Translations under genes and position numbers: made by a program
The notes under the pieces: generated by a model
Told to the model about the DNA's origin: nothing
The model's database searches: none
The model's input: only the letters and a program-made list of their open reading frames with translations
In this document: one piece after another, positions 1 through 64,000 of the stretch
Layout: every line of letters begins with the position of its first letter
How positions within the stretch are numbered: the stretch's first letter is position 1
NCBI GenBank assembly: GCA_965214705.1
Contig: CBDCCI010000002.1
Location: 576,001 to 640,000 of the forward strand
Direction: 5' to 3'
Origin: Alphaproteobacteria bacterium
GTDB lineage: Bacteria > Pseudomonadota > Alphaproteobacteria > UBA828
DNA length: 64,000 nucleotides

Positions 1-701
1 AACCAGGGGTGCGAGACCTCTTCCTGCGCCAGGCGCCATATGCTGTCGGCAGGGACGGGGTTGTAGATGGTGCGAACGCGCTCGGCGTCCACCCCCAACG
101 ATCGCCGCACGGCCTCGCCCACGCCCCTGGACACCGCCACCACCGCGTCGGCCAGCGGATAGAGCGTCCGGGCAGCGGCCAGCCACTCCGGCGCATAGCT
201 GGCGGCGACGTTGTTGTGCACCGTGACCACCACCGGAACGGCCCGGTCCGTCAGCTCCGCGGCGCAGACCGCGGCGGCGTCGGCGCTCGCCAGCGCCGAC
301 ACCAGTACATCGGGACGCGCCTCGCAGAGGTAACGGCTCAGAATGTGGACGGAAGCATAGAGAGAGCGCTTGCGCCGAACCCGTACACCAGGGTGCTTCC
401 GGCCGAGAACCAGCCAGAGCCATGCGACCCTGACCGGGTTCACGCCAAGCGTCGTTACCTCTACGCCCGACCGTTGAATTTCGCGCAAGAAGGTCCTGTC
501 GGTGTGAGGAAGCCGCCCCCGATACAGCCGCACTCCACGCGGAATTGCGGCCTTGTAGTCTCCCGCGAAGCAGGGGATCACCAGGTCAACCCGGTGTCCG
601 CGCTCGATGAGCGATTGCGCCAAGCTCAGAATGATGCGCTGCGCACCGCCGCCGCCCAGGTTGGGCAGCACGAACCCGACATGGAGTCTGCCGTCGGCCA
701 A
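1..701 (-). CDS. Glycosyltransferase family 4 (GT-B), N-terminal part; runs off window start
   Basis: Hand translation from TTG at 701 gives LHVGFVLPNLGGGGAQRIILSLAQSLIERGHRVDLV...RPDVLVS...VVVTVHN...ADAVVAVSRGV...TIYNPV, typical GT4 N-terminal motifs. Absent from the ORF track because there is no stop in the window. Confidence 0.85.
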   Translation of the reverse strand, partial: MADGRLHVGFVLPNLGGGGAQRIILSLAQSLIERGHRVDLVIPCFAGDYKAAIPRGVRLYRGRLPHTDRTFLREIQRSGVEVTTLGVNPVRVAWLWLVLGRKHPGVRVRRKRSLYASVHILSRYLCEARPDVLVSALASADAAAVCAAELTDRAVPVVVTVHNNVAASYAPEWLAAARTLYPLADAVVAVSRGVGEAVRRSLGVDAERVRTIYNPVPADSIWRLAQEEVSHPW

Positions 702-3700
702 CGGTCACGCCTTCGCAGGGCGTCGGGCACCGGCGCCGCGCACCGCCCCTATCGCGACGCTCAACCCGGCGAGAAACATGAACGCTTCCTCGCCGAGCAG
801 ATGCGCGAAGGTCATGCAGTACAGAACGATGACGATGACCCAGGCCACGGTGGCATCCCGGGCAAGCGATTTCGGCGCTACCCATTGTGTGCGCAGAAGC
901 AAGACGATGGCGGACAGAAACAGAAGCAGAGGGACGATACCGGCCTCTCCCAGCAACATAATGAACAGATTGTGAGGGTCGGGCAGCGCGCCGCTCCATG
1001 TGACGGGGGCGCCCTTCAGGTATTTCAGCGCCCTCAGACCGTGACCGAAGACGGGCGCCTCCATGGCCTTCTCGAATCCCAGCCTCCAAAGCAGCGGTCT
1101 GTCCTTCGCCAGGGCGGCGCAGATGAAGCCGTCATCGATATCGTGGCTGCGCAGACCGTACAGCTCCCACGGCATGCAGTCCTGGAAATCGTTATCGGCG
1201 ACAGCCAGCGAGAGACGCTTGATACCGGCCAATTCGGGCGGGACGGAACCGGTGAGACGGTTGTCGGCCAGCCACAGTTGCCCGAGATTCGACAGATTGG
1301 CGATCTCCCGCGGGATGGGACCCATCAGGCGGTTGTCGCCAAGCGACAGCATGGTCAGACGGGTCAGGTTCCCCAGTTCCGGTGGAATGGGGCCGGTGAG
1401 TCGGTTGCCGTCGAGCCGCAGCAGATGGAGATGGGCCAGCTCGCCCAGCTCCGGGGGGATCCGCCCGGTCAGGTTCATGTCCCGCAAGTCCAGTGCGATG
1501 ATGCGATGCCCTCGACCGATGGTGACGCCCTGCCAGGACGCGACGGGGTGAGCGTAGCTCCAGTTCAGCGCCGCGTCGCCGGCCAAGGTGTCGCGCATGC
1601 GCATCAGACGCGCGCCGTCTTCGAAAAGGCCCGGTTTGGTCCAGGGCGAAGGATCGCAGAGCAGATCGGCGGAATCCAGATCGTTGTGCCGTACCTGCGC
1701 TGCTCGCGCCGTAGCCGGAAGGCAGTCGGCAAACGCGTTGCCGCCCAGACGGAGGACCGCAAGATGAGCCCACCGGTCGAGAGCCTCGCGGAGTGCTCCG
1801 TGCAAACGATTGTTCTCGAGCCGCAGCTCCTCCAGACGCGACAGGTTGCCAAGCTGCGGATGGACGTCGCCCGTCAAGATGTTGTTCTCCAGCGCGAGCA
1901 CCCGCAGACCGGTCAGTGTGGTCAGTCCCTGCGGGATGCCGCCAGTGAGTTCGTTGCCGCCAAGACGCAACGAAACGAGTGCCTGCAACGCGCTCAGTTC
2001 CGGCGGGATCTCGCCGGTCAGCGCGTTGTTTTCCAGTACCAGCGTCCGCAGCCCGGTCAGGGTGCCCAGTTCCGGAGGGATCGGTCCCGCAAGCCGGTTG
2101 TTGCCAAGACGCAGAACGGCAAGGGCGTCCAGAGCCGACAGCTCTGCGGGAATCCGCCCGTTCAGTCCCATGTGCGACAGAGCCAGGGCGACGACCCGCG
2201 GCCCTTCCGCGGCCTCGCCGGCGATGTTGGGCATCCCGACGGTGACACCCCGCCAATAGCCGATGGGGACCGCGTCGCTCCAGTTTAGTTGGACGTCGCC
2301 GGCCAGCACGTCCCGAGCGGCTAACAACGTGGCGCAGTCGTCATACAGGCGCGGCAGTGCTTCGAGGAGGGAGTGGCAGAGCAGGTTCCGGCCGAGAACC
2401 CGACCGCGACCCTGCGCCCGGAGTTCGCCAGCCGCATCGTCATCGTCCAGGCGCAACGCTGGCAGCGCGGCCACAGAGGGCGGTGCGGGGCCGCTCAGAC
2501 GGTTCCCGCTCAGCCACAGGTCGGTGAGCCTCGACAGCTTGCCCAGTTCCGGCGGCACGGAACCGGCCAGGAGGTTGCCGCTCAATGCCAGCATGCGCAG
2601 ACCGGCGAGGTTGCCGAGCTCGGGCGGGATGTCGCCGGCAAGCCGATTGCGGCCCAGGCGCAGGGAGGCGAGTCCGGCAAGCTGCCCCAACTCCGCGGGG
2701 ATGCGTCCGTTCAAACCCATTTGCGTCAGATCCAGCGCCGTCACGCGGCCGCGCGAGCGATCCACCGCGACACCCTGCCAGTCGTCGACCGGCACATCGC
2801 GGCGCCAGTTGAGCGGCGCATCCCCGGCGAGGCTGTCTCTCACCGTCAGCAAGAGGGTGCAATCGGCGAGCAGGCCCGGATCGATTTTCTTCGGCCGGCA
2901 GAAAACCGGCCCGTCGAGGTCATGGTCGGCAATCTCGTGGAGCGCCGGCGGGAAGGGGCGGTTCAGGTCGTTGCCGGCGAGGCGCAGGAAGAAGAGATTG
3001 CCCAGTCCTTCCAGTTCCGGCGGTACGGGGCCGGCGAGCCGGTTATGGCTCAGGTCCAGAGCGACGAGGCCGCCCAATTCGCCGAGTTCCGCGAACAGGC
3101 GCCCGTTCAGTCCCGCGCGCGGCAATGCCAGTGCGGTCACGCGCTTCGGCGAGCCGCCGACGGTGACGCCCTGCCAGAACTCGATGGGGATGTCCTCGCT
3201 CCAGTCAAGCGCCGCGCCGCCGGCCAGGATGTCCTTGTTCGCCAGCAGAAGGCCGCAGTCGGCTTGCAGATCGGAAGTGACGCTGGAGGAAGGTCGACAG
3301 AACAGGCGCCTTACCGCATCCGGACGATCTCGGTTCATGCGGCGGTCCGCCGCCTGCGCCGCCTCTGCATCGTCGAGCGACCGACGATGGCGCAGATCGT
3401 GGAGGTCCAGGTCGTGGCTCGCGATCCGGTAGAGACGCCGCGGATAGGGGCGTTCCAGATCGTTGCCGGAGAGACGTATCAAGGTCAGCTTCTCCAGCCC
3501 TTCGAGTTCCGGCGGCACGGGGCCGGTCAGGCGGTTGTGCTTCAGCCACAACTCCCTGAGATGCGACAGTTTCCCCAGTTCCGGCGGAATCGGGCCGCTC
3601 AAGGCGTTGAAGGAGAGCACCAGCCGCTCCAGGTCGGACAGCTCTCCCAGTTCGGGAGGCACCGGGCCGGTCAGCCGGTTGCGATTGAGATGCAGCGAAA

Positions 3701-3988
3701 CAAGCCGGTCCAGTCCGCCCAACGCTGGCGGGATGCGCCCGTTCAGACCTGACTTGGACAGGTCGAGCCTCGTCACCCGCTCCGGCGAGCCGCCGACGGT
3801 GACGCCCTGCCAGAACTCGATGGGGATGTCCTCGCTCCAGCCGAGCGGCGCATCGCCGGCGAGGATGTCCCTCGCCGCCAACAGGAGCGCGCAATCGGCG
3901 CGCAAACCGTAAGCGGTACGCAGACCCCATACCGGAATCTGGCTTGACTACGACGGGGATTTCTTGAGGAGCGCCGTGAGCGCGCGAG

Positions 3989-5731
3989 TCATTTTGCCTC
4001 GGGCTGGAAGTTCCACGGCAGAAGCTCCTGGATGCCCGACTGCGGGTGGCCCTTGGCGATCTTCTCGAGCGTGCTCCGCATCCAGGCGTAGGGCTCGACG
4101 CCGTTCATCTTGCAGGTCTCGATCAGCGAGGCGATGCGGGCCCAGGCTTGCGCACCCTCGTCGTTGCCGGCGAAGAGCGCGTTCTTGGCGGTGAGCTTCA
4201 GCGGCCGGATTCGGTTTTCCACCAGGTTCGAGTCGATCTCGACACGACCGTCGTGCAGGAACTCCAGCAGCCCGTCCCACTGGTTGGCGATATAGGTCAG
4301 CTTCTCGCCGAGACGCGAGCGCGGTGAGACGCGCGAGCGCTGCTCGTCGAGCCAGACACCGAAGGTGTTCACGATCGGCGCCGACTCCTCCCAACGGATC
4401 GCGCGGCGCTCCGCCGGCGGCTTGCCCCGGATCTTCTTCTCGATCGCATAGAGCTTCGCGATCCGATTCAGACCGGCCAGCGCGATCGGCGATGCGCTCG
4501 AGTCGTATACCTCTTTCAGCTTCCGTCTTACATGCGCCCAACAGAGGGCCCGCGTCACAGGGCCTTCCGCCCGGTCCGGCCGCGCCAGGATGTTGTGGCC
4601 CGAGTAGCCGTCGAGCTGCACCGTCCCCGAAAAGCCCTCCATAAGCTCGGCGCCATACTTGCCGCCGCGGCCGGGCGCATAGCGATAGACGACGCCCGGC
4701 GGGTCCGTGCCGCTCCAGTGGCGCTCGTCACGCACAAGGGTCCACATGTAGCCCGTCTTCGTCTTGCCCCGGCCCGGGTCGAGAACGCGGATCGTGGTCT
4801 CGTCCAGACCCAGGTGATCCGACTTCTTCAGCTCATCCTCCAGGCAAGCGACCACGGGGCGCAGGTGAAACGACGCCTGGCCCACCCACGTCGCCAGCGT
4901 CGCACGGTGAACCTCGATCCCCGAGCGCTCGTAGATCTGCGACTGGCGATAGAGCGGGCAATGATCGCCGTACTTCGCGATCAGCACCTGCGCCAGAAGA
5001 GCCTCGGTGGGAAGGCCGCCCTCGACCAGAGCGGCCGGCGCCGGCGACTGCACCACCCCGCCCCCCTTGCACTTGTTGCAGGCGTAGCGGGGGCGCACGG
5101 TCTCGATGACGGTGAACTTCGCCGGCTCATAGTCCAGCCGCTCGCTGCGGTCCTCGCCGATCTTCGTCATCTCGCCGCAGCCGCAGGGGCACATGATCGT
5201 GTCCGGCTCGATCACCTCCTCGCGCCGGTCGACCTGGGGCCCGAAGCGCACCCCGCTGCGCGACCCCCGGGAAGAGCGCCGCCGGCGCTTGCCGCCAGCC
5301 CCCTCGTCCTGCTCCTGGTCATCTGCCTCGGGCCGACCGCCGGCTTCAGCGATCGCCGCCCAAAACTCCTCGAACGTAAGCTGGCGCTCGTCCTCGCCGA
5401 GCTTCTCGGAGCGCGGACCGAACAGCGCCTTCCTGAGCTCCTTGTTGAGATGCTCAAGCCGGCTGATCTGCTCCGCGCTCTGCGCGTTCTCGGCCTCCAG
5501 CCGTGCCGCCCGCGCTTCCGCCGTCTGCCTCGCCGCCTCCGCCGCGCCGCGTGCCTGCTCCGCTTCGCATAGGGCTGCTTCCGTCGCCCGGCGCGCCGCG
5601 CGCTCGTCGTCAAGCTCCGCATGCAGGGCCGCCAGCGCCGCCGAAACCACCGCAGGCGACGGCGAACCGGCGCTGCTGAGGGGTGAGGGCGTGACCTTCG
5701 GCATGGGCCACCCCTTAATCCGATTCGCCAA
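3989..5731 (-). CDS. tnpC: IS66 transposase TnpC
   Basis: Coiled coil, LFGPRSEK, CPCGCG zinc finger, DETT, LCWAHVRRK, DSNLVENRIRP, ELLPW. Confidence 0.95.
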   Translation of the reverse strand: MANRIKGWPMPKVTPSPLSSAGSPSPAVVSAALAALHAELDDERAARRATEAALCEAEQARGAAEAARQTAEARAARLEAENAQSAEQISRLEHLNKELRKALFGPRSEKLGEDERQLTFEEFWAAIAEAGGRPEADDQEQDEGAGGKRRRRSSRGSRSGVRFGPQVDRREEVIEPDTIMCPCGCGEMTKIGEDRSERLDYEPAKFTVIETVRPRYACNKCKGGGVVQSPAPAALVEGGLPTEALLAQVLIAKYGDHCPLYRQSQIYERSGIEVHRATLATWVGQASFHLRPVVACLEDELKKSDHLGLDETTIRVLDPGRGKTKTGYMWTLVRDERHWSGTDPPGVVYRYAPGRGGKYGAELMEGFSGTVQLDGYSGHNILARPDRAEGPVTRALCWAHVRRKLKEVYDSSASPIALAGLNRIAKLYAIEKKIRGKPPAERRAIRWEESAPIVNTFGVWLDEQRSRVSPRSRLGEKLTYIANQWDGLLEFLHDGRVEIDSNLVENRIRPLKLTAKNALFAGNDEGAQAWARIASLIETCKMNGVEPYAWMRSTLEKIAKGHPQSGIQELLPWNFQPEAK

Positions 5732-5797
5732 TGCATGACCAGGGAAAAGTGCAGGCGGGACCGCGACCGAAATCTGCGGCCCCGCCTGCGTGCCGCC

Positions 5798-6148
5798 TCA
5801 CTCCGCCGCCAGCGGGCGGCGAACCGGGCGGGCCTTCACCCGGCGCCAGTCCAGACCCTCGAAGAGGGCCTCGAACTGGCCCTTCGTAAGGCGCATCACA
5901 CCATCCTCGATCCGAGGCCAGGCGAAGCGGCCCTGCTCCAGACGCTTGTAGGTCATCACCAGACCGCTGCCGTCCCACGCAAGGAGCTTGAGCCTGTCGC
6001 CGCGGCGCGAGCGGAAGATCACGATCACCCCGGAATAGATATCGAGGTCCAGCTCCCCCGCCGCCGTCGCCGCAAGCGCGTCGTGGCCGCGACGAAAATC
6101 AACCGGCCGCGTCGCCAACACGATGCGAAGCGAGGGGGCCGCGATCAT
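5798..6148 (-). CDS. tnpB: IS66 accessory protein TnpB
   Basis: PVDFRRGHDAL...DRLKLLAWDGSG...YKRLEQGRFAWP. Confidence 0.95.
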   Translation of the reverse strand: MIAAPSLRIVLATRPVDFRRGHDALAATAAGELDLDIYSGVIVIFRSRRGDRLKLLAWDGSGLVMTYKRLEQGRFAWPRIEDGVMRLTKGQFEALFEGLDWRRVKARPVRRPLAAE

Positions 6149-6600
6149 GACGACGCCCGGCCCAGGCCCGAGGCCACCGCAACAATCCGATCGACCGCGC
6201 TCTCCACCGGAAGGCGAACGACCACGCCTAGCGCCTCGATCGCCACCGTCCGCTCGGACGTCACGCTATCAACCACCACGGGAACAAATGGCGGTGCAGA
6301 GCCACCAATCCGAGCGCCCGGAAGAGTTCCCTCCCGCGCGCGCCGCCGCCACTTGGTCAGGGTCGTATCGCTGACGCCATGGCGGCGCGCGACCGCCGCA
6401 ACCGAAGAGCCCGGCTCAAAGCTCTCCGAGACAATCCGCGCCTTCTCATCGTCCGGCCAGCGTCGCATGGGGGCCGGCTCAGACGGAGCCGGGGCGGCTC
6501 CCTCAGAAGCTGGGATCTCAACCGAAGCAACAGCGACACCGTCGCCAGATGCCAAAATCGAATCTGTCATCGCGATCTCTCCTGTGTGGCTCGTGGTCAA
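6145..6600 (-). CDS. tnpA: IS66 TnpA (HTH)
   Basis: RRWPDDEKARIVSES..SVAAVARRHGVS..LTKWRR; start uncertain. Confidence 0.85.
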   Translation of the reverse strand: MTTSHTGEIAMTDSILASGDGVAVASVEIPASEGAAPAPSEPAPMRRWPDDEKARIVSESFEPGSSVAAVARRHGVSDTTLTKWRRRAREGTLPGARIGGSAPPFVPVVVDSVTSERTVAIEALGVVVRLPVESAVDRIVAVASGLGRASS

Positions 6601-6989
6601 GGCGGAGAGTCAGCCCCGAAATCAGATCCGCTGGAAGTATGGGGGCCCGATACCGCTTACCGCAAACCGGGATTGTCGGCGGGAGCGGCGGGGCAGGGCG
6701 CGTCCCTGCCGGCGACCGCGCGCAGCTCGGGAGGGAGGAAACCGGTCAGGCGGTTGCCGCTCAGCCAGAGCTTCCTGAGGCTCGACAGCTTCGCCAGTTC
6801 CGCAGGGACGGGGCCGGTCAGGGCATTGTTGGCAAGCCCGAGCCTTTCCAGGTCGGTCAGTTTCCCCAGCTCGGGTGGAATGGCGCCGGTCAGCGCATTG
6901 CTGTCGAGCACCAGGGACCGCAAGCCGGCGAGATGCCCAAATGCCGCGGGTACGCGCCCCCTCAGCCCCGTTCGGGGCAGCTCCAGCGC

Positions 6990-8130
6990 AATGACACGAC
7001 CTTCCGGACCGCCCACGGTCACACCTTGCCATAAGCCGATAGGGACCGCCGCGTGCCAGTCGAGCGGCGCGCCGCCGGCCAGCGTGTCCTTCGCCGCCAG
7101 CAGCGTCGTGCAGTCCTCGAACAACGCGGGGCTGGTTCGCGGCGGCGGCAGGCAGAGCACGAGGCGGCCGAGATCGTGGTCAGGGACATCGAACAGCGCC
7201 GGCGGAACAGGGCCGGTCAGGCGGTTCTCTCTCAACCACAAGGCCCTGAGCCGGGGGAGTCGTGCCAGTTCCGCAGGGACGGTGCCAGTCAGGGCGTTGC
7301 GATCCAGGCTCAAGTCGCGCAGGTGGACGAGTTGTCCCAACTCCGGCGGAATCGAACCGGTGAGCCGATTGGCGGCCAAGTTCAACGAGACGAGGCCGTC
7401 CAGCCTGCCGAGGCTCGGGGGAATGCGTCCGTTCAGCCCTTTCCCGTACAGATCCAGCGCGATGACACGACCTTCCGGACCGCCCACGGTCACGCCTTGC
7501 CATAAGCCGATGGGGACCGCCGCGTGCCAGTCGAGCGGGGCGCCGCCGGCCAGCGTGTCCTTCGCCGCCAGCAGCCGCGTGCAGTCGCCGAACAACGCGG
7601 GGCTGGTTCGTGGTGGCGGCAGGCAGAGCACGAAGCGGCCGAGATCGTGGTCAGGGACATCGAACAGCGCCGGCGGAACAGGGCCGGTCAGGCGGTTCTC
7701 TCTCAACCACAAGGCCCTGAGCCGGGGGAGTCGTGCCAGTTCCGCAGGGACGGTGCCGGTCAGGGCGTTGCGATCCAGGGCCAAGACGCGCAGGTCGACG
7801 AGTTGTCCCAACTCCGGCGGAATCGAACCGGTGAGCCGATTGGCGGCCAGGTTCAACGAGACGAGGCCGTCCAGCCTGCCGAGTTTCGGGGGAATGCGTC
7901 CGTTCAGCCCTCTCCCGTACAGATCCAGCGCGATGACACGACCTTCCGGACCGCCCACGGTCACGCCTTGCCACAAGCCGATGGGGACCGCCGCGTGCCA
8001 ATCGAGCGGCGCGTCACCGGCCAGCGTGTCCTTCGCCGCCAGCAGCGTCGTGCAGTCCTCGAACAACGCGGGGCTGGTTCGAGGCGGCGGCAGGCAGAGC
8101 ACGAAGCGGCCGAGATCGTGGTCGGCGACG
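6990..8130 (-). repeat. 471-bp (157-aa) near-identical tandem units within the LRR gene (~2.4 copies)
   Basis: GCAGAGCAC anchor recurs at 7152, 7623 and 8094 (period 471); protein unit DCTxLLAAKDTLAG...DHDLGRxVLCLPPPRTSPALF. Confidence 0.9.
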
Positions 8131-8350
8131 GTATTGATTTCGGGAGGAATGGAGTCGAAGTCGTTGCCCCAGAGACGCAGGACGGACAGCCGGAGCTCTC
8201 CGATAGCGGCCGGGACAGGGCCGGTCAAGCGGTTGCCTTGCAACCACAACGGGCTCGAGGTTCTTGAGCTGTAAGCGGTACGCAGACCCCATACCGGAAT
8301 CTGGCTTGACTACGACGGGGATTTCTTGAGGAGCGCCGTGAGCGCGCGAG

Positions 8351-10093
8351 TCATTTTGCCTCGGGCTGGAAGTTCCACGGCAGAAGCTCCTGGATGCCCG
8401 ACTGCGGGTGGCCCTTGGCGATCTTCTCGAGCGTGCTCCGCATCCAGGCGTAGGGCTCGACGCCGTTCATCTTGCAGGTCTCGATCAGCGAGGCGATGCG
8501 GGCCCAGGCTTGCGCACCCTCGTCGTTGCCGGCGAAGAGCGCGTTCTTGGCGGTGAGCTTCAGCGGCCGGATTCGGTTTTCCACCAGGTTCGAGTCGATC
8601 TCGACACGACCGTCGTGCAGGAACTCCAGCAGCCCGTCCCACTGGTTGGCGATATAGGTCAGCTTCTCGCCGAGACGCGAGCGCGGTGAGACGCGCGAGC
8701 GCTGCTCGTCGAGCCAGACACCGAAGGTGTTCACGATCGGCGCCGACTCCTCCCAACGGATCGCGCGGCGCTCCGCCGGCGGCTTGCCCCGGATCTTCTT
8801 CTCGATCGCATAGAGCTTCGCGATCCGATTCAGACCGGCCAGCGCGATCGGCGATGCGCTCGAGTCGTATACCTCTTTCAGCTTCCGTCTTACATGCGCC
8901 CAACAGAGGGCCCGCGTCACAGGGCCTTCCGCCCGGTCCGGCCGCGCCAGGATGTTGTGGCCCGAGTAGCCGTCGAGCTGCACCGTCCCCGAAAAGCCCT
9001 CCATAAGCTCGGCGCCATACTTGCCGCCGCGGCCGGGCGCATAGCGATAGACGACGCCCGGCGGGTCCGTGCCGCTCCAGTGGCGCTCGTCACGCACAAG
9101 GGTCCACATGTAGCCCGTCTTCGTCTTGCCCCGGCCCGGGTCGAGAACGCGGATCGTGGTCTCGTCCAGACCCAGGTGATCCGACTTCTTCAGCTCATCC
9201 TCCAGGCAAGCGACCACGGGGCGCAGGTGAAACGACGCCTGGCCCACCCACGTCGCCAGCGTCGCACGGTGAACCTCGATCCCCGAGCGCTCGTAGATCT
9301 GCGACTGGCGATAGAGCGGGCAATGATCGCCGTACTTCGCGATCAGCACCTGCGCCAGAAGAGCCTCGGTGGGAAGGCCGCCCTCGACCAGAGCGGCCGG
9401 CGCCGGCGACTGCACCACCCCGCCCCCCTTGCACTTGTTGCAGGCGTAGCGGGGGCGCACGGTCTCGATGACGGTGAACTTCGCCGGCTCATAGTCCAGC
9501 CGCTCGCTGCGGTCCTCGCCGATCTTCGTCATCTCGCCGCAGCCGCAGGGGCACATGATCGTGTCCGGCTCGATCACCTCCTCGCGCCGGTCGACCTGGG
9601 GCCCGAAGCGCACCCCGCTGCGCGACCCCCGGGAAGAGCGCCGCCGGCGCTTGCCGCCAGCCCCCTCGTCCTGCTCCTGGTCATCTGCCTCGGGCCGACC
9701 GCCGGCTTCAGCGATCGCCGCCCAAAACTCCTCGAACGTAAGCTGGCGCTCGTCCTCGCCGAGCTTCTCGGAGCGCGGACCGAACAGCGCCTTCCTGAGC
9801 TCCTTGTTGAGATGCTCAAGCCGGCTGATCTGCTCCGCGCTCTGCGCGTTCTCGGCCTCCAGCCGTGCCGCCCGCGCTTCCGCCGTCTGCCTCGCCGCCT
9901 CCGCCGCGCCGCGTGCCTGCTCCGCTTCGCATAGGGCTGCTTCCGTCGCCCGGCGCGCCGCGCGCTCGTCGTCAAGCTCCGCATGCAGGGCCGCCAGCGC
10001 CGCCGAAACCACCGCAGGCGACGGCGAACCGGCGCTGCTGAGGGGTGAGGGCGTGACCTTCGGCATGGGCCACCCCTTAATCCGATTCGCCAA
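8351..10093 (-). CDS. tnpC: IS66 transposase TnpC
   Basis: Identical protein to 3989..5731. Confidence 0.95.
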   Translation of the reverse strand: MANRIKGWPMPKVTPSPLSSAGSPSPAVVSAALAALHAELDDERAARRATEAALCEAEQARGAAEAARQTAEARAARLEAENAQSAEQISRLEHLNKELRKALFGPRSEKLGEDERQLTFEEFWAAIAEAGGRPEADDQEQDEGAGGKRRRRSSRGSRSGVRFGPQVDRREEVIEPDTIMCPCGCGEMTKIGEDRSERLDYEPAKFTVIETVRPRYACNKCKGGGVVQSPAPAALVEGGLPTEALLAQVLIAKYGDHCPLYRQSQIYERSGIEVHRATLATWVGQASFHLRPVVACLEDELKKSDHLGLDETTIRVLDPGRGKTKTGYMWTLVRDERHWSGTDPPGVVYRYAPGRGGKYGAELMEGFSGTVQLDGYSGHNILARPDRAEGPVTRALCWAHVRRKLKEVYDSSASPIALAGLNRIAKLYAIEKKIRGKPPAERRAIRWEESAPIVNTFGVWLDEQRSRVSPRSRLGEKLTYIANQWDGLLEFLHDGRVEIDSNLVENRIRPLKLTAKNALFAGNDEGAQAWARIASLIETCKMNGVEPYAWMRSTLEKIAKGHPQSGIQELLPWNFQPEAK

Positions 10094-10159
10094 TGCATGA
10101 CCAGGGAAAAGTGCAGGCGGGACCGCGACCGAAATCTGCGGCCCCGCCTGCGTGCCGCC

Positions 10160-10510
10160 TCACTCCGCCGCCAGCGGGCGGCGAACCGGGCGGGCCTTCA
10201 CCCGGCGCCAGTCCAGACCCTCGAAGAGGGCCTCGAACTGGCCCTTCGTAAGGCGCATCACACCATCCTCGATCCGAGGCCAGGCGAAGCGGCCCTGCTC
10301 CAGACGCTTGTAGGTCATCACCAGACCGCTGCCGTCCCACGCAAGGAGCTTGAGCCTGTCGCCGCGGCGCGAGCGGAAGATCACGATCACCCCGGAATAG
10401 ATATCGAGGTCCAGCTCCCCCGCCGCCGTCGCCGCAAGCGCGTCGTGGCCGCGACGAAAATCAACCGGCCGCGTCGCCAACACGATGCGAAGCGAGGGGG
10501 CCGCGATCAT
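10160..10510 (-). CDS. tnpB: IS66 accessory protein TnpB
   Basis: Identical to 5798..6148. Confidence 0.95.
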   Translation of the reverse strand: MIAAPSLRIVLATRPVDFRRGHDALAATAAGELDLDIYSGVIVIFRSRRGDRLKLLAWDGSGLVMTYKRLEQGRFAWPRIEDGVMRLTKGQFEALFEGLDWRRVKARPVRRPLAAE

Positions 10511-10962
10511 GACGACGCCCGGCCCAGGCCCGAGGCCACCGCAACAATCCGATCGACCGCGCTCTCCACCGGAAGGCGAACGACCACGCCTAGCGCCTCG
10601 ATCGCCACCGTCCGCTCGGACGTCACGCTATCAACCACCACGGGAACAAATGGCGGTGCAGAGCCACCAATCCGAGCGCCCGGAAGAGTTCCCTCCCGCG
10701 CGCGCCGCCGCCACTTGGTCAGGGTCGTATCGCTGACGCCATGGCGGCGCGCGACCGCCGCAACCGAAGAGCCCGGCTCAAAGCTCTCCGAGACAATCCG
10801 CGCCTTCTCATCGTCCGGCCAGCGTCGCATGGGGGCCGGCTCAGACGGAGCCGGGGCGGCTCCCTCAGAAGCTGGGATCTCAACCGAAGCAACAGCGACA
10901 CCGTCGCCAGATGCCAAAATCGAATCTGTCATCGCGATCTCTCCTGTGTGGCTCGTGGTCAA
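10507..10962 (-). CDS. tnpA: IS66 TnpA (HTH)
   Basis: Identical to 6145..6600. Confidence 0.85.
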   Translation of the reverse strand: MTTSHTGEIAMTDSILASGDGVAVASVEIPASEGAAPAPSEPAPMRRWPDDEKARIVSESFEPGSSVAAVARRHGVSDTTLTKWRRRAREGTLPGARIGGSAPPFVPVVVDSVTSERTVAIEALGVVVRLPVESAVDRIVAVASGLGRASS

Positions 10963-12630
10963 GGCGGAGAGTCAGCCCCGAAATCAGATCCGCTGGAAGT
11001 ATGGGGGCCCGATACCGCTTACCTTGAGCTTCGCCAACTCCGGCGGGATGGCCCCGGTCAAGGCGTTGAGGCCGAGATGCAGATACTCGAGGCTCGCCAG
11101 ATTTCCCAGCTCGGGCGGAATGCGACCGGTGAGCCGATTGCGTCCAAGGGACAGCGAAACGAGGCGGTCCAGGCGGCCAAGATCCGGGGGGATACGGCCG
11201 TTCAATCCAAGTCCCGCCAGATCCAGCCCGGTGACGCGTCCCTCCGGGCCTTCCACCGTCACGCCCTGCCAGCCGTTGACGGGCACGGTGCGGCTCCAGT
11301 TGAGGGCAATGTCTCCGGCCAGGATGTCCCTCGCCGCCAGCAGTACGGCGCAGTTCGCGCCAGGATTGGCGGTCGGCGAAGGGTCGCAGAACAGCTTCCT
11401 CTCAAGCATGTCGCCGGAAACGTTCCGCAACATCGACCACTGGGACAGACCGTCGGAGAATGCCGCAACGCCGACGAAGCCTGCAATCCCGACAAATCCT
11501 GTGGCGGCCAAAGCCAGGACGAAGGCCCTTGGTTTGCCGCGGACATTGATCAACAGGAACAAAACCATCAACGCACCGAGTATGACCAACGCGGTTCTGG
11601 ACGCCGACCCCAGGCTTGCGGCGACGCCGGCGGCCAGGCCCAGCCAACCGAGCGTGCGCGGCCCGCCATTGGTCAGGAACGCCGCGGCGAGTCCCACCGT
11701 CATGCAGGCGACCAAGCCGGCGTTGTTGGGCTCGGTGAAAGCACCGGTCAGGCGGAATGGAATTCTGTAAGGCGCCAGGATGCCGAGATCGCGCAGAATC
11801 GGCGAAGCGAGAATGATGACGCAGCTCGAAATCAGGACGACAAGCACGCCCTGCAACAACCGGTCGGTGCCGACTCGTTCCAGCACCGCGCGGCCACCGA
11901 CTGCGGCAGCCACGAACACACCAAAACCAAGGACCATAAATCGCAGTGTCCCAGCCGTGCCCGGCCGCCAGTCCGCCTCGTCCATCACGGCAAAGCCGAT
12001 CGCCAGATAGGATGCCACCGCACCGAGCAACAACACGCCGGGCATTCCGCCCACTGTGCTCAGGACAGAGAGGCGTGAGCCGGACTTCCGCCAGGCAAAC
12101 AAGCATCGAATTCCAACCAGGCCCACCAGGATGACTATGCATGCCATGGTCGCCCGTGCGATGACGCCTACGACTTGCGGCATCCCCCAAAGATGCAGTT
12201 CCCGCGCGCCGGTCAGAGCGATGACAGCCAACGTCCAGAACGCGACCGCGATCAGCGCGGTCTGGAGCGCCTCGCTTCGGCGCAGCAGCAAGACTGGATG
12301 TCTGAACAGGAACATTTTCTGGATCTGAGGGGCCGACGCTCAAAAATGAATACTAACCCGAAATTGAGGTGTGTGCGCTGGCGTTTTGCCGTGAAAATGT
12401 CTGGGATCGGCGCAAACCAAGTCGTTGCGACGCTGGGGTCCATCCGGCGGCGGCAGTTCACCGTCGGCAACAGGCGCCCGGTTGGGTGGCTACGAGCGGT
12501 AGACTTCCCCGATGTGGCCCGAAGTCGGCCTCCGCCTGAGCGCGTCTACATTTTCATTCTACGGGGTGGCCGAGCCGCCGGCCATGAAAGTTATCGACAG
12601 CGCGCCGCTGATCCAGCTAAAGCCCCAAGA

Positions 12631-14977
12631 TTACGTTTCATACTGCACCTCACTACTCCCTTGGTCGGCAAGATCGGGGAAACGTCCCTGTCTTGGGCTT
12701 GGCCCTGGTTGTTCGGTCGGTGGTGGATCGAGGATTTCGTACAGGTATCGGGGTCTGTCGCTGTAGGCGTGTGCGCGCAGCAGCCCGGCCTTGTGCCATC
12801 TGTAGACCGTCGTGTCGGACACCCCGAATCGGTCGGCGATTTCCAGGGCCGTCAACAGACCGCGTTCGCGCAGTCGATCATGGCGGGACTTGAGAGCGTA
12901 GTTGTCCCGGACCACCTTCACCGATATCGGGTCGAAGGCGTGGCCGTGTCCGGTTCGGTACCCGCGCTGGTTGAGAATCGCTGCGATCTCGCCATCGGTG
13001 TGATCGTTCATCAGCCTGTCGACCTCGGCGACGACCTCGTCGCTGGTCTTGATGAGCTGGGAAGGGTGAGGGTCCGGCGTCCAGGCGATCTGTCGGGTCG
13101 CGCCGCCGCGCAGCCGCACTCCCAGGCTCCGCGTGGCCTTGGTCAGGGTCACGTCCTCGATCAGCAGCCGCGCCATCCGCTTGCGCTCGCGGTGCGGCGT
13201 CGCCGGATCGTTCCACAGGCGGGGGAAGTCGCTGGCCAGGGCGAGGATTCGCTCGCGTTGCGCGTCGTCCAACCCCTGGCCCGGTTCGGCGCGGCTGCGC
13301 TCGCGCTCGCGCTGGGCCTCGTCGAGTGCGCGAAGCTTCGCGTTCCACTCCGCCTCCAGCACGTCGGCCACCATCCGGTTGTCGGGATGGGTCTGCATGA
13401 ACCGCTGGCGCGCCAGGTCGGCTTCCTCGCGGGCGCGCTGCACCCGCTGAGCGCGCCACAGATCCGCCTCTCCGGCGCGCGCGGCGAGTTCGTCCTGCAC
13501 CTGCAACGCGACGTCCAGCGTGAGCGGTGTCATCAGCTCGACCAGCAGCGCGCCAACCGCCCGGTCGATGGCGCCGCCGGATATGCTCTGGCAATTCTCC
13601 GCGCTCGCCGTCTCGACCCTTTCGCGATTGCACAGGTAATGGGGGCTTTGTTGCCCTTTTGCGGTTCGGTAGCGCACCGTCATGTTCCTGCCGCACACGC
13701 CGCAGATCGCCAGGCCCTGCAGCAGCGCAGACCCTTCGCGCGGGGCGCCGCGTCGCTGCGCTGCGGCGTGCGCCTGGGCATTGTCCCGGAGCTGGCGCTC
13801 ATTCTGCTCGAAGCGCTCCCAGGTGATGTAGCCCGGGTGGGCATCGCGCAGCAGCACCGTCCATTCCTCTCGCGGAACGCTTCTGGTCTCGATACCGCCG
13901 CCGGGACGGCGCCGGCTGCGGCTGCGCCCGTACGCGAAAGCGCCGGCGTATCGCGGGTTGTGCAGAAGCCCCCGCGCGCGCGAACCTCAGGGGCTTCCAA
14001 TGCAGCTCACCGCTGTGGGGCCCGCCTTGAGGACGGTACGGAAACAGCAGCTTCTCGTTGTTGAAATGCCTGACCGTGGCGCTGGCCGAGCCGGTCCGCG
14101 CGAAGGTGTCGAATATCAGGCGCAGGCTGTGCTGCACCTGCTCGTCGGGGTCGAGCACCACCTGGCCGAGCGGGTCGTAGACCAGCCCCACCGGCAGCGG
14201 CACCTTCAACTCCCCGCGCTTGGCCTTGGCCAGCACTCCGCCACGCAGCCGGATGCGCATCATATGCAGCTCCGCTTCCGACATGGTCCCTTTGAGCCCG
14301 AGCAGGAGCCTATCGTTGAAGTCGCCGGGGTCGTAGACACCGTCCTCGTCGAGGATGAGCGTCTCGCTCAGGGCGCAGATCTCAAGCAGGCGGTGCCAGT
14401 CTCAGACTTCCTGACCCCGAGCTGGAAAGGTGTGGGCGGTCCCTATAGTCATGATCTTGAGGTTGCACACAAATCTCGTCTCCCTGGGCCTCGCGGCTCC
14501 GTGCGGCACGGCGGCCGCCAGAAATTTTGAGTTGATACGGAACGTCTTGCCGGAGCCACCCGCCGCAACCGGAAAGCCGCAGAAACTGGCGCTTTCGTCT
14601 CGTCTCGCTGGCCGGATCTCCACGCAAACCGTGTCACCCAAAATTATCAGAGGTCAGGAAGTCTGAGTCTGTGGAGTTGCGCGCGAGGCGGCTGACCTCA
14701 AGCCCGAGCACGATCCCGGCCCGGCCCATGCCGACCTCGGCGACCAGATGCTGGAATCCCTCGCGGTCGGCGTCGGCACCGGAGAGACCGAGGTCTTTGT
14801 CGATCACGACGATGCTCTCGGTCGGCCAGCCAGCGCCACGGCCCGCTCCCGCAGCGCGTACTGGCGGCGCGTACTCTCGCCATGGTCGAGCACCTGGCGC
14901 TGGGTAGACTGACGCACGTACAGATAGGCATCGCGGCTCAGGTGGCTCGCGGCCACCTTCTGGTGAGCGGTGTTCAT
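12631..14977 (-). pseudogene. Large serine recombinase, disrupted (frameshifts near 14830 and 13975; MITE insertion)
   Basis: YLYVRQST catalytic motif, SRLARNS, LLGLKGTMSEAELH, HNPRYAG, LLQGLAICGVCG zinc ribbon, C-terminal EVQYET. Confidence 0.9.
14402..14666. mobile_element. 265-bp MITE-like insertion
   Basis: 15-bp perfect TIR TCAGACTTCCTGACC/GGTCAGGAAGTCTGA; 3-bp duplication GTC; removal restores LARNSTDWHR in the recombinase. Confidence 0.9.
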
Positions 14978-15276
14978 GCTGCTTCCCTCCCCATATGACC
15001 CCTGAGCATGGCGATCAAAACGTCGATCGCCGACGTCTCGACCCCGGTGGGCAACGGCCCGGGCGAGGCCCCCGCACGCACAGCGATCGTCGGAGCGGGC
15101 AGTTCGGCGAAGGCATGCAGCCAGGCCGCGACGCCGCGCAGCGCCACTACGGCGAGCCCGTGGCGATCGTCGCCGGCGCCGGGCTCGACGGCATGACGGC
15201 GCATCCGCTCGTAACCGTGCCCGTAGGCGGAATGTTCCGCCGCGGGGAGCGCGGCGCATGGCGGGCGGCGCATCAT
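14974..15276 (-). CDS. Small hypothetical protein of the recombinase element
   Basis: Paralogue of 20841..21134 (GYExMRRHAxEPG...GLAV); ATGA overlaps with neighbours. Confidence 0.7.
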   Translation of the reverse strand: MMRRPPCAALPAAEHSAYGHGYERMRRHAVEPGAGDDRHGLAVVALRGVAAWLHAFAELPAPTIAVRAGASPGPLPTGVETSAIDVLIAMLRGHMGREAA

Positions 15277-15734
15277 CGGCGTTTTTTTCCCCGCGCGATG
15301 GCGCGATCTATGCTGCTGCGATGGATCGAGATGCCGAAGCGTTCGCGCACCAGCTCGACCAGCGCGGCGGCGGTCAACTCCGGCTGCTTGCTCTTCGCCG
15401 TCTGCAACGCCTCGACCACCTCGTCGCTGAGCTTGTGCGCACGCCGCGGTCCCGGCCGGTCCGGCAGCAGGCCCGGCAACCCGCCAGCCTCCCAGGCGCG
15501 CTGCGCTTGATACCAGGTGGGCCGCGAGACGCCGAAGCTGGCGGCAGCGTGGCTCACCGGCACGCCATCCTCGCGCACCCGGCGCAGCATCTCGTACCTG
15601 ACCTGGAGCAGGTCGCGCGGGTCGAAGAACGGGTTCGACAGGAACAGCTCGTCGCGCACCGCCTCCGCGCGCGGGTTCAGGCAGCCGTGCTGCTTGAGGG
15701 AGCGAGACTTGGCGTCGGCGGGGCGTCTGGCCAT
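15273..15734 (-). CDS. Helix-turn-helix protein of the recombinase element
   Basis: FFDPRDLLQVRYEMLRR..AAASFGVSRPTWYQ..GPRRAHKLS; paralogue of 20383..20844. Confidence 0.85.
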   Translation of the reverse strand: MARRPADAKSRSLKQHGCLNPRAEAVRDELFLSNPFFDPRDLLQVRYEMLRRVREDGVPVSHAAASFGVSRPTWYQAQRAWEAGGLPGLLPDRPGPRRAHKLSDEVVEALQTAKSKQPELTAAALVELVRERFGISIHRSSIDRAIARGKKRR

Positions 15735-15916
15735 CGCGCGGGCTCCGTGGGGAAAGGAATGTAAATATATTTATACAACATCCCAGAGCGCAATCAACCC
15801 CCTTCTGCCTGCCTGTCACCGAAAACACGCGGAAATGTCGCACATATGCGTCACTCCTTGCCGTCTTCCCGGCCGCCGCGACACCCTGTTCCCGCCATGC
15901 ATACGCAAAAACATTC

Positions 15917-16222
15917 TTACACATGCGGCAAAATCTCCTTGACAGTCCCCGCCCCACCCTCGGCCTCCCTGCCGGCACGGCCGGCCCCCTCCAGGCCGGC
16001 CAGCAATGACCCCAGCGCGAGCAGATCAGACACCCGAAACGCCGACCGGCCCGACCCCACCCGCACAAACGGATCCTCGCAGGCAACGCTGGTCCAGCCT
16101 CGCCGTATGCTGCGCAGCACGCCGTCATCTCCCGTGTAATGCACCAACTCCACTCCCATCACCGACTTGATCTCGACCAGTGGGAACTCACGGCCGTGAA
16201 GCGGATGAAACGGGTGCGTCAC
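15917..16222 (-). CDS. DUF5372/Y4bD-like small protein
   Basis: VTHPFHPLHGREF...WTS...DPFV..GRSAFRVSDLLAL; paralogue of 19896..20201. Confidence 0.75.
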   Translation of the reverse strand: MTHPFHPLHGREFPLVEIKSVMGVELVHYTGDDGVLRSIRRGWTSVACEDPFVRVGSGRSAFRVSDLLALGSLLAGLEGAGRAGREAEGGAGTVKEILPHV

Positions 16223-17418
16223 CCGGACGAGCTGCCGCTCGACGCATCCGAGGGGTGCAGTTGAGGGCCCAGTCCCATGATCGTGGCGACGGCCTTTCCG
16301 ACCCTCTCGGCGGCGGCTTCGATGTCGCGGTCGCCGAGGTGGGCGTAGCGGAGCGTCATGCGCGAATTGGAGTGGCCAAGCAGGCGGGAGACGACAGGGA
16401 CCGGCACGCCGTTCATGACCGCGTGGCTCGCCACGGTATGGCGCAGGTCGTGAAGCCGGCAGTCCTCGATGCCGGCCTTGCGGCGGACCCGGTACCAGAG
16501 AGAGAGTTCGGACCCGCGCGGCCGCGACGGATGGCGCGGCGAAGGGAACACGAAGCGGCTTTCTCCCCGCTTCTGGCGGTCCAGGATGCTCCTGGCCTGG
16601 GCGTTGAGGGGAACCTTTCTCGGCCCGGTCTTGCTGTCGGCAAGCATCAGCGCGCCGCTCTGGACCTCGGACCAGCGGAGCCCGGCGATTTCTCCCCTGC
16701 GGCATCCGGTGAGAAGCAGCAGGCGGATAATGTCGGCCTGCGGCCTGAACCGCTCTCCCCGCTTGGCCTCTTCGTCGAGGACGGCGTGAAGACGCGCGAT
16801 CTCCTCGCGCGACAGGAAGCGCGTCATCGGCGGCCGGCGGTTGGGCGCGATGCCCTGCGCGGGGTTGCTGTCGAGGAGGCCGCGGGCGATGGCGAGGTTG
16901 AAGATCGAGCGAAGCAGCTTGAGCGCGTTGTTGGCGTTGCCGGGCGCGGTGCGGCTGAATGCGTCGAACCAGCGCCTGACCTGCGCAGGCGTTATGCGCT
17001 CGAGCGGGGTCGCGCCGAAGGCGGGGAGGAGGCGGGTATCGAGCAGGCAGGCATAGGACTTCCCGGTCGCGGGCTTGCAGCGCCCGAAAATCGCCTCCTT
17101 CCATGGACCCTCCACGAACTCGCGGCACAGGGGGGCGGCGGGCGCCGGACGGACGGGCTTGTCCGTCTCCGGGCTTGCCCGGCGCTCATGGCACTCCCGC
17201 CGCGCCTCCTCCACGGTCCTGGTCGAGACCGGGCCGAGGGAGACGCGCCTGGAGCGCCCCCCGGCGTGCTCCAGCAGAACCCAGGTCTTTCCGCCGCTCG
17301 GACGGACCCGGACCCCGAGGCCGGGCACGCTCTTGTCCCAGACGGCATACTCCCGCGCGCGGGGGCGGAGACCGGCGACGGCGTCGTCGGTGAGCTTCCT
17401 GCGTTCCCTTGCCGGCAC
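16219..17418 (-). CDS. Tyrosine integrase with arm-binding domain (C-terminus extended by element insertion)
   Basis: WDKSVPGLGVRVRPSGGKTW, LTGCRRGEI, HDLRHT, LLGHS..MTLRYAH. Confidence 0.92.
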   Translation of the reverse strand: MPARERRKLTDDAVAGLRPRAREYAVWDKSVPGLGVRVRPSGGKTWVLLEHAGGRSRRVSLGPVSTRTVEEARRECHERRASPETDKPVRPAPAAPLCREFVEGPWKEAIFGRCKPATGKSYACLLDTRLLPAFGATPLERITPAQVRRWFDAFSRTAPGNANNALKLLRSIFNLAIARGLLDSNPAQGIAPNRRPPMTRFLSREEIARLHAVLDEEAKRGERFRPQADIIRLLLLTGCRRGEIAGLRWSEVQSGALMLADSKTGPRKVPLNAQARSILDRQKRGESRFVFPSPRHPSRPRGSELSLWYRVRRKAGIEDCRLHDLRHTVASHAVMNGVPVPVVSRLLGHSNSRMTLRYAHLGDRDIEAAAERVGKAVATIMGLGPQLHPSDASSGSSSG

Positions 17419-17421
17419 GGC

Positions 17422-18543
17422 TCAGCTCCCCAGCACGGCGCCGATGGTCTCGGCGGCCTGCCGCGTCATCGCGTCGGCCGGGTGGGCATACTTGAGGGTG
17501 GTCCCCGGATCGGCATGTCCGAGCAGTCTGCCGATGGCGAGCACGGTCTCGCCATCGCGCAGCGCGATGCTGGCATGGGTATGCCGGAGATCGTGAAGAC
17601 GGGCGTCGCCGAGATCGGCCTCCGCCCGGATGCGCCACCAGAAGCTGTCCAGCCAGTGTTCGCAGTGCGCGCGTCCGGTATGCGGCGACGGAAAGACCCA
17701 ACGGCCGGTCCGCGCGATGCCGTCGAGGACGGCCCGCGCGGGCGCGGACAGCCATACGGTCCGGGGGCCGGTCTTGGAGTCGCGCAGGAACAGGCGGCCC
17801 TCGCGGTAGTCGGACCAGCGGAGCGTCAGGATCTCGCTCTTGCGGCATCCGGTCAGCAGGAGCAGGCGGATCGCGGCGACCTGCCCCGGACACGCCTCGG
17901 CGTGCGCCGCGAGCGCCCGGGAGAGCCTCCGGATCTCGTCGTCCGACAGGAACCGCTCGCGCCCCTTGCGGCGGTATCGCCGGATGCCCCGGCAGGGGTT
18001 GGAGCCCTCGGGCCGCAGCCCCATCCGTTCCGCCCCCTTCATGACGACGGAGAGGATCGGCATGGACCTGTCGGCGGCGGCCGGCGTGGCGGCCAGCGAG
18101 GCGAACCAGTCGCGCACCTCGCGCCGGTCGATATCGGCGACATTGCGCCCCGCGAAATGGGGCATGATCTGCTTGCGGAGGTAGCCCCGGTTGACACCGA
18201 GCGTGCGCGGCTTCCATGTCCGCTCGTACTGCCGGAATACGGTCTCCGCGACGGCCTCGAAGAGCGCCTCCTCGGGACGGGGCGGCGCGGTGTCGCCCCG
18301 CCTGATCGCGGCCAGCATCCCGCTCGCGCGCGAGCGCGCCTCGATCACGCCGACCGCCTCGGCGTCTCCGACGATCTTCCACACTCGTTTGCCGCGATGC
18401 TGGCAGTGGACGAAGAAGCGCTTGCCGCCCGAGGGCAGCACCCGGACGCCGAAGCCCTTGAGCTTGCCGTCGCGGACGTCGCGGGCCGTGCTGCGGGGCT
18501 TGAGCGCCCCGATGCGGGCGTCGGTGAGGTTGGTTTTGGGCAT
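17422..18543 (-). CDS. Tyrosine integrase with arm-binding domain
   Basis: GFGVRVLPSGGKRF, LTGCRKSEI, HDLRHT, LLGHAD..TTLKYAH. Confidence 0.92.
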   Translation of the reverse strand: MPKTNLTDARIGALKPRSTARDVRDGKLKGFGVRVLPSGGKRFFVHCQHRGKRVWKIVGDAEAVGVIEARSRASGMLAAIRRGDTAPPRPEEALFEAVAETVFRQYERTWKPRTLGVNRGYLRKQIMPHFAGRNVADIDRREVRDWFASLAATPAAADRSMPILSVVMKGAERMGLRPEGSNPCRGIRRYRRKGRERFLSDDEIRRLSRALAAHAEACPGQVAAIRLLLLTGCRKSEILTLRWSDYREGRLFLRDSKTGPRTVWLSAPARAVLDGIARTGRWVFPSPHTGRAHCEHWLDSFWWRIRAEADLGDARLHDLRHTHASIALRDGETVLAIGRLLGHADPGTTLKYAHPADAMTRQAAETIGAVLGS

Positions 18544-18654
18544 ATCCTCTCTCCCGGTTGCGATTGCAGCCGGGGAACCGGGCGTTGACCGATCCGTCCG
18601 GATGCAACAAGATGCGGGAGAAAAAGCGACCCTCTGTCAGATACTTAGCACCGC

Positions 18655-19024
18655 AGGTGCGCCGCACGGTGTGGCCCTCGAGCACGGCGCGGTGGCCGAT
18701 ATTGGCGGCGATTGTCGATTTGCCGACGCCGTTGGGGCCGACCAGGACGACGTTGGCGGCCTCGTTGAGGAAGTCGAGGCTCATGAGGTCCTCGACAGCC
18801 ATGCGGTCGCAACGCCTGGGCCACGCCCAGTCGAAGTCGGCGAGCGGCTTGAACTTCCCGAGGCGGGCATCGGCGAGGCGGCGCTTGAGGCTGCGGCTGC
18901 GCCGCTCTTCCTCTTCCCAGGCGATGAGGGTGGGCAGCCAGTCGGTCTCGCCGACGTCGTCCCAGTGGGCGACGAGGCCGTGCAGGCCGAGAGCGCGGGC
19001 ACGATCCATGAGGGTGTCGGTCAT
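18655..19024 (-). pseudogene. istB: IS21 helper ATPase IstB, 3'-truncated
   Basis: MTDTLMDRARALGL..KPLADFDWAWP..NVVLVGPNGVGKS, similarity ends shortly after Walker A. Confidence 0.85.
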
Positions 19025-19842
19025 TCTTCGCTGTCCTCCTCTTCTGCTTCGCCGGCCAGGTCGTCGTACTCCGTCAGGTCGTGGTCGCGGACGGCGATGT
19101 CGCGCACCTTCGGGTCCTTGGGCAGGTCGACCGGGATGGGCGGGGGCTTGCCCCGCTGTTCGCGGCGCCGGGTGAGGCTCAGGCGCACGGCGTTGGGATG
19201 GGGGACACCGCGCTGCAGGGTTTCGTCGATGCCCGCCTCGAGCTCGGCGGCACCGTACTTGTCGAGCAGGCGCAAGAGCGCTGCGACGATGGAACCGAGA
19301 TGGCCGCCGCGTTTGGCGGCGTCGGCGAGCAGTTGCTCGCTGTTGGGCGCGGCCCGGACCAGACGATCCTGGCCGCGCAGGCGCCGGGCACGCCGCTTCT
19401 TCCTGGCCAGTTCGTCGATGTGCTCGGGGTTTTCGACAGGGATCCCCTTGTCGAAGCTGCGCGGATGCGTGGCGATGACGTCGGCGCCGTCGAGAATGCG
19501 CACCTCGTCGAGCGTGGCGAGGACGACGAGGGTGCGCTTCACGTGGGTGTGGGGCACGGAATAATCGTTGCTGTCGAACCTGGCGTAGGGGGTCTTGCCG
19601 ATGGTGACCTCGACCCGCTCGTCGGCGGGGAAACGGTCGTCGGGCAGCCCGATGAGGGAGCTGCGCTCCTTGTCGAAGGCCTCGCGCACGGTGATGGAGC
19701 GGTTCTCGGGCCAGGGGCGGTCGGCGGCGATGCCCTCGCACCAGGCCTCGGCCTGGGCGTTGAGATCGTCGATGTCGCGCCACTCTCGGGCGGCGAAGAA
19801 GCTCTCGCGGACGTAGCGGATCGCCCGCTCCACGCGTCCCTT
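19021..19842 (-). pseudogene. istA: IS21 transposase IstA, C-terminal half only
   Basis: KGRVERAIRYVR..FDSNDYSVP..HDLTEYD; cut at the end of recombinase element B. Confidence 0.88.
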
Positions 19843-19895
19843 GGACCAAGCATTTAACTGCACTCGATCCACAGCATGAGGGTCGAACCTTTCGG

Positions 19896-20201
19896 GTGAC
19901 GCACCCGTTTCATCCCCTCCACGGACGGGAGTTCGAGCTTCTTCAGAGCCGGGTGTGCCGGGGGATAGAACGGGTGGATTACGTCGACGGGGACGGGGTG
20001 GTGCGTTCCCTCACAGCGGCGTGGACCAGTGCTGGGGCCAAGGATCCCTTCGTCATCGTCGCGTCTGGTCGCTCGGCCTTTCGGCTTCCGGATCTGCTGG
20101 CTCTGGCTGCACTGTTGGATGGCCTGCACGAGGATGGTTTGTTTGGGAGTAGCGCTGGCGGTGGCAGCGGCACTGTAAAGAGTATTACGCCGCATGTGTA
20201 A
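19896..20201 (+). CDS. DUF5372/Y4bD-like small protein
   Basis: THPFHPLHGREFELL..WTS..DPFV..GRSAFRLPDLLAL. Confidence 0.75.
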   Translation: MTHPFHPLHGREFELLQSRVCRGIERVDYVDGDGVVRSLTAAWTSAGAKDPFVIVASGRSAFRLPDLLALAALLDGLHEDGLFGSSAGGGSGTVKSITPHV

Positions 20202-20382
20202 GATATATTTTGCCCAATGCGTTGGAGCGCCCTTCCCCTTTCCGGCAAACTGTCTTGTCTATATCGGGCGTTGTTCATACAGATTCTTCAGATCACGAGA
20301 AGAACTGAGGCAGGACCAGCTTGACACCGCATATGATTGCGGCATAATATTCCTTACATTCGTTGCAGATGGAGGCCACCCC

Positions 20383-20844
20383 ATGGCCAGACGTTCAGCC
20401 GATGCAAAGACCGATGCCCTCAAGCAGCATGGCTGTCTGAACCCGCGTCCCGACGCGGTTCGCGACGAGCTGTTCCTGTCCAACGCATTCTTCGATCCGC
20501 GCGACCTGCTCCAGGTCAAGTACGAGATGCTGCGCCGTGTGCGCGAAGACGGCGTGCCCATCAGCCGTGCCGCTGCGAGCTTCGGCGTCTCGCGGCCCAC
20601 CTGGTACCAGGCACAGCTCGCCTTCGAGGCAGGCGGCCTGCCGGCGCTGTTGCCGCACCGGCGCGGCCCCCGGCGAGCCCACAAGCTCAGCGACGAAGTG
20701 GTCGAGGCGTTGCGCGCGGCAAAGAGCGAACAGCCGGAACTCAGCACCCGCGAGCTGGTCGACCTCGTGCGCGAGCGCTTCGGCCTGCGGGTCCATCGCC
20801 GCAGCATCGAACGCGCGCTCGCGCGGGGAAAAAAACGCGCATGA
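20383..20844 (+). CDS. Helix-turn-helix protein
   Basis: GGAGG RBS before ATG 20383; FFDPRDLLQVKYEMLRR..FGVSRPTWYQ. Confidence 0.85.
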   Translation: MARRSADAKTDALKQHGCLNPRPDAVRDELFLSNAFFDPRDLLQVKYEMLRRVREDGVPISRAAASFGVSRPTWYQAQLAFEAGGLPALLPHRRGPRRAHKLSDEVVEALRAAKSEQPELSTRELVDLVRERFGLRVHRRSIERALARGKKRA

Positions 20845-21134
20845 CGCCGACACCGCTGGCGCTTCCGTTGACGCATTCGGCGTATGCGCAGGGCTACGAG
20901 CAGATGCGCCGCCACGCGCTCGAGCCCGGCACGCCGCTCGACCGACAGGGGCTCGCCGTGATGGTACGGCGCGGCATCGCCGCCTGGCTGTTCGTGTCCG
21001 CCGAGCTGCCCGCCGCGCCTGCCGGCGTGTGCGCGGGCGCGTCGCCCAAGGCACTGCCCGCCAGGGTCGAGAGGCCGGTGATCGACATTCTTCTCGCGAT
21101 GGTCAAAGTCCACATGGAAGGGGAGTTGGCATGA
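20841..21134 (+). CDS. Small hypothetical protein
   Basis: ATGA-coupled; paralogue of 14974..15276. Confidence 0.7.
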   Translation: MTPTPLALPLTHSAYAQGYEQMRRHALEPGTPLDRQGLAVMVRRGIAAWLFVSAELPAAPAGVCAGASPKALPARVERPVIDILLAMVKVHMEGELA

Positions 21135-21860
21135 GTACTGCCCATCAGAAGGTGAGCACGAGCCACCTGAGCCGCCATGCCTATCTGTACGTGCGTCAGT
21201 CCACCCCGCGCCAGGTGTACGAGAATGGCGAGAGCACGCTCCGCCAGTACGCCCTGCGCGAACGGGCCGTCGCTCTGGGCTGGCCGACCGAGAGCATCGT
21301 CGTGATCGATAGCGATCAGGGGCTATCCGGCGCCGACAGAGACCGTGAGGGCTTCAAGCATCTGGTTGCCGAGGTCGGCATGGGTCGGGCCGGGATCGTG
21401 CTCGGCCTCGAGGTGTCCAGGCTCGCGCGCAACTCCACCGAGTGGTGCCGGCTGGTCGAGATCTGCGCCCTGAGCGAGACGCTGATCCTCGATGAAGACG
21501 GCGTCTACGATCCCGGCGACTTCAACGATAGGCTCCTGCTCGGGCTGAAAGGGACGATGTCGGAGGCGGAGCTCCATTTGCTGCGCGCCCGGCTGCGCGG
21601 CGGAATCCTCAATCGAGCCAAACGCGGCGAGTTGAAGATGCCGCTGCCACTGGGGCTGGTGTACGACCCGCTCGATCGTGTGGTTCTCGATCCCGATGCG
21701 CAGGTTCAACACAGCCTCAGGCTGCTCTTCGACACCTTCACCCGCACCGGCACGGCCTGCGCCACGGTGAAGCACTTCCGTGACGAAGGACTGCTCTTTC
21801 CCCGCCGGCCGCGCAGCGGACCGCACAAGGGTGAGCTGCATTGGCAGCCGCTCAAAGGTT

Positions 21861-21902
21861 AAGGGTTGGGCAGGCTCTCTCTCGAGAGCCTGCCCAACCC
21901 TT
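21861..21902. repeat. Perfect 19-bp stem, 4-nt loop at the end of the IS91-like element
   Basis: AAGGGTTGGGCAGGCTCTC-TCTC-GAGAGCCTGCCCAACCCTT. Confidence 0.9.
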
Positions 21903-22164
21903 TTGAACGAAGCCGCGGGCCACGAGAGGCGAAGTTGAGCTATGTGGAAAGTGCGCTGATGTCAGCGTCAGGCGGCATCCACCGGCAGCAGAGTTGCGCA
22001 TAAAATCGACGCTCGCGCCGGTCTTTCGGCAGGCATGCGGGCGCACGCTGCGAGGACTGAGCGGGGTGTGAGCCGAGGGCTGTCAGCCCGGCTCAAGCGG
22101 AGACAGGTTCGGTCGTGCGTCGGCGCTTTGGCGCCGTTGCGCGGGGCCGAAGCGAGCGGGCGTC

Positions 22165-23406
22165 TCACGGTTTCCCCCTGTGGGTCGGCGGCAGCGCCGG
22201 CGGGCCGCGCGTCGAGCGGGGCTCATGGCGGCGGCGGATTTCGCGGACGAGGCGCATGACGCCGCCGCAGTGGGGGCAGGCCACGGGCGCGGTGCCGATC
22301 TCGGGCTCTTCGTCGGGCTCGGCCCGAGCGCCGTCCACGCTTCCCTCGGGGGCGGCGCAGCCGAGGGCGCCGAGAGCCTGGCGTGCTCTCTCCAGCGTGC
22401 TGGCGCGGCAGCCGTTGGCGAGGATGCCGAAGTAGCGAATGCGGTGCATGCCGTCCGGCAGGACGTGCCTCAGGAAGCGGCGGATGAACTCGTCGGCGCT
22501 CACGGTGGCGATGCCGTAGCGCGGCTTTCTCTGCCCCGGCGCCTTGGGCTTTCGGTGGCGGAAGGAGACCGTCTCGCCGTCGAAGGAGACGATGCGGCTG
22601 TCGGAGATGGCGATCCTGTGCGTGTAGTGCGAGAGGTACCGGAAGACCTGCTCAGGCCCGCGGAAGGGCCGCTTGGCGTAGACCACCCAGTCCCTGGCCC
22701 GGGCGGCGGCAAGCGTGGCGTGGAACTCGCCGGGATTGGCGAGGTGGGCGAGGGTGCCGTGGAACTCCAGGTCCCCCCGGCCGTGGGCGCGGGCGAGCTC
22801 CTCGAGGAAGAGGCGGCGGAACAGGCTGCCGAGGACCTTGACGGGGGCGAGGAAGGTGGTGCTCCCCGTCTTCCACTCGCCACTGTCTACGTCGAAGCCC
22901 GCGTTGGGCACGACCACGTGCAGGTGCGGGTGGAAGCGGAGCTTCTGATCCCAGGTATGGAGGACCGCGGTGCCGCCGATGCGCATGCCGCCGTGGCGGG
23001 GATCGGCGGCGATGGTGCGCAGGGTCTCGGCGACGGCCCGGAAGAGGATGTCGAACACCACCCTGCGGTTGCAGAAGGCAATGGCGGCAACCTCCTTGGG
23101 CAGGGTGAAGACCACATGGAAGTAGGGCACCGGCAGGATGTCCCCGGCGCGCTCCTCGCTCCAGAGGTTGGCGGCGAGACCCTGGCAGGTGGGGCAGTGG
23201 CGGTTGCGGCAGGAGTTGAAGAGCGGATGCTCGCGCCCGCAGCCCTCGCAGGCGTACATGTGGCCGCCGAGCACGGCGGTGCGGCACGCCTCGATGGCGC
23301 CCATGACCTTGAGCCGGGCGGCGTCGATGCGCCCTTTGTGGCGCTCACGGAAAGCGGCGCCGGCGCGGCGGAAGATCTCCGCCACGCCCGCGCGTTCGGC
23401 CTCCAC
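22165..23406 (-). CDS. IS91-family (Y2/HUH) transposase
   Basis: NSCRNRHCPTCQ zinc domain, YFHVVFTLP, LHTW..HPHLHVVV (HUH), YLSHY (YxxxY). Confidence 0.93.
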   Translation of the reverse strand: MEAERAGVAEIFRRAGAAFRERHKGRIDAARLKVMGAIEACRTAVLGGHMYACEGCGREHPLFNSCRNRHCPTCQGLAANLWSEERAGDILPVPYFHVVFTLPKEVAAIAFCNRRVVFDILFRAVAETLRTIAADPRHGGMRIGGTAVLHTWDQKLRFHPHLHVVVPNAGFDVDSGEWKTGSTTFLAPVKVLGSLFRRLFLEELARAHGRGDLEFHGTLAHLANPGEFHATLAAARARDWVVYAKRPFRGPEQVFRYLSHYTHRIAISDSRIVSFDGETVSFRHRKPKAPGQRKPRYGIATVSADEFIRRFLRHVLPDGMHRIRYFGILANGCRASTLERARQALGALGCAAPEGSVDGARAEPDEEPEIGTAPVACPHCGGVMRLVREIRRRHEPRSTRGPPALPPTHRGKP

Positions 23407-23412
23407 GCGCCG

Positions 23413-24291
23413 TCAGTTGCGCAACGCTGCGAAGCCTGAGATCGGGTGGTCGAGGCCCTCGAACATCTTGCCGGTGACGCGGGCGTAGTGACGGGTCGTG
23501 TTCGCGCTTCGATGGCCGAGCATGTCCCGGATCACCTCGATATCGCCGCCGCGCTCGAGGAGATGGGTCGCCGCCGAATGGCGCAGGCAATGGAAGGTGT
23601 AGCTGCGGTCGAGCTCGGCAATGTCGCGCGCCCTCCTGAAGGCGGCCTGCAAGGTCTCCGTTGCGATGGGCCTGTCGAGCGAGACGCCGTAGAAGAGCCA
23701 GCTCGTCGGACGCGGCCAGATGTTCCTGTAGTAGACGCGCAAGTAGTGGATGACGATGTCCGGCAACGGTGCCATTCTCTCGGTGCCGCCTTTGCCGGAG
23801 GGGATGTGCAGCAGCTTCTTCTCCGACAGGATGTCGCCGACCTTGATGGCCAAGGTCTCGGAGATGCGGAGCCCGCCGCCATAGCCGGTGACAATGGCAG
23901 CACGGTGGCGGAGGTCGGGTGTCGCAAGGATGAGGTGCTCGACCTCCTGCTCCGACATGTAGCGCGGCAGCTTGCCGGGCTTCTTGCGGGAGCGCAGGCC
24001 GGCGACATGGTCAGGCCAGCCGAGTGTGTCGATGTAGAGGAAGTTCAGCGCGGCGAAGGAGACGTTGGTCGTGCCCGGACTGAGCCCCTTGTCGATCCGC
24101 CCCAGGTACCACTGGCGCACCTGCTCGGCGTCGAGCTCGTCCGGCGAGGCGTCGTAGTACCTGGCCAGGTTCTTGATCTCGCAGATGTAGGCCTTGGACG
24201 TGCTCGCGGCCAGATTGGCGATGCGGAGCTGCTCCTCCATGCGCTGGCGAAGAGGGGTGACGGTGTTCGTGTCGCACGCGGTCCCGGTCAT
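23413..24291 (-). CDS. Tyrosine recombinase associated with IS91-like transposase
   Basis: TPLRQRMEEQL, GLRISE, KGG, HCLRHSAATHLLE, MLGH..TTRHY. Confidence 0.9.
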   Translation of the reverse strand: MTGTACDTNTVTPLRQRMEEQLRIANLAASTSKAYICEIKNLARYYDASPDELDAEQVRQWYLGRIDKGLSPGTTNVSFAALNFLYIDTLGWPDHVAGLRSRKKPGKLPRYMSEQEVEHLILATPDLRHRAAIVTGYGGGLRISETLAIKVGDILSEKKLLHIPSGKGGTERMAPLPDIVIHYLRVYYRNIWPRPTSWLFYGVSLDRPIATETLQAAFRRARDIAELDRSYTFHCLRHSAATHLLERGGDIEVIRDMLGHRSANTTRHYARVTGKMFEGLDHPISGFAALRN

Positions 24292-26027
24292 TATCGATCT
24301 CCCTGGATCGCGACGGCGCGCCGCCGGACCGATCCGGCGACGGTCCGTCGCAGGGGTCGATGCTAACCACTGGTGATCGGGAGGCTGCTGGGGATCCGCC
24401 ACCCGACGGGCGGAGCGCCACTGACGCAACCGGGAAGCGAACGCACAGAACAAACGGCACCCGCGACGCCTCGGAAATGAATGAACTCTACGCCGCTAAC
24501 TCCGCGTAGCGGCTTCGTTCAAGCTCTATCGGGTGCTGGAGGTGCTGCACAACCCACGATACGCCGGCGCCTTCGCGTTCGGGCGCCACTGCCACCGTCG
24601 GCGTCCCGGTGGCGGTGTTGAAGTGAAGCGGCTCGCGCGCGAGGAATGGACCGTGCTGCTCCCCGACGCGCACCCGGGCTATATCTCCTGGGAGCGCTTC
24701 GAGGCCAATCAGCGCCAGCTCCGGGACAACGCTCAGGCCTATGGCGTGCCCCGGCGCAGCGCTCCACGCGAAGGGCCGGCGCTGCTCCAGGGCCTGGCCC
24801 TCTGCGGGGTTTGCGGCGACCGCATGACCGTGCGCTACCACACCCGCCGGGGGCGGCAGGTGCCGGACTACATGTGCCAGCGGGAAGGCATCGATACGGC
24901 GAGCCGGATATGCCAGCAAATCGCCGGTGCCGGTATCGACCGGGCAATCGGCGAACTGCTGGTCGAGTTGATGACGCCGGTCGCGCTGCAAGTGGCATTG
25001 GAGGTACACGCCGAACTTTCCGCGCGTGCTGAAGAGGTCGACGCCTGGCGTGCCCAGCAGGTGCAGCGCGCCCGCGAAGAGGCTGATCTGGCGCGCCAGC
25101 GCTTCATGCAAACCCATCCCGAGAACCGCATGGTGGCCGACGTGCTGGAGGCGGAATGGAACGCCAAGCTTCGTGCTCTGGACGAGGCACAGCGCGATCT
25201 CGATCATCGCCGCGCCGAGCAGAGCCACGAGCTCGGGGAGCAGCAACGCCAACGAGTCCTCGCGCTGGCGACGGACTTTCCGCGCTTGTGGAACGACCCT
25301 GCAACGCCGTACCGCGAGCGCAAGCGGATCGCGCGATTGCTGATCGAGGACGTGACCCTGGTCAAGGGCAAGGATCTCCGCCTGGGAGTGCGCCTTCGAG
25401 GCGGAGCCACCCGCCAGCTCGTCATCGAGCCCGAGGCGCCGGCGTGGCAGCGTTACAAGACCCCGCCCGAGGTCATTGCCCAGATCGACGAGCTACTCGA
25501 CGATCACACCGACGCCGAGATCGCAACGATCCTCAATGAACGGGGATGCCGGACTGGCTATGGCGCCCCCTTTCGAGCGCTGCGCGTGCAGGCAATCCGC
25601 GGCGACTACAAGCTTAAATCACGCTACGACCGACTGCGCGCCCGCGGCTTGTTGACCGTCGACGAAATGGCCACCAGGCTCGCGGTCTCGACCACGACGA
25701 TCAAGAAGTGGCGCGAGATCGGGCTGCTGAGCGGACACGTCTACAACGACAAGGGCAGCTATCTCTATGAAATGCCCGACAACCCGCCGACCAAGCAACA
25801 AGGCCGAAAGCGCGTATAGAGCGCTCAACCCCAACATCGTGTGCCAACCGACTAATGAGGTGCAATATGAAGCGTAGCCCTTAGCTTTCGCATGTAACAC
25901 GGTCTGGAGTTTCTGAACTTTGTCTGACCCTGTTAGGTTCTCACCAGTGGTCACGCCTTGCTCCCTTTCCATGCTGTTCTCGAACCAGGGCTCCTTTCCT
26001 CCACCGGAATTACTCGGCTTCTGCGGT

Positions 26028-28051
26028 GTCGGGTCGGAGGAGGCGCCCCGCGAGGCTAGCCTCCGTCCGCCGCTCAAACGGCCCGTACGGTTTTCCCGTA
26101 AGCCGCTTTCACAAAGGTGTCTCAACGAAGGTTCAAGGACGGAACCAGTGAGATCAGGCGAACAAGCCCGTATTCGTCGATCAGCTTGCGCTCCGGCAAC
26201 TGTTTCCAGCCAGCGTTGCGCCAGCGCTTGCGACGATGCGACCAGAGCCGCCGCACGATCCAGCCGTCAAGCTGGTGGAAGAGCCCGCGGACGTGGGCCT
26301 TGCAATAGTATTGGCCCCATCCCCGAATGATCGGGTTGATCTCGTCAATCAGCTCCTGCGTGCTGACAGGAGCCTTGCGCCGGGTACGCTGGCGAATCTG
26401 GTCCTTGAAGTGCCGGATGGATTTCTCACGCGGAACCGCGTAGCGCGCTCCCCCGCGAACCCCGCTCTTGATCTTGGAGGACGACAGCCGGAGAGGCCGC
26501 TCGCCCTGCTTGATCTTGTAGCCGAGGAACTCAAACCCGTGCCTGACATGGACAATGCGGGTCTTCCCGGCGTTGAGGGACACACCCAGCTTTGCCAGAA
26601 TCCGCCTGGCCGTCTCCAGTGCTGCGCGGGCTTCCCCGCGTGTGCGGCACGTGATCAGCCAATCATCGGCGTATCGCGTTAGTCGATAGCCGCGACGACG
26701 CATTTCCCAATCGAACGGGGTCAGCAAGATATTGCTGAGCAGCGGTGAAACGATGCCGCCCTGCGGAGTGCCCTGTTCGGTCGGCAGCCTCTTACCGTCG
26801 GCCACCACCCCGGCCGTGAGCATCTGCCTGAGCAGACCTAATACCCGGCCATCCGAGACTCGCTGGTTGACGAGTTCGAGGAGCTTTTCGTGGTCCACGG
26901 ACCCGAAAAAGTCTTTCAAATCCGCATCGAGAACCCACTCGTTGCCCTCGTCCAGTTCCCTCCATATCTTGCGTAACGCTCCATGGGCAGACCTTCCTTG
27001 CCGGTACCCGTAGTTGGCATCGTCGAACACCGGCTCGAAGATCGGTTCCAGCCGGTTCAGCAGCGCCTGCTGGCACACCCGGTCGTAGATTGTCGGGATG
27101 CCGAGCGGGCGGAACTTCCCCGGCTGGCCCGCCTTGGGGATCAGGCATTGGAGAACCGGCTGCGGGTGATACTCACCGTCCCGCAACTCCCGGTGCAGGC
27201 GATCGAGATTTGCATCCAGCGATGCCTCGAACGCCGCTAAATCCTCTCCGTCCACGCCACCGGCACCCCGGTTGCGCTTCACCTTTTCCCAGGCCACCTC
27301 AAGGTTCTTCCGCTTGTACACCTTGTCCACCAGTGAGTGGACCTTCCTGTCACCCGCCGGGTTGATCCAGTCGATGAGTCTCCTCGGGCCATGATGTCCG
27401 GGTCTTTCGCTCAAGGAACTTGTCCGCGTCATGGTCCTTACTCACTCATCGCTGTCTCTCGCCGACCACCTCTGCCAACCGACTTCCCCGGCCCACACGG
27501 CCGCCGCTCGCGCGGTCACCCGGCTTTCGCCGGGCTTCAGGTACTATTCGGTTGTCCGATTGCTCGCCGCGCATCCTTTCCCATTTCGCCTTTCGGCTTA
27601 TAGGGTCCGTTATCCCGGTGCCACCCGAGAACGCGGCGAGCCCTCCTGGGGTCACGTCCAGATCTTCCGTACCGTGCCGCTCGCAAACACCTTGGTGCGA
27701 CGGGTGGGTAAGAACGCCTTCGCCGCCATAGTGCCGGCTCGACCTTGCCCCGTCTTTGGCCGACCGATTCATCATGGGGTGGCCCCCTCGATTACGGCCC
27801 GGTACTTCTCCGCAAGCCCTTCAGATTCCACCTCGCGGTGGACACCCTGCCTTCCGGTTGTCTTTCGACAGTGGACCAACTTAGCTCCTCCCTTGGCTGT
27901 CTCCGCCGTTTCCGGCTTCGTGCCCGTTTAGAGTTTCGCTTATCGGCTCACTCCGGCCAGTGACGAATTACCCCCACTTTTGGATATGGCGCCCCTTACC
28001 CGAGCGCCAGTGGGACTTGAACCCACCTGATCTGGGCGCTGCCCAGCACAC
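26028..28051 (-). mobile_element. Inner group II intron, apparently complete (2024 nt)
   Basis: 5' GTGTG at 28051; domain V/VI AAAGCGGCTTACGGGAAAACCGTACGGGCCGTTT...CTCCGACCCGAC ending at 26028. Confidence 0.88.
26122..27432 (-). CDS. ltrA: Group II intron reverse transcriptase/maturase (no HNH domain seen)
   Basis: GAGGVDG, RPLGIPTIYDRVCQQA, GTPQGGIVSPLLSNI, RYADD, FEFLGY, NPIIRGWGQYY. Confidence 0.95.
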   Translation of the reverse strand: MTRTSSLSERPGHHGPRRLIDWINPAGDRKVHSLVDKVYKRKNLEVAWEKVKRNRGAGGVDGEDLAAFEASLDANLDRLHRELRDGEYHPQPVLQCLIPKAGQPGKFRPLGIPTIYDRVCQQALLNRLEPIFEPVFDDANYGYRQGRSAHGALRKIWRELDEGNEWVLDADLKDFFGSVDHEKLLELVNQRVSDGRVLGLLRQMLTAGVVADGKRLPTEQGTPQGGIVSPLLSNILLTPFDWEMRRRGYRLTRYADDWLITCRTRGEARAALETARRILAKLGVSLNAGKTRIVHVRHGFEFLGYKIKQGERPLRLSSSKIKSGVRGGARYAVPREKSIRHFKDQIRQRTRRKAPVSTQELIDEINPIIRGWGQYYCKAHVRGLFHQLDGWIVRRLWSHRRKRWRNAGWKQLPERKLIDEYGLVRLISLVPSLNLR

Positions 28052-28514
28052 ACTACGAGCCCATCCGCCACCCTGCCGGCCCAGCCTGCCCCTCACGGGG
28101 TTCCGGTTGGTGTGTGCGCACCGCCGACAGGGCTTCCCGTGTTGCTACCTCATTCCTCTTGCATGCATGCCAGCGTCAATACCCCGGCGGGTGCGAGCCG
28201 GTGCATGTATCGCTCTCTTCCCGGTCGCCAGCGGCCTTCCCCTTTTCCGCGCAGGGTCGACACCCGCATTGCCCTTTTCGAGGCCTGCTCGACGTTCGCT
28301 CTCGCTCCGGCCTGCATGCTCGCTGAGCCGCCTGAAGCGGCCCTTCTTGCCAAAGTGCTTCAATCCATGTCGTTGCCTCCATGAACCGCTCTGGCTGCTA
28401 CCAGCTGGAGCGATAGTTGCTGAGCGGGATTTGCACCCGCTGAAATGAGGCGCCCTTTCACGGCGCACGCGGAAGTCGGGTTATGGTGCCCAGAACCCGA
28501 AGGACGGATCAGCC

Positions 28515-28853
28515 ATGGCGACGGTGATCAGAGCCGATTTGGCGGCGGCGGTGTGCGAGGAGGCCGGTCTGCGCAAGCGCGACGCGGCCGAGCTGGTGGA
28601 CATGCTGGTCGAGGCGATCTGCGAGCGGCTGGCGGCAGGGGAGCCGGTCGGGATCTCGGGCTTCGGCAGCTTCTCGGTGCGCGACAAGAGGGAGCGCACC
28701 GGACGCAATCCCAGGATCGGGGAGGAGGCGCCGATCGCGGCCCGGCGGGTGGTGACCTTCCGGGCGTCCGCGAAACTGAAGGCGCGCGTGACGGCGGCGA
28801 TGGCCGGCGCGGCGGACGGCGCGCAAGCCGCCGGCAGGGGCGAAGCTGTATAA
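28515..28853 (+). CDS. ihfA: Integration host factor alpha/HU-family protein
   Basis: ISGFGSFSVRDKRERTGRNPRIGEEAPIAARRVVTFRAS. Confidence 0.9.
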   Translation: MATVIRADLAAAVCEEAGLRKRDAAELVDMLVEAICERLAAGEPVGISGFGSFSVRDKRERTGRNPRIGEEAPIAARRVVTFRASAKLKARVTAAMAGAADGAQAAGRGEAV

Positions 28854-28891
28854 TCTTTATGGAGTTTCGAGTCGGCTGAGGAACCGGGACA

Positions 28892-29179
28892 ATGGATGGA
28901 ACATCATCGGCTGGGATCGACGAGAGCGCGTTGACGAAGGGCCAGCTGCGCAAGCTTCGCGCGTTGCGCAAGTCGATTGGCAACGGGATCGCGGAGCGCG
29001 CTTTCGCGGAGTGGCTGGCGTCACAGCCTGCGACGGGAGCCAGGTCCGACGGCAACGCGGCGACGATCGTCGACACACTGTGGCCGCTCGTTCAGCAGGG
29101 CACGCTGGCGATTCCGCGCGGCGGCTACCTGATCAGGCGCGGGCGGGGCCGCATTATCGTCGAGGCGGCTAAGCCGTAG
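28892..29179 (+). CDS. Hypothetical protein
   Basis: 95-aa ORF with natural composition, co-oriented with the IHF gene. Confidence 0.6.
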   Translation: MDGTSSAGIDESALTKGQLRKLRALRKSIGNGIAERAFAEWLASQPATGARSDGNAATIVDTLWPLVQQGTLAIPRGGYLIRRGRGRIIVEAAKP

Positions 29180-29398
29180 AGCGCCGGTTTGTCCGTCGGG
29201 TCCCTAAGCCTGCTTCTTCTGGAAGATCCTCCTGGCCTGGACCCTGCGGATGCGCGGGAGCCGGTGGTCCCTGTCTTGACCGGCTCCCGCGTGCTTGTCG
29301 GCGCCGGCCGCGATCGCCCGCGCGCATCTCGTGTCGGGGCAGCCCACGGTAGGAAGCGCTCTCGCCGATGGCGCGCGGCCGGGATGTGAGGCCGGCGC

Positions 29399-30214
29399 CT
29401 ACCACGACGTCAGCGCGGCCATGGGGGAGGCGTCGGTGACGATTTCGACGTCCTCCGGATCGAGCCTGGCGAACGCGAGGCATGCCGCCACCTCGGCGGG
29501 ATTGTCGTAGGTCCCGTGATCGCGGCTCGTGGCGATCTCGATGACGGTGTACCGGGTCGCCGTCACGGGCAGCCCGCGATGCTCGGAAGAGCGCATCCGG
29601 GACCGGCGGGCGCAGGCCTCGCAAGCCGAGGCGGCTCCCGACCAGGCTCCGCACTTTTCACAGAGATTCCTGGCGCGGCGGCGCGCGTACCGCTTGCGGT
29701 CCCGGGCGTTCTTCTCCGCGCGCGGCGTCCGCGCGGCTTCCGTCGCCGCGCAACGGCGGCAGCGCGACGCGCCCGCCGGCGCCGTGCCGCTGCAGCGCAC
29801 GCAACAGCCGGCGGCGCGGCGCTCTTCGTAGATTTCCCGCTCGCGGACGCGTCTCGCGTCGCCGCAAGCTGCGCACACCGCGGCGCCCTCGGCGGCGGGC
29901 TGGCGTCCGCACGCCGTGCAGGTTCCCGCCTCGCGCCGGGCGCGATGGCGATCCCTGCCCCGATCGCGGCTGTCACGCCGGCGGGTCTCGACGCACCGGC
30001 CGCCGTAGAGCTTCCCGGCTGCCTTGCCCGCGGCATAGCGGGCGCGCTCGGCCCTGCGCTTCTTCTCGCCGCATTCGGCGCAAAGCCGGCGTTCGGGCGC
30101 CATCGGGCGCACGCCGCATCTGGGGCACAGGCCGCGCGCGGTCCGGTCGGCGGCCCGCCGGCGGTGGCGTTCGCGATCGAGCGCGCGGCCCCGGTCGGGG
30201 TCTGCATAGGACAT
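29399..30214 (-). CDS. Arg-rich protein with four CxxC...CxxC putative zinc fingers
   Basis: CPRC-CAEC, CTAC-CAAC, CVRC-CRRC, CEKC-CEAC. Confidence 0.7.
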   Translation of the reverse strand: MSYADPDRGRALDRERHRRRAADRTARGLCPRCGVRPMAPERRLCAECGEKKRRAERARYAAGKAAGKLYGGRCVETRRRDSRDRGRDRHRARREAGTCTACGRQPAAEGAAVCAACGDARRVREREIYEERRAAGCCVRCSGTAPAGASRCRRCAATEAARTPRAEKNARDRKRYARRRARNLCEKCGAWSGAASACEACARRSRMRSSEHRGLPVTATRYTVIEIATSRDHGTYDNPAEVAACLAFARLDPEDVEIVTDASPMAALTSW

Positions 30215-30300
30215 GATCGGCGAGCCTCGCTGCAAGGGTCGGGTCGGACGGAGGGCGGCGGCCGGGGCGCCCCGTTGGGGACGCCCCGGCCCGGCCGGCC

Positions 30301-30619
30301 CTACCGATGCCTGCCGCTGGCGAAGAGCCCGGTCGCGAGGTCTCCATACATTTGCACGCCGCCGGCGAGCTCGACCCCGGTGGCCACGATGATCTCGTCG
30401 CGCTCGGGCCGCAGCCGCTGAACGGCGCGCAGGCTCATCACCTTCCGCGCCTCCTTGCGCGCACCCTTCGATCCCCTGGCCGGGCGCCAGGGCCGGATCT
30501 GGCCCTGGTAATCCGACTTGTACCTCTCGACGACGTAGCGCGCGTCGTCGAGACCGCGACCGAAGAAGTGGGTGAGAAAGGTCCGGGCGCTCCCCTGGAT
30601 GCCGCCTGATGTCCGCATG
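30301..30619 (-). CDS. Hypothetical protein
   Basis: GGAGG RBS upstream of MRTSGG; co-oriented with the zinc-finger gene. Confidence 0.4.
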
Positions 30620-30804
30620 ATGCCGCCTCCCGCGGGCTGGTTGGTGGAAACGGCAGGACAGCCTCTCTCCGCGAGCCCGACCCCGCCGCGCCCCCGTCCC
30701 GGCCAGGCTCTACCTCCCGGCGGCGCGCAGGCACGGCGGGCGGCGAAGGCGAGGGATGCGGCCGGCGGGATGCCGGCACTTCCGAACATTGATAAGGTGG
30801 AGGG

Positions 30805-31506
30805 ATGTCCGGGCGGGGAGCTGCCGGTCGGGCGACGGCTGAGAGGCAGCCCGACCTGTTCGACGATCGTGGCCTGACAGACGCAGGCGGCGTCATCGCG
30901 ACGGCCGCCCCGGAGGCGCCTCCTGACGCCGCCGGGCTTTCTGACGCGGCGCTGATCGGGTTGCTGCCGCAGGCGACGATGTCAAACGCAGAGGCGCTGT
31001 GTTCCGAGGTGGCGTCGCGCAGGCTGACGGCGGCAGTGCCCGCGCTGGAGAGCCTGTGGCGGCGTTTCGCCGGGTTCGGATTGCGCATGCCGCTGGTGGA
31101 GCAACGCGCAGTTCTGGACACGCTCGCGCGGCTTGAGGACGCGCGGGCCTGCTCGGTCCTGAGGGGGATCGTGCTGTCGAAGGACCTTTCTGCTTCGCTT
31201 ATGCCGGCGGCCATGCGCGCGGCGGCGGAGGCGGCGCTGTCCCTGCCCGCAGGATTCGTCGCTCCGCTTCTTGCCCACGAGGACGAGGCAGTGCGGGCTG
31301 CCTCGTATGCGCTGGCGCCGAGGGCCGGGGTTCCGGTTGAGCTGCTTCGCGAGGGGCTGAGCGATTCATCGGCCCCGGTGCGGCGTCTGGCGGCGATCGC
31401 CCTGGGCATCGCCGGGGACGCCGCAGAACGTGGCTCCCCTCGTGGCGGAACTCGCATGCGAGCCGTCGGAAAAGGTGATCGAGGCGCTGACGATGATCGG
31501 GGATGA
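30805..31506 (+). pseudogene. HEAT-repeat-like protein, probably frameshifted/truncated at 3' end
   Basis: LLAHEDEAVRAAS and LSDSSAPVRRLAAIALG repeats. Confidence 0.4.
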
Positions 31507-31554
31507 GGACGCAATCGTTCATCTCGGGCGGTGCGCCGATAATCATCCTGCGCT

Positions 31555-31905
31555 CGCGGAGAGCTGATCCAGCTTGCCAAGAACTTGCGCGAGGCCGACG
31601 CCCGCGGCGAAGCGTTAAGACTGAGTGAAGACGAGTTCGCCTTCTACGACGCGCTCGAGACTGGTGACAGTGCCGTGAGCGTGCTCGGTGATGACACGCT
31701 TCGCGGCATCGCTCGCGAGCTAGTGGAGACTGTGCGCGGCAACGTCACCATCGACTGGACCCTGCGCGAGAACGTCCGCGCCAATCTCCGCCGTCCGGTC
31801 AAGCGTATTCTCCGCAAACACGGCTACCCGCCCGACAAGCAGGAGAGGGCGACGCGCACCGTGCTCGAACAGGCCGAGGTCCTCTCTTCCCTTTGGGCCG
31901 CCTGA
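31555..31905 (+). pseudogene. hsdR: Type I restriction subunit R C-terminal (DUF3387) fragment
   Basis: [52 protein letters not shown]; no upstream helicase domains. Confidence 0.85.
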
Positions 31906-31976
31906 GTCTTTGTACGAGGACACGTGCCAAGAGAACGACCATCCTCCGGTCTCGGTAACGCACGTGGTCCAACGCA

Positions 31977-32486
31977 TCATTCATCGAGGGGCCGGGTCCA
32001 GCGGCACTTCGGAAAGGACGTGCAGCCCAGGAAAAAGCCCTGGTCCTCGCTATTCTGGCGAACGATCGTCGGACGCCCGCAGCGCGGAAATTTTCGCTTG
32101 TCGGCCGGCGGCCGGGGGTAGGGAGGCGAGGCGGGCGGCTTCGCCCCGTCTTCCGCACAGGGCATGCACATATTCGTATCCGGCAACGCTTCCAGGCGCG
32201 GCAGGGGAATGGGGCAGCCGCATGCACGGCACAGGGTAATCCCGGCTGGGTCAATCAGCGTTCGCCCGGCCGCGTCCCCGATGCGGATTTTCATGCTGCC
32301 GCAGCCCGAGCAGCGCAGCCTTCCATAGAGCTGTCCGACGGAATTGATCGAGAGCGGTCGATCGAGCCGGGCTTCCAGCATTGCCGCGTCGATGGTTGCC
32401 TGCCGGTCGCACCCGGGACATTCCACCAGAATACTGTCGAGCGCTCTCATGCGCGCCATCCTGGGAAGAGTCCGCGCCGGCTGCAA
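31977..32486 (-). CDS. Multi zinc-ribbon protein (DksA/TraR-like finger + topoisomerase-type C4 finger)
   Basis: CRACGCPIPLPRLEALPDTNMCMPCA; RCGRPTIVRQ..FFLGCTSFPKCRWT. Confidence 0.65.
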   Translation of the reverse strand: MQPARTLPRMARMRALDSILVECPGCDRQATIDAAMLEARLDRPLSINSVGQLYGRLRCSGCGSMKIRIGDAAGRTLIDPAGITLCRACGCPIPLPRLEALPDTNMCMPCAEDGAKPPASPPYPRPPADKRKFPRCGRPTIVRQNSEDQGFFLGCTSFPKCRWTRPLDE

Positions 32487-32890
32487 TCATCGGCCGGGGC
32501 GCGTTCGCCCGTTCGGCGTTTCATGCTAGGCGTCCGGGCGGTTGGCCGGCGACACCGAAACGCAGCCCTCCCGGGGGAATACCCGGTTGTCTGCCGATTG
32601 GTATGGCGCTCGTCTTTCTCCAGAACTCCTCCGGCGGGCGGTGGCTGATGCAATGCCCGCCGCCCGCTTCCGCAATGATCCCGAGCCGGTCGCGCGCATT
32701 GAGAGGGTTCGCTCGCTGTTGAAGGCGCTGGGCGCGGCAAGACTCGGCGAAGGGATAACCGGGGTCGTGGCAACCGCCGAAGCGCCCACCTCCGGAAATA
32801 GGCGCATCGATGTGTTGATCGAGTGGCAGGCCTCGTCGGCACAGCGTCACGCGGCCGCGATTGAGGCCAAGCTCGGCCATCACGTCACGA

Positions 32891-35050
32891 CCCAAGTTGG
32901 CACTTTTTCCGGTTGCTCAATGCCGGTCTGCCCATATTTTGCGGACCGAAGTACCACATATTGGGGTAGCTCCGAGATGATGCCACTATATGTGTAATTG
33001 AGGCGCTGGAAGCGCGTTGTAGTGCCAGGAGTTGTTAGGTATTGACGATTTTCCCTTGACCCCAGACCCCAAGCCGACAAATCTTGGCCCCTCGCAACAA
33101 TCTCGCGACGGGCGACATGTTCATCAGGGCAACCAAGACCCACACCACCGACGGCAAGCCCGTCCGAAGCCATCGCCTCGTGCTTTCCCAGCGCATCGGC
33201 GACAAGGTCAGGCAGCGCACGCTCCTCAACCTCGGCACCGACTATCCGGTGCCGAAGGAGAAATGGCGCGAAGTGGCCGAACTCGCCGAGGCGCTGCTGC
33301 ACGGCCGCCCGCCGCTGCTCCAAGCCGTCCCGGACGTGCAGGCCGCAGCCGAGGACATCGTCGCCAAGCTCAGGGCCAGGGGGTTCCGCGTCGAGGCGAT
33401 GCAGGAAGAGGCGCGCAAGCCCGAGATCGCCACCGTCGACCTCGATACCCTGGAGCACGAGAACCCGCGCACCGTCGGCTGCGAGCGCCTGTGCCTCAAG
33501 GCCCTCGACGACCTTGGCTTCGCCGACATCCTCCACGGCCTTGGCATCAAAGGCCGAGACGGGCGCATCGCGAGCGCGCTGATCGTCGCCAGGATGGTCC
33601 ATCCCGCCAGCGAGCGTGATACCAGCCGCTGGCTCCGCCACGACAGCGCGGCCGCCGAGCTCCTGGGCCTGGAGGGCGACCGCAAGGCGCTGCGGCGCAA
33701 GACGCTCTACCGCATCGGCGACCTGCTCTGGCGCCACCGGGCCGCCATCCAGAGGGAACTGTTCAACCGTGAGCGCGCGCTGCTCGACCTGCCCGAGACG
33801 ATCGCCTTCTACGATCTCACCAACGTCCACTACCACGGCCACACGGGCGGCGAGCTTCCCAGGTTCGGGCGCTCCAAGCAGAAGCGCGACGACTGTCCCC
33901 TCATCACGCTGGCGCTGGCGCTCGACGGCGCGGGCTTCCCGCGCAGTTGCGAGATCCTGCCGGGCAACGTGAGCGAGCCGGGCACGCTGCACGAGGCGCT
34001 GGCGCGGCTCGAGGCGGTGTGCGGCGGCACGGCGCCGAAGCCCACGGTGGTCATGGACGCGGGCATCGCCACCGAGAAAAACATCGCGTGGCTGGGCGAG
34101 CAGGGCTACGACTGGATCGCGGTCAGCCGCGGTGCCAGGCCTGCGCCGCCCGAGGGCGGACCCGAGGCCCTGCTGATCACCAGCGCGCGCCACGAGGTGC
34201 GGGCCTGGCGGCTTGCCAGCGAGGACGGCGAGGCGCGGCTCTACGTCGTCAGCGAGGGCAAGAAGAAGGCCGAGAACGCGATCATCGGCCTGAGGCGGAA
34301 CCGCTTCGAGGCGGCGCTGGAAAGGCTCCACAGCGGCCTCCCGGTCAAGCGCCGCCTCAAGCGCTACGACAAGGTGCTGGAGAGCATAGGCCGCCTCAAG
34401 CAGCGCTTCTCCGCCGTCGCCAGGCACTACGAGATCACGGTCGAGAAGGCGAAAACCGGCCCCAATGCCACCGCCGTGCGCTTCAAGCGCAGGCCGCGAT
34501 ACGACGAGGCCGATGAGGGCGCCGGCGCCTATGTGCTGCGCACCAGCCACGTCGACTGGGATATCGAGACGGTCCTGCGGACGTACTGGCGGATCACGGA
34601 TATCGAGGCGACATTCAAGAGCCTAAAATCCGAGCTCGGCCTTCGCCCGATCTGGCACCAGCTCGACCGGCGCATCGCGGCCCACCTGCTGATCGCCGTG
34701 CTGGCCTACCACGCCGTGCATCTGATCCGTACCCGGCTGGCCGCGCGCGGCATCCACAAGTGCTGGGCATCGATCCGCGAGAGCATGCGGACCTGGGTGC
34801 GGATCACCACGCGCCTGCGCCAGACCGACGGCACGTTGATCGTCAATCGACAGGACACGCGCCCGGCCGCTGAGGTAGCCGCAATCTCCTCGGCGGCGGG
34901 CGTGGAACCCGCCATCCACCGCACGAGGACCCGCCTGCCGAACTGACAGAATCCAACAAAATGTAGTGCCATGTTGGAATCGGCCGAGAGAAATATCGCG
35001 TTACATCAACATGATAAAGGACATGGGTAGGACAAAAGTGCCAACCTGGG
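32891..35050 (+). mobile_element. IS1634-family element, copy A (2160 bp)
   Basis: TIR CCCAAGTTGGCACTTT/AAAGTGCCAACCTGGG; 4-bp TSD ACGA. Confidence 0.93.
33117..34946 (+). CDS. IS1634 DDE transposase
   Basis: RQRTLLNLG, FYDLTNVHY, FGRSKQKRDD, VVMDAGIAT, IEATFKSLKSELGLRPIWH. Confidence 0.93.
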   Translation: MFIRATKTHTTDGKPVRSHRLVLSQRIGDKVRQRTLLNLGTDYPVPKEKWREVAELAEALLHGRPPLLQAVPDVQAAAEDIVAKLRARGFRVEAMQEEARKPEIATVDLDTLEHENPRTVGCERLCLKALDDLGFADILHGLGIKGRDGRIASALIVARMVHPASERDTSRWLRHDSAAAELLGLEGDRKALRRKTLYRIGDLLWRHRAAIQRELFNRERALLDLPETIAFYDLTNVHYHGHTGGELPRFGRSKQKRDDCPLITLALALDGAGFPRSCEILPGNVSEPGTLHEALARLEAVCGGTAPKPTVVMDAGIATEKNIAWLGEQGYDWIAVSRGARPAPPEGGPEALLITSARHEVRAWRLASEDGEARLYVVSEGKKKAENAIIGLRRNRFEAALERLHSGLPVKRRLKRYDKVLESIGRLKQRFSAVARHYEITVEKAKTGPNATAVRFKRRPRYDEADEGAGAYVLRTSHVDWDIETVLRTYWRITDIEATFKSLKSELGLRPIWHQLDRRIAAHLLIAVLAYHAVHLIRTRLAARGIHKCWASIRESMRTWVRITTRLRQTDGTLIVNRQDTRPAAEVAAISSAAGVEPAIHRTRTRLPN

Positions 35051-35403
35051 ACGAGCGGTCAGTTGCCGGCCTATCGCAAACATCTGCGGAAGATCGCGAA
35101 GGACCGTGGGCTGTTGGTCGTCGCCGCGCCGCGACTGACGGGCGGAACCGAAGGATCGCTTCGGCGCAATCATGACTGGCGCTGGGCAATATGGCGCGAC
35201 CTGTTGATCGCATACGAACGGACACTGCCGGTCGACTACGACGATGCCGAGTACCTCCGGTTCCGCAGAACTCTCTGGGATCAGACCGGCTGAGATCCGC
35301 CGCGATTTCTCGAAATCCGATCGGCCTGCGGATTGGCTGCCGAGCGGCACGGCAAGCGTCAAATCTGGCGGGACTCAGGGGGGCAAAGTTGGACGCCAAC
35401 ACC

Positions 35404-36084
35404 TCATGCCCGTGTGAATTTCCAGACCACCTTTCCGACGATGTGGGCCTCTTCGGCGCGGCACTCGTAGGCCGGATAGTCGGGATTGGCGGAGAGCAGG
35501 CTGAGCATGCCGTCTGCGGAGAGGCCGGCGACGCGCTTGACGACGAGGCCGGTGCCGTCCCACAGCACGAACAACTCGCCCGTGACGGGGATGCGCCTTG
35601 CGGTGTCGACAACGACGCGGTCGCCGTCGCGCAACTCGGGCTCCATCGAGTTGCCGCGTACGCGGAGAATGCGGAGCGCATCGGGGTCGGCGTGGCCCTC
35701 GTGGCGGACCATGACTTCCGGCAGGCGCCAGCGCGCCCTCTCCTGAACGAACTCCTCGGCGAAGGCGCCGGGCCCGGCGGAAGCCTCGACCTCGACCTCC
35801 ATGACGGTGGCGAGCGCGGGTGCGGCGGCGGGAGTCTTGCGCCGCTTGCCTGTCCAGGGCTTGGGCGCCGGCAGCTCGTCGTGGCGGAACGCTGCGGGGT
35901 CCGAGCCGAGGAGCTTTCCAAGCGCCTCGCTGTCCTGGTGCGAGAGCACCCGGGGCATGCGGCGGGAGAAGTATTGCTGAAGATAGGCCTTGTTGCGGCC
36001 GATGGCGAGGGAGGCCTCGGAGAGGGACACTCCGTTCTTCCATAGCGCCTGGCGCAGGCTGTCTCGCGGTGGATCGGGACTCAT
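35404..36084 (-). CDS. CI/LexA-like repressor with S24 peptidase domain
   Basis: N-terminal HTH-like LSEASLAIGRNKAYLQQY; VRGNSMEP, VVKRV, LLSANPDY, IVGKVVW. Confidence 0.88.
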   Translation of the reverse strand: MSPDPPRDSLRQALWKNGVSLSEASLAIGRNKAYLQQYFSRRMPRVLSHQDSEALGKLLGSDPAAFRHDELPAPKPWTGKRRKTPAAAPALATVMEVEVEASAGPGAFAEEFVQERARWRLPEVMVRHEGHADPDALRILRVRGNSMEPELRDGDRVVVDTARRIPVTGELFVLWDGTGLVVKRVAGLSADGMLSLLSANPDYPAYECRAEEAHIVGKVVWKFTRA

Positions 36085-36173
36085 GTCATCTCCTTGCGTG
36101 TATTCCGAGAGTGAAGGATATTTCCTAAACAAAACGATTGTCAATGGCGCATGTTCCACCTATGTTCACCCGC

Positions 36174-36300
36174 ATGGGCACTCTCGATCACGCTATCCGT
36201 GAGCGGATCACGGTCTATTTGAAGCGCGCCGGCGTCTCCGGCCGGCGCTTCGAACTCGATGTGCCCGGCGATCCCGGCTTCGTCGCCTCGTTCGAGCTCG
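36174..36300 (+). pseudogene. Divergent Cro-like regulator remnant
   Basis: MGTLDHAIRERITVYLKRAGVSGRRF..GDPGFV, head-to-head with the CI-like gene. Confidence 0.45.
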
Positions 36301-36925
36301 GGACAATCCTGGATGCCGGAGACAAACCGGCCCGGCCCCGAATGCGGTCGAGCCCGTTCCGCTCCGCACACGTAGACGGCTGCGGCTGCCCTGGGCTTCG
36401 CGCGGGACCCGCCCGGCGGGATGCCGGGAAGGGGCACAAGCCCGCGCTACGCTGGCGACGGGCGCCGGCCGATCAACAACCTGCGCGGTTTCGACGACCG
36501 CGTCGCCGAGGACGAGCGCATCGTCGTGTCGAGTCGGAGGACGGTTGCCGCCGCGATGGCCGGAAAATCGCCGCCGGCGAAAATAAATTTTTGGCGTACT
36601 CCAGAGTAGTCAGGAGTACTCAGGAGTGCTCTATGGGGCATATGTCTGTGTCAACTGTCTGTAACCATTGATCTATCCGAGTTGACAGCCCGTCTTTGGC
36701 ACGTTCTCTTGCGTGCCTTCAACGACCGGAAGGAGCTGTGGCGGCGATGCTAATGGGGGCGAAAATCGGCGAAACGAACGCGCTGTTTGTGGGCCTTTTC
36801 CACGGTTTCGCAGCGCAATCGGCGCCGCAGCCGGCCAAGCCTGGGGCGATGCCCCTTCCGCCGTGCGCGCCGTGCCGGGGCCGCCTCATGCAGGCGCCAT
36901 TCTCGATCAAGGGGAGATGAATGAG

Positions 36926-38905
36926 ATGAGAACCTTCGAACTGTCCATCTGCGCCCTCCTGCTCGCCGCAGGCGGAGGCTGGGCGATCTGGCTCACCACC
37001 GGCTACAGGCCGAACGACCTCGCCGCCGCCGCTCTCGCGCTCGCGGCCGCGGCGTCGCTCGCGGCCTACTATGCGACCGGACGCGAGCGCTCCGGAGGCT
37101 GGATCCGCTTCGGGCTCTACAGCGCGGGCCTCTCGGTTGCCATCGCGTCGTTCTGGACCGGCATCGTACGCCCCGTCGGGGAGGTCCAGTGGCCCGACGC
37201 TACCCTGGACTGGCTGCTTGGATTGGAAGGGTCCGGGCTGGTCGTGCTGGTGCTCCCGATCGTGGCCGTCCCGGTGCTGGCCCTGCTCTGGTGCGGGGCG
37301 GCTTACCATCTGATCGGGCAGGCCGGCGGCGGCGAGCGCCGCCGGCGCGCGAAGTCCGACCTCCACGGCAGGGCCGCGCTGCTGGACCGGCGCTCCATGC
37401 GCAAGCTGGCGAAGCGACGGGGCATCCTGCTCGGCCAGTGGGGCGAGCGGAGGAAGGCGCCCCTGATCGGCTGGTCCCTCGAGGGCTCGGCCATCACCGT
37501 CGCCCCGCCCCGCGCCGGAAAGGGCGCCCTCATCGCCCTCAACCTGCTCTCGCCCGAGGGCCGCGGCTTCGACGGTTCCACCGTCACCATCGATCCGCGC
37601 GGCGAGCTCTATTGCATCGCCTCGCGCCGCCGCCGCGAGATGGGCCGGCGGACCGTGCTCATCGACCCCTTCGGCGTGGTGAGGAAGCACAGGGAGGATT
37701 TCGGGGGGTGCCTGGTGCCGGAGGTGATCAGCTCCACCTACAACCCGCTCTCGTTCATCCGCGAGGACGAGGGCCTCGCCGTGCGCGACATCAACGTGCT
37801 GCTCGACGCCCTGCTGACCCCGCCGCGTCCGGGCGCGCCCGAGAACAGCCGGCACTTCTACGAGTCCGCCCGCGCCATCGTCGCCGGATACATGGCCTGG
37901 GTGCGCTTCCGCGAGCCGCGCGAGTTCCAGACCCTGGGCATGGTCCATCGCCTGCTCTCCATGGGGCCGGGCGAGCGGGAGGAGTTTGCCGAGCATGTCC
38001 GGCGCACGGAGCGCTTCGCCGGCGGGCTGGCGCACATCGCCGTCGAGCGCCAGGCGCAGGTGGGCAAGGAGGAAGGCGGGTCGAACTTCAGCACCATCGC
38101 CAACCAGCTCTCCTTCCTCAACTACCCGGAGCTGCTCGCTCACACCTCCGGGCAGAGGGGCTTCAATCCGCTGACGCTGGCCTACGGCGACACGGACCTG
38201 TTCGTCGTCGTGCCGGAGGAGACCGTCGAGCACGTCAAGGGCTGGCTCCGCCTCTGGGTCGCCATCCCCAACGCCGTGGCGGGCAGAAAGCCGCTCGAGC
38301 GCGACATGCTGATCGTCATCGACGAGATGCCGAGGCTCGGATACCTCAAGCCGGTGATGGACGGCTATACCATGGCCGCCGGCAAGGGGGTGCACTTCTG
38401 GTGCTTCGCCCAGTCGATCTCGGCGCTGGATTCGACCTGGGGCAAGGAGCACCGCAAGACGCTGCTGGACCTTGCCGAGGTCGTCCAGATCCTCGGCTTC
38501 CCGCGCACCGACGCGGAGGGCGCGGAGGAGATGTCCAAGGCCATCGGCACCGCCACCTTCGAGGGCCGGACCGAGAGCCGCTCGGGCAGTGTCTCGGACA
38601 GCCGCGTGGTTGCCGGCAACACGCAGTGGCAGGCGGGAGAATCGTTCAGTCTGGTGCGCGAGCGGCTGGTGACGCCCGACGAGCTGATGACGATGGGGCC
38701 GGACCGGCAGTACGTGATCGGGGCGGCCAAGGACATCAAGCGCGACGCGCTTCATCTCCACCACGCGAACTATTGGGAGCGGCCTGACACGTACTACCTG
38801 GCCGATCCCAACCCGTACGTTCTGCGCAAGGAACGGGCGGCGGCCGACGCTGCTGTGGGCGGTGGAACGCGCCGGCCGACGACGATCATGGGAGGTGCGG
38901 AATGA
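36926..38905 (+). CDS. virD4: Type IV coupling protein VirD4/TraG
   Basis: N-terminal TMs, LHGRA, APPRAGKG, IDPRGEL, YNPL, IDEMPRLG, AQSISAL, RLVTPDELM; GGGGAG RBS. Confidence 0.9.
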   Translation: MRTFELSICALLLAAGGGWAIWLTTGYRPNDLAAAALALAAAASLAAYYATGRERSGGWIRFGLYSAGLSVAIASFWTGIVRPVGEVQWPDATLDWLLGLEGSGLVVLVLPIVAVPVLALLWCGAAYHLIGQAGGGERRRRAKSDLHGRAALLDRRSMRKLAKRRGILLGQWGERRKAPLIGWSLEGSAITVAPPRAGKGALIALNLLSPEGRGFDGSTVTIDPRGELYCIASRRRREMGRRTVLIDPFGVVRKHREDFGGCLVPEVISSTYNPLSFIREDEGLAVRDINVLLDALLTPPRPGAPENSRHFYESARAIVAGYMAWVRFREPREFQTLGMVHRLLSMGPGEREEFAEHVRRTERFAGGLAHIAVERQAQVGKEEGGSNFSTIANQLSFLNYPELLAHTSGQRGFNPLTLAYGDTDLFVVVPEETVEHVKGWLRLWVAIPNAVAGRKPLERDMLIVIDEMPRLGYLKPVMDGYTMAAGKGVHFWCFAQSISALDSTWGKEHRKTLLDLAEVVQILGFPRTDAEGAEEMSKAIGTATFEGRTESRSGSVSDSRVVAGNTQWQAGESFSLVRERLVTPDELMTMGPDRQYVIGAAKDIKRDALHLHHANYWERPDTYYLADPNPYVLRKERAAADAAVGGGTRRPTTIMGGAE

Positions 38906-39642
38906 CTGCCAAGAGGCCCACGATGCCGGTTGGCGTCGACCTGGATCACGACCATGAGGAGACACGGCCCGTCAACGGGCAGCGGCACGTACCGTGGAGC
39001 GAAGCCCACAGTGGCATCCCCGCGGAAGAAGAATCCGCAGGCGCAGGCGGTGCGCCTTCCGGCGACGGCCCGGCCCCGGCGGCGCCCGACGCCGGGGCGG
39101 ACCCCGCTCCGGCGGAGAAGCGCGGCGGCGATGTGCGGTCAGGCGGCGAAAGCTGGCTCTTCGCGCGCTATGTCGCGGAGAAGATCGCCGAGTACGAAGG
39201 GCGTGGACAGGAACCGCCGCAGGCTGCGCAGGAAGACGCTGAGCAGCCGGCCGACCTGCACGGCGGGGGCGCCGCCGCGACAGGAGCGGAGCCCGAGCGA
39301 TCGCCGGACGCGGCTCACGAGCCCCGGGACGCGGCGATGAGCGCGGCTGAGGAACTCGCGGCCGCGCTCCGCGCCTTCAAGGCCGACTTCGTGCATTGGG
39401 CCGATAACGAAAGACGCCGGCGCAGGCGCTGGGCGGGCCTCGCGATGGCCGCGGGCTTCCCCGCCTGCGTCCTTCTCGGCCTGCTGGTCCAGGTGCAATT
39501 CGAGGTCATCCCCCTGCACGATCTCACCCGAGGCTGGGGCGAGCACATCTGGAATGCATACGGTCGCATCATCGTCGATTGCGAACTCGAGGCGATGAGG
39601 ACGGACAGCGAGATCGATTGCTCGCTGACGGTGCGGCCGTGA
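38902..39642 (+). CDS. Hypothetical single-TM protein
   Basis: ATGA-coupled to virD4; RRRRRW followed by a hydrophobic helix. Confidence 0.7.
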   Translation: MTAKRPTMPVGVDLDHDHEETRPVNGQRHVPWSEAHSGIPAEEESAGAGGAPSGDGPAPAAPDAGADPAPAEKRGGDVRSGGESWLFARYVAEKIAEYEGRGQEPPQAAQEDAEQPADLHGGGAAATGAEPERSPDAAHEPRDAAMSAAEELAAALRAFKADFVHWADNERRRRRRWAGLAMAAGFPACVLLGLLVQVQFEVIPLHDLTRGWGEHIWNAYGRIIVDCELEAMRTDSEIDCSLTVRP

Positions 39643-39707
39643 CTGCGGTGGAGAGAAAGCGGCGGGGAACGCGAACCCCGCCGCGACGAAACAGGAGGAA
39701 ACCTGTG

Positions 39708-39920
39708 ATGGGCAACACCTTGGTACGCGAGCTGATGCGCCGCGAGGAGGTCGAGGAGCGCTTCGGCGTCTCGCGAAGCTGGATCTATTGCGAGATGCGC
39801 GCGGGGCGCTTCCCGGAGCCGGTGAAGATCGGCAAGCGCAGCGTGAGATGGCGGGTGGTGGACCTCGACGAGTGGGCTGCCGGCAGGCCTGTCTCGCGCG
39901 GAGACAACAGCGACCCCTGA
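39708..39920 (+). CDS. alpA: AlpA-family regulator/excisionase
   Basis: AGGAGG RBS; LMRREEVEERFGVSRSWIY..GRFPEPVKIGKRSVRW. Confidence 0.9.
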   Translation: MGNTLVRELMRREEVEERFGVSRSWIYCEMRAGRFPEPVKIGKRSVRWRVVDLDEWAAGRPVSRGDNSDP

Positions 39921-40189
39921 TCGCCACCGGCGCTCGGGGCCGTGAGGCTCCGACCCGGGGCGTTCGCATGTTCGAGCTAAACAGGAGCAGCGAGGTCACC
40001 GTCTCATGCGCGACGGCGGTGGCCGAATTCGGCGCGAAGCGAAACTGTTCCTCCAGGCCTTGGAATAGTCGCGGCACACCCTGGATGGATCGTCCTGTCG
40101 CTGAACCAGGAACGGGAGAACGCACACACAAAGAAGCCGCTCGCCGAGATCATCTCCGGGAGAACCGGCGGGTGGCCCAGCCCTGCGCG

Positions 40190-40365
40190 GTTCTTCTTAT
40201 CTTCAGAAAACGGCAGCTATCGCCAGAAGGACCTCGCCGCCGTCATCGGCTCGCATCCGCATGTCTCTGAAGTTCCGAACGGTCACCGGGCCCTGCTCCT
40301 GCAGATGGTTTGAGCCGCCGGCGAATTTCGGGGCTTCACCCCCCGCCTCATTGAAGGGGAATTAT
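40190..40365 (+). pseudogene. HigA-like HTH antitoxin remnant
   Basis: Hand translation YRQKDLAAVIGSHPHVSEVPNGHRALLLQMV*. Confidence 0.4.
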
Positions 40366-40689
40366 CTCGGATGGTGCCGGAGGGATAGGGGGGCGGTCCC
40401 AGAATTGATTGGACTCGAGTCTCCACCATGCACTCCGCGAGGCCAAGGTCTGCGTCGGAATACTCTATGAGCCGGCTATACACCGCTGCGAGGGCAAGAT
40501 CGGCCACAGGCATGGGTGTCCGACCGTTCGCAAGTTCCCTAAAGGAATCGAGCGCGTCAATCACGGCTTCCTCTGCTGAGTGCCGTTGCAGAGCTAAGCA
40601 TGACAGTTTGCCGGGATGTGCGCCGAGGCTGGTGTTGTTTTCGCAGAGAGAATGGCGGCGACCACCGCTGCCGCCGCCGACCGCCTCAC

Positions 40690-40950
40690 ACCACGAGCTC
40701 CTGGTAGCGCAACCCCTTGCCCTCCATCCCCGCGACGAGGCGAGGCATCTGGTCGACGTGTGTCCGCGTTGCGGGCATTGTGCCGGCCCGCGAACTCCCG
40801 GACATAGCGATCTAAGGTTCTTGGGGGCTGATCTTGTGGAACGTCCCCTTGTGCGCCCTCTTCAGCATCGACCAGAAGCTCTATATCCCGTTGGTGTGGG
40901 CATCTAATCCTCTCAACCCGCCATATTGTGGGGTACTCTCGCTTGCTTGC
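40690..40950 (-). pseudogene. IS1595-family transposase C-terminal remnant
   Basis: AHTNGI..FWSMLKRAHKGTFHKIS..LDRYVREFAGRHN..LRYQEL across frameshifts. Confidence 0.75.
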
Positions 40951-41004
40951 ACTGCAAGCACAGGGTAGTTTGGGCACGTCTCGTTCGACAAGGGGAATTT
41001 GCCA

Positions 41005-41250
41005 GTGGCAAGCATCACCATCCGCAATCTCGATGACGAAGTAAGGACGCGCCTGCGCGTGCGCGCCGCAGAGCACAGCCGCTCGATGGAAGAGGAGGTG
41101 CGCATCATCCTGCGCGAGGCTGTCAGCAAGAGGAGATCTAGCCCCCGAGACTTGGCGCAGTTCACTCGCGAGTGCTTCGCGCCCATTGGCGGAGTCGAGT
41201 TGGAATTGCCCTCTCGCGGTCCGATGCGCGAACCCCCGAACTTTTCCTGA
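41005..41250 (+). CDS. FitA-like ribbon-helix-helix antitoxin
   Basis: ASITIRNLDDEVRTRLRVRAAEHSRSMEEEVRIIL. Confidence 0.88.
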   Translation: MASITIRNLDDEVRTRLRVRAAEHSRSMEEEVRIILREAVSKRRSSPRDLAQFTRECFAPIGGVELELPSRGPMREPPNFS

Positions 41251-41261
41251 GGCCCATCTCA

Positions 41262-41693
41262 GTGCGGTGGGTGCTTGACACGAATGTCGCCTCCGAGCTT
41301 ATGCGTCCGGAGCCCGCATCCGCTGTCGTGGCCTGGATCGCGGAGCAGGACGCACAGGACTTGTTCTTGACGGCTGTCAGCGAAGCCGAGTTGCGCTACG
41401 GAATTGCGATTATGCCAGCCGGCAGACGCCGGGAATTGCTGGCGACTTCCATGACCCGCTGGCTGGACCTCGGCTTCTCAGACCGCATCCTGCCCTTCGA
41501 CAGCGCTGCCGCTCGCGTCTATGCCGATATCGCATCGGATCGTCGCCGCGCGGGTCGCCCGATTAGCGAAGCCGATTGCCAGATCGCGGCAATAGCTCAC
41601 TCCCGCGGCGCCTTCCTGGTGACAAGGAACGTCCGAGATTTCGAGGGTTTGGTCGTGGATATCATCAACCCTTGGTCGCTTGCACAGACTTGA
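41262..41693 (+). CDS. vapC: PIN-domain toxin (VapC/FitB)
   Basis: VLDTNVASELMRP, SEAELRYG, DCQIAAIA, LVTRNVRDF. Confidence 0.92.
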   Translation: MRWVLDTNVASELMRPEPASAVVAWIAEQDAQDLFLTAVSEAELRYGIAIMPAGRRRELLATSMTRWLDLGFSDRILPFDSAAARVYADIASDRRRAGRPISEADCQIAAIAHSRGAFLVTRNVRDFEGLVVDIINPWSLAQT

Positions 41694-42094
41694 GTTGGGT
41701 AGCCGTCGACATGTACCTTCGCCACACTCGAAGACTGGCTGCCTCTGCCGCCTCGGCGAAGACGATGCGCGATGCAGTGTGCGTGGCCCACCGTTCGTTC
41801 TTCGGTGAACTTGGGGGGCATACTTCAGGGCTGGGAATTTCTGGATGTCGCTCCTGCTAAAGACGATCGAGTCATTCCCACTGGGTCGAACCACGAACGA
41901 GTTGATGGTCCTGCTTGACGTTGCGTTCGACGGTGCGCAGCGAGAGGCAGTTGGGCGAGAACTGGCTCTTATGGGGCTGTAGAATGTCAAACAAGAAATT
42001 CAGAACCAGCTACCACATGTGTCGGCCTCCCTGGGTTCGCAGGATCGGCGGCTACTCTTGCCAGATCGGAACGCTTGTTGCACCGGTCACACGG

Positions 42095-42260
42095 CTTTGC
42101 GCGTACCCAACTCTTATCCGGGCGGTTGCCAGCGGCGAGACGCTGGCTCCATCCCACAATCCCGCTTGCTGCGGGCACAGCGTTCCGGAGGCGGGGCCCA
42201 TCTGAAGGTCGGCGTCTTTCAGCCCGCCAGTTCTCCGGCCACACGCCACCCGGCCCAGCG
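42095..42260 (-). ncRNA. Putative bridge/seek RNA of IS110 element 1 (limits approximate)
   Basis: Four ordered segments match target and donor junction (see findings). Confidence 0.72.
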
Positions 42261-42303
42261 CCGGCCGCGTCCGGCTGACGCAAGAACGGAACGGTCTCAC
42301 GAT

Positions 42304-43500
42304 TCAGGCGATCCTGGCGCCCGTCGGCACGAGACCGGTTTCAGAGAACCGCCACAAGGCGATGAGCAGCTTCCGGGCAAGTGCTACAACCATCACTCGA
42401 CGGATGCGCCCGCGCCCGCCAGCAGTGCGCTTTTCGAACCACTCGCTAAGTGCACTATCGGGCTGATGGCGCAGCCAGCGCCACGCCATTTCGATGAGTT
42501 GAGATCGGACCCAGCCAGGGCCATCTCGGCCGATCCCTTGGTCTCGGTGCGTGTCACCGCTCGCCCACGGGGTTGGCGCCAGGCCGACCCAGCTCGCGAG
42601 TTCGCGGCGGTTTCGGAAGTCGCGATAGAAAATCTCATTGGTGAGCAGGGTCGCATCGTTTTTGCCGATCCCCTTGAGCCGGGCCAGCGTTGCGATCTTC
42701 GCCGCCGCCTGTTTATCGCTCCCCTCCGAGACATCCGTGATCGGGAGGTCGGCTCCCGACCGTGCGACCGCGTCGCGCTCGGCCTCGACATCTGCGAGCT
42801 GTCGTTCCACCAAGGACAACCTCTCCTTGAGCCGCTCGATCTCCTTACGCGCCCGCGGCGGGAACGGTGAGCCGTACGCGGTCACCACTTCCGCGAACTC
42901 CTCCTCGAACTCCTTGGCTCGGGGGGCCAGGTCGAAGACCCCTTGCAGCTTGAGCAGCCCTTTGATCGAGTTCGTCAGTGAGGTCCGCTCTTTCACCAGC
43001 CGCCGACGCTCACGAAGCAGGCGCTTGCGGTCCTCTTCCTCCACGCTCGGCACCCGCACCCGGCTCAGCACTGCAGCGTCGCCTCGGTCGTGCGCCAGTA
43101 GCGCGCGCACCATCTTCTTCGCATCGATCCGATCCGTCTTGCGCTGCTTCGCTTTTCGGTTCACCAGCAGACTCGCCGGATCGAGCACCACTGTCTCAAT
43201 GGACATCTCCTGATCTAACCAGCGCACAAGCCAGAAGCCCTGGTAGCCCGCCTCGTAGCAACACAGAACACGCACCTCTCGGCCGAGAGCCTGTTCAGCC
43301 TTGGCTCGCTGCTTCTCGATCAATTCCTTGAGCCCTTCGACCGTCGCCGCGTCCACTGGCCCCAGTGAATGCAGCCCGATCCGATCACTGGCAGGGCTCT
43401 TCACTCCCACCACCCAGCTCTTTCCGCTGATCTCGATGGCAACGTACAGCGTGCTATGCTCTGCGTTGACCGGCGCGGCGGTCTCGTTCGTTGGGGACAT
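42304..43500 (-). CDS. IS110-family recombinase/transposase
   Basis: AIEIS, YEAG, KTDRIDA, LKGIG, WVGLAPTPWASG, VALARKL. Confidence 0.93.
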   Translation of the reverse strand: MSPTNETAAPVNAEHSTLYVAIEISGKSWVVGVKSPASDRIGLHSLGPVDAATVEGLKELIEKQRAKAEQALGREVRVLCCYEAGYQGFWLVRWLDQEMSIETVVLDPASLLVNRKAKQRKTDRIDAKKMVRALLAHDRGDAAVLSRVRVPSVEEEDRKRLLRERRRLVKERTSLTNSIKGLLKLQGVFDLAPRAKEFEEEFAEVVTAYGSPFPPRARKEIERLKERLSLVERQLADVEAERDAVARSGADLPITDVSEGSDKQAAAKIATLARLKGIGKNDATLLTNEIFYRDFRNRRELASWVGLAPTPWASGDTHRDQGIGRDGPGWVRSQLIEMAWRWLRHQPDSALSEWFEKRTAGGRGRIRRVMVVALARKLLIALWRFSETGLVPTGARIA

Positions 43501-46150
43501 CTCTTGTCTCCTGATGAGGTCTAGCGAGAACGGCACCGTAGTGCCGGTCTCCGAGTCGGCCCCATAGGATCTGAACTACAAGCCAGGGGCGTGATCTCGT
43601 TAGGCCGTGATCATCGGTGGCGTGCCCAGCACCGACGCCTTGCGCCGTCCTCCGCTCCAGCACCACGTCCAATCCACTCCGGCAACGCGCCTTCCGATCC
43701 TCTGATCGCCTCGCCAGCGACCTTCACCAGGAAGCCGATAGTGGCAGATGTGCTACCTGACGAAGACCCAGCCGCGTCGGAAGTCGAACTCGATCCGCAT
43801 GCGTTGCTCCGCTACTACAAATCCGCGCTCTTGTACGACCCGCGAGGGGCTCTGACTCAGACCGGTGACCGCCATGGCGAGACCTTCCAGCTTCTTGCCG
43901 GCGAGGGAAACCTGTTTCCGGCAAGCGACGAGGAAGTCATTGTACGAATTCGGGCCGACGATCTACCGGATGCCTTCCGCGAGGCCATGATCCGGCGCGA
44001 TGACGAGGAGAATGGAGTCGCTTTGGGGTGGCCGCTGGATCTGGGGCGTCAATCTGGCGCGCCGGCCATCCGACCGGTCGGGCTTCTCGCTGCTGTGTGG
44101 ACCCGGAACGAAGACTTCATCGAACTGCGAGTTGACGCGGACGATGTCCTCGTGAATCCCGATTGGGTGCAGAGTACGGCGCGAGTCACCGCGTGGACAC
44201 GGAACGACCTTCAGGACCTATTCCGCGGGAATGGAGGATCAGGGCTGCCGGGAGAGGAGTTTCTCGGGCGACTTCGTGAGGCGGGAGCGCGCGCCGTCAG
44301 GGGGAGCCTCACGGGCAACTGCTTCGCGGCCATGATCGACCCTGGCAACACAGGAATTCACGACGCGGTCGCTTTGTTCCTGTCATTGGGTTCCGTATTC
44401 ACCGCAGGAGCGGTACGCGATCTTGATGCCATTGCCACTTGGCCGTCTGAGGACCTCTCCCGCACCGCCCTCGCACCGCTCGTTGGTTTGCCCCATCATG
44501 CAGCGGTCAATGAAGTTCCACCGGTCAATGTTGGTCCGCTCAACATGGAGCAGATCGAGGCAACCGCCCTAGCAATGCGCGCTCCTCTTTCGGTGGTAAC
44601 GGGGCCGCCCGGCACCGGAAAAAGCCAGGTGATCGTAGCTATTGCAACGACCGCACTTTGGGCGGGGCAAACAGTAATCATCGCGTCCAAGAACCATCAA
44701 GGAAACGTGTAGCTGAGATACGCGCTAATCTGGCGGCTCTTGGACCTATAAAGAATCCAGTTACGTCAACTCAAGAAATTGCGTCGTTGGCCCGGCAATT
44801 AGTCGGCCAACGTGTCACTGCGCTGAGTACTCCCGACGAAGGAACGCGCGTGGCGCTCTCCAACGCCCACGATGACCTTCAGCTGCGCGGCCACAACACG
44901 GTAGACCGCGAGTTGGCCAAGAGCGTGCTGCTGCATCGACCGCTCTGGCTCGCCTCTGTCCTCGGATCGCCGAGACGAATCCCATTGGAAGGCGGATTGT
45001 TCGATCTGGCAATTTTCGATGAGGCGAGCCAATGCGACATTGGGTCTGCGTTGCCGGTACTCGCCCGAGCGCGTCGCGCTGTCGTCGTAGGAGACGATAG
45101 GCAACTCTCCTTCATCCCTCAGTTGGGGATCGCACAAGACCGAAATCTAATGGCGGCGCAGCAGCTACCCCAGAGCGGGATGGGGCGGTTCGCGCAGAGT
45201 CGCAAGAGTCTTTTTGATCTGGCTCGGTCCACGCCGGACGTTCCCGCGGTAATGTTACGTGACCAATACCGCTCCGCAACCGATATCGTTGCCTACATTA
45301 ACCAAGATTTCTACGGCGGTAGGCTTCGTGTTGCCGCCAACCAAGACGAAATGCGCGTACCGACAACTTCACGTCCCGGCCTCCACTGGACGCACGTGCC
45401 GCCAGCACCCCAGTTGGATCATGGCTGCGGCAATGTGAGCACTGCGGAAACGCGCGCCATCGTCACGCACTTGGAGGAACTTCTTCTCAAGCAAGATTAC
45501 GATGGTAGTGTCGGTGTGGTATCCCCATTTCGCCCGCAGGTAGCAGCTCTAGCCGAGGCTATTACCGCGTGCATCCCTGGGCATCGCCGACTCGCCGCAA
45601 ACTTGCGTGTGGGCACGGTTGACGCATTCCAGGGTCAAGAACGGGACATAATCTTGTTCTCGCCGGTCGTTCACAACCTAATAGCGCCGAGCGCGATCGC
45701 CTTCCTTCAAAAAGACTGGCGGCGCTTTAACGTGGCGATTAGCCGGGCGCGCGCGGTTGCCCATGTATTCGGCGACCTGGAGTTTGCCCGCAGAGGAGCC
45801 GTGCGGCGGTTGCGAAGCCTCGCAGCTCGCGCCACCGAGCCGCGCCAAGCACCGGCGGAAGGCGTCTTCGACAGCACTTGGGAACGTCGAGTATACGAAG
45901 CTCTGCGTACGCGCGGCTTGGATCCCAAACCGCAATACGAGATCGCGGGTCGCCGGCTTGATTTCGCCGTGTTCGGTGCAGGCAGCACAAAACTTGACAT
46001 CGAAGTCGACGGTCGCCGCTGGCACCAGGACATCGACGGTAACCGAAAATTAGATGACCATTGGCGGGATCACCAGCTGCGTTCTCTCGGCTGGAAGGTT
46101 CGTCGCTTCTGGGTAGATGAGCTGGACATGGACTTGGAGAGTTGTCTTGA

Positions 46151-48310
46151 CCCAAGTTGGCACTTTTCCGCTGCCTGTGTTCCCTATTGGTTTGATTCAA
46201 CGCGATATTTTTCTCGGTCGATTCCAACATGGCCCCACATTTTGTGAGATTCTGTCAGCTCATCAGACGGGTCCTCGTGCGGTGGATGGCGGGGTCCACG
46301 CCCGCCGCCGAGGAGATTGCGGCAACCTCGGCGGCCGGGCGCGTGTCCTGGCGGTTGACGATCAAGGTGCCGTCGGTCTGGCGCAGGCGCGTGGTGATCC
46401 GCACCCAGGTCCGCATGCTCTCGCGGATCGACGCCCAGCACTTGTGGATGCCGCGCGCGGCCAGCCGGGTACGGATCAGATGCACGGCGTGGTAGGCCAG
46501 CACGGCGATCAGCAGGTGGGCCGCGATGCGCCGGTCGAGCTGGTGCCAGATCGGGCGAAGGCCGAGCTCGGATTTCAGGCTCCGGAATGTCGCCTCGATA
46601 TCCGTGATCCGCCAGTACGTCCGCAGGACCGTCTCGATGTCCCAGTCGACGTGGCTGGTGCGCAGCACATAGGCACCGGCGCCCTCATCGGCCTCGTCGT
46701 ATCGCGGCCTGCGCTTGAAGCGCACGGCGGTGGCATTGGGGCCGGTTTTCGCCCTCTCGACCGTGATCTCGTAGTGCCTGGCGACGGCGGAGAAGCGCTG
46801 CTTGAGGCGGCCTATGCTCTCCAGCACCTTGTCGTAGCGCTTGAGGCGGCCCTTGACCGGGAGGCCGCCGTGGAGCCTTTCCAGCGCCGCCTCGAAGCGG
46901 TTCCGCCTCAGGCCGATGATCGCGTTCTCGGCCTTCTTCTTGCCCTCGCTGACGACGTAGAGCCGCGCCTCGCCGTCCTCGCTGGCAAGCCGCCAGGCCC
47001 GCACCTCGTGGCGCGCGCTGGTGATCAGCAGGGCCTCGGGTCCGCCCTCGGGCGGCGCAGGCCTGGCACCGCGGCTGACCGCGATCCAGTCGTAGCCCTG
47101 CTCGCCCAGCCACGCGATGTTTTTCTCGGTGGCGATGCCCGCGTCCATGACCACCGTGGGCTTCGGCGCCGTGCCGCCGCACACCGCCTCGAGCCGCGCC
47201 AGCGCCTCGTGCAGCGTGCCCGGCTCGCTCACGTTGCCCGGCAGGATCTCGCAACTGCGCGGGAAGCCCGCGCCGTCGAGCGCCAGCGCCAGCGTGATGA
47301 GGGGACAGTCGTCGCGCTTCTGCTTGGAGCGCCCGAACCTGGGAAGCTCGCCGCCCGTGTGGCCGTGGTAGTGGACGTTGGTGAGATCGTAGAAGGCGAT
47401 CGTCTCGGGCAGGTCGAGCAGTGCGCGCTCACGGTTGAACAGCTCCCGCTGGATGGCGGCGCGGTGGCGCCAGAGCAGGTCGCCGATGCGGTAGAGCGTC
47501 TTGCGCCGCAGCGCCTTGCGGTCGCCCTCCAGGCCCAGGAGCTCGGCGGCCGCGCTGTCGTGGCGGAGCCAGCGGCTGGTATCACGCTCGCTGGCGGGAT
47601 GGACCATCCTGGCGACGATCAGCGCGCTGGCGATGCGCCCGTCGCGGCCCTTGATGTCGAGGCCGTGGAGGATTTCGGCGAAGCCGAGGGCGTCGAGGGC
47701 CTTGAGGCACAGGCGCTCGCAGCCGACCGTGCGCGGGTTCTCGTGCTCCAGGGTATCGAGGTCGACGGTGGCGATGTCGGGCTTGCGCGCCTCTTCCTGC
47801 ATCGCCTCGACGCGGAACCCCCTGGCCCTGAGCTTGGCGACGATGTCCTCGGCTGCGGCCCGCACATCCGCCTCGCCCTCGAACAGCGGCGGCTTGCCGT
47901 GAAGCAGCGCCTCGGCGAGTTCGGTGACGGCCTTCCACTTCTCGCGCGGCACCGGATAGTCGGTGCCGAGATTGAGCAGCGTCCTGTGGCGCACCTTGTC
48001 GCCGACGCGCTGGGCGAGCACGAGGCGATGGCTTCGGACCGGCTGGCCGGCCTTGTCGGTGTGTGTCCTGGTTGCCTTGATGTACATGGCGGCGCCGTTT
48101 CTGCGATGCCTGTTTCGCATACACGGCGTTCGCGGCATCTGGCAAGAGGGATATCGACTCAACTCCAAAGTCCTGGCCCCACAATTGGCTTCCAGGACCA
48201 CGAATGGCAAATGTGGGTCTCAGGTGTCCTCCAACCCCAACATCTAGTGGTTCAGCGCCGCAAAACTGGCTCGAACAGGCTCGGCTGGTCGGAAAAAGTG
48301 CCAACTTGGG
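46151..48310 (-). mobile_element. IS1634-family element, copy B (2160 bp)
   Basis: TIR CCCAAGTTGGCACTTTT/AAAAGTGCCAACTTGGG; 4-bp TSD TTGA. Confidence 0.93.
46255..48087 (-). CDS. IS1634 DDE transposase
   Basis: Near-identical core to 33117..34946. Confidence 0.93.
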   Translation of the reverse strand: MYIKATRTHTDKAGQPVRSHRLVLAQRVGDKVRHRTLLNLGTDYPVPREKWKAVTELAEALLHGKPPLFEGEADVRAAAEDIVAKLRARGFRVEAMQEEARKPDIATVDLDTLEHENPRTVGCERLCLKALDALGFAEILHGLDIKGRDGRIASALIVARMVHPASERDTSRWLRHDSAAAELLGLEGDRKALRRKTLYRIGDLLWRHRAAIQRELFNRERALLDLPETIAFYDLTNVHYHGHTGGELPRFGRSKQKRDDCPLITLALALDGAGFPRSCEILPGNVSEPGTLHEALARLEAVCGGTAPKPTVVMDAGIATEKNIAWLGEQGYDWIAVSRGARPAPPEGGPEALLITSARHEVRAWRLASEDGEARLYVVSEGKKKAENAIIGLRRNRFEAALERLHGGLPVKGRLKRYDKVLESIGRLKQRFSAVARHYEITVERAKTGPNATAVRFKRRPRYDEADEGAGAYVLRTSHVDWDIETVLRTYWRITDIEATFRSLKSELGLRPIWHQLDRRIAAHLLIAVLAYHAVHLIRTRLAARGIHKCWASIRESMRTWVRITTRLRQTDGTLIVNRQDTRPAAEVAAISSAAGVDPAIHRTRTRLMS

Positions 48311-50128
48311 TTGACGTCATCGAACGAGACCTTTCGTAAGTCCCGGGCGTACACTTGGACCGCAGGTCTCGCTGCGTTGGCGACGATCAGCCTGTTGGGC
48401 GTTCTTGTCTGGAAGGTGAATGAACTCGAAGGCGAATTTGGCGCCATTCGAGATGATCGTGCCCGCATAGAGGAGGCTTTGACCGCGGGCCGGTCTGAGA
48501 TTGCCGAGCTTGCGGACCGTCGCGATACTCTTCAAACAGAACTTACGGAGTTGGGGGGCGAGGTGCGCCTCGCCCGGGCCGCGCGCACCGAACTCGGCAG
48601 CTTGGAAATCGCGGTGGAGGATGCGAGGAAGAAGCTCTCGGAGCTACGGGCCGAGCAACAGGACATCCAGGACAGTCTCGCAACACGTGAGCGGATCCAG
48701 GCCGACCTCTCGTCGACGCGAGACGCTCTTCTGACTGCTGAGACTCAACGCGACGCACTCCTTTCAGAAATCGAGGAGATTGAGGATCGCCTCGCGAAAG
48801 CGGAACAATCTGCCACGGCTGTTGAGAAGGCGCGTGATGATCTGGTTTCGCAACGTGATCGTCTGACGGCTGATCGAGATCAGTTGCAAGCAGAGTTGAG
48901 CAGTCTAGAAAGGGAGCGGCGCCGTCTCGAAGGCATAGAGCAGGAACTCACAAGCGCCCGCACCACACTTGCGGGTGTGAACTCGGAAGCCAAGGCCACC
49001 GAGGCCCGGCGGGCAGGGGCAGAGGAACAGCTCAGCGGCATCCTCGCAGACATTCAAGCCGCCCAAGCAGAAAAGGATGCGATCGCCACCGATATTGGGA
49101 CAACCACCGAACGCCGCGCCGCACTGGCGGAGGAAGTCGCTTCGCTCATTGCACGTCGGGACGATCTGCAGACAGGCGTGGCGGCCCTTGAGGGACGACT
49201 GCGCGAGGCAGATAGTCTCCAGGGCCGACTCGACGCCAAGCGGCAGTTGGTGAGACAAACCGATACCGAACTGCAGGCTCTCAGGGGTGAGATAGCAGCC
49301 GAGCTGGAACGGTTAGACGAGGTACGTCAGGCCCGAATTGTCACCGAGGCTCGAACCGCGGAACGGCGGACCAAGTTGGAGGCGCTGGAGAAGAATCTGG
49401 GGGAGACCGAGTCTCAACAAACGGATGCCGCAGCCCAGCTTGGACGCATCCAAGCCGAAGCTGACACTTTACAAGAGCGCAAAGATGCACTGCTGATCGA
49501 GATACGCGACCTCGCCGCCAAGCAGGCAGCGGGACAGCAGGCCCTTGAGGAAGCACGCGTCGCACGCGCTTCCCTCGAGGGGGAGTCAGCGCAGCGATCC
49601 ACGGAACTGTTAAGTCTGCGGCGTCGGATTGAAGAAGAAGAGAATCGTATCAAGGATCTCCAGACGCAAGTAGCTGCAATACGAGCAGACCTCTCGGTTC
49701 TCGAAGAGCTGCGGAACGACATCGAAGCCAAGCGCGTTGCGGCTCGGGAAGATTTGAACCGGGCCGAGAGAGATATCGCGGCAACTCGTGCCGAGGCGGC
49801 CGAGGAACACGCGGCAGTTGAACGACTGGAAAGGCGCAACACCGAGCTGCAAATACTGATTACCGCATTGGAAACACGGCAGAATATACTCCAAGAGACA
49901 CTCAAGGAAATGGAGCGAACCGCAACCGAGTCCCGAGAGTTGCTCCGCATGCTTGATCAACAGATCCGCGAGAAACGCGAAGCCCTCGACTCAATCGAGG
50001 ATCAACGTACAGCCGTGAATGGCGAGCGGCCGGCCACCGAAACTAAGCCATCACTTAGCCCCGACGACGACGGCGCAGACGGCTCTGCCGCTGGTCGTCC
50101 GCCCACCAGCGTAGGATCCTCTGACTAA
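48311..50128 (+). CDS. Long coiled-coil protein with N-terminal TM helix (CnuA-like)
   Basis: AGLAALATISLLGVLVW followed by roughly 540 aa of heptad-rich E/L/A/R sequence; TAATG coupling to the next gene. Confidence 0.8.
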   Translation: MTSSNETFRKSRAYTWTAGLAALATISLLGVLVWKVNELEGEFGAIRDDRARIEEALTAGRSEIAELADRRDTLQTELTELGGEVRLARAARTELGSLEIAVEDARKKLSELRAEQQDIQDSLATRERIQADLSSTRDALLTAETQRDALLSEIEEIEDRLAKAEQSATAVEKARDDLVSQRDRLTADRDQLQAELSSLERERRRLEGIEQELTSARTTLAGVNSEAKATEARRAGAEEQLSGILADIQAAQAEKDAIATDIGTTTERRAALAEEVASLIARRDDLQTGVAALEGRLREADSLQGRLDAKRQLVRQTDTELQALRGEIAAELERLDEVRQARIVTEARTAERRTKLEALEKNLGETESQQTDAAAQLGRIQAEADTLQERKDALLIEIRDLAAKQAAGQQALEEARVARASLEGESAQRSTELLSLRRRIEEEENRIKDLQTQVAAIRADLSVLEELRNDIEAKRVAAREDLNRAERDIAATRAEAAEEHAAVERLERRNTELQILITALETRQNILQETLKEMERTATESRELLRMLDQQIREKREALDSIEDQRTAVNGERPATETKPSLSPDDDGADGSAAGRPPTSVGSSD

Positions 50129-52191
50129 TGGACCCTCTCGTTCTCACAGTTCTCATTGCCGCATTCGGACTTGCTACGCTCGTCTTCGTCACAGTGCTCG
50201 TGGCGGCTCGCGCGGATCATCAGGTCACGATCCGCGGGCCAATGGCCACGCTTGAAGAGCTCGACCGTCAAATCGATACAAAGCGCGGAACGCTCGTCGA
50301 TCTTGACAACGATCTTAAGCAGCGACGTGAAGCTCTCGCCGACGTGGCCGGCATACAGGCTGAGGTAGACGCTCTAGTCCGCCAGCGAGACGAATTGCTC
50401 ATAGAGCACCAGCAGTTAGAAAACCGGCGCCAAGAAGTCCATGCAGTCCGCGAAGAAACTGAAGAGGCCACTGCACGATATGCGGACGCGACGCGGAACC
50501 TCGCAGAAAAGGTGGCCGAACTTGAGCATGTTCAAACAGAACTTGCTCAGGCTCGCCGCCTTGTTGACGAGATCGACGAATTGACGGAGCACCACAAGGC
50601 TCTTTCGGACAAGACCACGAAACTCCGAAGCGAGGTAGCCGAATTGGAAGATCTCCTCCGACAACAGGAGTCCCTCCGCGGTCGCATGCTGGAATTGGAA
50701 CGGGATATGGTCCGACTCGACGCGGATATTGAGACACGCCGAGCTCAACGGGAGGTTGCCGAAGCCGAAGCACAATCTGCAGAACAAAGGCTTGGCGCAC
50801 TGCGGACGGATCTCGTTGAGGTCGCCGCTGCTTCGGCGGTCGCAAGCCAAGAAGCCCGAGAGTTGGAGGGCAAAATTGATGAGTTGCAGAAGCAGAGGAC
50901 CGAGTTGGATGCACGCGTGGTACAATTGGACGCAGAAATCCAAGAAAAGCAAAAGAAACGCGTGCAACTTGGGGCGACGACGAAAGGTGACGATGACAAC
51001 AAACTAGCGGAGCTTACACGACCCCCGCAGTGTCTCGTTGCAGCCAAGAAGAGTGGATGGACAAAGCCGTTAGGCATAAGGAGCGAGAGAGATTTACTGA
51101 GCGCGGTGGAGGAATCACTGAAGCAGGCGGGACTGACATTCGGACAACGCACGATCTACGCCTTTCATACGGCGCTCAAGGTGGCAGACGTATCACCGAT
51201 GACCGTTTTGGCGGGAATCAGCGGTACCGGAAAGAGCCAGCTTCCCCGCGCTTATGCGGCCGCCATGGGAATCCACTTCCTCCAAGTTCCAGTACAGCCG
51301 AGGTGGGACAGTCCGCAGGATTTGATGGGCTTCTATAACTTCGTCGACAAGCGATACCGGGCAACAGATCTTGCTCGTCTACTCGCGCACCTAGACTCCG
51401 AGAATTGGCCCAGTATAGCCGGCGAGTGGCAAGACCGAATGGCGCTGGTGCTGCTGGACGAAATGAATTTAGCCCGAACAGAGTATTACTTCTCTGACTT
51501 CCTGAGTCGATTGGAAATGCGCCCGCATCGCAATGAGAACAGCGATCTTGCACGACGCGCTGACGCAGAGATCGAACTCGATATTCCCGTAGAAGGCAAC
51601 GGCTCATCCCGACGAATCTACGTCGGCTATCGTGTCCTCTTCGCGGGCACAATGAACGAGGACGAGAGTACACAGACCCTCTCAGACAAGGTGCTCGACC
51701 GCTCAAACGTTCTGCGTTTCACCCGGCCGGAAAAGCTGGTGTTTGATGGTGACGGCACGCATGATAACGACCCGGCAAGCGGATATCTCGACGCCGCTCA
51801 GTGGGACCGATGGATTGACGATTCCGGGCAGCACGTCGACAAGGAACGTATCGAGACAGCGATTGAAAATCTGAACCGTATATTGGGAAGGGCACAGCGC
51901 GGATTCGGGCACCGAATGGCGCAGGCAATTGAACGCTATGCACGGCAGTACCCCAACGCCGACGACTGGCGACTTGCGATAGCAGATCAGGTCGAAATGC
52001 GCGTGTTGCCTAAGCTGCGCGGGGTGGACCTCGCGGATCCGGCGACCGAGAGCGCGCTGAAGGAGCTCATGCAGTACACCACCCAAGAGCTTCAGGATCA
52101 TGATTTGGGGGAAGCCATCGGACGCGATGTTTCCGCTGGTGAAGAGCGGGGCCTGTTTGCCTGGGGTGGGCTCGACCGCCAAGGGCACTGA
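50128..52191 (+). CDS. McrB-family AAA+ GTPase with N-terminal TM and coiled coil (CnuB-like)
   Basis: GISGTGKS, VPVQPRWDSPQDLMGFYN, LLDEMNLARTEYYFSDFLS, GTMNEDEST (NxD), SDKVLDRS. Confidence 0.88.
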   Translation: MDPLVLTVLIAAFGLATLVFVTVLVAARADHQVTIRGPMATLEELDRQIDTKRGTLVDLDNDLKQRREALADVAGIQAEVDALVRQRDELLIEHQQLENRRQEVHAVREETEEATARYADATRNLAEKVAELEHVQTELAQARRLVDEIDELTEHHKALSDKTTKLRSEVAELEDLLRQQESLRGRMLELERDMVRLDADIETRRAQREVAEAEAQSAEQRLGALRTDLVEVAAASAVASQEARELEGKIDELQKQRTELDARVVQLDAEIQEKQKKRVQLGATTKGDDDNKLAELTRPPQCLVAAKKSGWTKPLGIRSERDLLSAVEESLKQAGLTFGQRTIYAFHTALKVADVSPMTVLAGISGTGKSQLPRAYAAAMGIHFLQVPVQPRWDSPQDLMGFYNFVDKRYRATDLARLLAHLDSENWPSIAGEWQDRMALVLLDEMNLARTEYYFSDFLSRLEMRPHRNENSDLARRADAEIELDIPVEGNGSSRRIYVGYRVLFAGTMNEDESTQTLSDKVLDRSNVLRFTRPEKLVFDGDGTHDNDPASGYLDAAQWDRWIDDSGQHVDKERIETAIENLNRILGRAQRGFGHRMAQAIERYARQYPNADDWRLAIADQVEMRVLPKLRGVDLADPATESALKELMQYTTQELQDHDLGEAIGRDVSAGEERGLFAWGGLDRQGH

Positions 52192-52193
52192 GG

Positions 52194-53804
52194 ATGAGTT
52201 TAGAGCCACACGCCTACGCGCTCGCGGGCGTTTGGGATCTCGCGGAAGCGCTGTACGACGAGGCTGGTTGGAAACCTCAGTACAGCCCCGCTGACGCCGA
52301 TACCCTCATAGCATGGAAGCACCTGCCAGAGTCAAAGTGCGCGCCTCCGCAAATCGTAAGTGCCGGAAAACGTATCATGCTCGCCATGGCTGGAGAAGGC
52401 AGTGGTGCCTTGGAAGGCTTCCGGATCTACCAGGTACCGATATCCTCCCGACCCAAGCATGCAATGCGCATTGAAGACGACAGAGGTAACGCATTCGAGG
52501 GCATCGAATGGCATCGCGATGTGCTCGAAAAACCACGGGGGAGCAGGCGTGAAATCGAAGACACCGATCTGCGGTCAAACGAGCGATGGCTAACGGCAAT
52601 CTGGACCCTCTCTGGGCGGATCCACGCGGTCGAGAGATGGATGGAGAAGGCGGCGAATGGAGTCTGGGAATGGGTCGACGACGCGTTTCTGGATCCGTAC
52701 GGGCTGGGTTACGAGCCTACTATGGAGGTGCTGGTCGAGCACGCCCGAACGCTCCATCCGGTGCTGGCCGATCTTTCCGCAAGCCCGCGCAAGGTGCTGC
52801 GCAGGATCCACCGAACTGTCCCAGTCGGCGCTGCGACGGAGATGGATGATCGGACCCTCCGCTGGCTCGTGAAGCAGCCCGGACGCGATACCGCGGAGCG
52901 CGCCGGCACGCGGCAGACTGTATTCGCGCCAGTGCGCGAGGAAAGTCTCGATACCCTCGAGAACCGAACGCTGCGAGCGGTTGCGGAAATGAGCACGCGG
53001 CTGGTCGGAGAGTCCGTCGTAAGGGATCCGAAGAAGCGCGAATTGCTCGCAGCTTACCGTCGGCGATGCCGCACTTTGGACCGCGACTTGCGACTGCGCG
53101 GTGTGAGGACCGTTCAGCCGGGTGTATCACCCAACTACGTTCTGCAGCACGATGCACGGTACCAGACCGTATGGTCCGCTTGGCAGGCGCTGATCAGGCA
53201 CGACCGGGCAAGAGACTTAGTGTGGATCTGGCAGAGCCGCAGCTGGGAGGAATTTTGTCTCCTGTTTGCTCTGGTGGCGTGTCGGATGCAAACGCAACTC
53301 ATGACGCCCCTTGCGGAAATGCCACTCCAAGCGCGCAGCGAACAGCGCGAAGGAAAGTGGATCGCGTTACACGAGCCCGCAATGGTGTTTTTTCCAGTCA
53401 AGGATGAGCATAAGTGGACTATCGAGGTGCATCCGCCGATGATCGACAGCTATCAAGGCAGTCCGCCGGGAGCAGCCGCCTGCCTTCACCTTAACTCTTG
53501 GAACGGACAGACGTTGGGACGGATGCCAGTTTTCGCGCTGCACAGCTTTCGAAAGGCCACAAAGAGAGAAGATCTTGCTGGCCTCCAGCGGACGTGCGAA
53601 CTCATGCAGCGTAAGGAGAAATCGCTCGGCAAGGTGTATGGCGTTGCTCTGCGCTCGGTGTTTGATCGCAGCAGCTGTGAGACAGAGTCGACACTAGACG
53701 GACGGCTCATGCGCGCGGCCATTGAACCGGGCAGCGCGTTGACCGAGCCAATGGATCACTTTGGGCATCACATTGAGGCATGGCTTCGGGACGCAACAGC
53801 ATGA
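52194..53804 (+). CDS. DUF2357/McrC-like protein (CnuC-like)
   Basis: PRKVLRR, EESLDTLENR, PNYVLQHDARYQTVW; directly follows the McrB-like gene. Confidence 0.75.
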   Translation: MSLEPHAYALAGVWDLAEALYDEAGWKPQYSPADADTLIAWKHLPESKCAPPQIVSAGKRIMLAMAGEGSGALEGFRIYQVPISSRPKHAMRIEDDRGNAFEGIEWHRDVLEKPRGSRREIEDTDLRSNERWLTAIWTLSGRIHAVERWMEKAANGVWEWVDDAFLDPYGLGYEPTMEVLVEHARTLHPVLADLSASPRKVLRRIHRTVPVGAATEMDDRTLRWLVKQPGRDTAERAGTRQTVFAPVREESLDTLENRTLRAVAEMSTRLVGESVVRDPKKRELLAAYRRRCRTLDRDLRLRGVRTVQPGVSPNYVLQHDARYQTVWSAWQALIRHDRARDLVWIWQSRSWEEFCLLFALVACRMQTQLMTPLAEMPLQARSEQREGKWIALHEPAMVFFPVKDEHKWTIEVHPPMIDSYQGSPPGAAACLHLNSWNGQTLGRMPVFALHSFRKATKREDLAGLQRTCELMQRKEKSLGKVYGVALRSVFDRSSCETESTLDGRLMRAAIEPGSALTEPMDHFGHHIEAWLRDATA

Positions 53805-56584
53805 AGAAGGAGCGTCGGACGAAGACGCTGACGGGCCTCGATCTGAACGGGCTTCTAGATTATTGCGCACGAGAGCCTGGGCGTGCGCCAGAAGAGTCCG
53901 GAGAGGTACACTGCAACCGGTTCGGATGGCGTTCCGTCGCTGCGCGAATCGATGACAGAGAACATCTCGGTGATGTCATTGCAGGGCCGCAGGCCGAGCG
54001 CTCACCTTACGGTCGCGGAGCCGGATACGGCGAGCATGTGGGCGATCCCCGTCGTCGACTCGAGTTTTGCGAAATCTGGGAAAAAATTGAAGATGGCCTA
54101 TGGGAAGAACGGGAAGGCGGCAACGAGGCCGGTCCAGATGGAGAAGAAATTGCGCAATCGGTTGCACCGCACGTCAAGGATGAGCGTCGCCCGGTTCCAG
54201 GATCAGAGCGCAACACCACCCTGCTCCAAGCCGTAAACAAGATTGGGAATCGTAATCAAGGACGGCACAAACCAGAGCCAGAGACCGACGCGACAGTCGG
54301 AAACCCAAGGGCAGTTCGCCGACCTACTCTTGGCGAAGCGCTACGGGCTGGGATAATAGGCACAGCACCCAGTGCACAGCGTGCGGTGCTGGTTATATCG
54401 GACGTCCCGGGGATGGATGAAGCCGCGCAGGCGCGAATCCTTGATGAGCTCGCTCGGACAAGGTTGGGAGGATGCACCATTGACCTTCTCTGGCGGCCGG
54501 TAGCTGTCGTTCTCGGAATTCTGAACGAGGGAAGAAAACACCACGAAAACAACCCTGAGAGTCGAGCAAGGAAAGTACTACAACAAGCGTGGGAAAACTC
54601 TGCGAGACCGATTTCCCTCGTAGTATTAATCGCTGGTACGAAAGGGCTTGAGACCCAACAGCTCTTGCTCCGCCCATGGAAGGGAAGATTACTTCCAGAA
54701 CGAAAAGAGTATGGGCAGCGGATGGAATGGAAGGGGGATTGGACCGCTAGAATTCTCGAGATCCGACGACAGATCCAGGAAGACAGCGGACACGAGGCAG
54801 TGGAATTGCTCAATCGGCAGACGAGATTAGTCGAATGCATTGCTGCCGGAGAAAGTACCCTAATGCACTTGGACTCTCAAAATGCCATACGAGACGACAC
54901 GGGAACCTGGAAGAAGATCGCGATAAAGCAACCATCGCCGTTTCGCGAGATACTGCTGCCGAAGAAGGCGGTGCAAGCGACAAGAGACGCCAGATATGTG
55001 CTGCTTTACTCACCAGCGGGCTGCACAATGACCCGAGCGCTGGAGTTGGCCCTAGAAAAACAAGGCGTCGCCGTGGAGAGTACCTTGAAGCTCAGTGCCG
55101 ACAGCGCTGCTTGGGGAGCACTTGAGGCTGCACGGCGCTTAGAACAAGGCGAGGCACCCTATCTGGATCACCTGCCGCAGCTCGACCTATGGGCGACACA
55201 GACTGACGGTACTCAAGACTGGTCTACGCTAATTCCTGCGGGGGAGATGATCGAAGCGGGAAAGACTTACCGGACGCAAGAACCGATTCCATTTGAGATG
55301 CCGGCAAGAATGCGACGCCTTGACTTTAGGCTGAAGAAAGGAGAGGAGACACGGGAGAAAATCCAACCGTTGGAGGAGCCTCCGTCTACGAAGCACGAGG
55401 TGCAGGTTTATGCCGAACAACGACCGGTCTCCGGATACGCAACGTGCACGGTTGCCTCGAAGAGCTACGAACCGTTACGACGGTCACCGCTCCGTTTCAG
55501 ATGGAGTGATCTCTGCCGTGACGCCGATCAGCGCCGCGGAATAAATCTGGATAGACTTGCACCAGATCTTGTGGAATACGAAACAGATCCCCGCTTTTGG
55601 CTCGGCCCGAATAGTACCGAGCCCACCCTGGACGCGTTTCTCACCGCACACACCAAGGACGACACCGCACCGCGACACGCTCGAGACAGACTGTACCGCA
55701 AGCTAACGAGAACTTCTCCGCCGGGGTCAGGAATCCCAACTGGGCGCAGGCATGTAGTAAGCTCTTCAGGCAGACTACCGGATGCGGCTCAGATCGGCGA
55801 AGAAAACTTGACGAGAATAGAACACAAGCTGGATAGAGTGCTCCATGTGCTGGCCACTGATTTGGACGCGTATATCCAGCGACCCACTAGCGAAAAACCA
55901 GGGGTAACAAACCGGCGACACCTACCTGCGACGTGGTGTTTCGTGAGGTGTCCAGTCTCGATCCAGGACCATATTATCGAGCAGGTCGGTAAGAGCGCGA
56001 TTGATTTCCCCATTAACCTGGCCGACCCTCTCCGAGTCACGAATGAATGGGCCGCAGTTGCGTGTTACCACGGGCTCGGACGTACTGTCTCAGACTCCCG
56101 CCGGATTAGGAAAGTATTCCAACTTATCCTCGACCATGGAGAGCCAGGAAGAAGAGGCGAACGACTGGCATGTCTCTCGCACATTATCAGTCGAAGAGAA
56201 ACCGCGGCGAAAATCATCTTGGAGAACCAAGATTGCTTGGTGCATGCAGTAACGCTTGGCATACGTGCTTTGGAACAACTCATAGTCGGAGAGTGGGACA
56301 TTGTATGGAAGGCCAAGAAGGAAATGAACAATCGCTCCCTTTTTCGTTACGCGATGCTGCTCCTCGGGGGTCTTTGCAGAGTTCGACTTCTAGACTCCGA
56401 GGCACTACCACCGAACGGATCGCTGGCCCGCGATGCGGTGCATGCACTTAAGGACGCCTCACAGTTGGATTGGGTGCAGGCCCGAAAGGACACAGCTACG
56501 GCGGCTAGGAAGATTATTGATTACCTAGAAGGACATGGATCAGATTCGACAGTGCTCAGAGTAATCGACTCCGAGAAAGGATAA
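53801..56584 (+). CDS. Divergent Hsp70/actin-fold protein with helical C-terminal region
   Basis: LTGLDLNG (phosphate-1-like), LLWRPVAVVL (EPTAAAL position), DSAAWGALEAARRL (connect-2-like); ATGA-coupled. Confidence 0.62.
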   Translation: MKKERRTKTLTGLDLNGLLDYCAREPGRAPEESGEVHCNRFGWRSVAARIDDREHLGDVIAGPQAERSPYGRGAGYGEHVGDPRRRLEFCEIWEKIEDGLWEEREGGNEAGPDGEEIAQSVAPHVKDERRPVPGSERNTTLLQAVNKIGNRNQGRHKPEPETDATVGNPRAVRRPTLGEALRAGIIGTAPSAQRAVLVISDVPGMDEAAQARILDELARTRLGGCTIDLLWRPVAVVLGILNEGRKHHENNPESRARKVLQQAWENSARPISLVVLIAGTKGLETQQLLLRPWKGRLLPERKEYGQRMEWKGDWTARILEIRRQIQEDSGHEAVELLNRQTRLVECIAAGESTLMHLDSQNAIRDDTGTWKKIAIKQPSPFREILLPKKAVQATRDARYVLLYSPAGCTMTRALELALEKQGVAVESTLKLSADSAAWGALEAARRLEQGEAPYLDHLPQLDLWATQTDGTQDWSTLIPAGEMIEAGKTYRTQEPIPFEMPARMRRLDFRLKKGEETREKIQPLEEPPSTKHEVQVYAEQRPVSGYATCTVASKSYEPLRRSPLRFRWSDLCRDADQRRGINLDRLAPDLVEYETDPRFWLGPNSTEPTLDAFLTAHTKDDTAPRHARDRLYRKLTRTSPPGSGIPTGRRHVVSSSGRLPDAAQIGEENLTRIEHKLDRVLHVLATDLDAYIQRPTSEKPGVTNRRHLPATWCFVRCPVSIQDHIIEQVGKSAIDFPINLADPLRVTNEWAAVACYHGLGRTVSDSRRIRKVFQLILDHGEPGRRGERLACLSHIISRRETAAKIILENQDCLVHAVTLGIRALEQLIVGEWDIVWKAKKEMNNRSLFRYAMLLLGGLCRVRLLDSEALPPNGSLARDAVHALKDASQLDWVQARKDTATAARKIIDYLEGHGSDSTVLRVIDSEKG

Positions 56585-56719
56585 GTCCAGATCGTTTCGT
56601 GACATCTCTCTGGTGTCCCGTCCGCAAAGTTCACATTGTTCAATCAGCATCGTCGATTCGGGGGTATAGTGATGCAACCATTGTTTGAGAGCAAACAAAG
56701 TAGGGATGATTGGAGCGAG

Positions 56720-57400
56720 CTTAGGCATCTCGCGCGGGGGCGCAAGGTCTCTCATGGTGAAGCTTGATCTGAGCCTGCCGCTGTGGCGGCGGTCGTTCGC
56801 ATGCAGGACCTGTGTCGCTGGTGTAGCGCTTCCTGGCGGCGGTCAAGCGGGCGCTGGACCGGCCTTGCAGAAATCGTTCAGGCGGACGAGACCTTCTCGT
56901 TTTGGAGAACTGGACGGAGGAGCGGAAGCTCGCCCGCAAGCCGCGACGGCGCGGTGGCAAAGCCAAGAAGCGCGGCCTCTCGCGAGCAGGTGCCGATTCT
57001 GGTCGCCACCGACCGTGGCGGGAGACCCCGAGCCACACCCTGTCCGCGCTGAACGCAGAGAACGAGAAGGCGGTGCTGGAAACGGTCATCGCCTGCGATG
57101 CCTTGCTCGTATCCCACGCGGACCGCTGCTATCCGCCCGTCGCGGCGGCGCTTGACCTCCGTATCAACGCGTCTGGTGGCGAGCGGGTCCGGTGCGCTAC
57201 GCACATCCAGACGGTCAACAGCCGCCAGAGTAAGATCAAGGGCATTGTGCGCAGGCGGCGTAGCATCGCCACCAAGTACCGCGACAGCAATCTGAGGTGG
57301 CTCCATCTGATCGCACTCGGCGAACGGCTATCGCCGAGTGCGTGTCTCAAGGCGGAGATGGCGAAGCCATGCCTACGTTCTGCCATTTGAACCAAACCAA
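56720..57400 (+). pseudogene. IS1595 (ISXO2-like) transposase remnant
   Basis: RRRGGKAKKRGLS, EQVPILVATDRG, HIQTVNS, IATKY..LRW across frameshifts. Confidence 0.8.
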
Positions 57401-57599
57401 ATCCTAGAGTGGCTCGGTTCGCTGCCGCGGGTAACCGTTCCGAGAGGCCGTGCCGATCCGGACAACTAGGGGTGGCGGACGGCCGAATGGCGCAGATATC
57501 CGTCATTTCAGACGCCAAGCGCAGCGGCGGGCCGCTCGGCTCCACGGCCTCTCGGAACGTGTGTGGACGCCCCGTTTGACGCAAGCATTTTCTTCGGTC

Positions 57600-57780
57600 G
57601 GCTCAGCGCATGCGGTCAGGTGCTGTCGTGTGTCCGGCCTCTCAATGCGGCACGTCACACGCCGCGGGCCCTCATGGAGATGCGCGGATCGGGTCCATAT
57701 CGCTTACGCGAGCTCGAAGGCTCTGCATCCGAAAGCTGGTTTTCCCGACCCCGTCTCGATTGACCGTTTGCCCTTGCCTT
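57600..57780 (-). ncRNA. Putative bridge/seek RNA of IS110 element 2 (limits approximate)
   Basis: Ordered segments matching target and donor (see findings). Confidence 0.68.
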
Positions 57781-57827
57781 TCCTCAGACCTGCCCGCGTC
57801 CCCGACAACTACCCGCTTTGACGCCTC

Positions 57828-58850
57828 TCAGGCGGCTGCGGGAGCCCGATAACGCTCCTTCTTCGTCATCAGCGCCCACACGATGCGCGCCATCCGGTTG
57901 GCCAGCGCCACGGCGACCAGCATGCGCGGCTTGCGCATCAGCATCCTGGCGAGCCACGGGTCGCTCGTCCGGCCCCGCCGAACAGCCCAGCGGACGACCG
58001 CCATTGCGCCCGTGATCAGCAGTCGCCTGAGATCGCGCTGGCCCATCTTCGATATCTTGCCTAGCCGCGGCTTGCCGCCGGTCGAGTGCTGGCGCGGCAC
58101 CAGGCCGAGCCAGGCGGCGAAGTCCCGGCCGCGCCGGAAGCCCTCCATCGGCGGCGCGAAAGCCTGGATCGCCATCGCCGTGATCGGGCCGATCCCCGGC
58201 ACGCTCATCAGGCGCTGCGCTTCCGCATCCTGCCGCGCGCTCGCATGGATGTCCTTCTCCAGGCCGTCGATCTTCTCGGTGAGGCCGGCGACCTGTTCGA
58301 ACAGGAGGCTGCCCAACTCGCGGACCGCATCCGGCAGGCCCGAGTCCGGATCCTCGAGCGCCGACGCCAAGCGGGCGACATGAGCGGGGCCCTGGGCCGC
58401 AACAACGCCGAACTCCGCCAGATGGCCGCGTAGCGCGTTGATGGTCTGGGTGCGCTGGCGCACCAGCAGATCGCGGGTCCGGAACAGCATCACCCGACCC
58501 TGCTGTTCCGCCGTCTTGACCGCCACGAAACTCATCGTCGGACGCGACGACGCCTCGCAGATCGCCTCTGCATCCGCGGCGTCGTTCTTCCCACGCTTGA
58601 CGTAAGGCTTGACATATTGGGGTGGGATCAACCTCACCGTGTGACCCAGATCGCCGATCTCCCGGCCCCAGTAATGAGCGCCGGCGCAGGCCTCCATCGC
58701 CACCTGGCAACTCGGCTGGGAAGCCAGAAACTCCAGCACTTTCCCTCGGCTCAGCTTCTTGCGGAATACGACCGACCCGTCGCTGCCCGCGCCGTGCAGT
58801 TGAAAGCTGTTCTTCGCAAGATCGATCCCGATCATGGTAGCTTGGTCCAT
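57828..58850 (-). CDS. IS110/IS1111 recombinase/transposase
   Basis: GIDLAK, MEAC, KNDAADAEAI, WLGLVPRQHSTGGK, VALANRMAR. Confidence 0.95.
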   Translation of the reverse strand: MDQATMIGIDLAKNSFQLHGAGSDGSVVFRKKLSRGKVLEFLASQPSCQVAMEACAGAHYWGREIGDLGHTVRLIPPQYVKPYVKRGKNDAADAEAICEASSRPTMSFVAVKTAEQQGRVMLFRTRDLLVRQRTQTINALRGHLAEFGVVAAQGPAHVARLASALEDPDSGLPDAVRELGSLLFEQVAGLTEKIDGLEKDIHASARQDAEAQRLMSVPGIGPITAMAIQAFAPPMEGFRRGRDFAAWLGLVPRQHSTGGKPRLGKISKMGQRDLRRLLITGAMAVVRWAVRRGRTSDPWLARMLMRKPRMLVAVALANRMARIVWALMTKKERYRAPAAA

Positions 58851-59153
58851 GGACGCCCCTTTCCTCTCTTGGCGTTAACACCACCGCCAACATGGCACAT
58901 CGCGATGCCGCCGGGAGGGGCGTCCACTCCATCGCTTACGGCTATCAAAGCCGAAGAGACGGCCATGGTCATGCGAACCGCAATGAGGGAAGAAACGTGG
59001 GATGCACGCTACCAAGACAATTAAATATCACGTAAATTCAAACCGCTAAAGAGAGTTCGTGGCGGAGCGAGCGCCCGGCGATTGAGGGAAATGAAAGAGT
59101 CAGCGCCCGCCGTTGAGGGAAACGAAAATGCTCGCGACCGGTTGCCGGCTGTT

Positions 59154-59173
59154 CAGACTAGTCGTATAGTCTG
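59154..59173 (+). promoter_or_regulatory. Palindromic operator upstream of TA operon
   Basis: CAGACTA-N6-TAGTCTG just upstream of a TATAAG -10-like hexamer; type II TA operons are typically autorepressed. Confidence 0.6.
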
Positions 59174-59197
59174 GTATAAGCGAATGTGGAGGCGGCG

Positions 59198-59440
59198 ATG
59201 GACCGGATCGGTGCCTACGAGGCCAAGACGCACCTGCCTCGGTTGCTCGACCGCGTCGCGCGGGGCGAGAGCCTGACCATCACGCGCCACGGCAAGCCCG
59301 TCGCGCGGCTGGTACCCGTGGCGGGCGACCGCGAGCGGGCAAGGGAAGCCGCCGCCCGCATCGTCGAACGCCGCCGTCACCTCAAGCGGGTGCCCCTGGC
59401 GGACCTGCTGGCGACGATCCACGAGGGACACCGATATTGA
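59198..59440 (+). CDS. Phd/YefM-family antitoxin
   Basis: IGAYEAKTHLPRLLDRVARGESLTITRHGKPVARLVP. Confidence 0.92.
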   Translation: MDRIGAYEAKTHLPRLLDRVARGESLTITRHGKPVARLVPVAGDRERAREAAARIVERRRHLKRVPLADLLATIHEGHRY

Positions 59441-59862
59441 CGGCCATCGTCATCGACAACTCGGTATTCCTGTCCTGGTGCCTGGGAGACGAGGACGATC
59501 CCAGAGCAGCCCACGCCATGCGGCGGGTCGCGGAGGAAGGCGGCGTCGTTCCCCGCATCTGGTGGTACGAGTTGCGCAACGCGCTGCTGATGAACGAGCG
59601 CCGGGGCCGCATCAGCCCGCAGCAGGTCTCGGATACCCTCGACGACAGTCTGGCGCTGGGTATTGCCATCGACGACGAGCACGATGCGTCGCTGCTTCTC
59701 GCGCTGGCGCGCCGGCAGGAGTTCTCCGTCTACGACGCCGCCTATCTGGAGGTCGCCTTCCGCCGCAGCCTTCCGCTGGCAACGCTCGACCGGCGTCTCC
59801 ACGAGGCAGCCGAGGCGATCGGGGTAGCCACGAACGGCCCCCAACAACCGTCCCCTGCCTGA
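59437..59862 (+). CDS. vapC: PIN-domain toxin VapC
   Basis: IVIDNSV, WWYELRNAL, SVYDAAYLEVA, PLATLDRRL. Confidence 0.92.
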   Translation: MTAIVIDNSVFLSWCLGDEDDPRAAHAMRRVAEEGGVVPRIWWYELRNALLMNERRGRISPQQVSDTLDDSLALGIAIDDEHDASLLLALARRQEFSVYDAAYLEVAFRRSLPLATLDRRLHEAAEAIGVATNGPQQPSPA

Positions 59863-60169
59863 TGTGGCCTGAGACGGCAATGACCTGACAGTTCGGTTCG
59901 CTGCCCGGCGACAGACCAGGTGTCCGCCATGTAGGGAGCCGGGCTGCGAAGCAGTCCGGACGGCGCGAACGCGCCGCGCGCGTCGCGCGGAACGCGCGCG
60001 GAATCAGGTATCGAGCGCCGGGCGATTGAGGGAAATAAAAGAGTCAGTTCCCCGCGGCGCCTCACTCAAACTTCTAACCCTGGTAGCGAAAAACGGCCTC
60101 GGCGCGGTTGTCGATAGCACTAAAAGTGCTAATTTGTCGACGCTTAACGTACTCCTTGCTAAATTGTCA

Positions 60170-60991
60170 TTAAGACTCTTGGTAGACTTGCTCGTCCAAC
60201 TGTCTACCGACTTCATTTACCAGTACTGAACACAATGGTGGAAGCAACTTCGTAAATTTTAGTACTGTCTTGTCGTCGAGCTCTCCCTCCCAATTTCCGG
60301 TATGAGACACTATATTACGTCCTTTTACCAAAAACTCCATTGACTCCCGCACTGCTTTCGCACAGGCTCTTGTTCTTTGTTCTCCCATCAGTTCCCTTAT
60401 CGAGCCTTCAGCTCCGAATCTATCCCAATCCACCGCCACTCCCATTCGTCCCAGAAACCTTCCCATGTTCTCCGGACTCATAATACCGTGAGAAAATGAA
60501 AAACAGGTCGCATTCAAAGCGAAATCGGCTCCCCCTTCGTGACAGGACCCGAGAGTCCGCGCCAAGTCGATATAGTCATACTCCCTATACGTTGTTCCAC
60601 CTTTAACACTTTGCAGAACTTGGCCGGTTCTAAAAACATTTTCGTGACGTATCTTTTCAGACACGTCCTCAATCTCATCACACTGCTGACTCACCGCGAA
60701 GACTGCCTTTTCAACAAGTTCTCTCACGAAATGTTCAAACGACCCATAACATACTACCAACAACGATCTTAATGTCGTTGGCAAACTTGCGTCTCTCAGT
60801 TGCATAAACTCGGTTGCTAGCTCGCGCTCATAGTCCTGCATACTATCCCAATTCAACATCCCACCCAGACGTGGTCGTAATGTAATCGAAGCAGACATTA
60901 AGGCTATAGTTGCCTCGACTTCAGAAAGCTTAGCGATCAATTCTCTTTCAGCGCTGATTATTTCTGCGTCTAAAGTACTAGATATAGGCAT
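60170..60991 (-). CDS. HEPN-domain protein (MAE_28990-like)
   Basis: LVVCYGSFEHFV and RNIVSH (RX4H) motif. Confidence 0.78.
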   Translation of the reverse strand: MPISSTLDAEIISAERELIAKLSEVEATIALMSASITLRPRLGGMLNWDSMQDYERELATEFMQLRDASLPTTLRSLLVVCYGSFEHFVRELVEKAVFAVSQQCDEIEDVSEKIRHENVFRTGQVLQSVKGGTTYREYDYIDLARTLGSCHEGGADFALNATCFSFSHGIMSPENMGRFLGRMGVAVDWDRFGAEGSIRELMGEQRTRACAKAVRESMEFLVKGRNIVSHTGNWEGELDDKTVLKFTKLLPPLCSVLVNEVGRQLDEQVYQES

Positions 60992-62111
60992 TGAGGAAAT
61001 CCCTGAGAATCGTTTGACGCTCCCTTATCGCAGTGGCTGTATTGGGCCGTCCTGTGATTATCTCATAAACATATTCGTCTTCAAGCATTTTCAGTAGGTC
61101 GGAGTGAAGATTAGCTCGCTGTAACAGCAATCGCTCCCTGCTATCAAAATGTCGGTCCAACGCCACCATTGTCGCATCGTATAACGGTATTGACAGCTTG
61201 CCGGAGTTGTCCTCTTGCGGTATACGGAATGTACGTTTCCCGAACAACTCTCTCGCCAAATCTAGACGCGTCAAAAACAGTTTTCGAAAATCTGCCACTT
61301 GGTCTTCAGTGATTGAGCGATACTCTTTCATGCAGTTATCAAGGATTCGTTTTACTGCCCCGTGGAGCTTGGACGACCTTCGAAACGCGAAAAAACGCAA
61401 AACCAGTTCACAATCCGTCATTCTCTTGAAGTAGCGGTTCTCGCGTAGTACGACGTTGACTTGGCCGCTTCGAATATTGTCGTCGTATGGGGGTATATCC
61501 CAAACCTCATTGAACGAGCGTGTTCCAGCAAGCTCCACTAATAGGTCATTAAATGGTCCGGAGTAAATGCAATTTCTCAGTTCCTGCGCATTAAGGTTTT
61601 GACCACCTGTATTCAATCGGTCAAAGACGGTGTGGCGTACATCGCTGACCGAGGATAGTTTGCCGCCACTTTCAGCCAACAAAACCACCGCGGAGAGTCG
61701 GCGACGATCTATGCCGCGTTGAATCTTGGGAGGACAATCGTCGTAGTTTCTGCCGTTCAATACACTCCAAGTTTTCAGCCCTCTCAATTTAAACCTGTTG
61801 CTGTAAAAGTCTACTATGGTGTTAAGTCGCTGCTGACCATCCATAGTCTCGTATCGGCTGAGGTCATATTCGAAAAGAAATACTGGAGGAATGGGAACAT
61901 TCATCAAAAGCGATTCGATGAGTAGAGATTTTTTCTTCACGTCCCACACAAGGCGACGTTGGTACTCAGGGTGAAGGTTAATCCAGCGGTTAGTTTTAAT
62001 GAAATCTACAATTTGCGGCAACAGAAAGTCGTTTCGTTCTTGGTGAAGGCGGTATTCACCGGCGTCATAAAGATCTTCTATTTCTCGATCGGTTAGAGAA
62101 GACCGTGACAT
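60978..62111 (-). CDS. DUF262 (GmrS/ParB-like) protein
   Basis: PEYQRRLVW, LIESLLMNVPIPP, DGQQRL, FDRLNTGG..LNAQELRN. Confidence 0.9.
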   Translation of the reverse strand: MSRSSLTDREIEDLYDAGEYRLHQERNDFLLPQIVDFIKTNRWINLHPEYQRRLVWDVKKKSLLIESLLMNVPIPPVFLFEYDLSRYETMDGQQRLNTIVDFYSNRFKLRGLKTWSVLNGRNYDDCPPKIQRGIDRRRLSAVVLLAESGGKLSSVSDVRHTVFDRLNTGGQNLNAQELRNCIYSGPFNDLLVELAGTRSFNEVWDIPPYDDNIRSGQVNVVLRENRYFKRMTDCELVLRFFAFRRSSKLHGAVKRILDNCMKEYRSITEDQVADFRKLFLTRLDLARELFGKRTFRIPQEDNSGKLSIPLYDATMVALDRHFDSRERLLLQRANLHSDLLKMLEDEYVYEIITGRPNTATAIRERQTILRDFLNAYI

Positions 62112-62253
62112 TTCAAAAAACTCCTGCAGGTCTAGGTGTGTAGTGAGGTGGTTGCGTCTTTAGGCTGGCAGGTCAGGATTTAGCTGCTCAGGGTTAGGCG
62201 CAGGACAGAAGTCTGAGTTGGTAGAATGCAAGGCTCTAGGCGCGCCATGGTCT

Positions 62254-63042
62254 CTACTCCCGATACCCCGCGTCCGTCTGATCCAGCATTCGCATGTAGG
62301 CCTGGAACTCCAGCGCGCCGATGTCGCCCACGTGAGTGGAGAAGTCGTCGATCTCGCGCAGGGACTTTTCGCACACCTCTTCCGCCACATGCACCAGGCT
62401 TGAGTTCATCGCGAGCGCGTCCACCTGCGTCTTGCACGCGGTCTCCAGCCGATGCAGGTAGAGGAAGGCCTCGGGGATCGTCCGCCCCACCGTCACCAGG
62501 CCGTGGTTGCGCAGGATGAGCGCGCGGTGCCGGCCGAGGTCGCGCACCAGCCGCGCCTTCTCGTCCTCGCTCACGATCGCACCTTCGTATTCGTGATAGC
62601 CCACCATGCCGTGGAAGAGCGTCGCATCCAGGCTGATCGGCAGCAGCCCGCATTCCAGCGCCGCCACCGCCATGCCCGCCGGCGAGTGCGTGTGCATGAC
62701 GCAGTGCGCGTCCGGCGCGCCGGCGTGGATCGCGCCGTGGATGGCGTAGCCGGCCGCGTTCACCGACCACTCGCTCTCGCCCACGATCTCGCCCTCCAGC
62801 GTGATCTTGACTAGGTTGGACGCCGTCACCTCGCCGTAGCGCAGCCCGTAGGGGTTGATGAGGAAGTGCCGCTCCGGCCCCGGCACGCGCACGGTGAGGT
62901 GGCCGTAGATCGACTCGTTCCAGCCGAAATGCTCGACCAGCCGGTAGGCGGCGGCGAGCTGCGTGCGCAGCTCGGCCTCGCTCTGCACGAGCTGGATGGT
63001 CTAGAACTTCGCCGTGGCAGCCTCGGCTGTGGATGTGCTCAT
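62254..63042 (-). CDS. Class II aldolase/adducin-family protein (in-frame TAG at codon 14 from the RBS-supported ATG; alternative GTG start 62988)
   Basis: GHLTVRVPG..FLINPYG, IHGAIH, VMHTHS, LRNHG. Confidence 0.88.
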
Positions 63043-63077
63043 CGCTCTCTCCTCCTCACAGGCCCCGTCTCGCGTGA

Positions 63078-63186
63078 CCCCTCCTCACCCCGACCCTCTC
63101 CTCCCCAGGGAGGAGAGGGGGCGTAAACCGGCGCCGTCTGCGTCCCCCCTCCGCCCCCTGGGGGGAGGGGGTCAGGGGGAGGTGGG
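63078..63186. repeat. Inverted pair of REP-like intergenic palindromes
   Basis: CCCTCTCCTCCC-CA-GGGAGGAGAGGG hairpin and an oppositely oriented degenerate copy. Confidence 0.65.
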
Positions 63187-63205
63187 TTCCCGCGCCCCGT
63201 CAGAC

Positions 63206-63991
63206 CTACCCCTCGAAGTGTACCTCGGCCTGGCCGATGGGGCCGAACTCGGCGGTCACCGTGTCGCCCGGCTGGCACTGCACCACGTCCGCAGCGCTGC
63301 CGGTGGTGACCACGTGGCCGGCCTCCAGCGTGAGCCCGCGCGCGCTCAGGTGGTTCGCGAGCCAGACCATGACGTTCCACGGGTCGCCCAGCACGTTCGC
63401 GCCCGCGCCCTCGCTCACCACCTCGCCGTTGATGCGAACGATCACCGGCTGGCCCGCGAGGTCGTGGTCGAGCCCGCCCTCCGCCTCCGGCCCGAGGCAG
63501 AGCATGCAGCCGATGGCGTTGTCTCCGATCAGGTCCGGCGCCTTCATGGAGAGCCAGTCCGCGTAGCGGGAATCCGGCACCTCAATGGCGGGGTGCACGC
63601 TGGCGACCGCCGCCCGCACCTCGTCCCGCGTGTAGGGCGCGGCGCGCGGAGCGAGCGCTTGGCCCATGACGAAGTCGAACTCCGCCTCGATCGCGTAGAA
63701 GTTCACCGTGTTCGCGGGCACGGTGAGCGGGCTCCCGCCCACGTGGTCCGCAAAGAGGCGGCCGGAGAACGGCGCGTCCACGCCGAAGCGCGCCTGCACC
63801 TGCGCGTTCGTGGCGCCAATCTTGTAGCCCGCGAGTGCCAGGCCCGCGCTTTCGGCGAGCCCGTCCTGCACTGCGTAAGCCTCATCCAGCGTCTCGGGCC
63901 GGCAGTCCGCCGGCAGCGCGTCCATCTGCGTGCGTTCTTGCCACGCCTCCCACAGGAGCGCGCCCCCTCGTGTTGCCGCCTCTCGGTCCAT
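63206..63991 (-). CDS. 2-keto-4-pentenoate hydratase / FAH-family protein
   Basis: EAYAVQ, GYKIGATN, IEAEFDF, PAIEVPDSR, GANVLGDP..WLAN, GHVVTTGS. Confidence 0.9.
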   Translation of the reverse strand: MDREAATRGGALLWEAWQERTQMDALPADCRPETLDEAYAVQDGLAESAGLALAGYKIGATNAQVQARFGVDAPFSGRLFADHVGGSPLTVPANTVNFYAIEAEFDFVMGQALAPRAAPYTRDEVRAAVASVHPAIEVPDSRYADWLSMKAPDLIGDNAIGCMLCLGPEAEGGLDHDLAGQPVIVRINGEVVSEGAGANVLGDPWNVMVWLANHLSARGLTLEAGHVVTTGSAADVVQCQPGDTVTAEFGPIGQAEVHFEG

Positions 63992-64000
63992 TCCCGCTCT

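Follow-up and report, generated by a model that had tools for sequence, protein, structure and literature searches.

A WaaL/Wzy_C-superfamily membrane enzyme with nine plant-type LRR modules in the loop after TM9

Introduction

WaaL (Wzy_C, PF04932), represented by the Cupriavidus metallidurans structures 7TPG/7TPJ, is a polytopic enzyme whose catalytic segment, in the periplasm, follows TM9; part of one published account (PMC12800693) assigns Arg residues of the structure to diphosphate coordination and proposes a His as catalytic. The O-linking oligosaccharyltransferases PglL, PglS and TfpM belong to the same superfamily and, as a section of the same account puts it, some have an additional periplasmic domain, as in residues 438-548 of PglS (PMC12800693). 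Two other kinds of system come close: the repeat-unit polymerases of Wzx/Wzy-dependent pathways, and the putative O-glycosylation ligase family TIGR03097 (PEP_O_lig_1) of exosortase A systems, whose usual neighbours are TIGR03088 (a glycosyltransferase) and TIGR03108 (an amidotransferase). We know of no description of TIGR03097 as LRR-bearing. The gene examined here encodes a protein of this superfamily with a large LRR array, an architecture that the initial annotation suspected to be undescribed; the literature and sources searched gave neither a description nor a name for such a family.

A single gene split by two insertion sequences

As it stands, the window (the whole 64,000-nt stretch of DNA analysed) shows three separate ORFs on the minus strand between positions 705 and 12315. 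These are the parts of one gene, split by two IS66 copies and a one-base length change, as the initial annotation had proposed. The two copies, each of 2,752 bp and 100% identical, also lie on the minus strand, at 3909-6660 (copy 1) and 8271-11022 (copy 2, IS2). Their terminal inverted repeats begin GTAAGCGGTA, and their ORFs match IS66 TnpC, TnpB and HTH TnpA (in copy 1, tnpC at 3989-5731, tnpB at 5798-6148 and tnpA at 6145-6600). An 8-bp direct duplication flanks each element, CGCAAACC at 3901-3908/6661-6668 for copy 1 and CTTGAGCT at 8263-8270/11023-11030 for copy 2, and, at a threshold of at least 99%, the element is present in the genome as 31 full-length copies.

Removal of each IS with one duplication leaves pieces 12315-11023, 8262-6661 and 3900-705, 6,091 nt in total. 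Piece 1 (aa 1-431) opens with the start codon and runs through TM helices 1-9 and LRR module 1 into the beginning of the next repeat, terminating in the IS2 target duplication; piece 2 contributes the remaining repeats of module 1 and modules 2-4; piece 3 comprises modules 5-9 (1104-3900) and a catalytic C-terminal part (705-1103) that ends in the stop codon. Pieces 2 and 3 share a reading frame; between pieces 1 and 2 it is offset by one base. The one-gap comparison with the intact paralogue shows the cause: the three bases GAG of the paralogue correspond to four, CCCG, at 8250-8253 of the window, a site 10-13 nt away from the IS2 duplication. Read through, the product is 2,029 aa long. Contigs from sequencing runs of three studies join 3900 to 6661, with exactly 2,760 nt left out, a length equal to that of the IS together with one duplication.

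At least three paralogous copies of the cassette that carries this gene are present in the host genome, one of them intact. Its gene (C1:497254-503349, on contig C1) encodes 2,031 aa without interruption and is collinear with the window pieces by blastn, at nucleotide identities of 95.4% (0 gaps), 96.1% (1 gap) and 97.8% (6 gaps). In the wider family, 80 long relatives of 1,117-3,555 aa are likewise single polypeptides, for most of which Pfam records list LRR as well as Wzy_C domains, and there are 89 shorter relatives. Taken at face value, the ORFs would be three separate genes, one for a membrane protein and two for LRR proteins, the second of these with a membrane tail; the ORF boundaries are exactly the IS66 ends and target duplications, and the joined sequence is collinear with the paralogue and the long relatives, which refutes that reading and leaves it practically no probability. 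The window thus holds one gene for an inner-membrane protein, in a copy that was inactivated recently. This copy is dead, and any function is therefore that of the paralogue and relatives. Between the window copy and the paralogue, dN/dS is 0.82 for the LRR array and 0.45 and 0.22 for the TM parts, values based on small counts with one partner a pseudogene.

Enzyme family, topology and insertion site

The protein is an inner-membrane enzyme of the WaaL/Wzy_C superfamily with 12 predicted TM helices. Pfam Wzy_C matches the intact paralogue above its cut-off (36.6 bits against 31.7) in two stretches that flank the LRRs, so that the match predicted for the joined halves is indeed found. In the window, Wzy_C positions 3-70 fall at 11425-11637 and positions 81-149 at 915-1109 (33.9 bits); taken alone as proteins, the window halves stay below the Pfam cut-off (29.3 bits, Wzy_C 82-149). 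Among solved structures, WaaL 7TPG is hit by a profile of 131 relatives (E 5.6e-8) and by one of 69 LRR-free relatives (E 4.6e-9); the 131-relative profile aligns the conserved Arg of the family with R265 and its His-Asn with H313-N314. Near-invariant across the 131 sequences are R189, G192, P197, N198, S240, R653, P668, G671, G673, H695 and N696. The motifs initially annotated can all be located in the window, on the minus strand: RLTGAFTEPN (11725-11754) and SRT (11593-11601) in piece 1, and R-x2-LW (1086-1100), P-x2-GHG (1038-1055) and HN-x-F-x2-LLGE-x-G (939-974) in piece 3. Among curated families, TIGR03097 comes nearest to the LRR-free relatives (31/69, best E 2.2e-13), and TfpM matches 9/69, the repeat-unit polymerase model TIGR04370 6/69 and the RfaL model 2/69. 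The host carries two further, ordinary genes of the Wzy_C family.

The loop after TM9 is enlarged by nine capped plant-type LRR modules, some 1,600 aa, which lie between TM9 and a short helix bearing the conserved Arg; the GHG and His-Asn motifs follow, then TM helices 10-12. An AlphaFold model of a 783-aa two-module relative, P0105 (pLDDT 86.8, pTM 0.76), which is about 69% identical to the window protein in the N-domain, has this order: nine helices, two LRR solenoids with low-confidence linkers, a helix at 652-666 and three further helices. The intact paralogue is arranged in the same way according to its hydropathy profile. Loops assigned to the cytoplasm hold 10 Lys/Arg in 54 residues, as against 4 in 50 for the short loops assigned to the periplasm, a distribution that favours an N-in topology. 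One relative is naturally joined in frame, at its C-terminus, to a GT4 of cytoplasmic type, which fits a C-in topology. Together with the WaaL alignment, these observations uphold the initial placement of the LRRs in a periplasmic loop, with the Arg-bearing helix predicted to be periplasmic as well. That the array is internal and not terminal, also as first annotated, follows from the LRR-free relatives of about 460 aa, which can be aligned through the insertion point. Proteins of another class, about 580 aa long, carry an unrelated insert of about 170 aa there.

The LRR modules

Nine W-x-G-V caps are present both in the window read-through and in the paralogue, in agreement with the nine modules first counted. 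Those of modules 2-4 lie in piece 2 (7959-7973, 7488-7502 and 7017-7031) and those of modules 5-9 in piece 3 (3798-3812, 3162-3176, 2766-2780, 2241-2255 and 1521-1535), all on the minus strand. The initial description of the LRRs as plant-type is supported: among the Foldseek matches listed, in a ranking dominated by LRRs, the best-ranked are ectodomains of plant LRR receptors and LRR proteins (best E about 3e-14). The Pfam model LRRNT_2 did not appear among the matches listed for the caps at E ≤ 0.1 or 0.01. A Cys pair precedes 503/581 caps in 63 proteins.

Every module has a collinear counterpart in 62/62 full-length relatives, across which median identity is 69-80% for the LRR modules and 66-68% for the TM and catalytic parts. 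Judged by these sequence comparisons, the modules are conserved at least as well as the catalytic core. Modules 2 and 3, at 92-95% DNA identity, are nearly identical products of a recent duplication. Module number in relatives ranges from 1 to 10, with two recurrent size classes, of 2 modules (37 proteins) and of 8-10 (67 proteins). We read the array as individually conserved modules on flexible linkers that form a putative binding scaffold for a conserved periplasmic partner. Of the roles that the initial annotation suggested for it, in acceptor selection, chain length or host interaction, the last fits poorly with an array anchored in the inner membrane at both ends.

A glycan cassette that appears to be mobile

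As annotated at the outset, the gene is followed closely by a GT4 glycosyltransferase gene: its stop codon ends at 705 and the GT4 gene begins at 701 on the same strand, with 3 nt between them, and continues beyond the window (1-701; complete ORF 416 aa). A GT4 is immediately downstream in 14/19 loci; further on come a Wzx-like gene and a reverse-strand AsnB. The cassette consists of the LRR-enzyme gene first, up to three GT4s (three in the intact paralogue's cassette), a 12-TM Wzx-like protein and a divergent AsnB-like amidotransferase. The label Wzx-like is based on protein-atlas features (score 0.99), and Pfam lends it no support at E ≤ 1. TIGR03088 and TIGR03108 are among the top matches of the GT4s and the AsnB-like gene, at scores below cut-offs, and no exosortase was found in any of six cassette-bearing genomes (the host and five others). 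Since the cassette lacks an initiating phosphoglycosyl transferase and searches of the host genome for Wzz, Poly_export and Bac_transf gave no match, the host shows no evident export route of the classical Wzx/Wzy/Wzz/Wza type.

Two tandem tyrosine-integrase genes (16219-18543, minus strand), separated from the gene by about 3.9 kb of other mobile DNA, share 96.7% DNA identity with a pair directly adjoining the intact paralogue. MAGs under six phylum labels carry relatives and closely related cassettes, and phylum labels are intermixed in the family tree (support 97-100). The N-domain was found in 0/40 relatives and 0/400 genomes of the host's class; it is 77% identical to that of a MAG labelled Bryobacterales, whereas host RpoB is 58-59% identical to that of Acidobacteriaceae-labelled MAGs. 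These comparisons suggest that the gene family is mobile, travelling between bacterial phyla with a small sugar-chain cassette.

Proposed function and alternatives

We consider it probable that the protein performs the periplasmic transfer step for a mobile GT4/Wzx-like glycan cassette and that its LRR array acts as a conserved scaffold for binding. In such a scheme, the GT4s would build an undecaprenyl-diphosphate-linked oligosaccharide at the cytoplasmic face and the Wzx-like protein would flip it, whereupon the LRR enzyme would carry out transfer in the periplasm by means of its conserved Arg, for diphosphate binding, and His; the array may bind the acceptor, the growing chain or an envelope component. 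Within this explanation, a repeat-unit polymerase or a cassette-specific ligase is favoured because the enzyme accompanies its own glycosyltransferases and flippase and not host core-LPS genes, though this more specific proposal is tentative, and its polymerase part is weakened by the lack of an evident classical export route.

Two other kinds of transferase deserve consideration. LRRs typically bind proteins, and the modules could capture periplasmic acceptor proteins for the active site of a protein O-oligosaccharyltransferase of the PglL/PglS/TfpM kind. The TIGR03097 and NCBIfam TfpM matches of LRR-free relatives and a family-profile match to the solved 'Oligosaccharyltransferase' 9RMK (E 4e-4) point in this direction, the lack of Wzz or Poly_export matches in the host is consistent with single-unit transfer, and known enzymes such as PglS provide a precedent for extra periplasmic domains. 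Curated cut-offs are missed widely, however (for example, TfpM at 14.8 bits against 600), WaaL is the stronger structural-sequence match, the cassette has no conserved candidate acceptor gene, and the PEP-CTERM acceptor idea behind TIGR03097 is inapplicable because exosortase was found in none of the six genomes; we regard such an enzyme as unlikely. Quite unlikely, too, is a true WaaL that ligates the cassette glycan to lipid A-core, its array adapted to the acceptor or to LPS transport. WaaL 7TPG is the best solved-structure match, with Arg and His aligned, and in a host with no OPX exporter match, linkage to LPS would offer the glycan a way to the surface, but a ligase must recognise the lipid A-core of each host, and this gene moves with GT4 and Wzx-like genes in an integrase-flanked cassette under six phylum labels. 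The RfaL model, moreover, matched few LRR-free relatives, and either of the two ordinary Wzy_C-family genes could be the host's ligase.

The array might also lack a specific role, the LRRs being a selfish repeat expansion in an insertion-tolerant loop. The site can hold an unrelated insert or none, two modules are recent duplicates and module number varies; yet each of the nine modules has its collinear counterpart in every full-length relative, at high median identity, the cap Cys pairs are retained and the size classes recur, so we find this very improbable and continue to prefer a periplasmic transfer enzyme with a binding scaffold.

Comparison with known systems

The interrupting elements are conventional, with the tnpA, tnpB and tnpC (DDE_Tnp_IS66) genes, terminal inverted repeats and 8-bp target duplications of the IS66 family, and are unusual only in their high abundance here. 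Plant LRR receptor-kinase ectodomains (HSL1, GSO1, ERL1, MIK2 and FLS2), the best-ranked among the Foldseek matches listed, share 24-residue plant-type repeats and capped solenoids with the product of the interrupted gene at 20-31% identity, whereas here short modules of 3-6 repeats are strung nine times and tethered at both ends to a bacterial membrane enzyme, with no kinase and no LRRNT_2 cap match. Wzy repeat-unit polymerases offer the likeness of a Wzy_C-type enzyme beside glycosyltransferases and a Wzx-like protein, but the host has no match to a Wzz-type co-polymerase or OPX exporter. TIGR03097 is the nearest curated family for the LRR-free relatives, at scores below cut-offs, and the cassette's GT4s and AsnB-like gene match its usual neighbours; unlike exosortase A systems, the cassette occurs in genomes in which exosortase was not found. 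The resemblance to PglL, PglS and TfpM is one of superfamily, with weak matches to TfpM and 9RMK, but their extra domain is C-terminal, neither inserted nor of LRR type, and the family misses their equivalog cut-offs. WaaL, the best solved-structure match, is likewise a polytopic membrane enzyme with its catalytic segment after TM9, at a remote sequence similarity (35 bits) that covers the C-terminal two thirds only. In contrast to WaaL, the present protein carries its LRR modules, about 1,600 aa in all, between TM9 and the helix with the conserved Arg, and its gene lies in a mobile GT4/Wzx-like cassette and not among core-LPS genes.

The interrupted gene and its intact counterpart

The gene belongs to a real, conserved enzyme family that moves horizontally, and the window copy is a pseudogene. 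Three long open reading frames on the minus strand (10984-12315, 6657-8249 and 705-3905; pieces 1 to 3) are parted by two blocks, offset by 4,362, which are identical to one another across 2,753 bases. These blocks are IS66 copies of 2,752 bp each, IS1 at 3909-6660 and IS2 at 8271-11022, each bounded by terminal inverted repeats and an 8-bp direct target duplication (the two being CGCAAACC and CTTGAGCT). Profile matches identify their reading frames as TnpC (DDE_Tnp_IS66, 324 bits), TnpB_IS66 and an HTH transposase at the tnpA position; the tnpA-tnpB-tnpC gene set, the inverted repeats and the 8-bp duplication together define them as members of IS66. When each IS is taken out with one of its duplications, the remaining segments, 12315-11023 + 8262-6661 + 3900-705, amount to 6,091 nt. 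Joined and aligned to the intact paralogue, they return exactly the ~2,029 aa that the initial annotation had given for the rejoined gene. Piece 3 is in frame with piece 2, and piece 2 is off by one base relative to piece 1 because four bases replace three of the paralogue within 8250-8262, at 10-13 nt from the IS2 duplication; the one extra base noted at the outset is thus accounted for. This four-for-three replacement may have been left behind when the IS inserted, instead of arising as a mutation of its own.

The intact counterpart lies in the same genome, an assembly of 7.92 Mb in three contigs with 67% G+C that is 98.5% complete. A Pfam Wzy_C search of this genome picked out, on contig C1, an open frame of 2,034 codons, with half-matches at 2-70 (N) and 81-149 (C), which is the uninterrupted 2,031-aa paralogue (C1:497254-503349). 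Over their full length, the three window pieces align with it, at identities of 95.4%, 96.1% (one gap) and 97.8% (six gaps). Contigs from public sequencing runs of three studies join 3900 to 6661, skipping exactly 2,760 nt, and the uninterrupted 3900/6661 junction exists as DNA. These contigs, which cross IS1, may derive from the intact paralogue and not from an IS-free allele of the window locus, their origin being ambiguous because the flanking matches span only 30-68 nt at a likeness of at least 90%. Among the sequencing runs listed as carriers, none was of RNA.

Further copies are scattered through the genome. A second large one (L010; C1:2489072-2498013) carries one IS66 elsewhere in its LRR region and a second where its GT4 gene begins, and fragments occur at C1:452629-453528, C3:524901-525686 and C2:705042-707102, all of these coordinates being HSP ends. 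Between the window gene and L010, IS66 has entered LRR-coding DNA of this family in three independent insertions in one genome, two of them in the window. The IS66 element is present in 31 full-length genome copies at a minimum identity of 99%, and an IS91-type (Y2 transposase) element at 21855-24522 in 62 copies. A further element left of the window likewise has dozens of genome copies. Insertion sequences saturate this genome, and the window gene is among those they have disrupted.

Divergence between the window copy and the paralogue is distributed unevenly along the gene, with dS of 0.10 in the N-domain (the TM part before the LRR array), 0.03 in the array and 0.08 in the C-domain (the catalytic part after it), and this unevenness points to gene conversion, or to mosaic recombination between paralogous copies. 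A hint of dN/dS above 1 in modules 1-3 and at concave-face positions (1.26 versus 0.74) was set aside because it involves only 5-20 changes and one of the copies is a pseudogene.

Kinship with WaaL and conserved residues

The protein belongs to one superfamily with WaaL, the PglL/PglS/TfpM O-OTases and the Wzy polymerases. In the intact paralogue, the Wzy_C/WaaL match anticipated for the N and C halves lies above the Pfam threshold (PF04932, 36.6 bits in two stretches; gathering cut-off 31.7). A six-frame search of the window pieces gave 33.9 bits for the C half and 21.1 bits for the N half, and piece 3 alone, searched as a protein, gave 29.3 bits. A profile of 131 relatives, in which the LRR columns are treated as insertions, matches the solved WaaL of Cupriavidus metallidurans (7TPG) at E 5.6e-8 and 9RMK (‘Oligosaccharyltransferase’) at E 4e-4, while a profile of 69 LRR-free relatives matches WaaL at E 4.6e-9. 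Cut-offs of two curated models are not reached, namely the TfpM NCBIfam equivalog (14.8 bits; cut-off 600) and TIGR03097 PEP_O_lig_1 (16.4 bits; cut-off 188.1).

The profile alignment to 7TPG, from which we take residue numbers, places the Arg of the family’s R-x2-LW motif on R265 and its His-Asn pair on H313-N314. Residue roles are those of the WaaL structure as described in PMC12800693, which speaks of a proposed catalytic histidine and diphosphate-coordinating arginines. The family Arg and His are nearly invariant in the 131 sequences and present in the window copy. The same holds for the wider set of motifs picked out in the initial annotation: RLTGxFxxPN, SRT, R..LW, P..GHG and HN all correspond to nearly invariant positions of the 131-sequence alignment, and all are intact in the window. 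An identity with the Xanthomonas LRR type III effectors (XopAC, XopAE, XopL) was rejected, as the best match reaches 124 bits against cut-offs of 450-600 bits and covers LRR repeats only; it is also ruled out by the protein being an integral membrane enzyme.

Predicted placement of the LRR array

For structure prediction, a 783-aa two-module relative that is ~69% identical in the N-domain (P0105) stood in for the 2,031-aa paralogue. A first AlphaFold model, built on 49 close relatives, was discarded (pLDDT 63.6, pTM 0.39); with 131 sequences including LRR-free relatives, pLDDT rose to 86.8 and pTM to 0.76. In this model, nine long helices extend to residue 287 and lead through a low-confidence linker into two capped LRR solenoids, themselves separated by a low-confidence linker. 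There follow an Arg-bearing helix at 652-666 (the conserved Arg), the GHG loop, the His-Asn helix and lastly three helices. The paralogue shows this layout in its hydropathy too, its one large loop counting 1,655 residues, and loops assigned to the cytoplasm are richer in Lys/Arg than short periplasm-assigned ones (10 of 54 residues versus 4 of 50). Nature supplies a fusion in one relative, P0034, whose C-terminus is joined to a GT4 glycosyltransferase, a cytoplasmic type of enzyme, and an N-in/C-in topology with the LRRs outside fits this arrangement.

By prediction, the protein is polytopic, with 9 + 3 helices, TM9 and TM10 being joined by a large periplasmic loop in which the catalytic residues would reside. 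The P0105 model, the hydropathy and the Lys/Arg bias concur in predicting that the array is inserted between TM9 and the Arg-bearing helix, and so bear out the proposal that it is internal to the loop. The original sequence observation is confirmed, and the reading of the gene as an O-antigen ligase-like enzyme with LRRs in its catalytic loop is supported.

LRR modules and size classes

The paralogue matches LRR_8 (213.7 bits, 11 stretches) and LRR_1 (245.3 bits) above cut-off, and nine W-x-G-V caps are found in it as well as in the read-through of the window gene. Each cap is preceded by a pair of Cys residues, 12-22 residues apart, with one extra pair after the last module; the cap pattern can be written C-x(12-14)-C ... 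W-x-G-V. The caps fail to match Pfam LRRNT_2, the model expected of them, at E <= 0.1 or 0.01. The best-ranked of the Foldseek matches listed are ectodomains of plant LRR receptors or LRR proteins (HSL1, GSO1, ERL1; E ~1e-14 to 1e-11, identity 20-31%), and the family shows ‘plant-type’ LRR ectodomains recruited into a bacterial envelope.

All nine modules have a collinear counterpart in each of 62 full-length relatives, at a median identity of 69-80%; the corresponding values are 66% (N-domain) and 68% (C-domain). Being collinear and no less conserved than the core, the modules are therefore under constraint at least equal to that of the enzyme core. Such constraint, as judged from sequence conservation, speaks against the array being either a functionless expansion or the product of a fast arms race. 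Self-glycosylation of the Ser/Thr/Pro-rich stretches was also considered and rejected, since these stretches seem to be structural parts of the Cys-Cys loop in each cap.

Among 1.84 billion cluster representatives, only 119 match the N-terminal TM domain at E <= 0.001, most of them 420-480 aa long, and a larger collection holds 80 matching proteins of 1,117-3,555 aa together with 89 shorter ones. Of the stored relatives in which the C-terminal His-Asn motif is retained, 66 proteins have no module, 25 have one, 37 have two, 15 have three to seven and 67 have eight to ten. In a class of ~580 aa, the site of LRR insertion is occupied by an unrelated insert of ~170 aa that has neither LRRs nor an extra Pfam match and, in the member tested (P0147), no usable protein-atlas match. 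Members of this subclass (P0147 and P0155, loci L118 and L121) occupy the distal end of the cassette, beyond the AsnB-like gene. Elsewhere, a Gammaproteobacteria-labelled MAG carries three tandem family genes of 833, 1,178 and 2,059 codons (L104; G042:C1:5310299-5317458), with short, medium and long LRR arrays adjacent.

A mobile glycan cassette

At the intact-paralogue locus, two tyrosine integrases are followed by the LRR enzyme, three GT4 genes, a gene for a 440-aa polytopic protein, a divergent AsnB-type gene and transposases. The three GT4s are paralogous; in NCBIfam they come closest to a PglJ-like family and to the XrtA-system GT TIGR03088, without reaching a cut-off. These three genes (L009:3506-7250) also pass the Pfam model ‘GT4-conflict’ at 38-45 bits (cut-off 26), a weaker match than to the general GT4 models. 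The 440-aa neighbour, with 12 TM segments, has a feature-based protein-atlas score of 0.99 to Polysacc_synt/Wzx-type clusters and no Pfam match at E <= 1. The AsnB-type amidotransferase passes asn_synth_AEB, and nearest to it is the XrtA amidotransferase TIGR03108, below the cut-off of that model.

In the window, a paralogous copy of this cassette (86-97% identity) has a further IS in the GT4 region and extra mobile DNA that parts the gene from its integrase pair at 16219-18543. Between gene and integrases lies a truncated serine-recombinase-like ORF (12631-13857; Zn_ribbon_recom, HTH). A long frame matching DUF5372 (15917-17128) overlaps the first integrase gene, and a Mu-transposase C-terminal fragment is found at 19021-19872. 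In other genomes (18 public MAG records), GT4 directly follows the family gene in 14 of 19 loci, Wzx-like and AsnB genes come next in those loci that extend far enough, and tandem sets of two or three family genes occur at some loci. No conserved content was found upstream of the family gene between the loci compared. A WaaL in the strict sense would be encoded with the host's lipid A-core and act on it; the context, a mobile GT4/Wzx-like cassette beside integrases, speaks against this identity.

The distribution of the family departs from that of its host’s lineage. In RpoB, the host shares 75-77% identity with alphaproteobacterial records and 58-59% with Acidobacteriaceae-labelled MAGs. The N-domain was found in none of 40 host relatives (20 of them congeneric) and in none of 400 sampled genomes of the host’s class, and is 56-77% identical to genes in MAGs of ten labels: Bryobacterales, Vicinamibacterales, Terriglobia, Gammaproteobacteria, Pseudomonadales, Alphaproteobacteria, Nitrospirales, Longimicrobiales, Candidatus Entotheonella and Candidatus Binatia (labels as in the record titles, with the weak match L122 left out). 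Eukaryote-like repeat proteins are a known theme in sponge microbiomes, and we take this mix of carriers to resemble that of marine sponges. Candidatus Entotheonella is described as a sponge symbiont in PMC4996862. The maximum-likelihood tree mixes labels, joining Gammaproteobacteria with Nitrospirales (100/100) and Binatia with Nitrospirales (100/100), and groups the host copies with Bryobacterales, Gammaproteobacteria and Alphaproteobacteria (97/96). On these sequence comparisons, the family makes a clear case for a glycan cassette moving across phylum labels.

Possible functions

Enzymes of the WaaL/Wzy/PglL superfamily perform the last, periplasmic step of O-antigen, capsule and glycoprotein synthesis, and their acceptor choice and chain-length control are only partly understood. 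We regard family membership, architecture, cassette and mobility as established here, and the cassette’s content suggests a route: the GT4s would assemble a lipid-linked oligosaccharide, the Wzx-like protein would flip it, and the LRR enzyme would carry out the periplasmic transfer. That the enzyme travels with its own glycosyltransferases and putative flippase speaks for a polymerase or a cassette-specific ligase, but a classical polymerase route sits poorly with a host genome, 98.5% complete, that has no match to Wzz, Poly_export or Bac_transf; the genome does hold three PF00953 (WecA/MraY-type) genes. The curated families nearest to the LRR-free relatives, TIGR03097 (31 of 69) and TfpM (9 of 69), all below cut-off, speak for an O-OTase; the repeat-unit polymerase model matches 6 of 69 and RfaL 2 of 69, also below cut-off. 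The exosortase link implied by TIGR03097, TIGR03088 and TIGR03108 is unsupported, because none of six cassette-bearing genomes (the host and five others) has a match to Exosortase_EpsH.

The same six cassette hosts (the host and 5/5 others) have no match to a Wzz-type co-polymerase (PF02706), from which one might conclude that the LRR array replaces Wzz as a built-in ruler. Yet none of 20 congeners without the cassette has Wzz either, so its absence is not specific to the cassette and carries no weight. A broader proposal, which we consider unlikely, is that the LRR array makes the cassette portable by serving as a built-in, host-independent partner module, that the two array sizes specify two product classes, and that the unit is exchanged among unrelated bacteria sharing a habitat. 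On this proposal, the array could be an acceptor-presenting platform, or could serve the growing chain as molecular ruler or chaperone, and would do the job that falls to separate co-polymerase or adaptor proteins elsewhere; the two recurrent sizes would be 2 versus 8-10 modules, sometimes in tandem. If true, the LRR array itself would account for the portability of the cassette.

Whether polymerase, ligase or O-OTase, an enzyme with up to ten individually conserved LRR modules beside its active site would constitute a natural experiment in enzyme-partner coupling, and the two-module forms, at ~780 aa, are of a size that suits expression and cryo-EM. Full-text literature searches brought up no description of an LRR-in-Wzy_C architecture, and the enzyme family appears to be undescribed in print. 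What sets it apart from WaaL, the PglL/PglS/TfpM O-OTases and the Wzy polymerases is the plant-type LRR array within the enzyme and the cross-phylum cassette that surrounds it.

Follow-up and report, generated by a model that had tools for sequence, protein, structure and literature searches.

The closest described relatives of the element considered here are insertion sequences whose transposases are directed by a guide RNA. In IS621 (Durrant et al. 2024, PMC11208160; PDB 8wt6, 8wt9), the guide RNA has two domains, each of which reads both strands around a 2-bp CT core; the RNA is encoded in the left end of the element, the 5′ side of its target loop reads the bottom strand, and the subterminal repeat is 2–3 bp. 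The same paper reports that many IS1111 bridge RNAs carry their donor nucleotides in a multiloop, and gives the subterminal inverted repeats of the IS1111 group as 7–17 bp. The IS1111-group seekRNA elements ISEc11, ISPa11, ISKpn4 and ISPst6 (Siddiquee et al. 2024, PMC11187229) combine a downstream non-coding region with subterminal inverted repeats, a promoter expected from the abutted ends, target duplication limited to shared bases, and a transposase of 330–350 aa; the top-strand target match of the seekRNA lies 5′ of the bottom-strand match, and target matches are the only matches reported in that paper. It also records that IS110-type subgroups with a downstream non-coding region exist, and that ISEc21 of the IS110 group inserts into IS3-family transposase genes at a conserved stretch.

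How does the present locus compare? Within the window, i.e. the whole 64,000-nt stretch of alphaproteobacterial DNA that was analysed, lies what is very probably an intact and recently mobile IS110-family insertion sequence, whose predicted guide RNA, encoded downstream of the transposase gene, would program the target and the right end. We call its organization IS1111-like because the subterminal inverted repeats and the position of the guide RNA region downstream of the transposase gene are those of that group.

The insertion sequence, its target sites and its transposase

The insertion sequence is 1603 bp long, carries its transposase gene on the minus strand, and has a 2-bp CT core on each side. 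On the plus strand, GAGAACTGG, CT and CTTATGGGG (41968–41976) follow one another at the right end, and CATAGGAT (43563–43570), CT and GAA (43573–43575) at the left end. The features of the element and its flanks are:

41957–41965, plus strand: target half adjoining the right end (right target), GAGAACTGG, or CCAGTTCTC in transposase orientation; GAACTGG in all three copies; complementary to guide 1
41966–41967: core dinucleotide, right-end copy, CT (AG in transposase orientation); single in empty sites, one per side of the insert
41968–43570, minus strand: insertion sequence proper; present in three 1603-bp copies; 1605 bp gained per insertion
41970–41977, plus strand: right-end arm of the subterminal inverted repeat, TATGGGGC; partner of 43559–43566
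41985–41990, minus strand: TTGACA, a −35-like hexamer facing outward across the right end; TTGACN in relatives
42304–43500, minus strand: transposase (bridge recombinase) gene, 398 aa plus stop, recognized by Pfam, NCBIfam and Foldseek; intact in all three copies
43559–43566, plus strand: left-end arm of the subterminal inverted repeat, GCCCCATA, read from the sequence
43571–43572: core dinucleotide, left-end copy, CT; read from the sequence, the three copies, the empty site and public contigs
43573–43580, plus strand: target half adjoining the left end (left target), GAACTACA, or ..TAGTTC in transposase orientation; GAA common to the three copies

Three copies occur in the genome, of which two match over all 1603 bp and the third has 3 differences. 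All three are inserted at GAACTGG-CT-GAA, and the other two, whose left-target sequence CCTTC is a better match to guide 2 (see below) than that of the window copy, terminate at the same bases as the window copy. Two empty paralogous sites (..CCTTCAG|CCAGTTC..) have one core only, and the window's own site is empty in contigs of public runs X1 and X7, where 41965 is joined to 43571 and exactly 1605 nt are skipped, with a 2-nt ambiguity. The common end bases, the single-core empty sites and the contig joints all confirm the boundaries given in the original prediction. The exact 12-mer target is found unoccupied just twice in 7.9 Mb, both times in the empty paralogues. In other words, insertion is site-specific, at a short core and with neither terminal inverted repeats nor a real target duplication, as is typical of the IS110 family: three insertions share one 12-nt site, and the CT/AG core is single where the site is empty. 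Paralogues of another IS110-family transposase gene house two of the full copies as well as a left-end fragment, and two further paralogues are empty. ISEc21 likewise inserts into coding sequence that is conserved in another insertion sequence (PMC11187229); in that case, the host element comes from a different family, the guide RNA lies upstream, and the match order is opposite.

The subterminal inverted repeats are 8 bp long and lie 2 and 4 nt inward of the element ends. The left end, ATCCTATG, is unchanged as far out as relatives with about 49% protein identity, and in two relatives of 42–46% identity (L094 and L096) its first six bases, ATCCTA, are kept. The genome also contains related copies of ∼80% identity (L006–L008, L009–L012), which have been truncated or rearranged. 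The TTGACA that the original prediction placed at 41990–41985 is present there, and TTGACN occurs in 39 of 43 distinct right-end contexts, with a spacer to the core G of 17 nt (26), 18 nt (8) or 12 nt (5). A search of the linear element gave no complete promoter, and no contig spanning the circle junction appeared among the assembled contigs of public runs. We infer a circular intermediate, at whose junction TTGACA from the right end and GATCCT from the left end would form a promoter, much as is expected for the IS1111-group elements.

The transposase ORF, with 70 nt of the element upstream and 336 nt downstream, encodes an RNA-guided transposase of the IS110 family whose first acidic residue is Glu. 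It matches PF01548 (1.1e-9, 38.7 bits; cut-off 29), the C-terminal Transposase_20 domain PF02371 (5.9e-13) and, over residues 19–385, the NCBIfam model NF033542, ‘IS110 family RNA-guided transposase’ (192 bits vs a cut-off of 140). The top 10 Foldseek matches in the PDB are all ISCro4 or IS621 recombinase chains (E 3.5e-8 to 3.1e-7), the next hit standing at 2.7e-3, and the fold matches to both recombinases span the full length; profile matches to the PDB cover the C-terminal domain (ISCro4 6e-6, IS621 5e-4), and phmmer with the single sequence found no chain in the PDB. The best match by structure (E 3.5e-8) and by profile is therefore ISCro4 (synaptic complex, PDB 9t56), a comparison of the protein alone, at 16–17% identity and with the sequence alignment limited to the C-terminal 125 residues. 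With IS621 (fold match E 1e-7 to 3e-7) the protein shares a DEDD RuvC-like domain and a Ser-bearing C-terminal domain, although it is about 70 residues longer.

The acidic positions are E23, E83, D123 and D126, of which the last three align with the E and D..D of the canonical IS110-family transposase of the same genome; E23, which stands opposite the Asp of GLDVS in that paralogue, is invariant in 9 of 9 aligned relatives, and the conserved Ser-Gly pair S314-G315 is invariant too. The protein thus has the two domains of the family, an N-terminal RuvC-like DEDD domain (with Glu rather than Asp as the first acidic residue) and a C-terminal Transposase_20 domain with Ser-Gly. ‘Divergent 398-aa subtype with Glu’ was a correct description; the clade is widespread, with relatives of <60% identity in 412 plasmid records, and is already named in NCBIfam.

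A predicted guide RNA in the 3′ non-coding region

In the 3′ non-coding region, RNAalifold applied to 22 relatives gives a consensus fold in which a 5′ hairpin is followed by a target loop and then a donor multiloop. The original prediction had read four guide segments in order on the minus strand of this region; they are numbered accordingly below.

42060–42284, minus strand: structured core of the predicted bridge/seek RNA, about 225 nt (RNAalifold, 22 relatives)
42255–42284, minus strand: 5′ hairpin, helices 1–2; changes on both sides in 6 of 10 pairs
42190–42247, minus strand: target-binding loop; outer stem 42247–42237 with 42198–42190, inner GGC/GCC hairpin 42224–42211
42226–42235, minus strand: guide 1 (segment 1), 5′ side of the target loop, GAGAACTGGC; 10/10 at the window site, 8/10 at the other two copies
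42200–42209, minus strand: guide 2 (segment 2), 3′ side of the target loop, ACCTTCAG plus AT; 5/8 at the window site, 7/8 at the other two copies
42067–42187, minus strand: donor-binding multiloop domain; closing stem 42187–42179 with 42075–42067; helix 6 compensatory in 4 of 9 pairs
42161–42175, minus strand: conserved hairpin CCCGC-AGCAA-GCGGG (helix 7), then AUU (42160–42158)
42151–42158, minus strand: segment 3, TGTGGGAT, 5′ strand in the long donor-domain arm
42119–42149, minus strand: donor-domain arm, including the 7-bp hairpin of the original prediction; at least 7 pairs in 19 of 22 relatives despite differing sequences
42110–42117, minus strand: guide 4 (segment 4), ATAAGAG (right end ATAAG plus core AG), and one following base that faces the first flank base; tracks the right end
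42085–42107, minus strand: 3′ hairpin of the donor domain, helix 9; 3 of 7 pairs compensatory

The consensus fold has 57 pairs, accounts for 96.3% of alignment cells as paired, and is supported by 22 compensatory pairs, compared with 6.5 (sd 1.8) in shuffled alignments (0/500 reached the observed value) and 3–9 in slid controls; on all five measures of structure covariation, the shuffle test gave 0/500. In the target loop, helix 4 is compensatory in 4 of 9 pairs and helix 5 is invariant. Helix 7 offers no covariation test because 3 of its 5 pairs never vary and 0 pairs changed on both sides. Frequent G-U pairs on the transposase-sense strand (59/264, GU in 11 of 22; 157/200, UG in 8; 216/235, UG in 8) fit an RNA of that strand. 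The single-sequence fold was not better than shuffles (z = 0.54), Rfam 15 yielded no match for the region at E up to 10, and no sigma-70-type promoter or terminator for the predicted RNA was detectable in the linear element. We infer that transcription of the region, together with the transposase mRNA or following it, and subsequent processing yield a structured RNA of about 225 nt.

Guides 1 and 2 are hypervariable 10-nt blocks at fixed positions amid a conserved scaffold. The covariation of guides with targets across homologues, which the original prediction had proposed as a check, was examined with 32 distinct guides 1 and 28 distinct guides 2. Guide 1 pairs with its cognate right flank at 7.59 of 10 positions, as compared with 4.26 for non-cognate flanks (41 events, 1620 non-cognate pairs), a difference reached in 0/20000 permutations with the control allowed the same register freedom as the cognate scoring; the register relative to the core shifts among relatives, with offsets of 0, 1 and 2 in 24, 12 and 5 of the 41 events. 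Scores of ≤6/10 occur in 6 of the 41, including L004, L007, L006, L038 and an internal repeat in L036, which are probably rearranged copies. Guide 2 reproduces the left target, then the core and the initial base(s) of the left end; it agrees with the cognate left flank at 6.29 of 8 positions and with non-cognate flanks at 3.74 (34 events, 1108 pairs), again with 0/20000 permutations. The original reading of segment 1 as a target guide holds, as does that of segment 2, TTCAG-AT at 42206–42200, as a guide for the other target strand; the entire variable block is ACCTTCAGAT (42209–42200). What did not hold is the 2-nt extension of segment 2 into the recombinant junction: the A is kept among relatives, and the base that follows may be T, A, G or C.

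The guides and the fold together give the predicted RNA the loop complementary to both target strands that is expected of a structured IS110-family non-coding RNA. On the bottom strand, guide 2 would pair to the left of the core and continue through it to the element's first base, and both sides of the loop together would select ..CCTTC-AG-CCAGTTC(TC).., while the donor domain would form a multiloop. The DEDD-type recombinase, here with E-E-D-D and the conserved Ser-Gly, would then exchange strands at the 2-bp core, and the element would enter without target duplication apart from the shared core.

Donor recognition and competing readings

What in this RNA recognizes the donor? On the right-end side, the answer is clear: segment 4 and the right end carry the same 7-mer in 34 of 36 distinct rows, across five right-end variants (ATAAGAG, ATAAAAG, ACAAAAG, ATACAAG, ATATAAG), and a further variant, ATACGAG, is matched in a plasmid relative. 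Additionally, the base 3′ of guide 4 either repeats the first flank base or is compatible with it by wobble in 30 of 36 rows, where arithmetic from the counts gives about half by chance. The 7-bp hairpin and the right-end guide after it are thus as originally described. Segment 3, originally assigned as the guide for the left end, is ruled out in that role. Its 8-mer pairs with the left end at 8/8 positions (5 Watson–Crick and 3 wobble) in this element only; the 21 other distinct rows pair at 3–7 of 8 (4–7 where the left end is unchanged), and ATCCTATG is the left end in 20 of 22 rows. Columns 160–162 of the segment pair instead with 196–198, and 164–166 with 193–195, with compensatory changes (pair 162/196 is GC in 16, CG in 3, UA in 2 and UG in 1), i.e. 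the segment is one strand of a covarying helix. A second candidate for the left end, GGGAUY, is conserved, but it is unsupported beyond AUY and shows no compensation where the left end varies. Since segment 3 is a helix strand and no left-end RNA guide is established, the originally proposed bispecificity of the RNA stands for both target strands and the right end only.

Could the RNA be a guide to the target alone? The 5′ hairpin and target loop would then do the guiding, the protein would read both ends through the subterminal inverted repeats, and the donor-domain RNA would be scaffold or mRNA 3′ structure. According to PMC11187229, an 82-nt short seekRNA of ISEc11 that contains the target matches and no others was enough for transposition; the left end is invariant across the clade; where its position 3 does vary (ATAC or ATGC in 4 of 6 plasmid relatives), no RNA position compensates; and the proposed left-end guide has failed. 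We nevertheless consider a target-only RNA improbable, as guide 4 and the base after it change with the right end and its first flank base, and the compensatory support of the donor domain equals that of the target loop. Far less credible still, to the point of being negligible, is the idea that the matches are products of chance or copying and that nothing more than the usual 3′ UTR or terminator of a transposase gene is present here. Short matches are easily found in a G+C-rich region of 335 nt, where by arithmetic an 8-mer with three wobbles like segment 3 turns up roughly once per ten such regions, and the single-sequence fold resembles shuffles; the guide permutations and the structure covariation already contradict this reading, and the variable blocks sit at fixed scaffold positions.

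A different kind of doubt concerns activity, namely whether the guides are fossils that record an old target of copies that no longer move. The lack of a circle junction in the contigs of public runs and the decay of the ∼80%-identical copies would suit such a history, which we regard as quite unlikely given near-identical copies with intact ORFs, a site that is empty in contigs of two public runs, and perfect 12-mer sites that are still unoccupied. An intact IS110/IS1111-type element with native guides, as originally predicted, is the reading to which the three independent insertions, the empty sites, the covariation, the fold and the protein matches all point. Within that reading, we tentatively hypothesize, as a possibility that we would rate well below even chances, that donor recognition in the 398-aa clade is asymmetric: a short, programmable stretch of guide RNA (5 nt, the core and 1 further base) would read the right end, whereas the left end, ATCCTATG, would be hard-wired, being read by the protein and/or fixed by doubling as the −10 of the junction promoter, such that no left-end guide of the IS621 type is needed. 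The catalytic set would be E-E-D-D instead of D-E-D-D, and a register slide of 1–2 bases between target guide and core would be tolerated.

Placement in the family and implications

Several features are those of the IS1111 group: the 8-bp subterminal inverted repeats fall within its 7–17 bp range, the long non-coding region (336 nt) with the predicted guide RNA fold lies 3′ of the transposase gene, and guide 1, complementary to the top strand, precedes guide 2. The transposase, at 398 aa, is longer than the 330–350 aa of that group and differs in its first acidic residue, Glu; moreover, the right-end guide here shows clear covariation, and PMC11187229 reports matches to the target alone. Compared with IS621 (PMC11208160), the predicted RNA likewise has two domains, its target loop reading both strands around a 2-bp CT core and its donor domain reading the right end; unlike in IS621, it lies in the right end, the strand order of its target loop is reversed, its donor nucleotides are in a multiloop, and the subterminal repeat is 8 bp. 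Placing it by these sequence features, we assign the element to the IS110 family, with an organization like that of IS1111, and not as a proven IS1111-group member, because of its 398 aa and the IS110-type subgroups with a downstream non-coding region noted in PMC11187229.

The mechanism itself was already described in 2024, and the element is a clean natural example of it. One genome supplies occupied, empty paralogous and polymorphic sites for the same element, and on the one scaffold that about 45 relatives conserve, nature has reprogrammed the target guide into 32 versions and produced five right-end variants. The result is in effect a ready specificity table for an IS1111-like bridge recombinase of greater length, a table that could steer how orthologues for programmable recombination are chosen and designed. 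There is also a lesson in the plausible but wrong guide assignment that was corrected here: wobble-rich 8-mers in G+C-rich RNA need covariation before they are granted guide status. For the 398-aa clade, left-end recognition is singled out as the point deserving experiment.

Copies, empty sites and surroundings of the element

Two further full copies in the 7.9-Mb, three-contig genome match window positions 41959-43575, and all three copies are flanked by GAACTGG-CT ... CT-GAA (window + strand); the other insertions thus share the target that was originally read from the window's copy. The element proper is 1603 bp (41968-43570). One of the other copies is identical to it, and the remaining one differs at three positions, one of them K219M; the transposase reading frame is open in 3/3 copies, in line with the claim of an intact element.

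Paralogous sequence flanks the two other copies; separate searches with left and right flanks found these abutting at C1:603304|603303 and C3:3041043|3041044, where the sequence reads ..GGCCTTCAG|CCAGTTCGGCC.. in transposase orientation with a single AG. Since a single AG stands in these empty paralogous sites, the insert adds 1605 bp, with a copy of the 2-bp core (+ strand CT) at either end. In a third paralogue there is only a 91-nt left-end fragment. These sites belong to the 3' portion of a different IS110-family transposase gene (Transposase_20, 6e-23), whose 367-aa product has the canonical GLDVS; the preferred target lies in its ..PNWLK.. codons near the 3' end. Among the five target-gene paralogues (C1:603304, C3:3041043, C1:1326783-1328399, C1:2642142-2643758 and C3:1724978), two are occupied, two are empty and the fifth carries the left-end fragment. 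Genome-wide, the perfect 12-mer TTCAGCCAGTTC is left unoccupied at just two places, both in these paralogues. For the window's own copy, contigs assembled from the public sequencing runs X1 (organism A) and X7 (organism C) join 41965 to 43571, skipping 1605 nt with a 2-nt ambiguity, and this joint is the empty site that had been predicted; since the assembly may come from a source close to X1, we count the joint as one polymorphism and not as independent replication.

Several features of the surroundings deserve mention. The genome, and contig C3 in particular, is very rich in nested insertion sequences; for example, one 4.3-kb query returned 176 megablast hits within it, several families having 20 or more copies. 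The approximately 80%-identity relatives of the element in this genome are mostly truncated; in one related locus (L036:2644-3334), the C-terminal part of the gene and the whole guide RNA region are present twice, and another (L006, C3:533086-534520) is followed within about 60 nt by a further left end; both are tandem or partial duplications. In runs X1 and X5, a contig of low depth connects 43061 backwards to 42149; it carries 22 differences and is probably a rearranged diverged copy such as locus L010 or L011. Upstream of the insertion, at 40999-41693, lie two small overlapping reading frames (83 and 173 aa) that by eye resemble an antitoxin/PIN-toxin pair. The element itself sits just upstream of two overlapping + strand frames (43591-46247; 373 and 529 aa) that start 20 nt beyond it; the longer appears on inspection to have helicase-like motifs and a restriction-endonuclease-like C-terminal end, and the two may be one gene split by a frameshift.

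Target guides and their covariation with insertion sites

The segments in question, all on the minus strand within the predicted bridge/seek RNA (42284-42060), are as follows.

42235-42226, minus strand: guide 1, target loop
42209-42200, minus strand: guide 2, target loop
42158-42151, minus strand: segment 3, originally read as a donor guide
42117-42110, minus strand: guide 4, donor domain, right end

The alignment comprised the three copies, five relatives at roughly 80% identity in this genome and 27 loci of other genomes; 31 metagenome loci were added later. Guides 1 and 2 coincide exactly with two hypervariable 10-nt blocks of this alignment, set in the conserved scaffold GTGGCCG-[guide 1]-GGGCTGAAAGACGCCG-[guide 2]-GGGYCCC. 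The flank just right of the right end matches the reverse complement of guide 1, and the flank just left of the left end, together with the core, matches guide 2; the target addressed by the two would be CCTTC-AG-CCAGTTCTC.

Agreement of target guides with their own and with other insertion sites (last figure: permutations reaching the observed cognate mean)
Guide 1: 41 distinct events; cognate mean 7.59/10 versus 4.26 for 1620 non-cognate pairs; 32 distinct guides permuted; 0/20000
Guide 2: 34 distinct events; cognate mean 6.29/8 versus 3.74 for 1108 non-cognate pairs; 28 distinct guides permuted; 0/20000

Covariation of guide and target across homologues, the check proposed with the original prediction, is therefore present for both segments (0/20000 permutations each), and both stand as target guides. 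Identical guide-plus-flank rows were counted once. Loci L035, L037, L047, L051, L055 and L056, which have no scaffold motif or recognisable end, were left out of the counts, L044 and L053 were left out for the right end only, and metagenome loci too short on the 3' side were also omitted.

The agreement is not perfect. Guide 1 scores 6 of 10 or less in 6/41 events; these low scorers include L004, L007, L006 and the internal repeat of L036, which have missing ends or duplicated parts, and also L038, which has neither missing ends nor duplication. The register between guide 1 and the core varies as well, with an offset of 0 in 24, 1 in 12 and 2 in 5 of the 41 events. At the window's own site, guide 1 matches 10/10 and guide 2 only 5/8; at the two sites inside the other insertion sequence the values are 8/10 and 7/8. 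Guide 2 had additionally been proposed to extend by 2 nt into the recombinant junction; the first base after the core (A, left-end base 1) is conserved and the second is not, so that half of the extension stands.

Scaffold and left end are both retained in a clade of metagenome loci at about 50% identity (L062-L081). The insertion site of most members is ..AGAG|(T/G)GAGAGGGC.., often with GTGACGGG after it, a target that looks like a repeated extragenic element, and single-base differences in guide 1 among them follow the site.

The donor domain, segment 3 and the RNA fold

Guide 4 (ATAAGAG) repeats the five terminal bases of the right end and the core after them. The guide's 7-mer is the same as the right-end 7-mer in 34/36 distinct rows, across the variants ATAAGAG, ATAAAAG, ATACAAG, ATATAAG and one ATAAGAA, and this tracking bears out its assignment as a donor guide; in one plasmid relative ATACGAG occurs on both sides. 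In 30/36 rows the first flank base is matched, exactly or by a wobble-compatible base, at the position that follows guide 4, where by our own arithmetic chance would give about one half. In three plasmid relatives (L093, L094 and L096) the left-junction core is AG, the right-junction core is AA and guide 4 ends in AG, which may be the trace of a target core differing from the donor core.

What, then, is the role of segment 3, which had been read as the guide for the left end? The left end, AG|ATCCTATG, is unchanged in relatives down to about 49% protein identity, and segment 3 pairs with it 8/8 in this element alone; in the 21 other distinct rows it pairs at 3 to 7 of 8 positions (4 to 7 where the left end is unchanged), and most relatives have C as the final base of the 8-mer, the one expected opposite left-end position 1. 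In the consensus fold (RNAalifold, 22 relatives), segment 3 columns 160-162 pair with 196-198 and columns 164-166 with 193-195; the pair 162/196 is changed on both sides in 6 sequences (GC 16, CG 3, UA 2, UG 1). The arm that segment 3 closes, which includes the 7-bp hairpin noted originally, has 7 or more pairs in 19/22 relatives. In other words, full pairing with the left end is confined to this element and the segment forms an internal helix with compensatory changes; one of the four original guide assignments is wrong.

Other candidates for left-end recognition fare little better. GGGAUY (42163-42158) pairs 6/6 with the core G plus ATCCT in 19/22 rows, which is conservation rather than covariation. 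Of six plasmid relatives, four have A or G at left-end position 3, yet the G opposite stays the same, so that this guide is unsupported beyond AUY. An apparent compensatory left-end change in L053 (60% identity; GTCC with GGGAC) was dropped as evidence because its right end was not found and its non-coding region is partly duplicated. Left-end variation was also sought in two other IS110-type families of the same genome (L015-L030), but these lie nested between other insertion sequences and were set aside.

The predicted fold begins with a 5' hairpin, followed by a target loop that a stem closes and that has a small inner hairpin. The long-range stem CGGAACGCU/AGCGUUCCG closes the third part, the donor domain, which holds a hairpin, the long arm and a 3' hairpin and is therefore a multiloop. 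Standard pairs fill 96.3% of the cells of the consensus structure, and two-sided changes occur in 22/57 pairs, compared with 6.5 (sd 1.8) in shuffles (0/500) and 3-9 with slid partners, although the slid control is somewhat favoured because the structure was predicted on the same alignment. We rely on covariation since the single-sequence fold of the non-coding region is no better than shuffles (z 0.54). Many G-U pairs on the transposase-sense strand fit an RNA of that strand; Rfam 15 gave no match at window positions 41500-44000 at E up to 10.

A scan of the linear element found no complete sigma-70-type promoter. The TTGACA at 41990-41985 is kept as TTGACN in 39/43 distinct right-end contexts; in 34 of these it precedes the core G by 17 or 18 nt, in the other 5 by 12 nt. 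In a circle, left-end GATCCT (3/6 consensus positions by our count) would fall at the -10 distance, or TATGGG in the contexts with the 12-nt spacer; such a putative junction promoter would agree with PMC11187229, which describes abutted ends creating a promoter. A hairpin in the left end, CGGCRCTACGGTGCCG (43531-43546), separates the terminus from the transposase ribosome-binding site; it is conserved in nearly all relatives and may occlude read-in transcription or translation. On the minus strand at 42010-42031, an SD-like GGGAGG (42031-42026) precedes ATG-TGG-TAG (42018-42010) at about 50 nt from the right end. The arrangement of SD, ATG, 0-3 further sense codons and stop recurs in 22/46 distinct right-end contexts versus 1.2 expected from shuffles, 49-56 nt from the right end (one at 107), all 22 in the clade of at least 69% identity and 0 in the roughly 50% clade.

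The transposase and the place of the element in its family

The minus strand of 42304-43500 encodes a 398-aa protein with PF01548 and PF02371, both Pfam domains of IS110-family transposases, and the NCBIfam equivalog NF033542 ('IS110 family RNA-guided transposase') scores 192 bits over residues 19-385 (cut-off 140). The ten best PDB matches of an AlphaFold2 model built from nine relatives (mean pLDDT 76.4) are chains of the ISCro4 and IS621 recombinases, aligned over their full length (E 3.5e-8 to 3.1e-7), the first match after them having E 2.7e-3. In a profile search against PDB sequences, the C-terminal domain alone aligns with ISCro4/IS621 structures (E 6e-6 and 5e-4); phmmer with the single sequence found no match there. 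E23, E83, D123, D126 and S314-G315 are unchanged across nine relatives. Against a canonical IS110-family transposase of the same genome (MAFFT, 24% identity), E83, D123/D126 and S314 align with E, D..D and S, and E23 aligns with the Asp of GLDVS; the predicted Glu at the first acidic position is thus invariant, and it also occurs in a second family of this genome (L022). A literature search for 'EEDD' with IS110 found no paper, showing only that the term is unused in the literature covered.

IS110-family characters are present wherever they could be tested, the donor-reading part of the RNA being supported for the right end. A total of 412 plasmid records, mostly from Alphaproteobacteria, contain relatives with less than 60% identity under the annotation 'IS110 family transposase'. 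The order of strand matches is that of IS1111-type seekRNAs as described in PMC11187229, and PMC11208160 places the RNA of many IS1111 elements in the right end, with donor nucleotides in a multiloop. With 398 aa, the transposase exceeds the 330-350 aa that PMC11187229 states for IS1111 transposases, and we therefore call this an IS110-family element with IS1111-like organisation. The clade or element may already be listed in Supplementary Table 5 of PMC11208160 or the supplementary trees of PMC11187229. Overall, the finding holds and has good support; the element represents a kind of system described in 2024. To judge by its sequence, it works in the manner of the published IS1111-type seek/bridge RNA systems, and at its PNWLK target one insertion sequence disables another.
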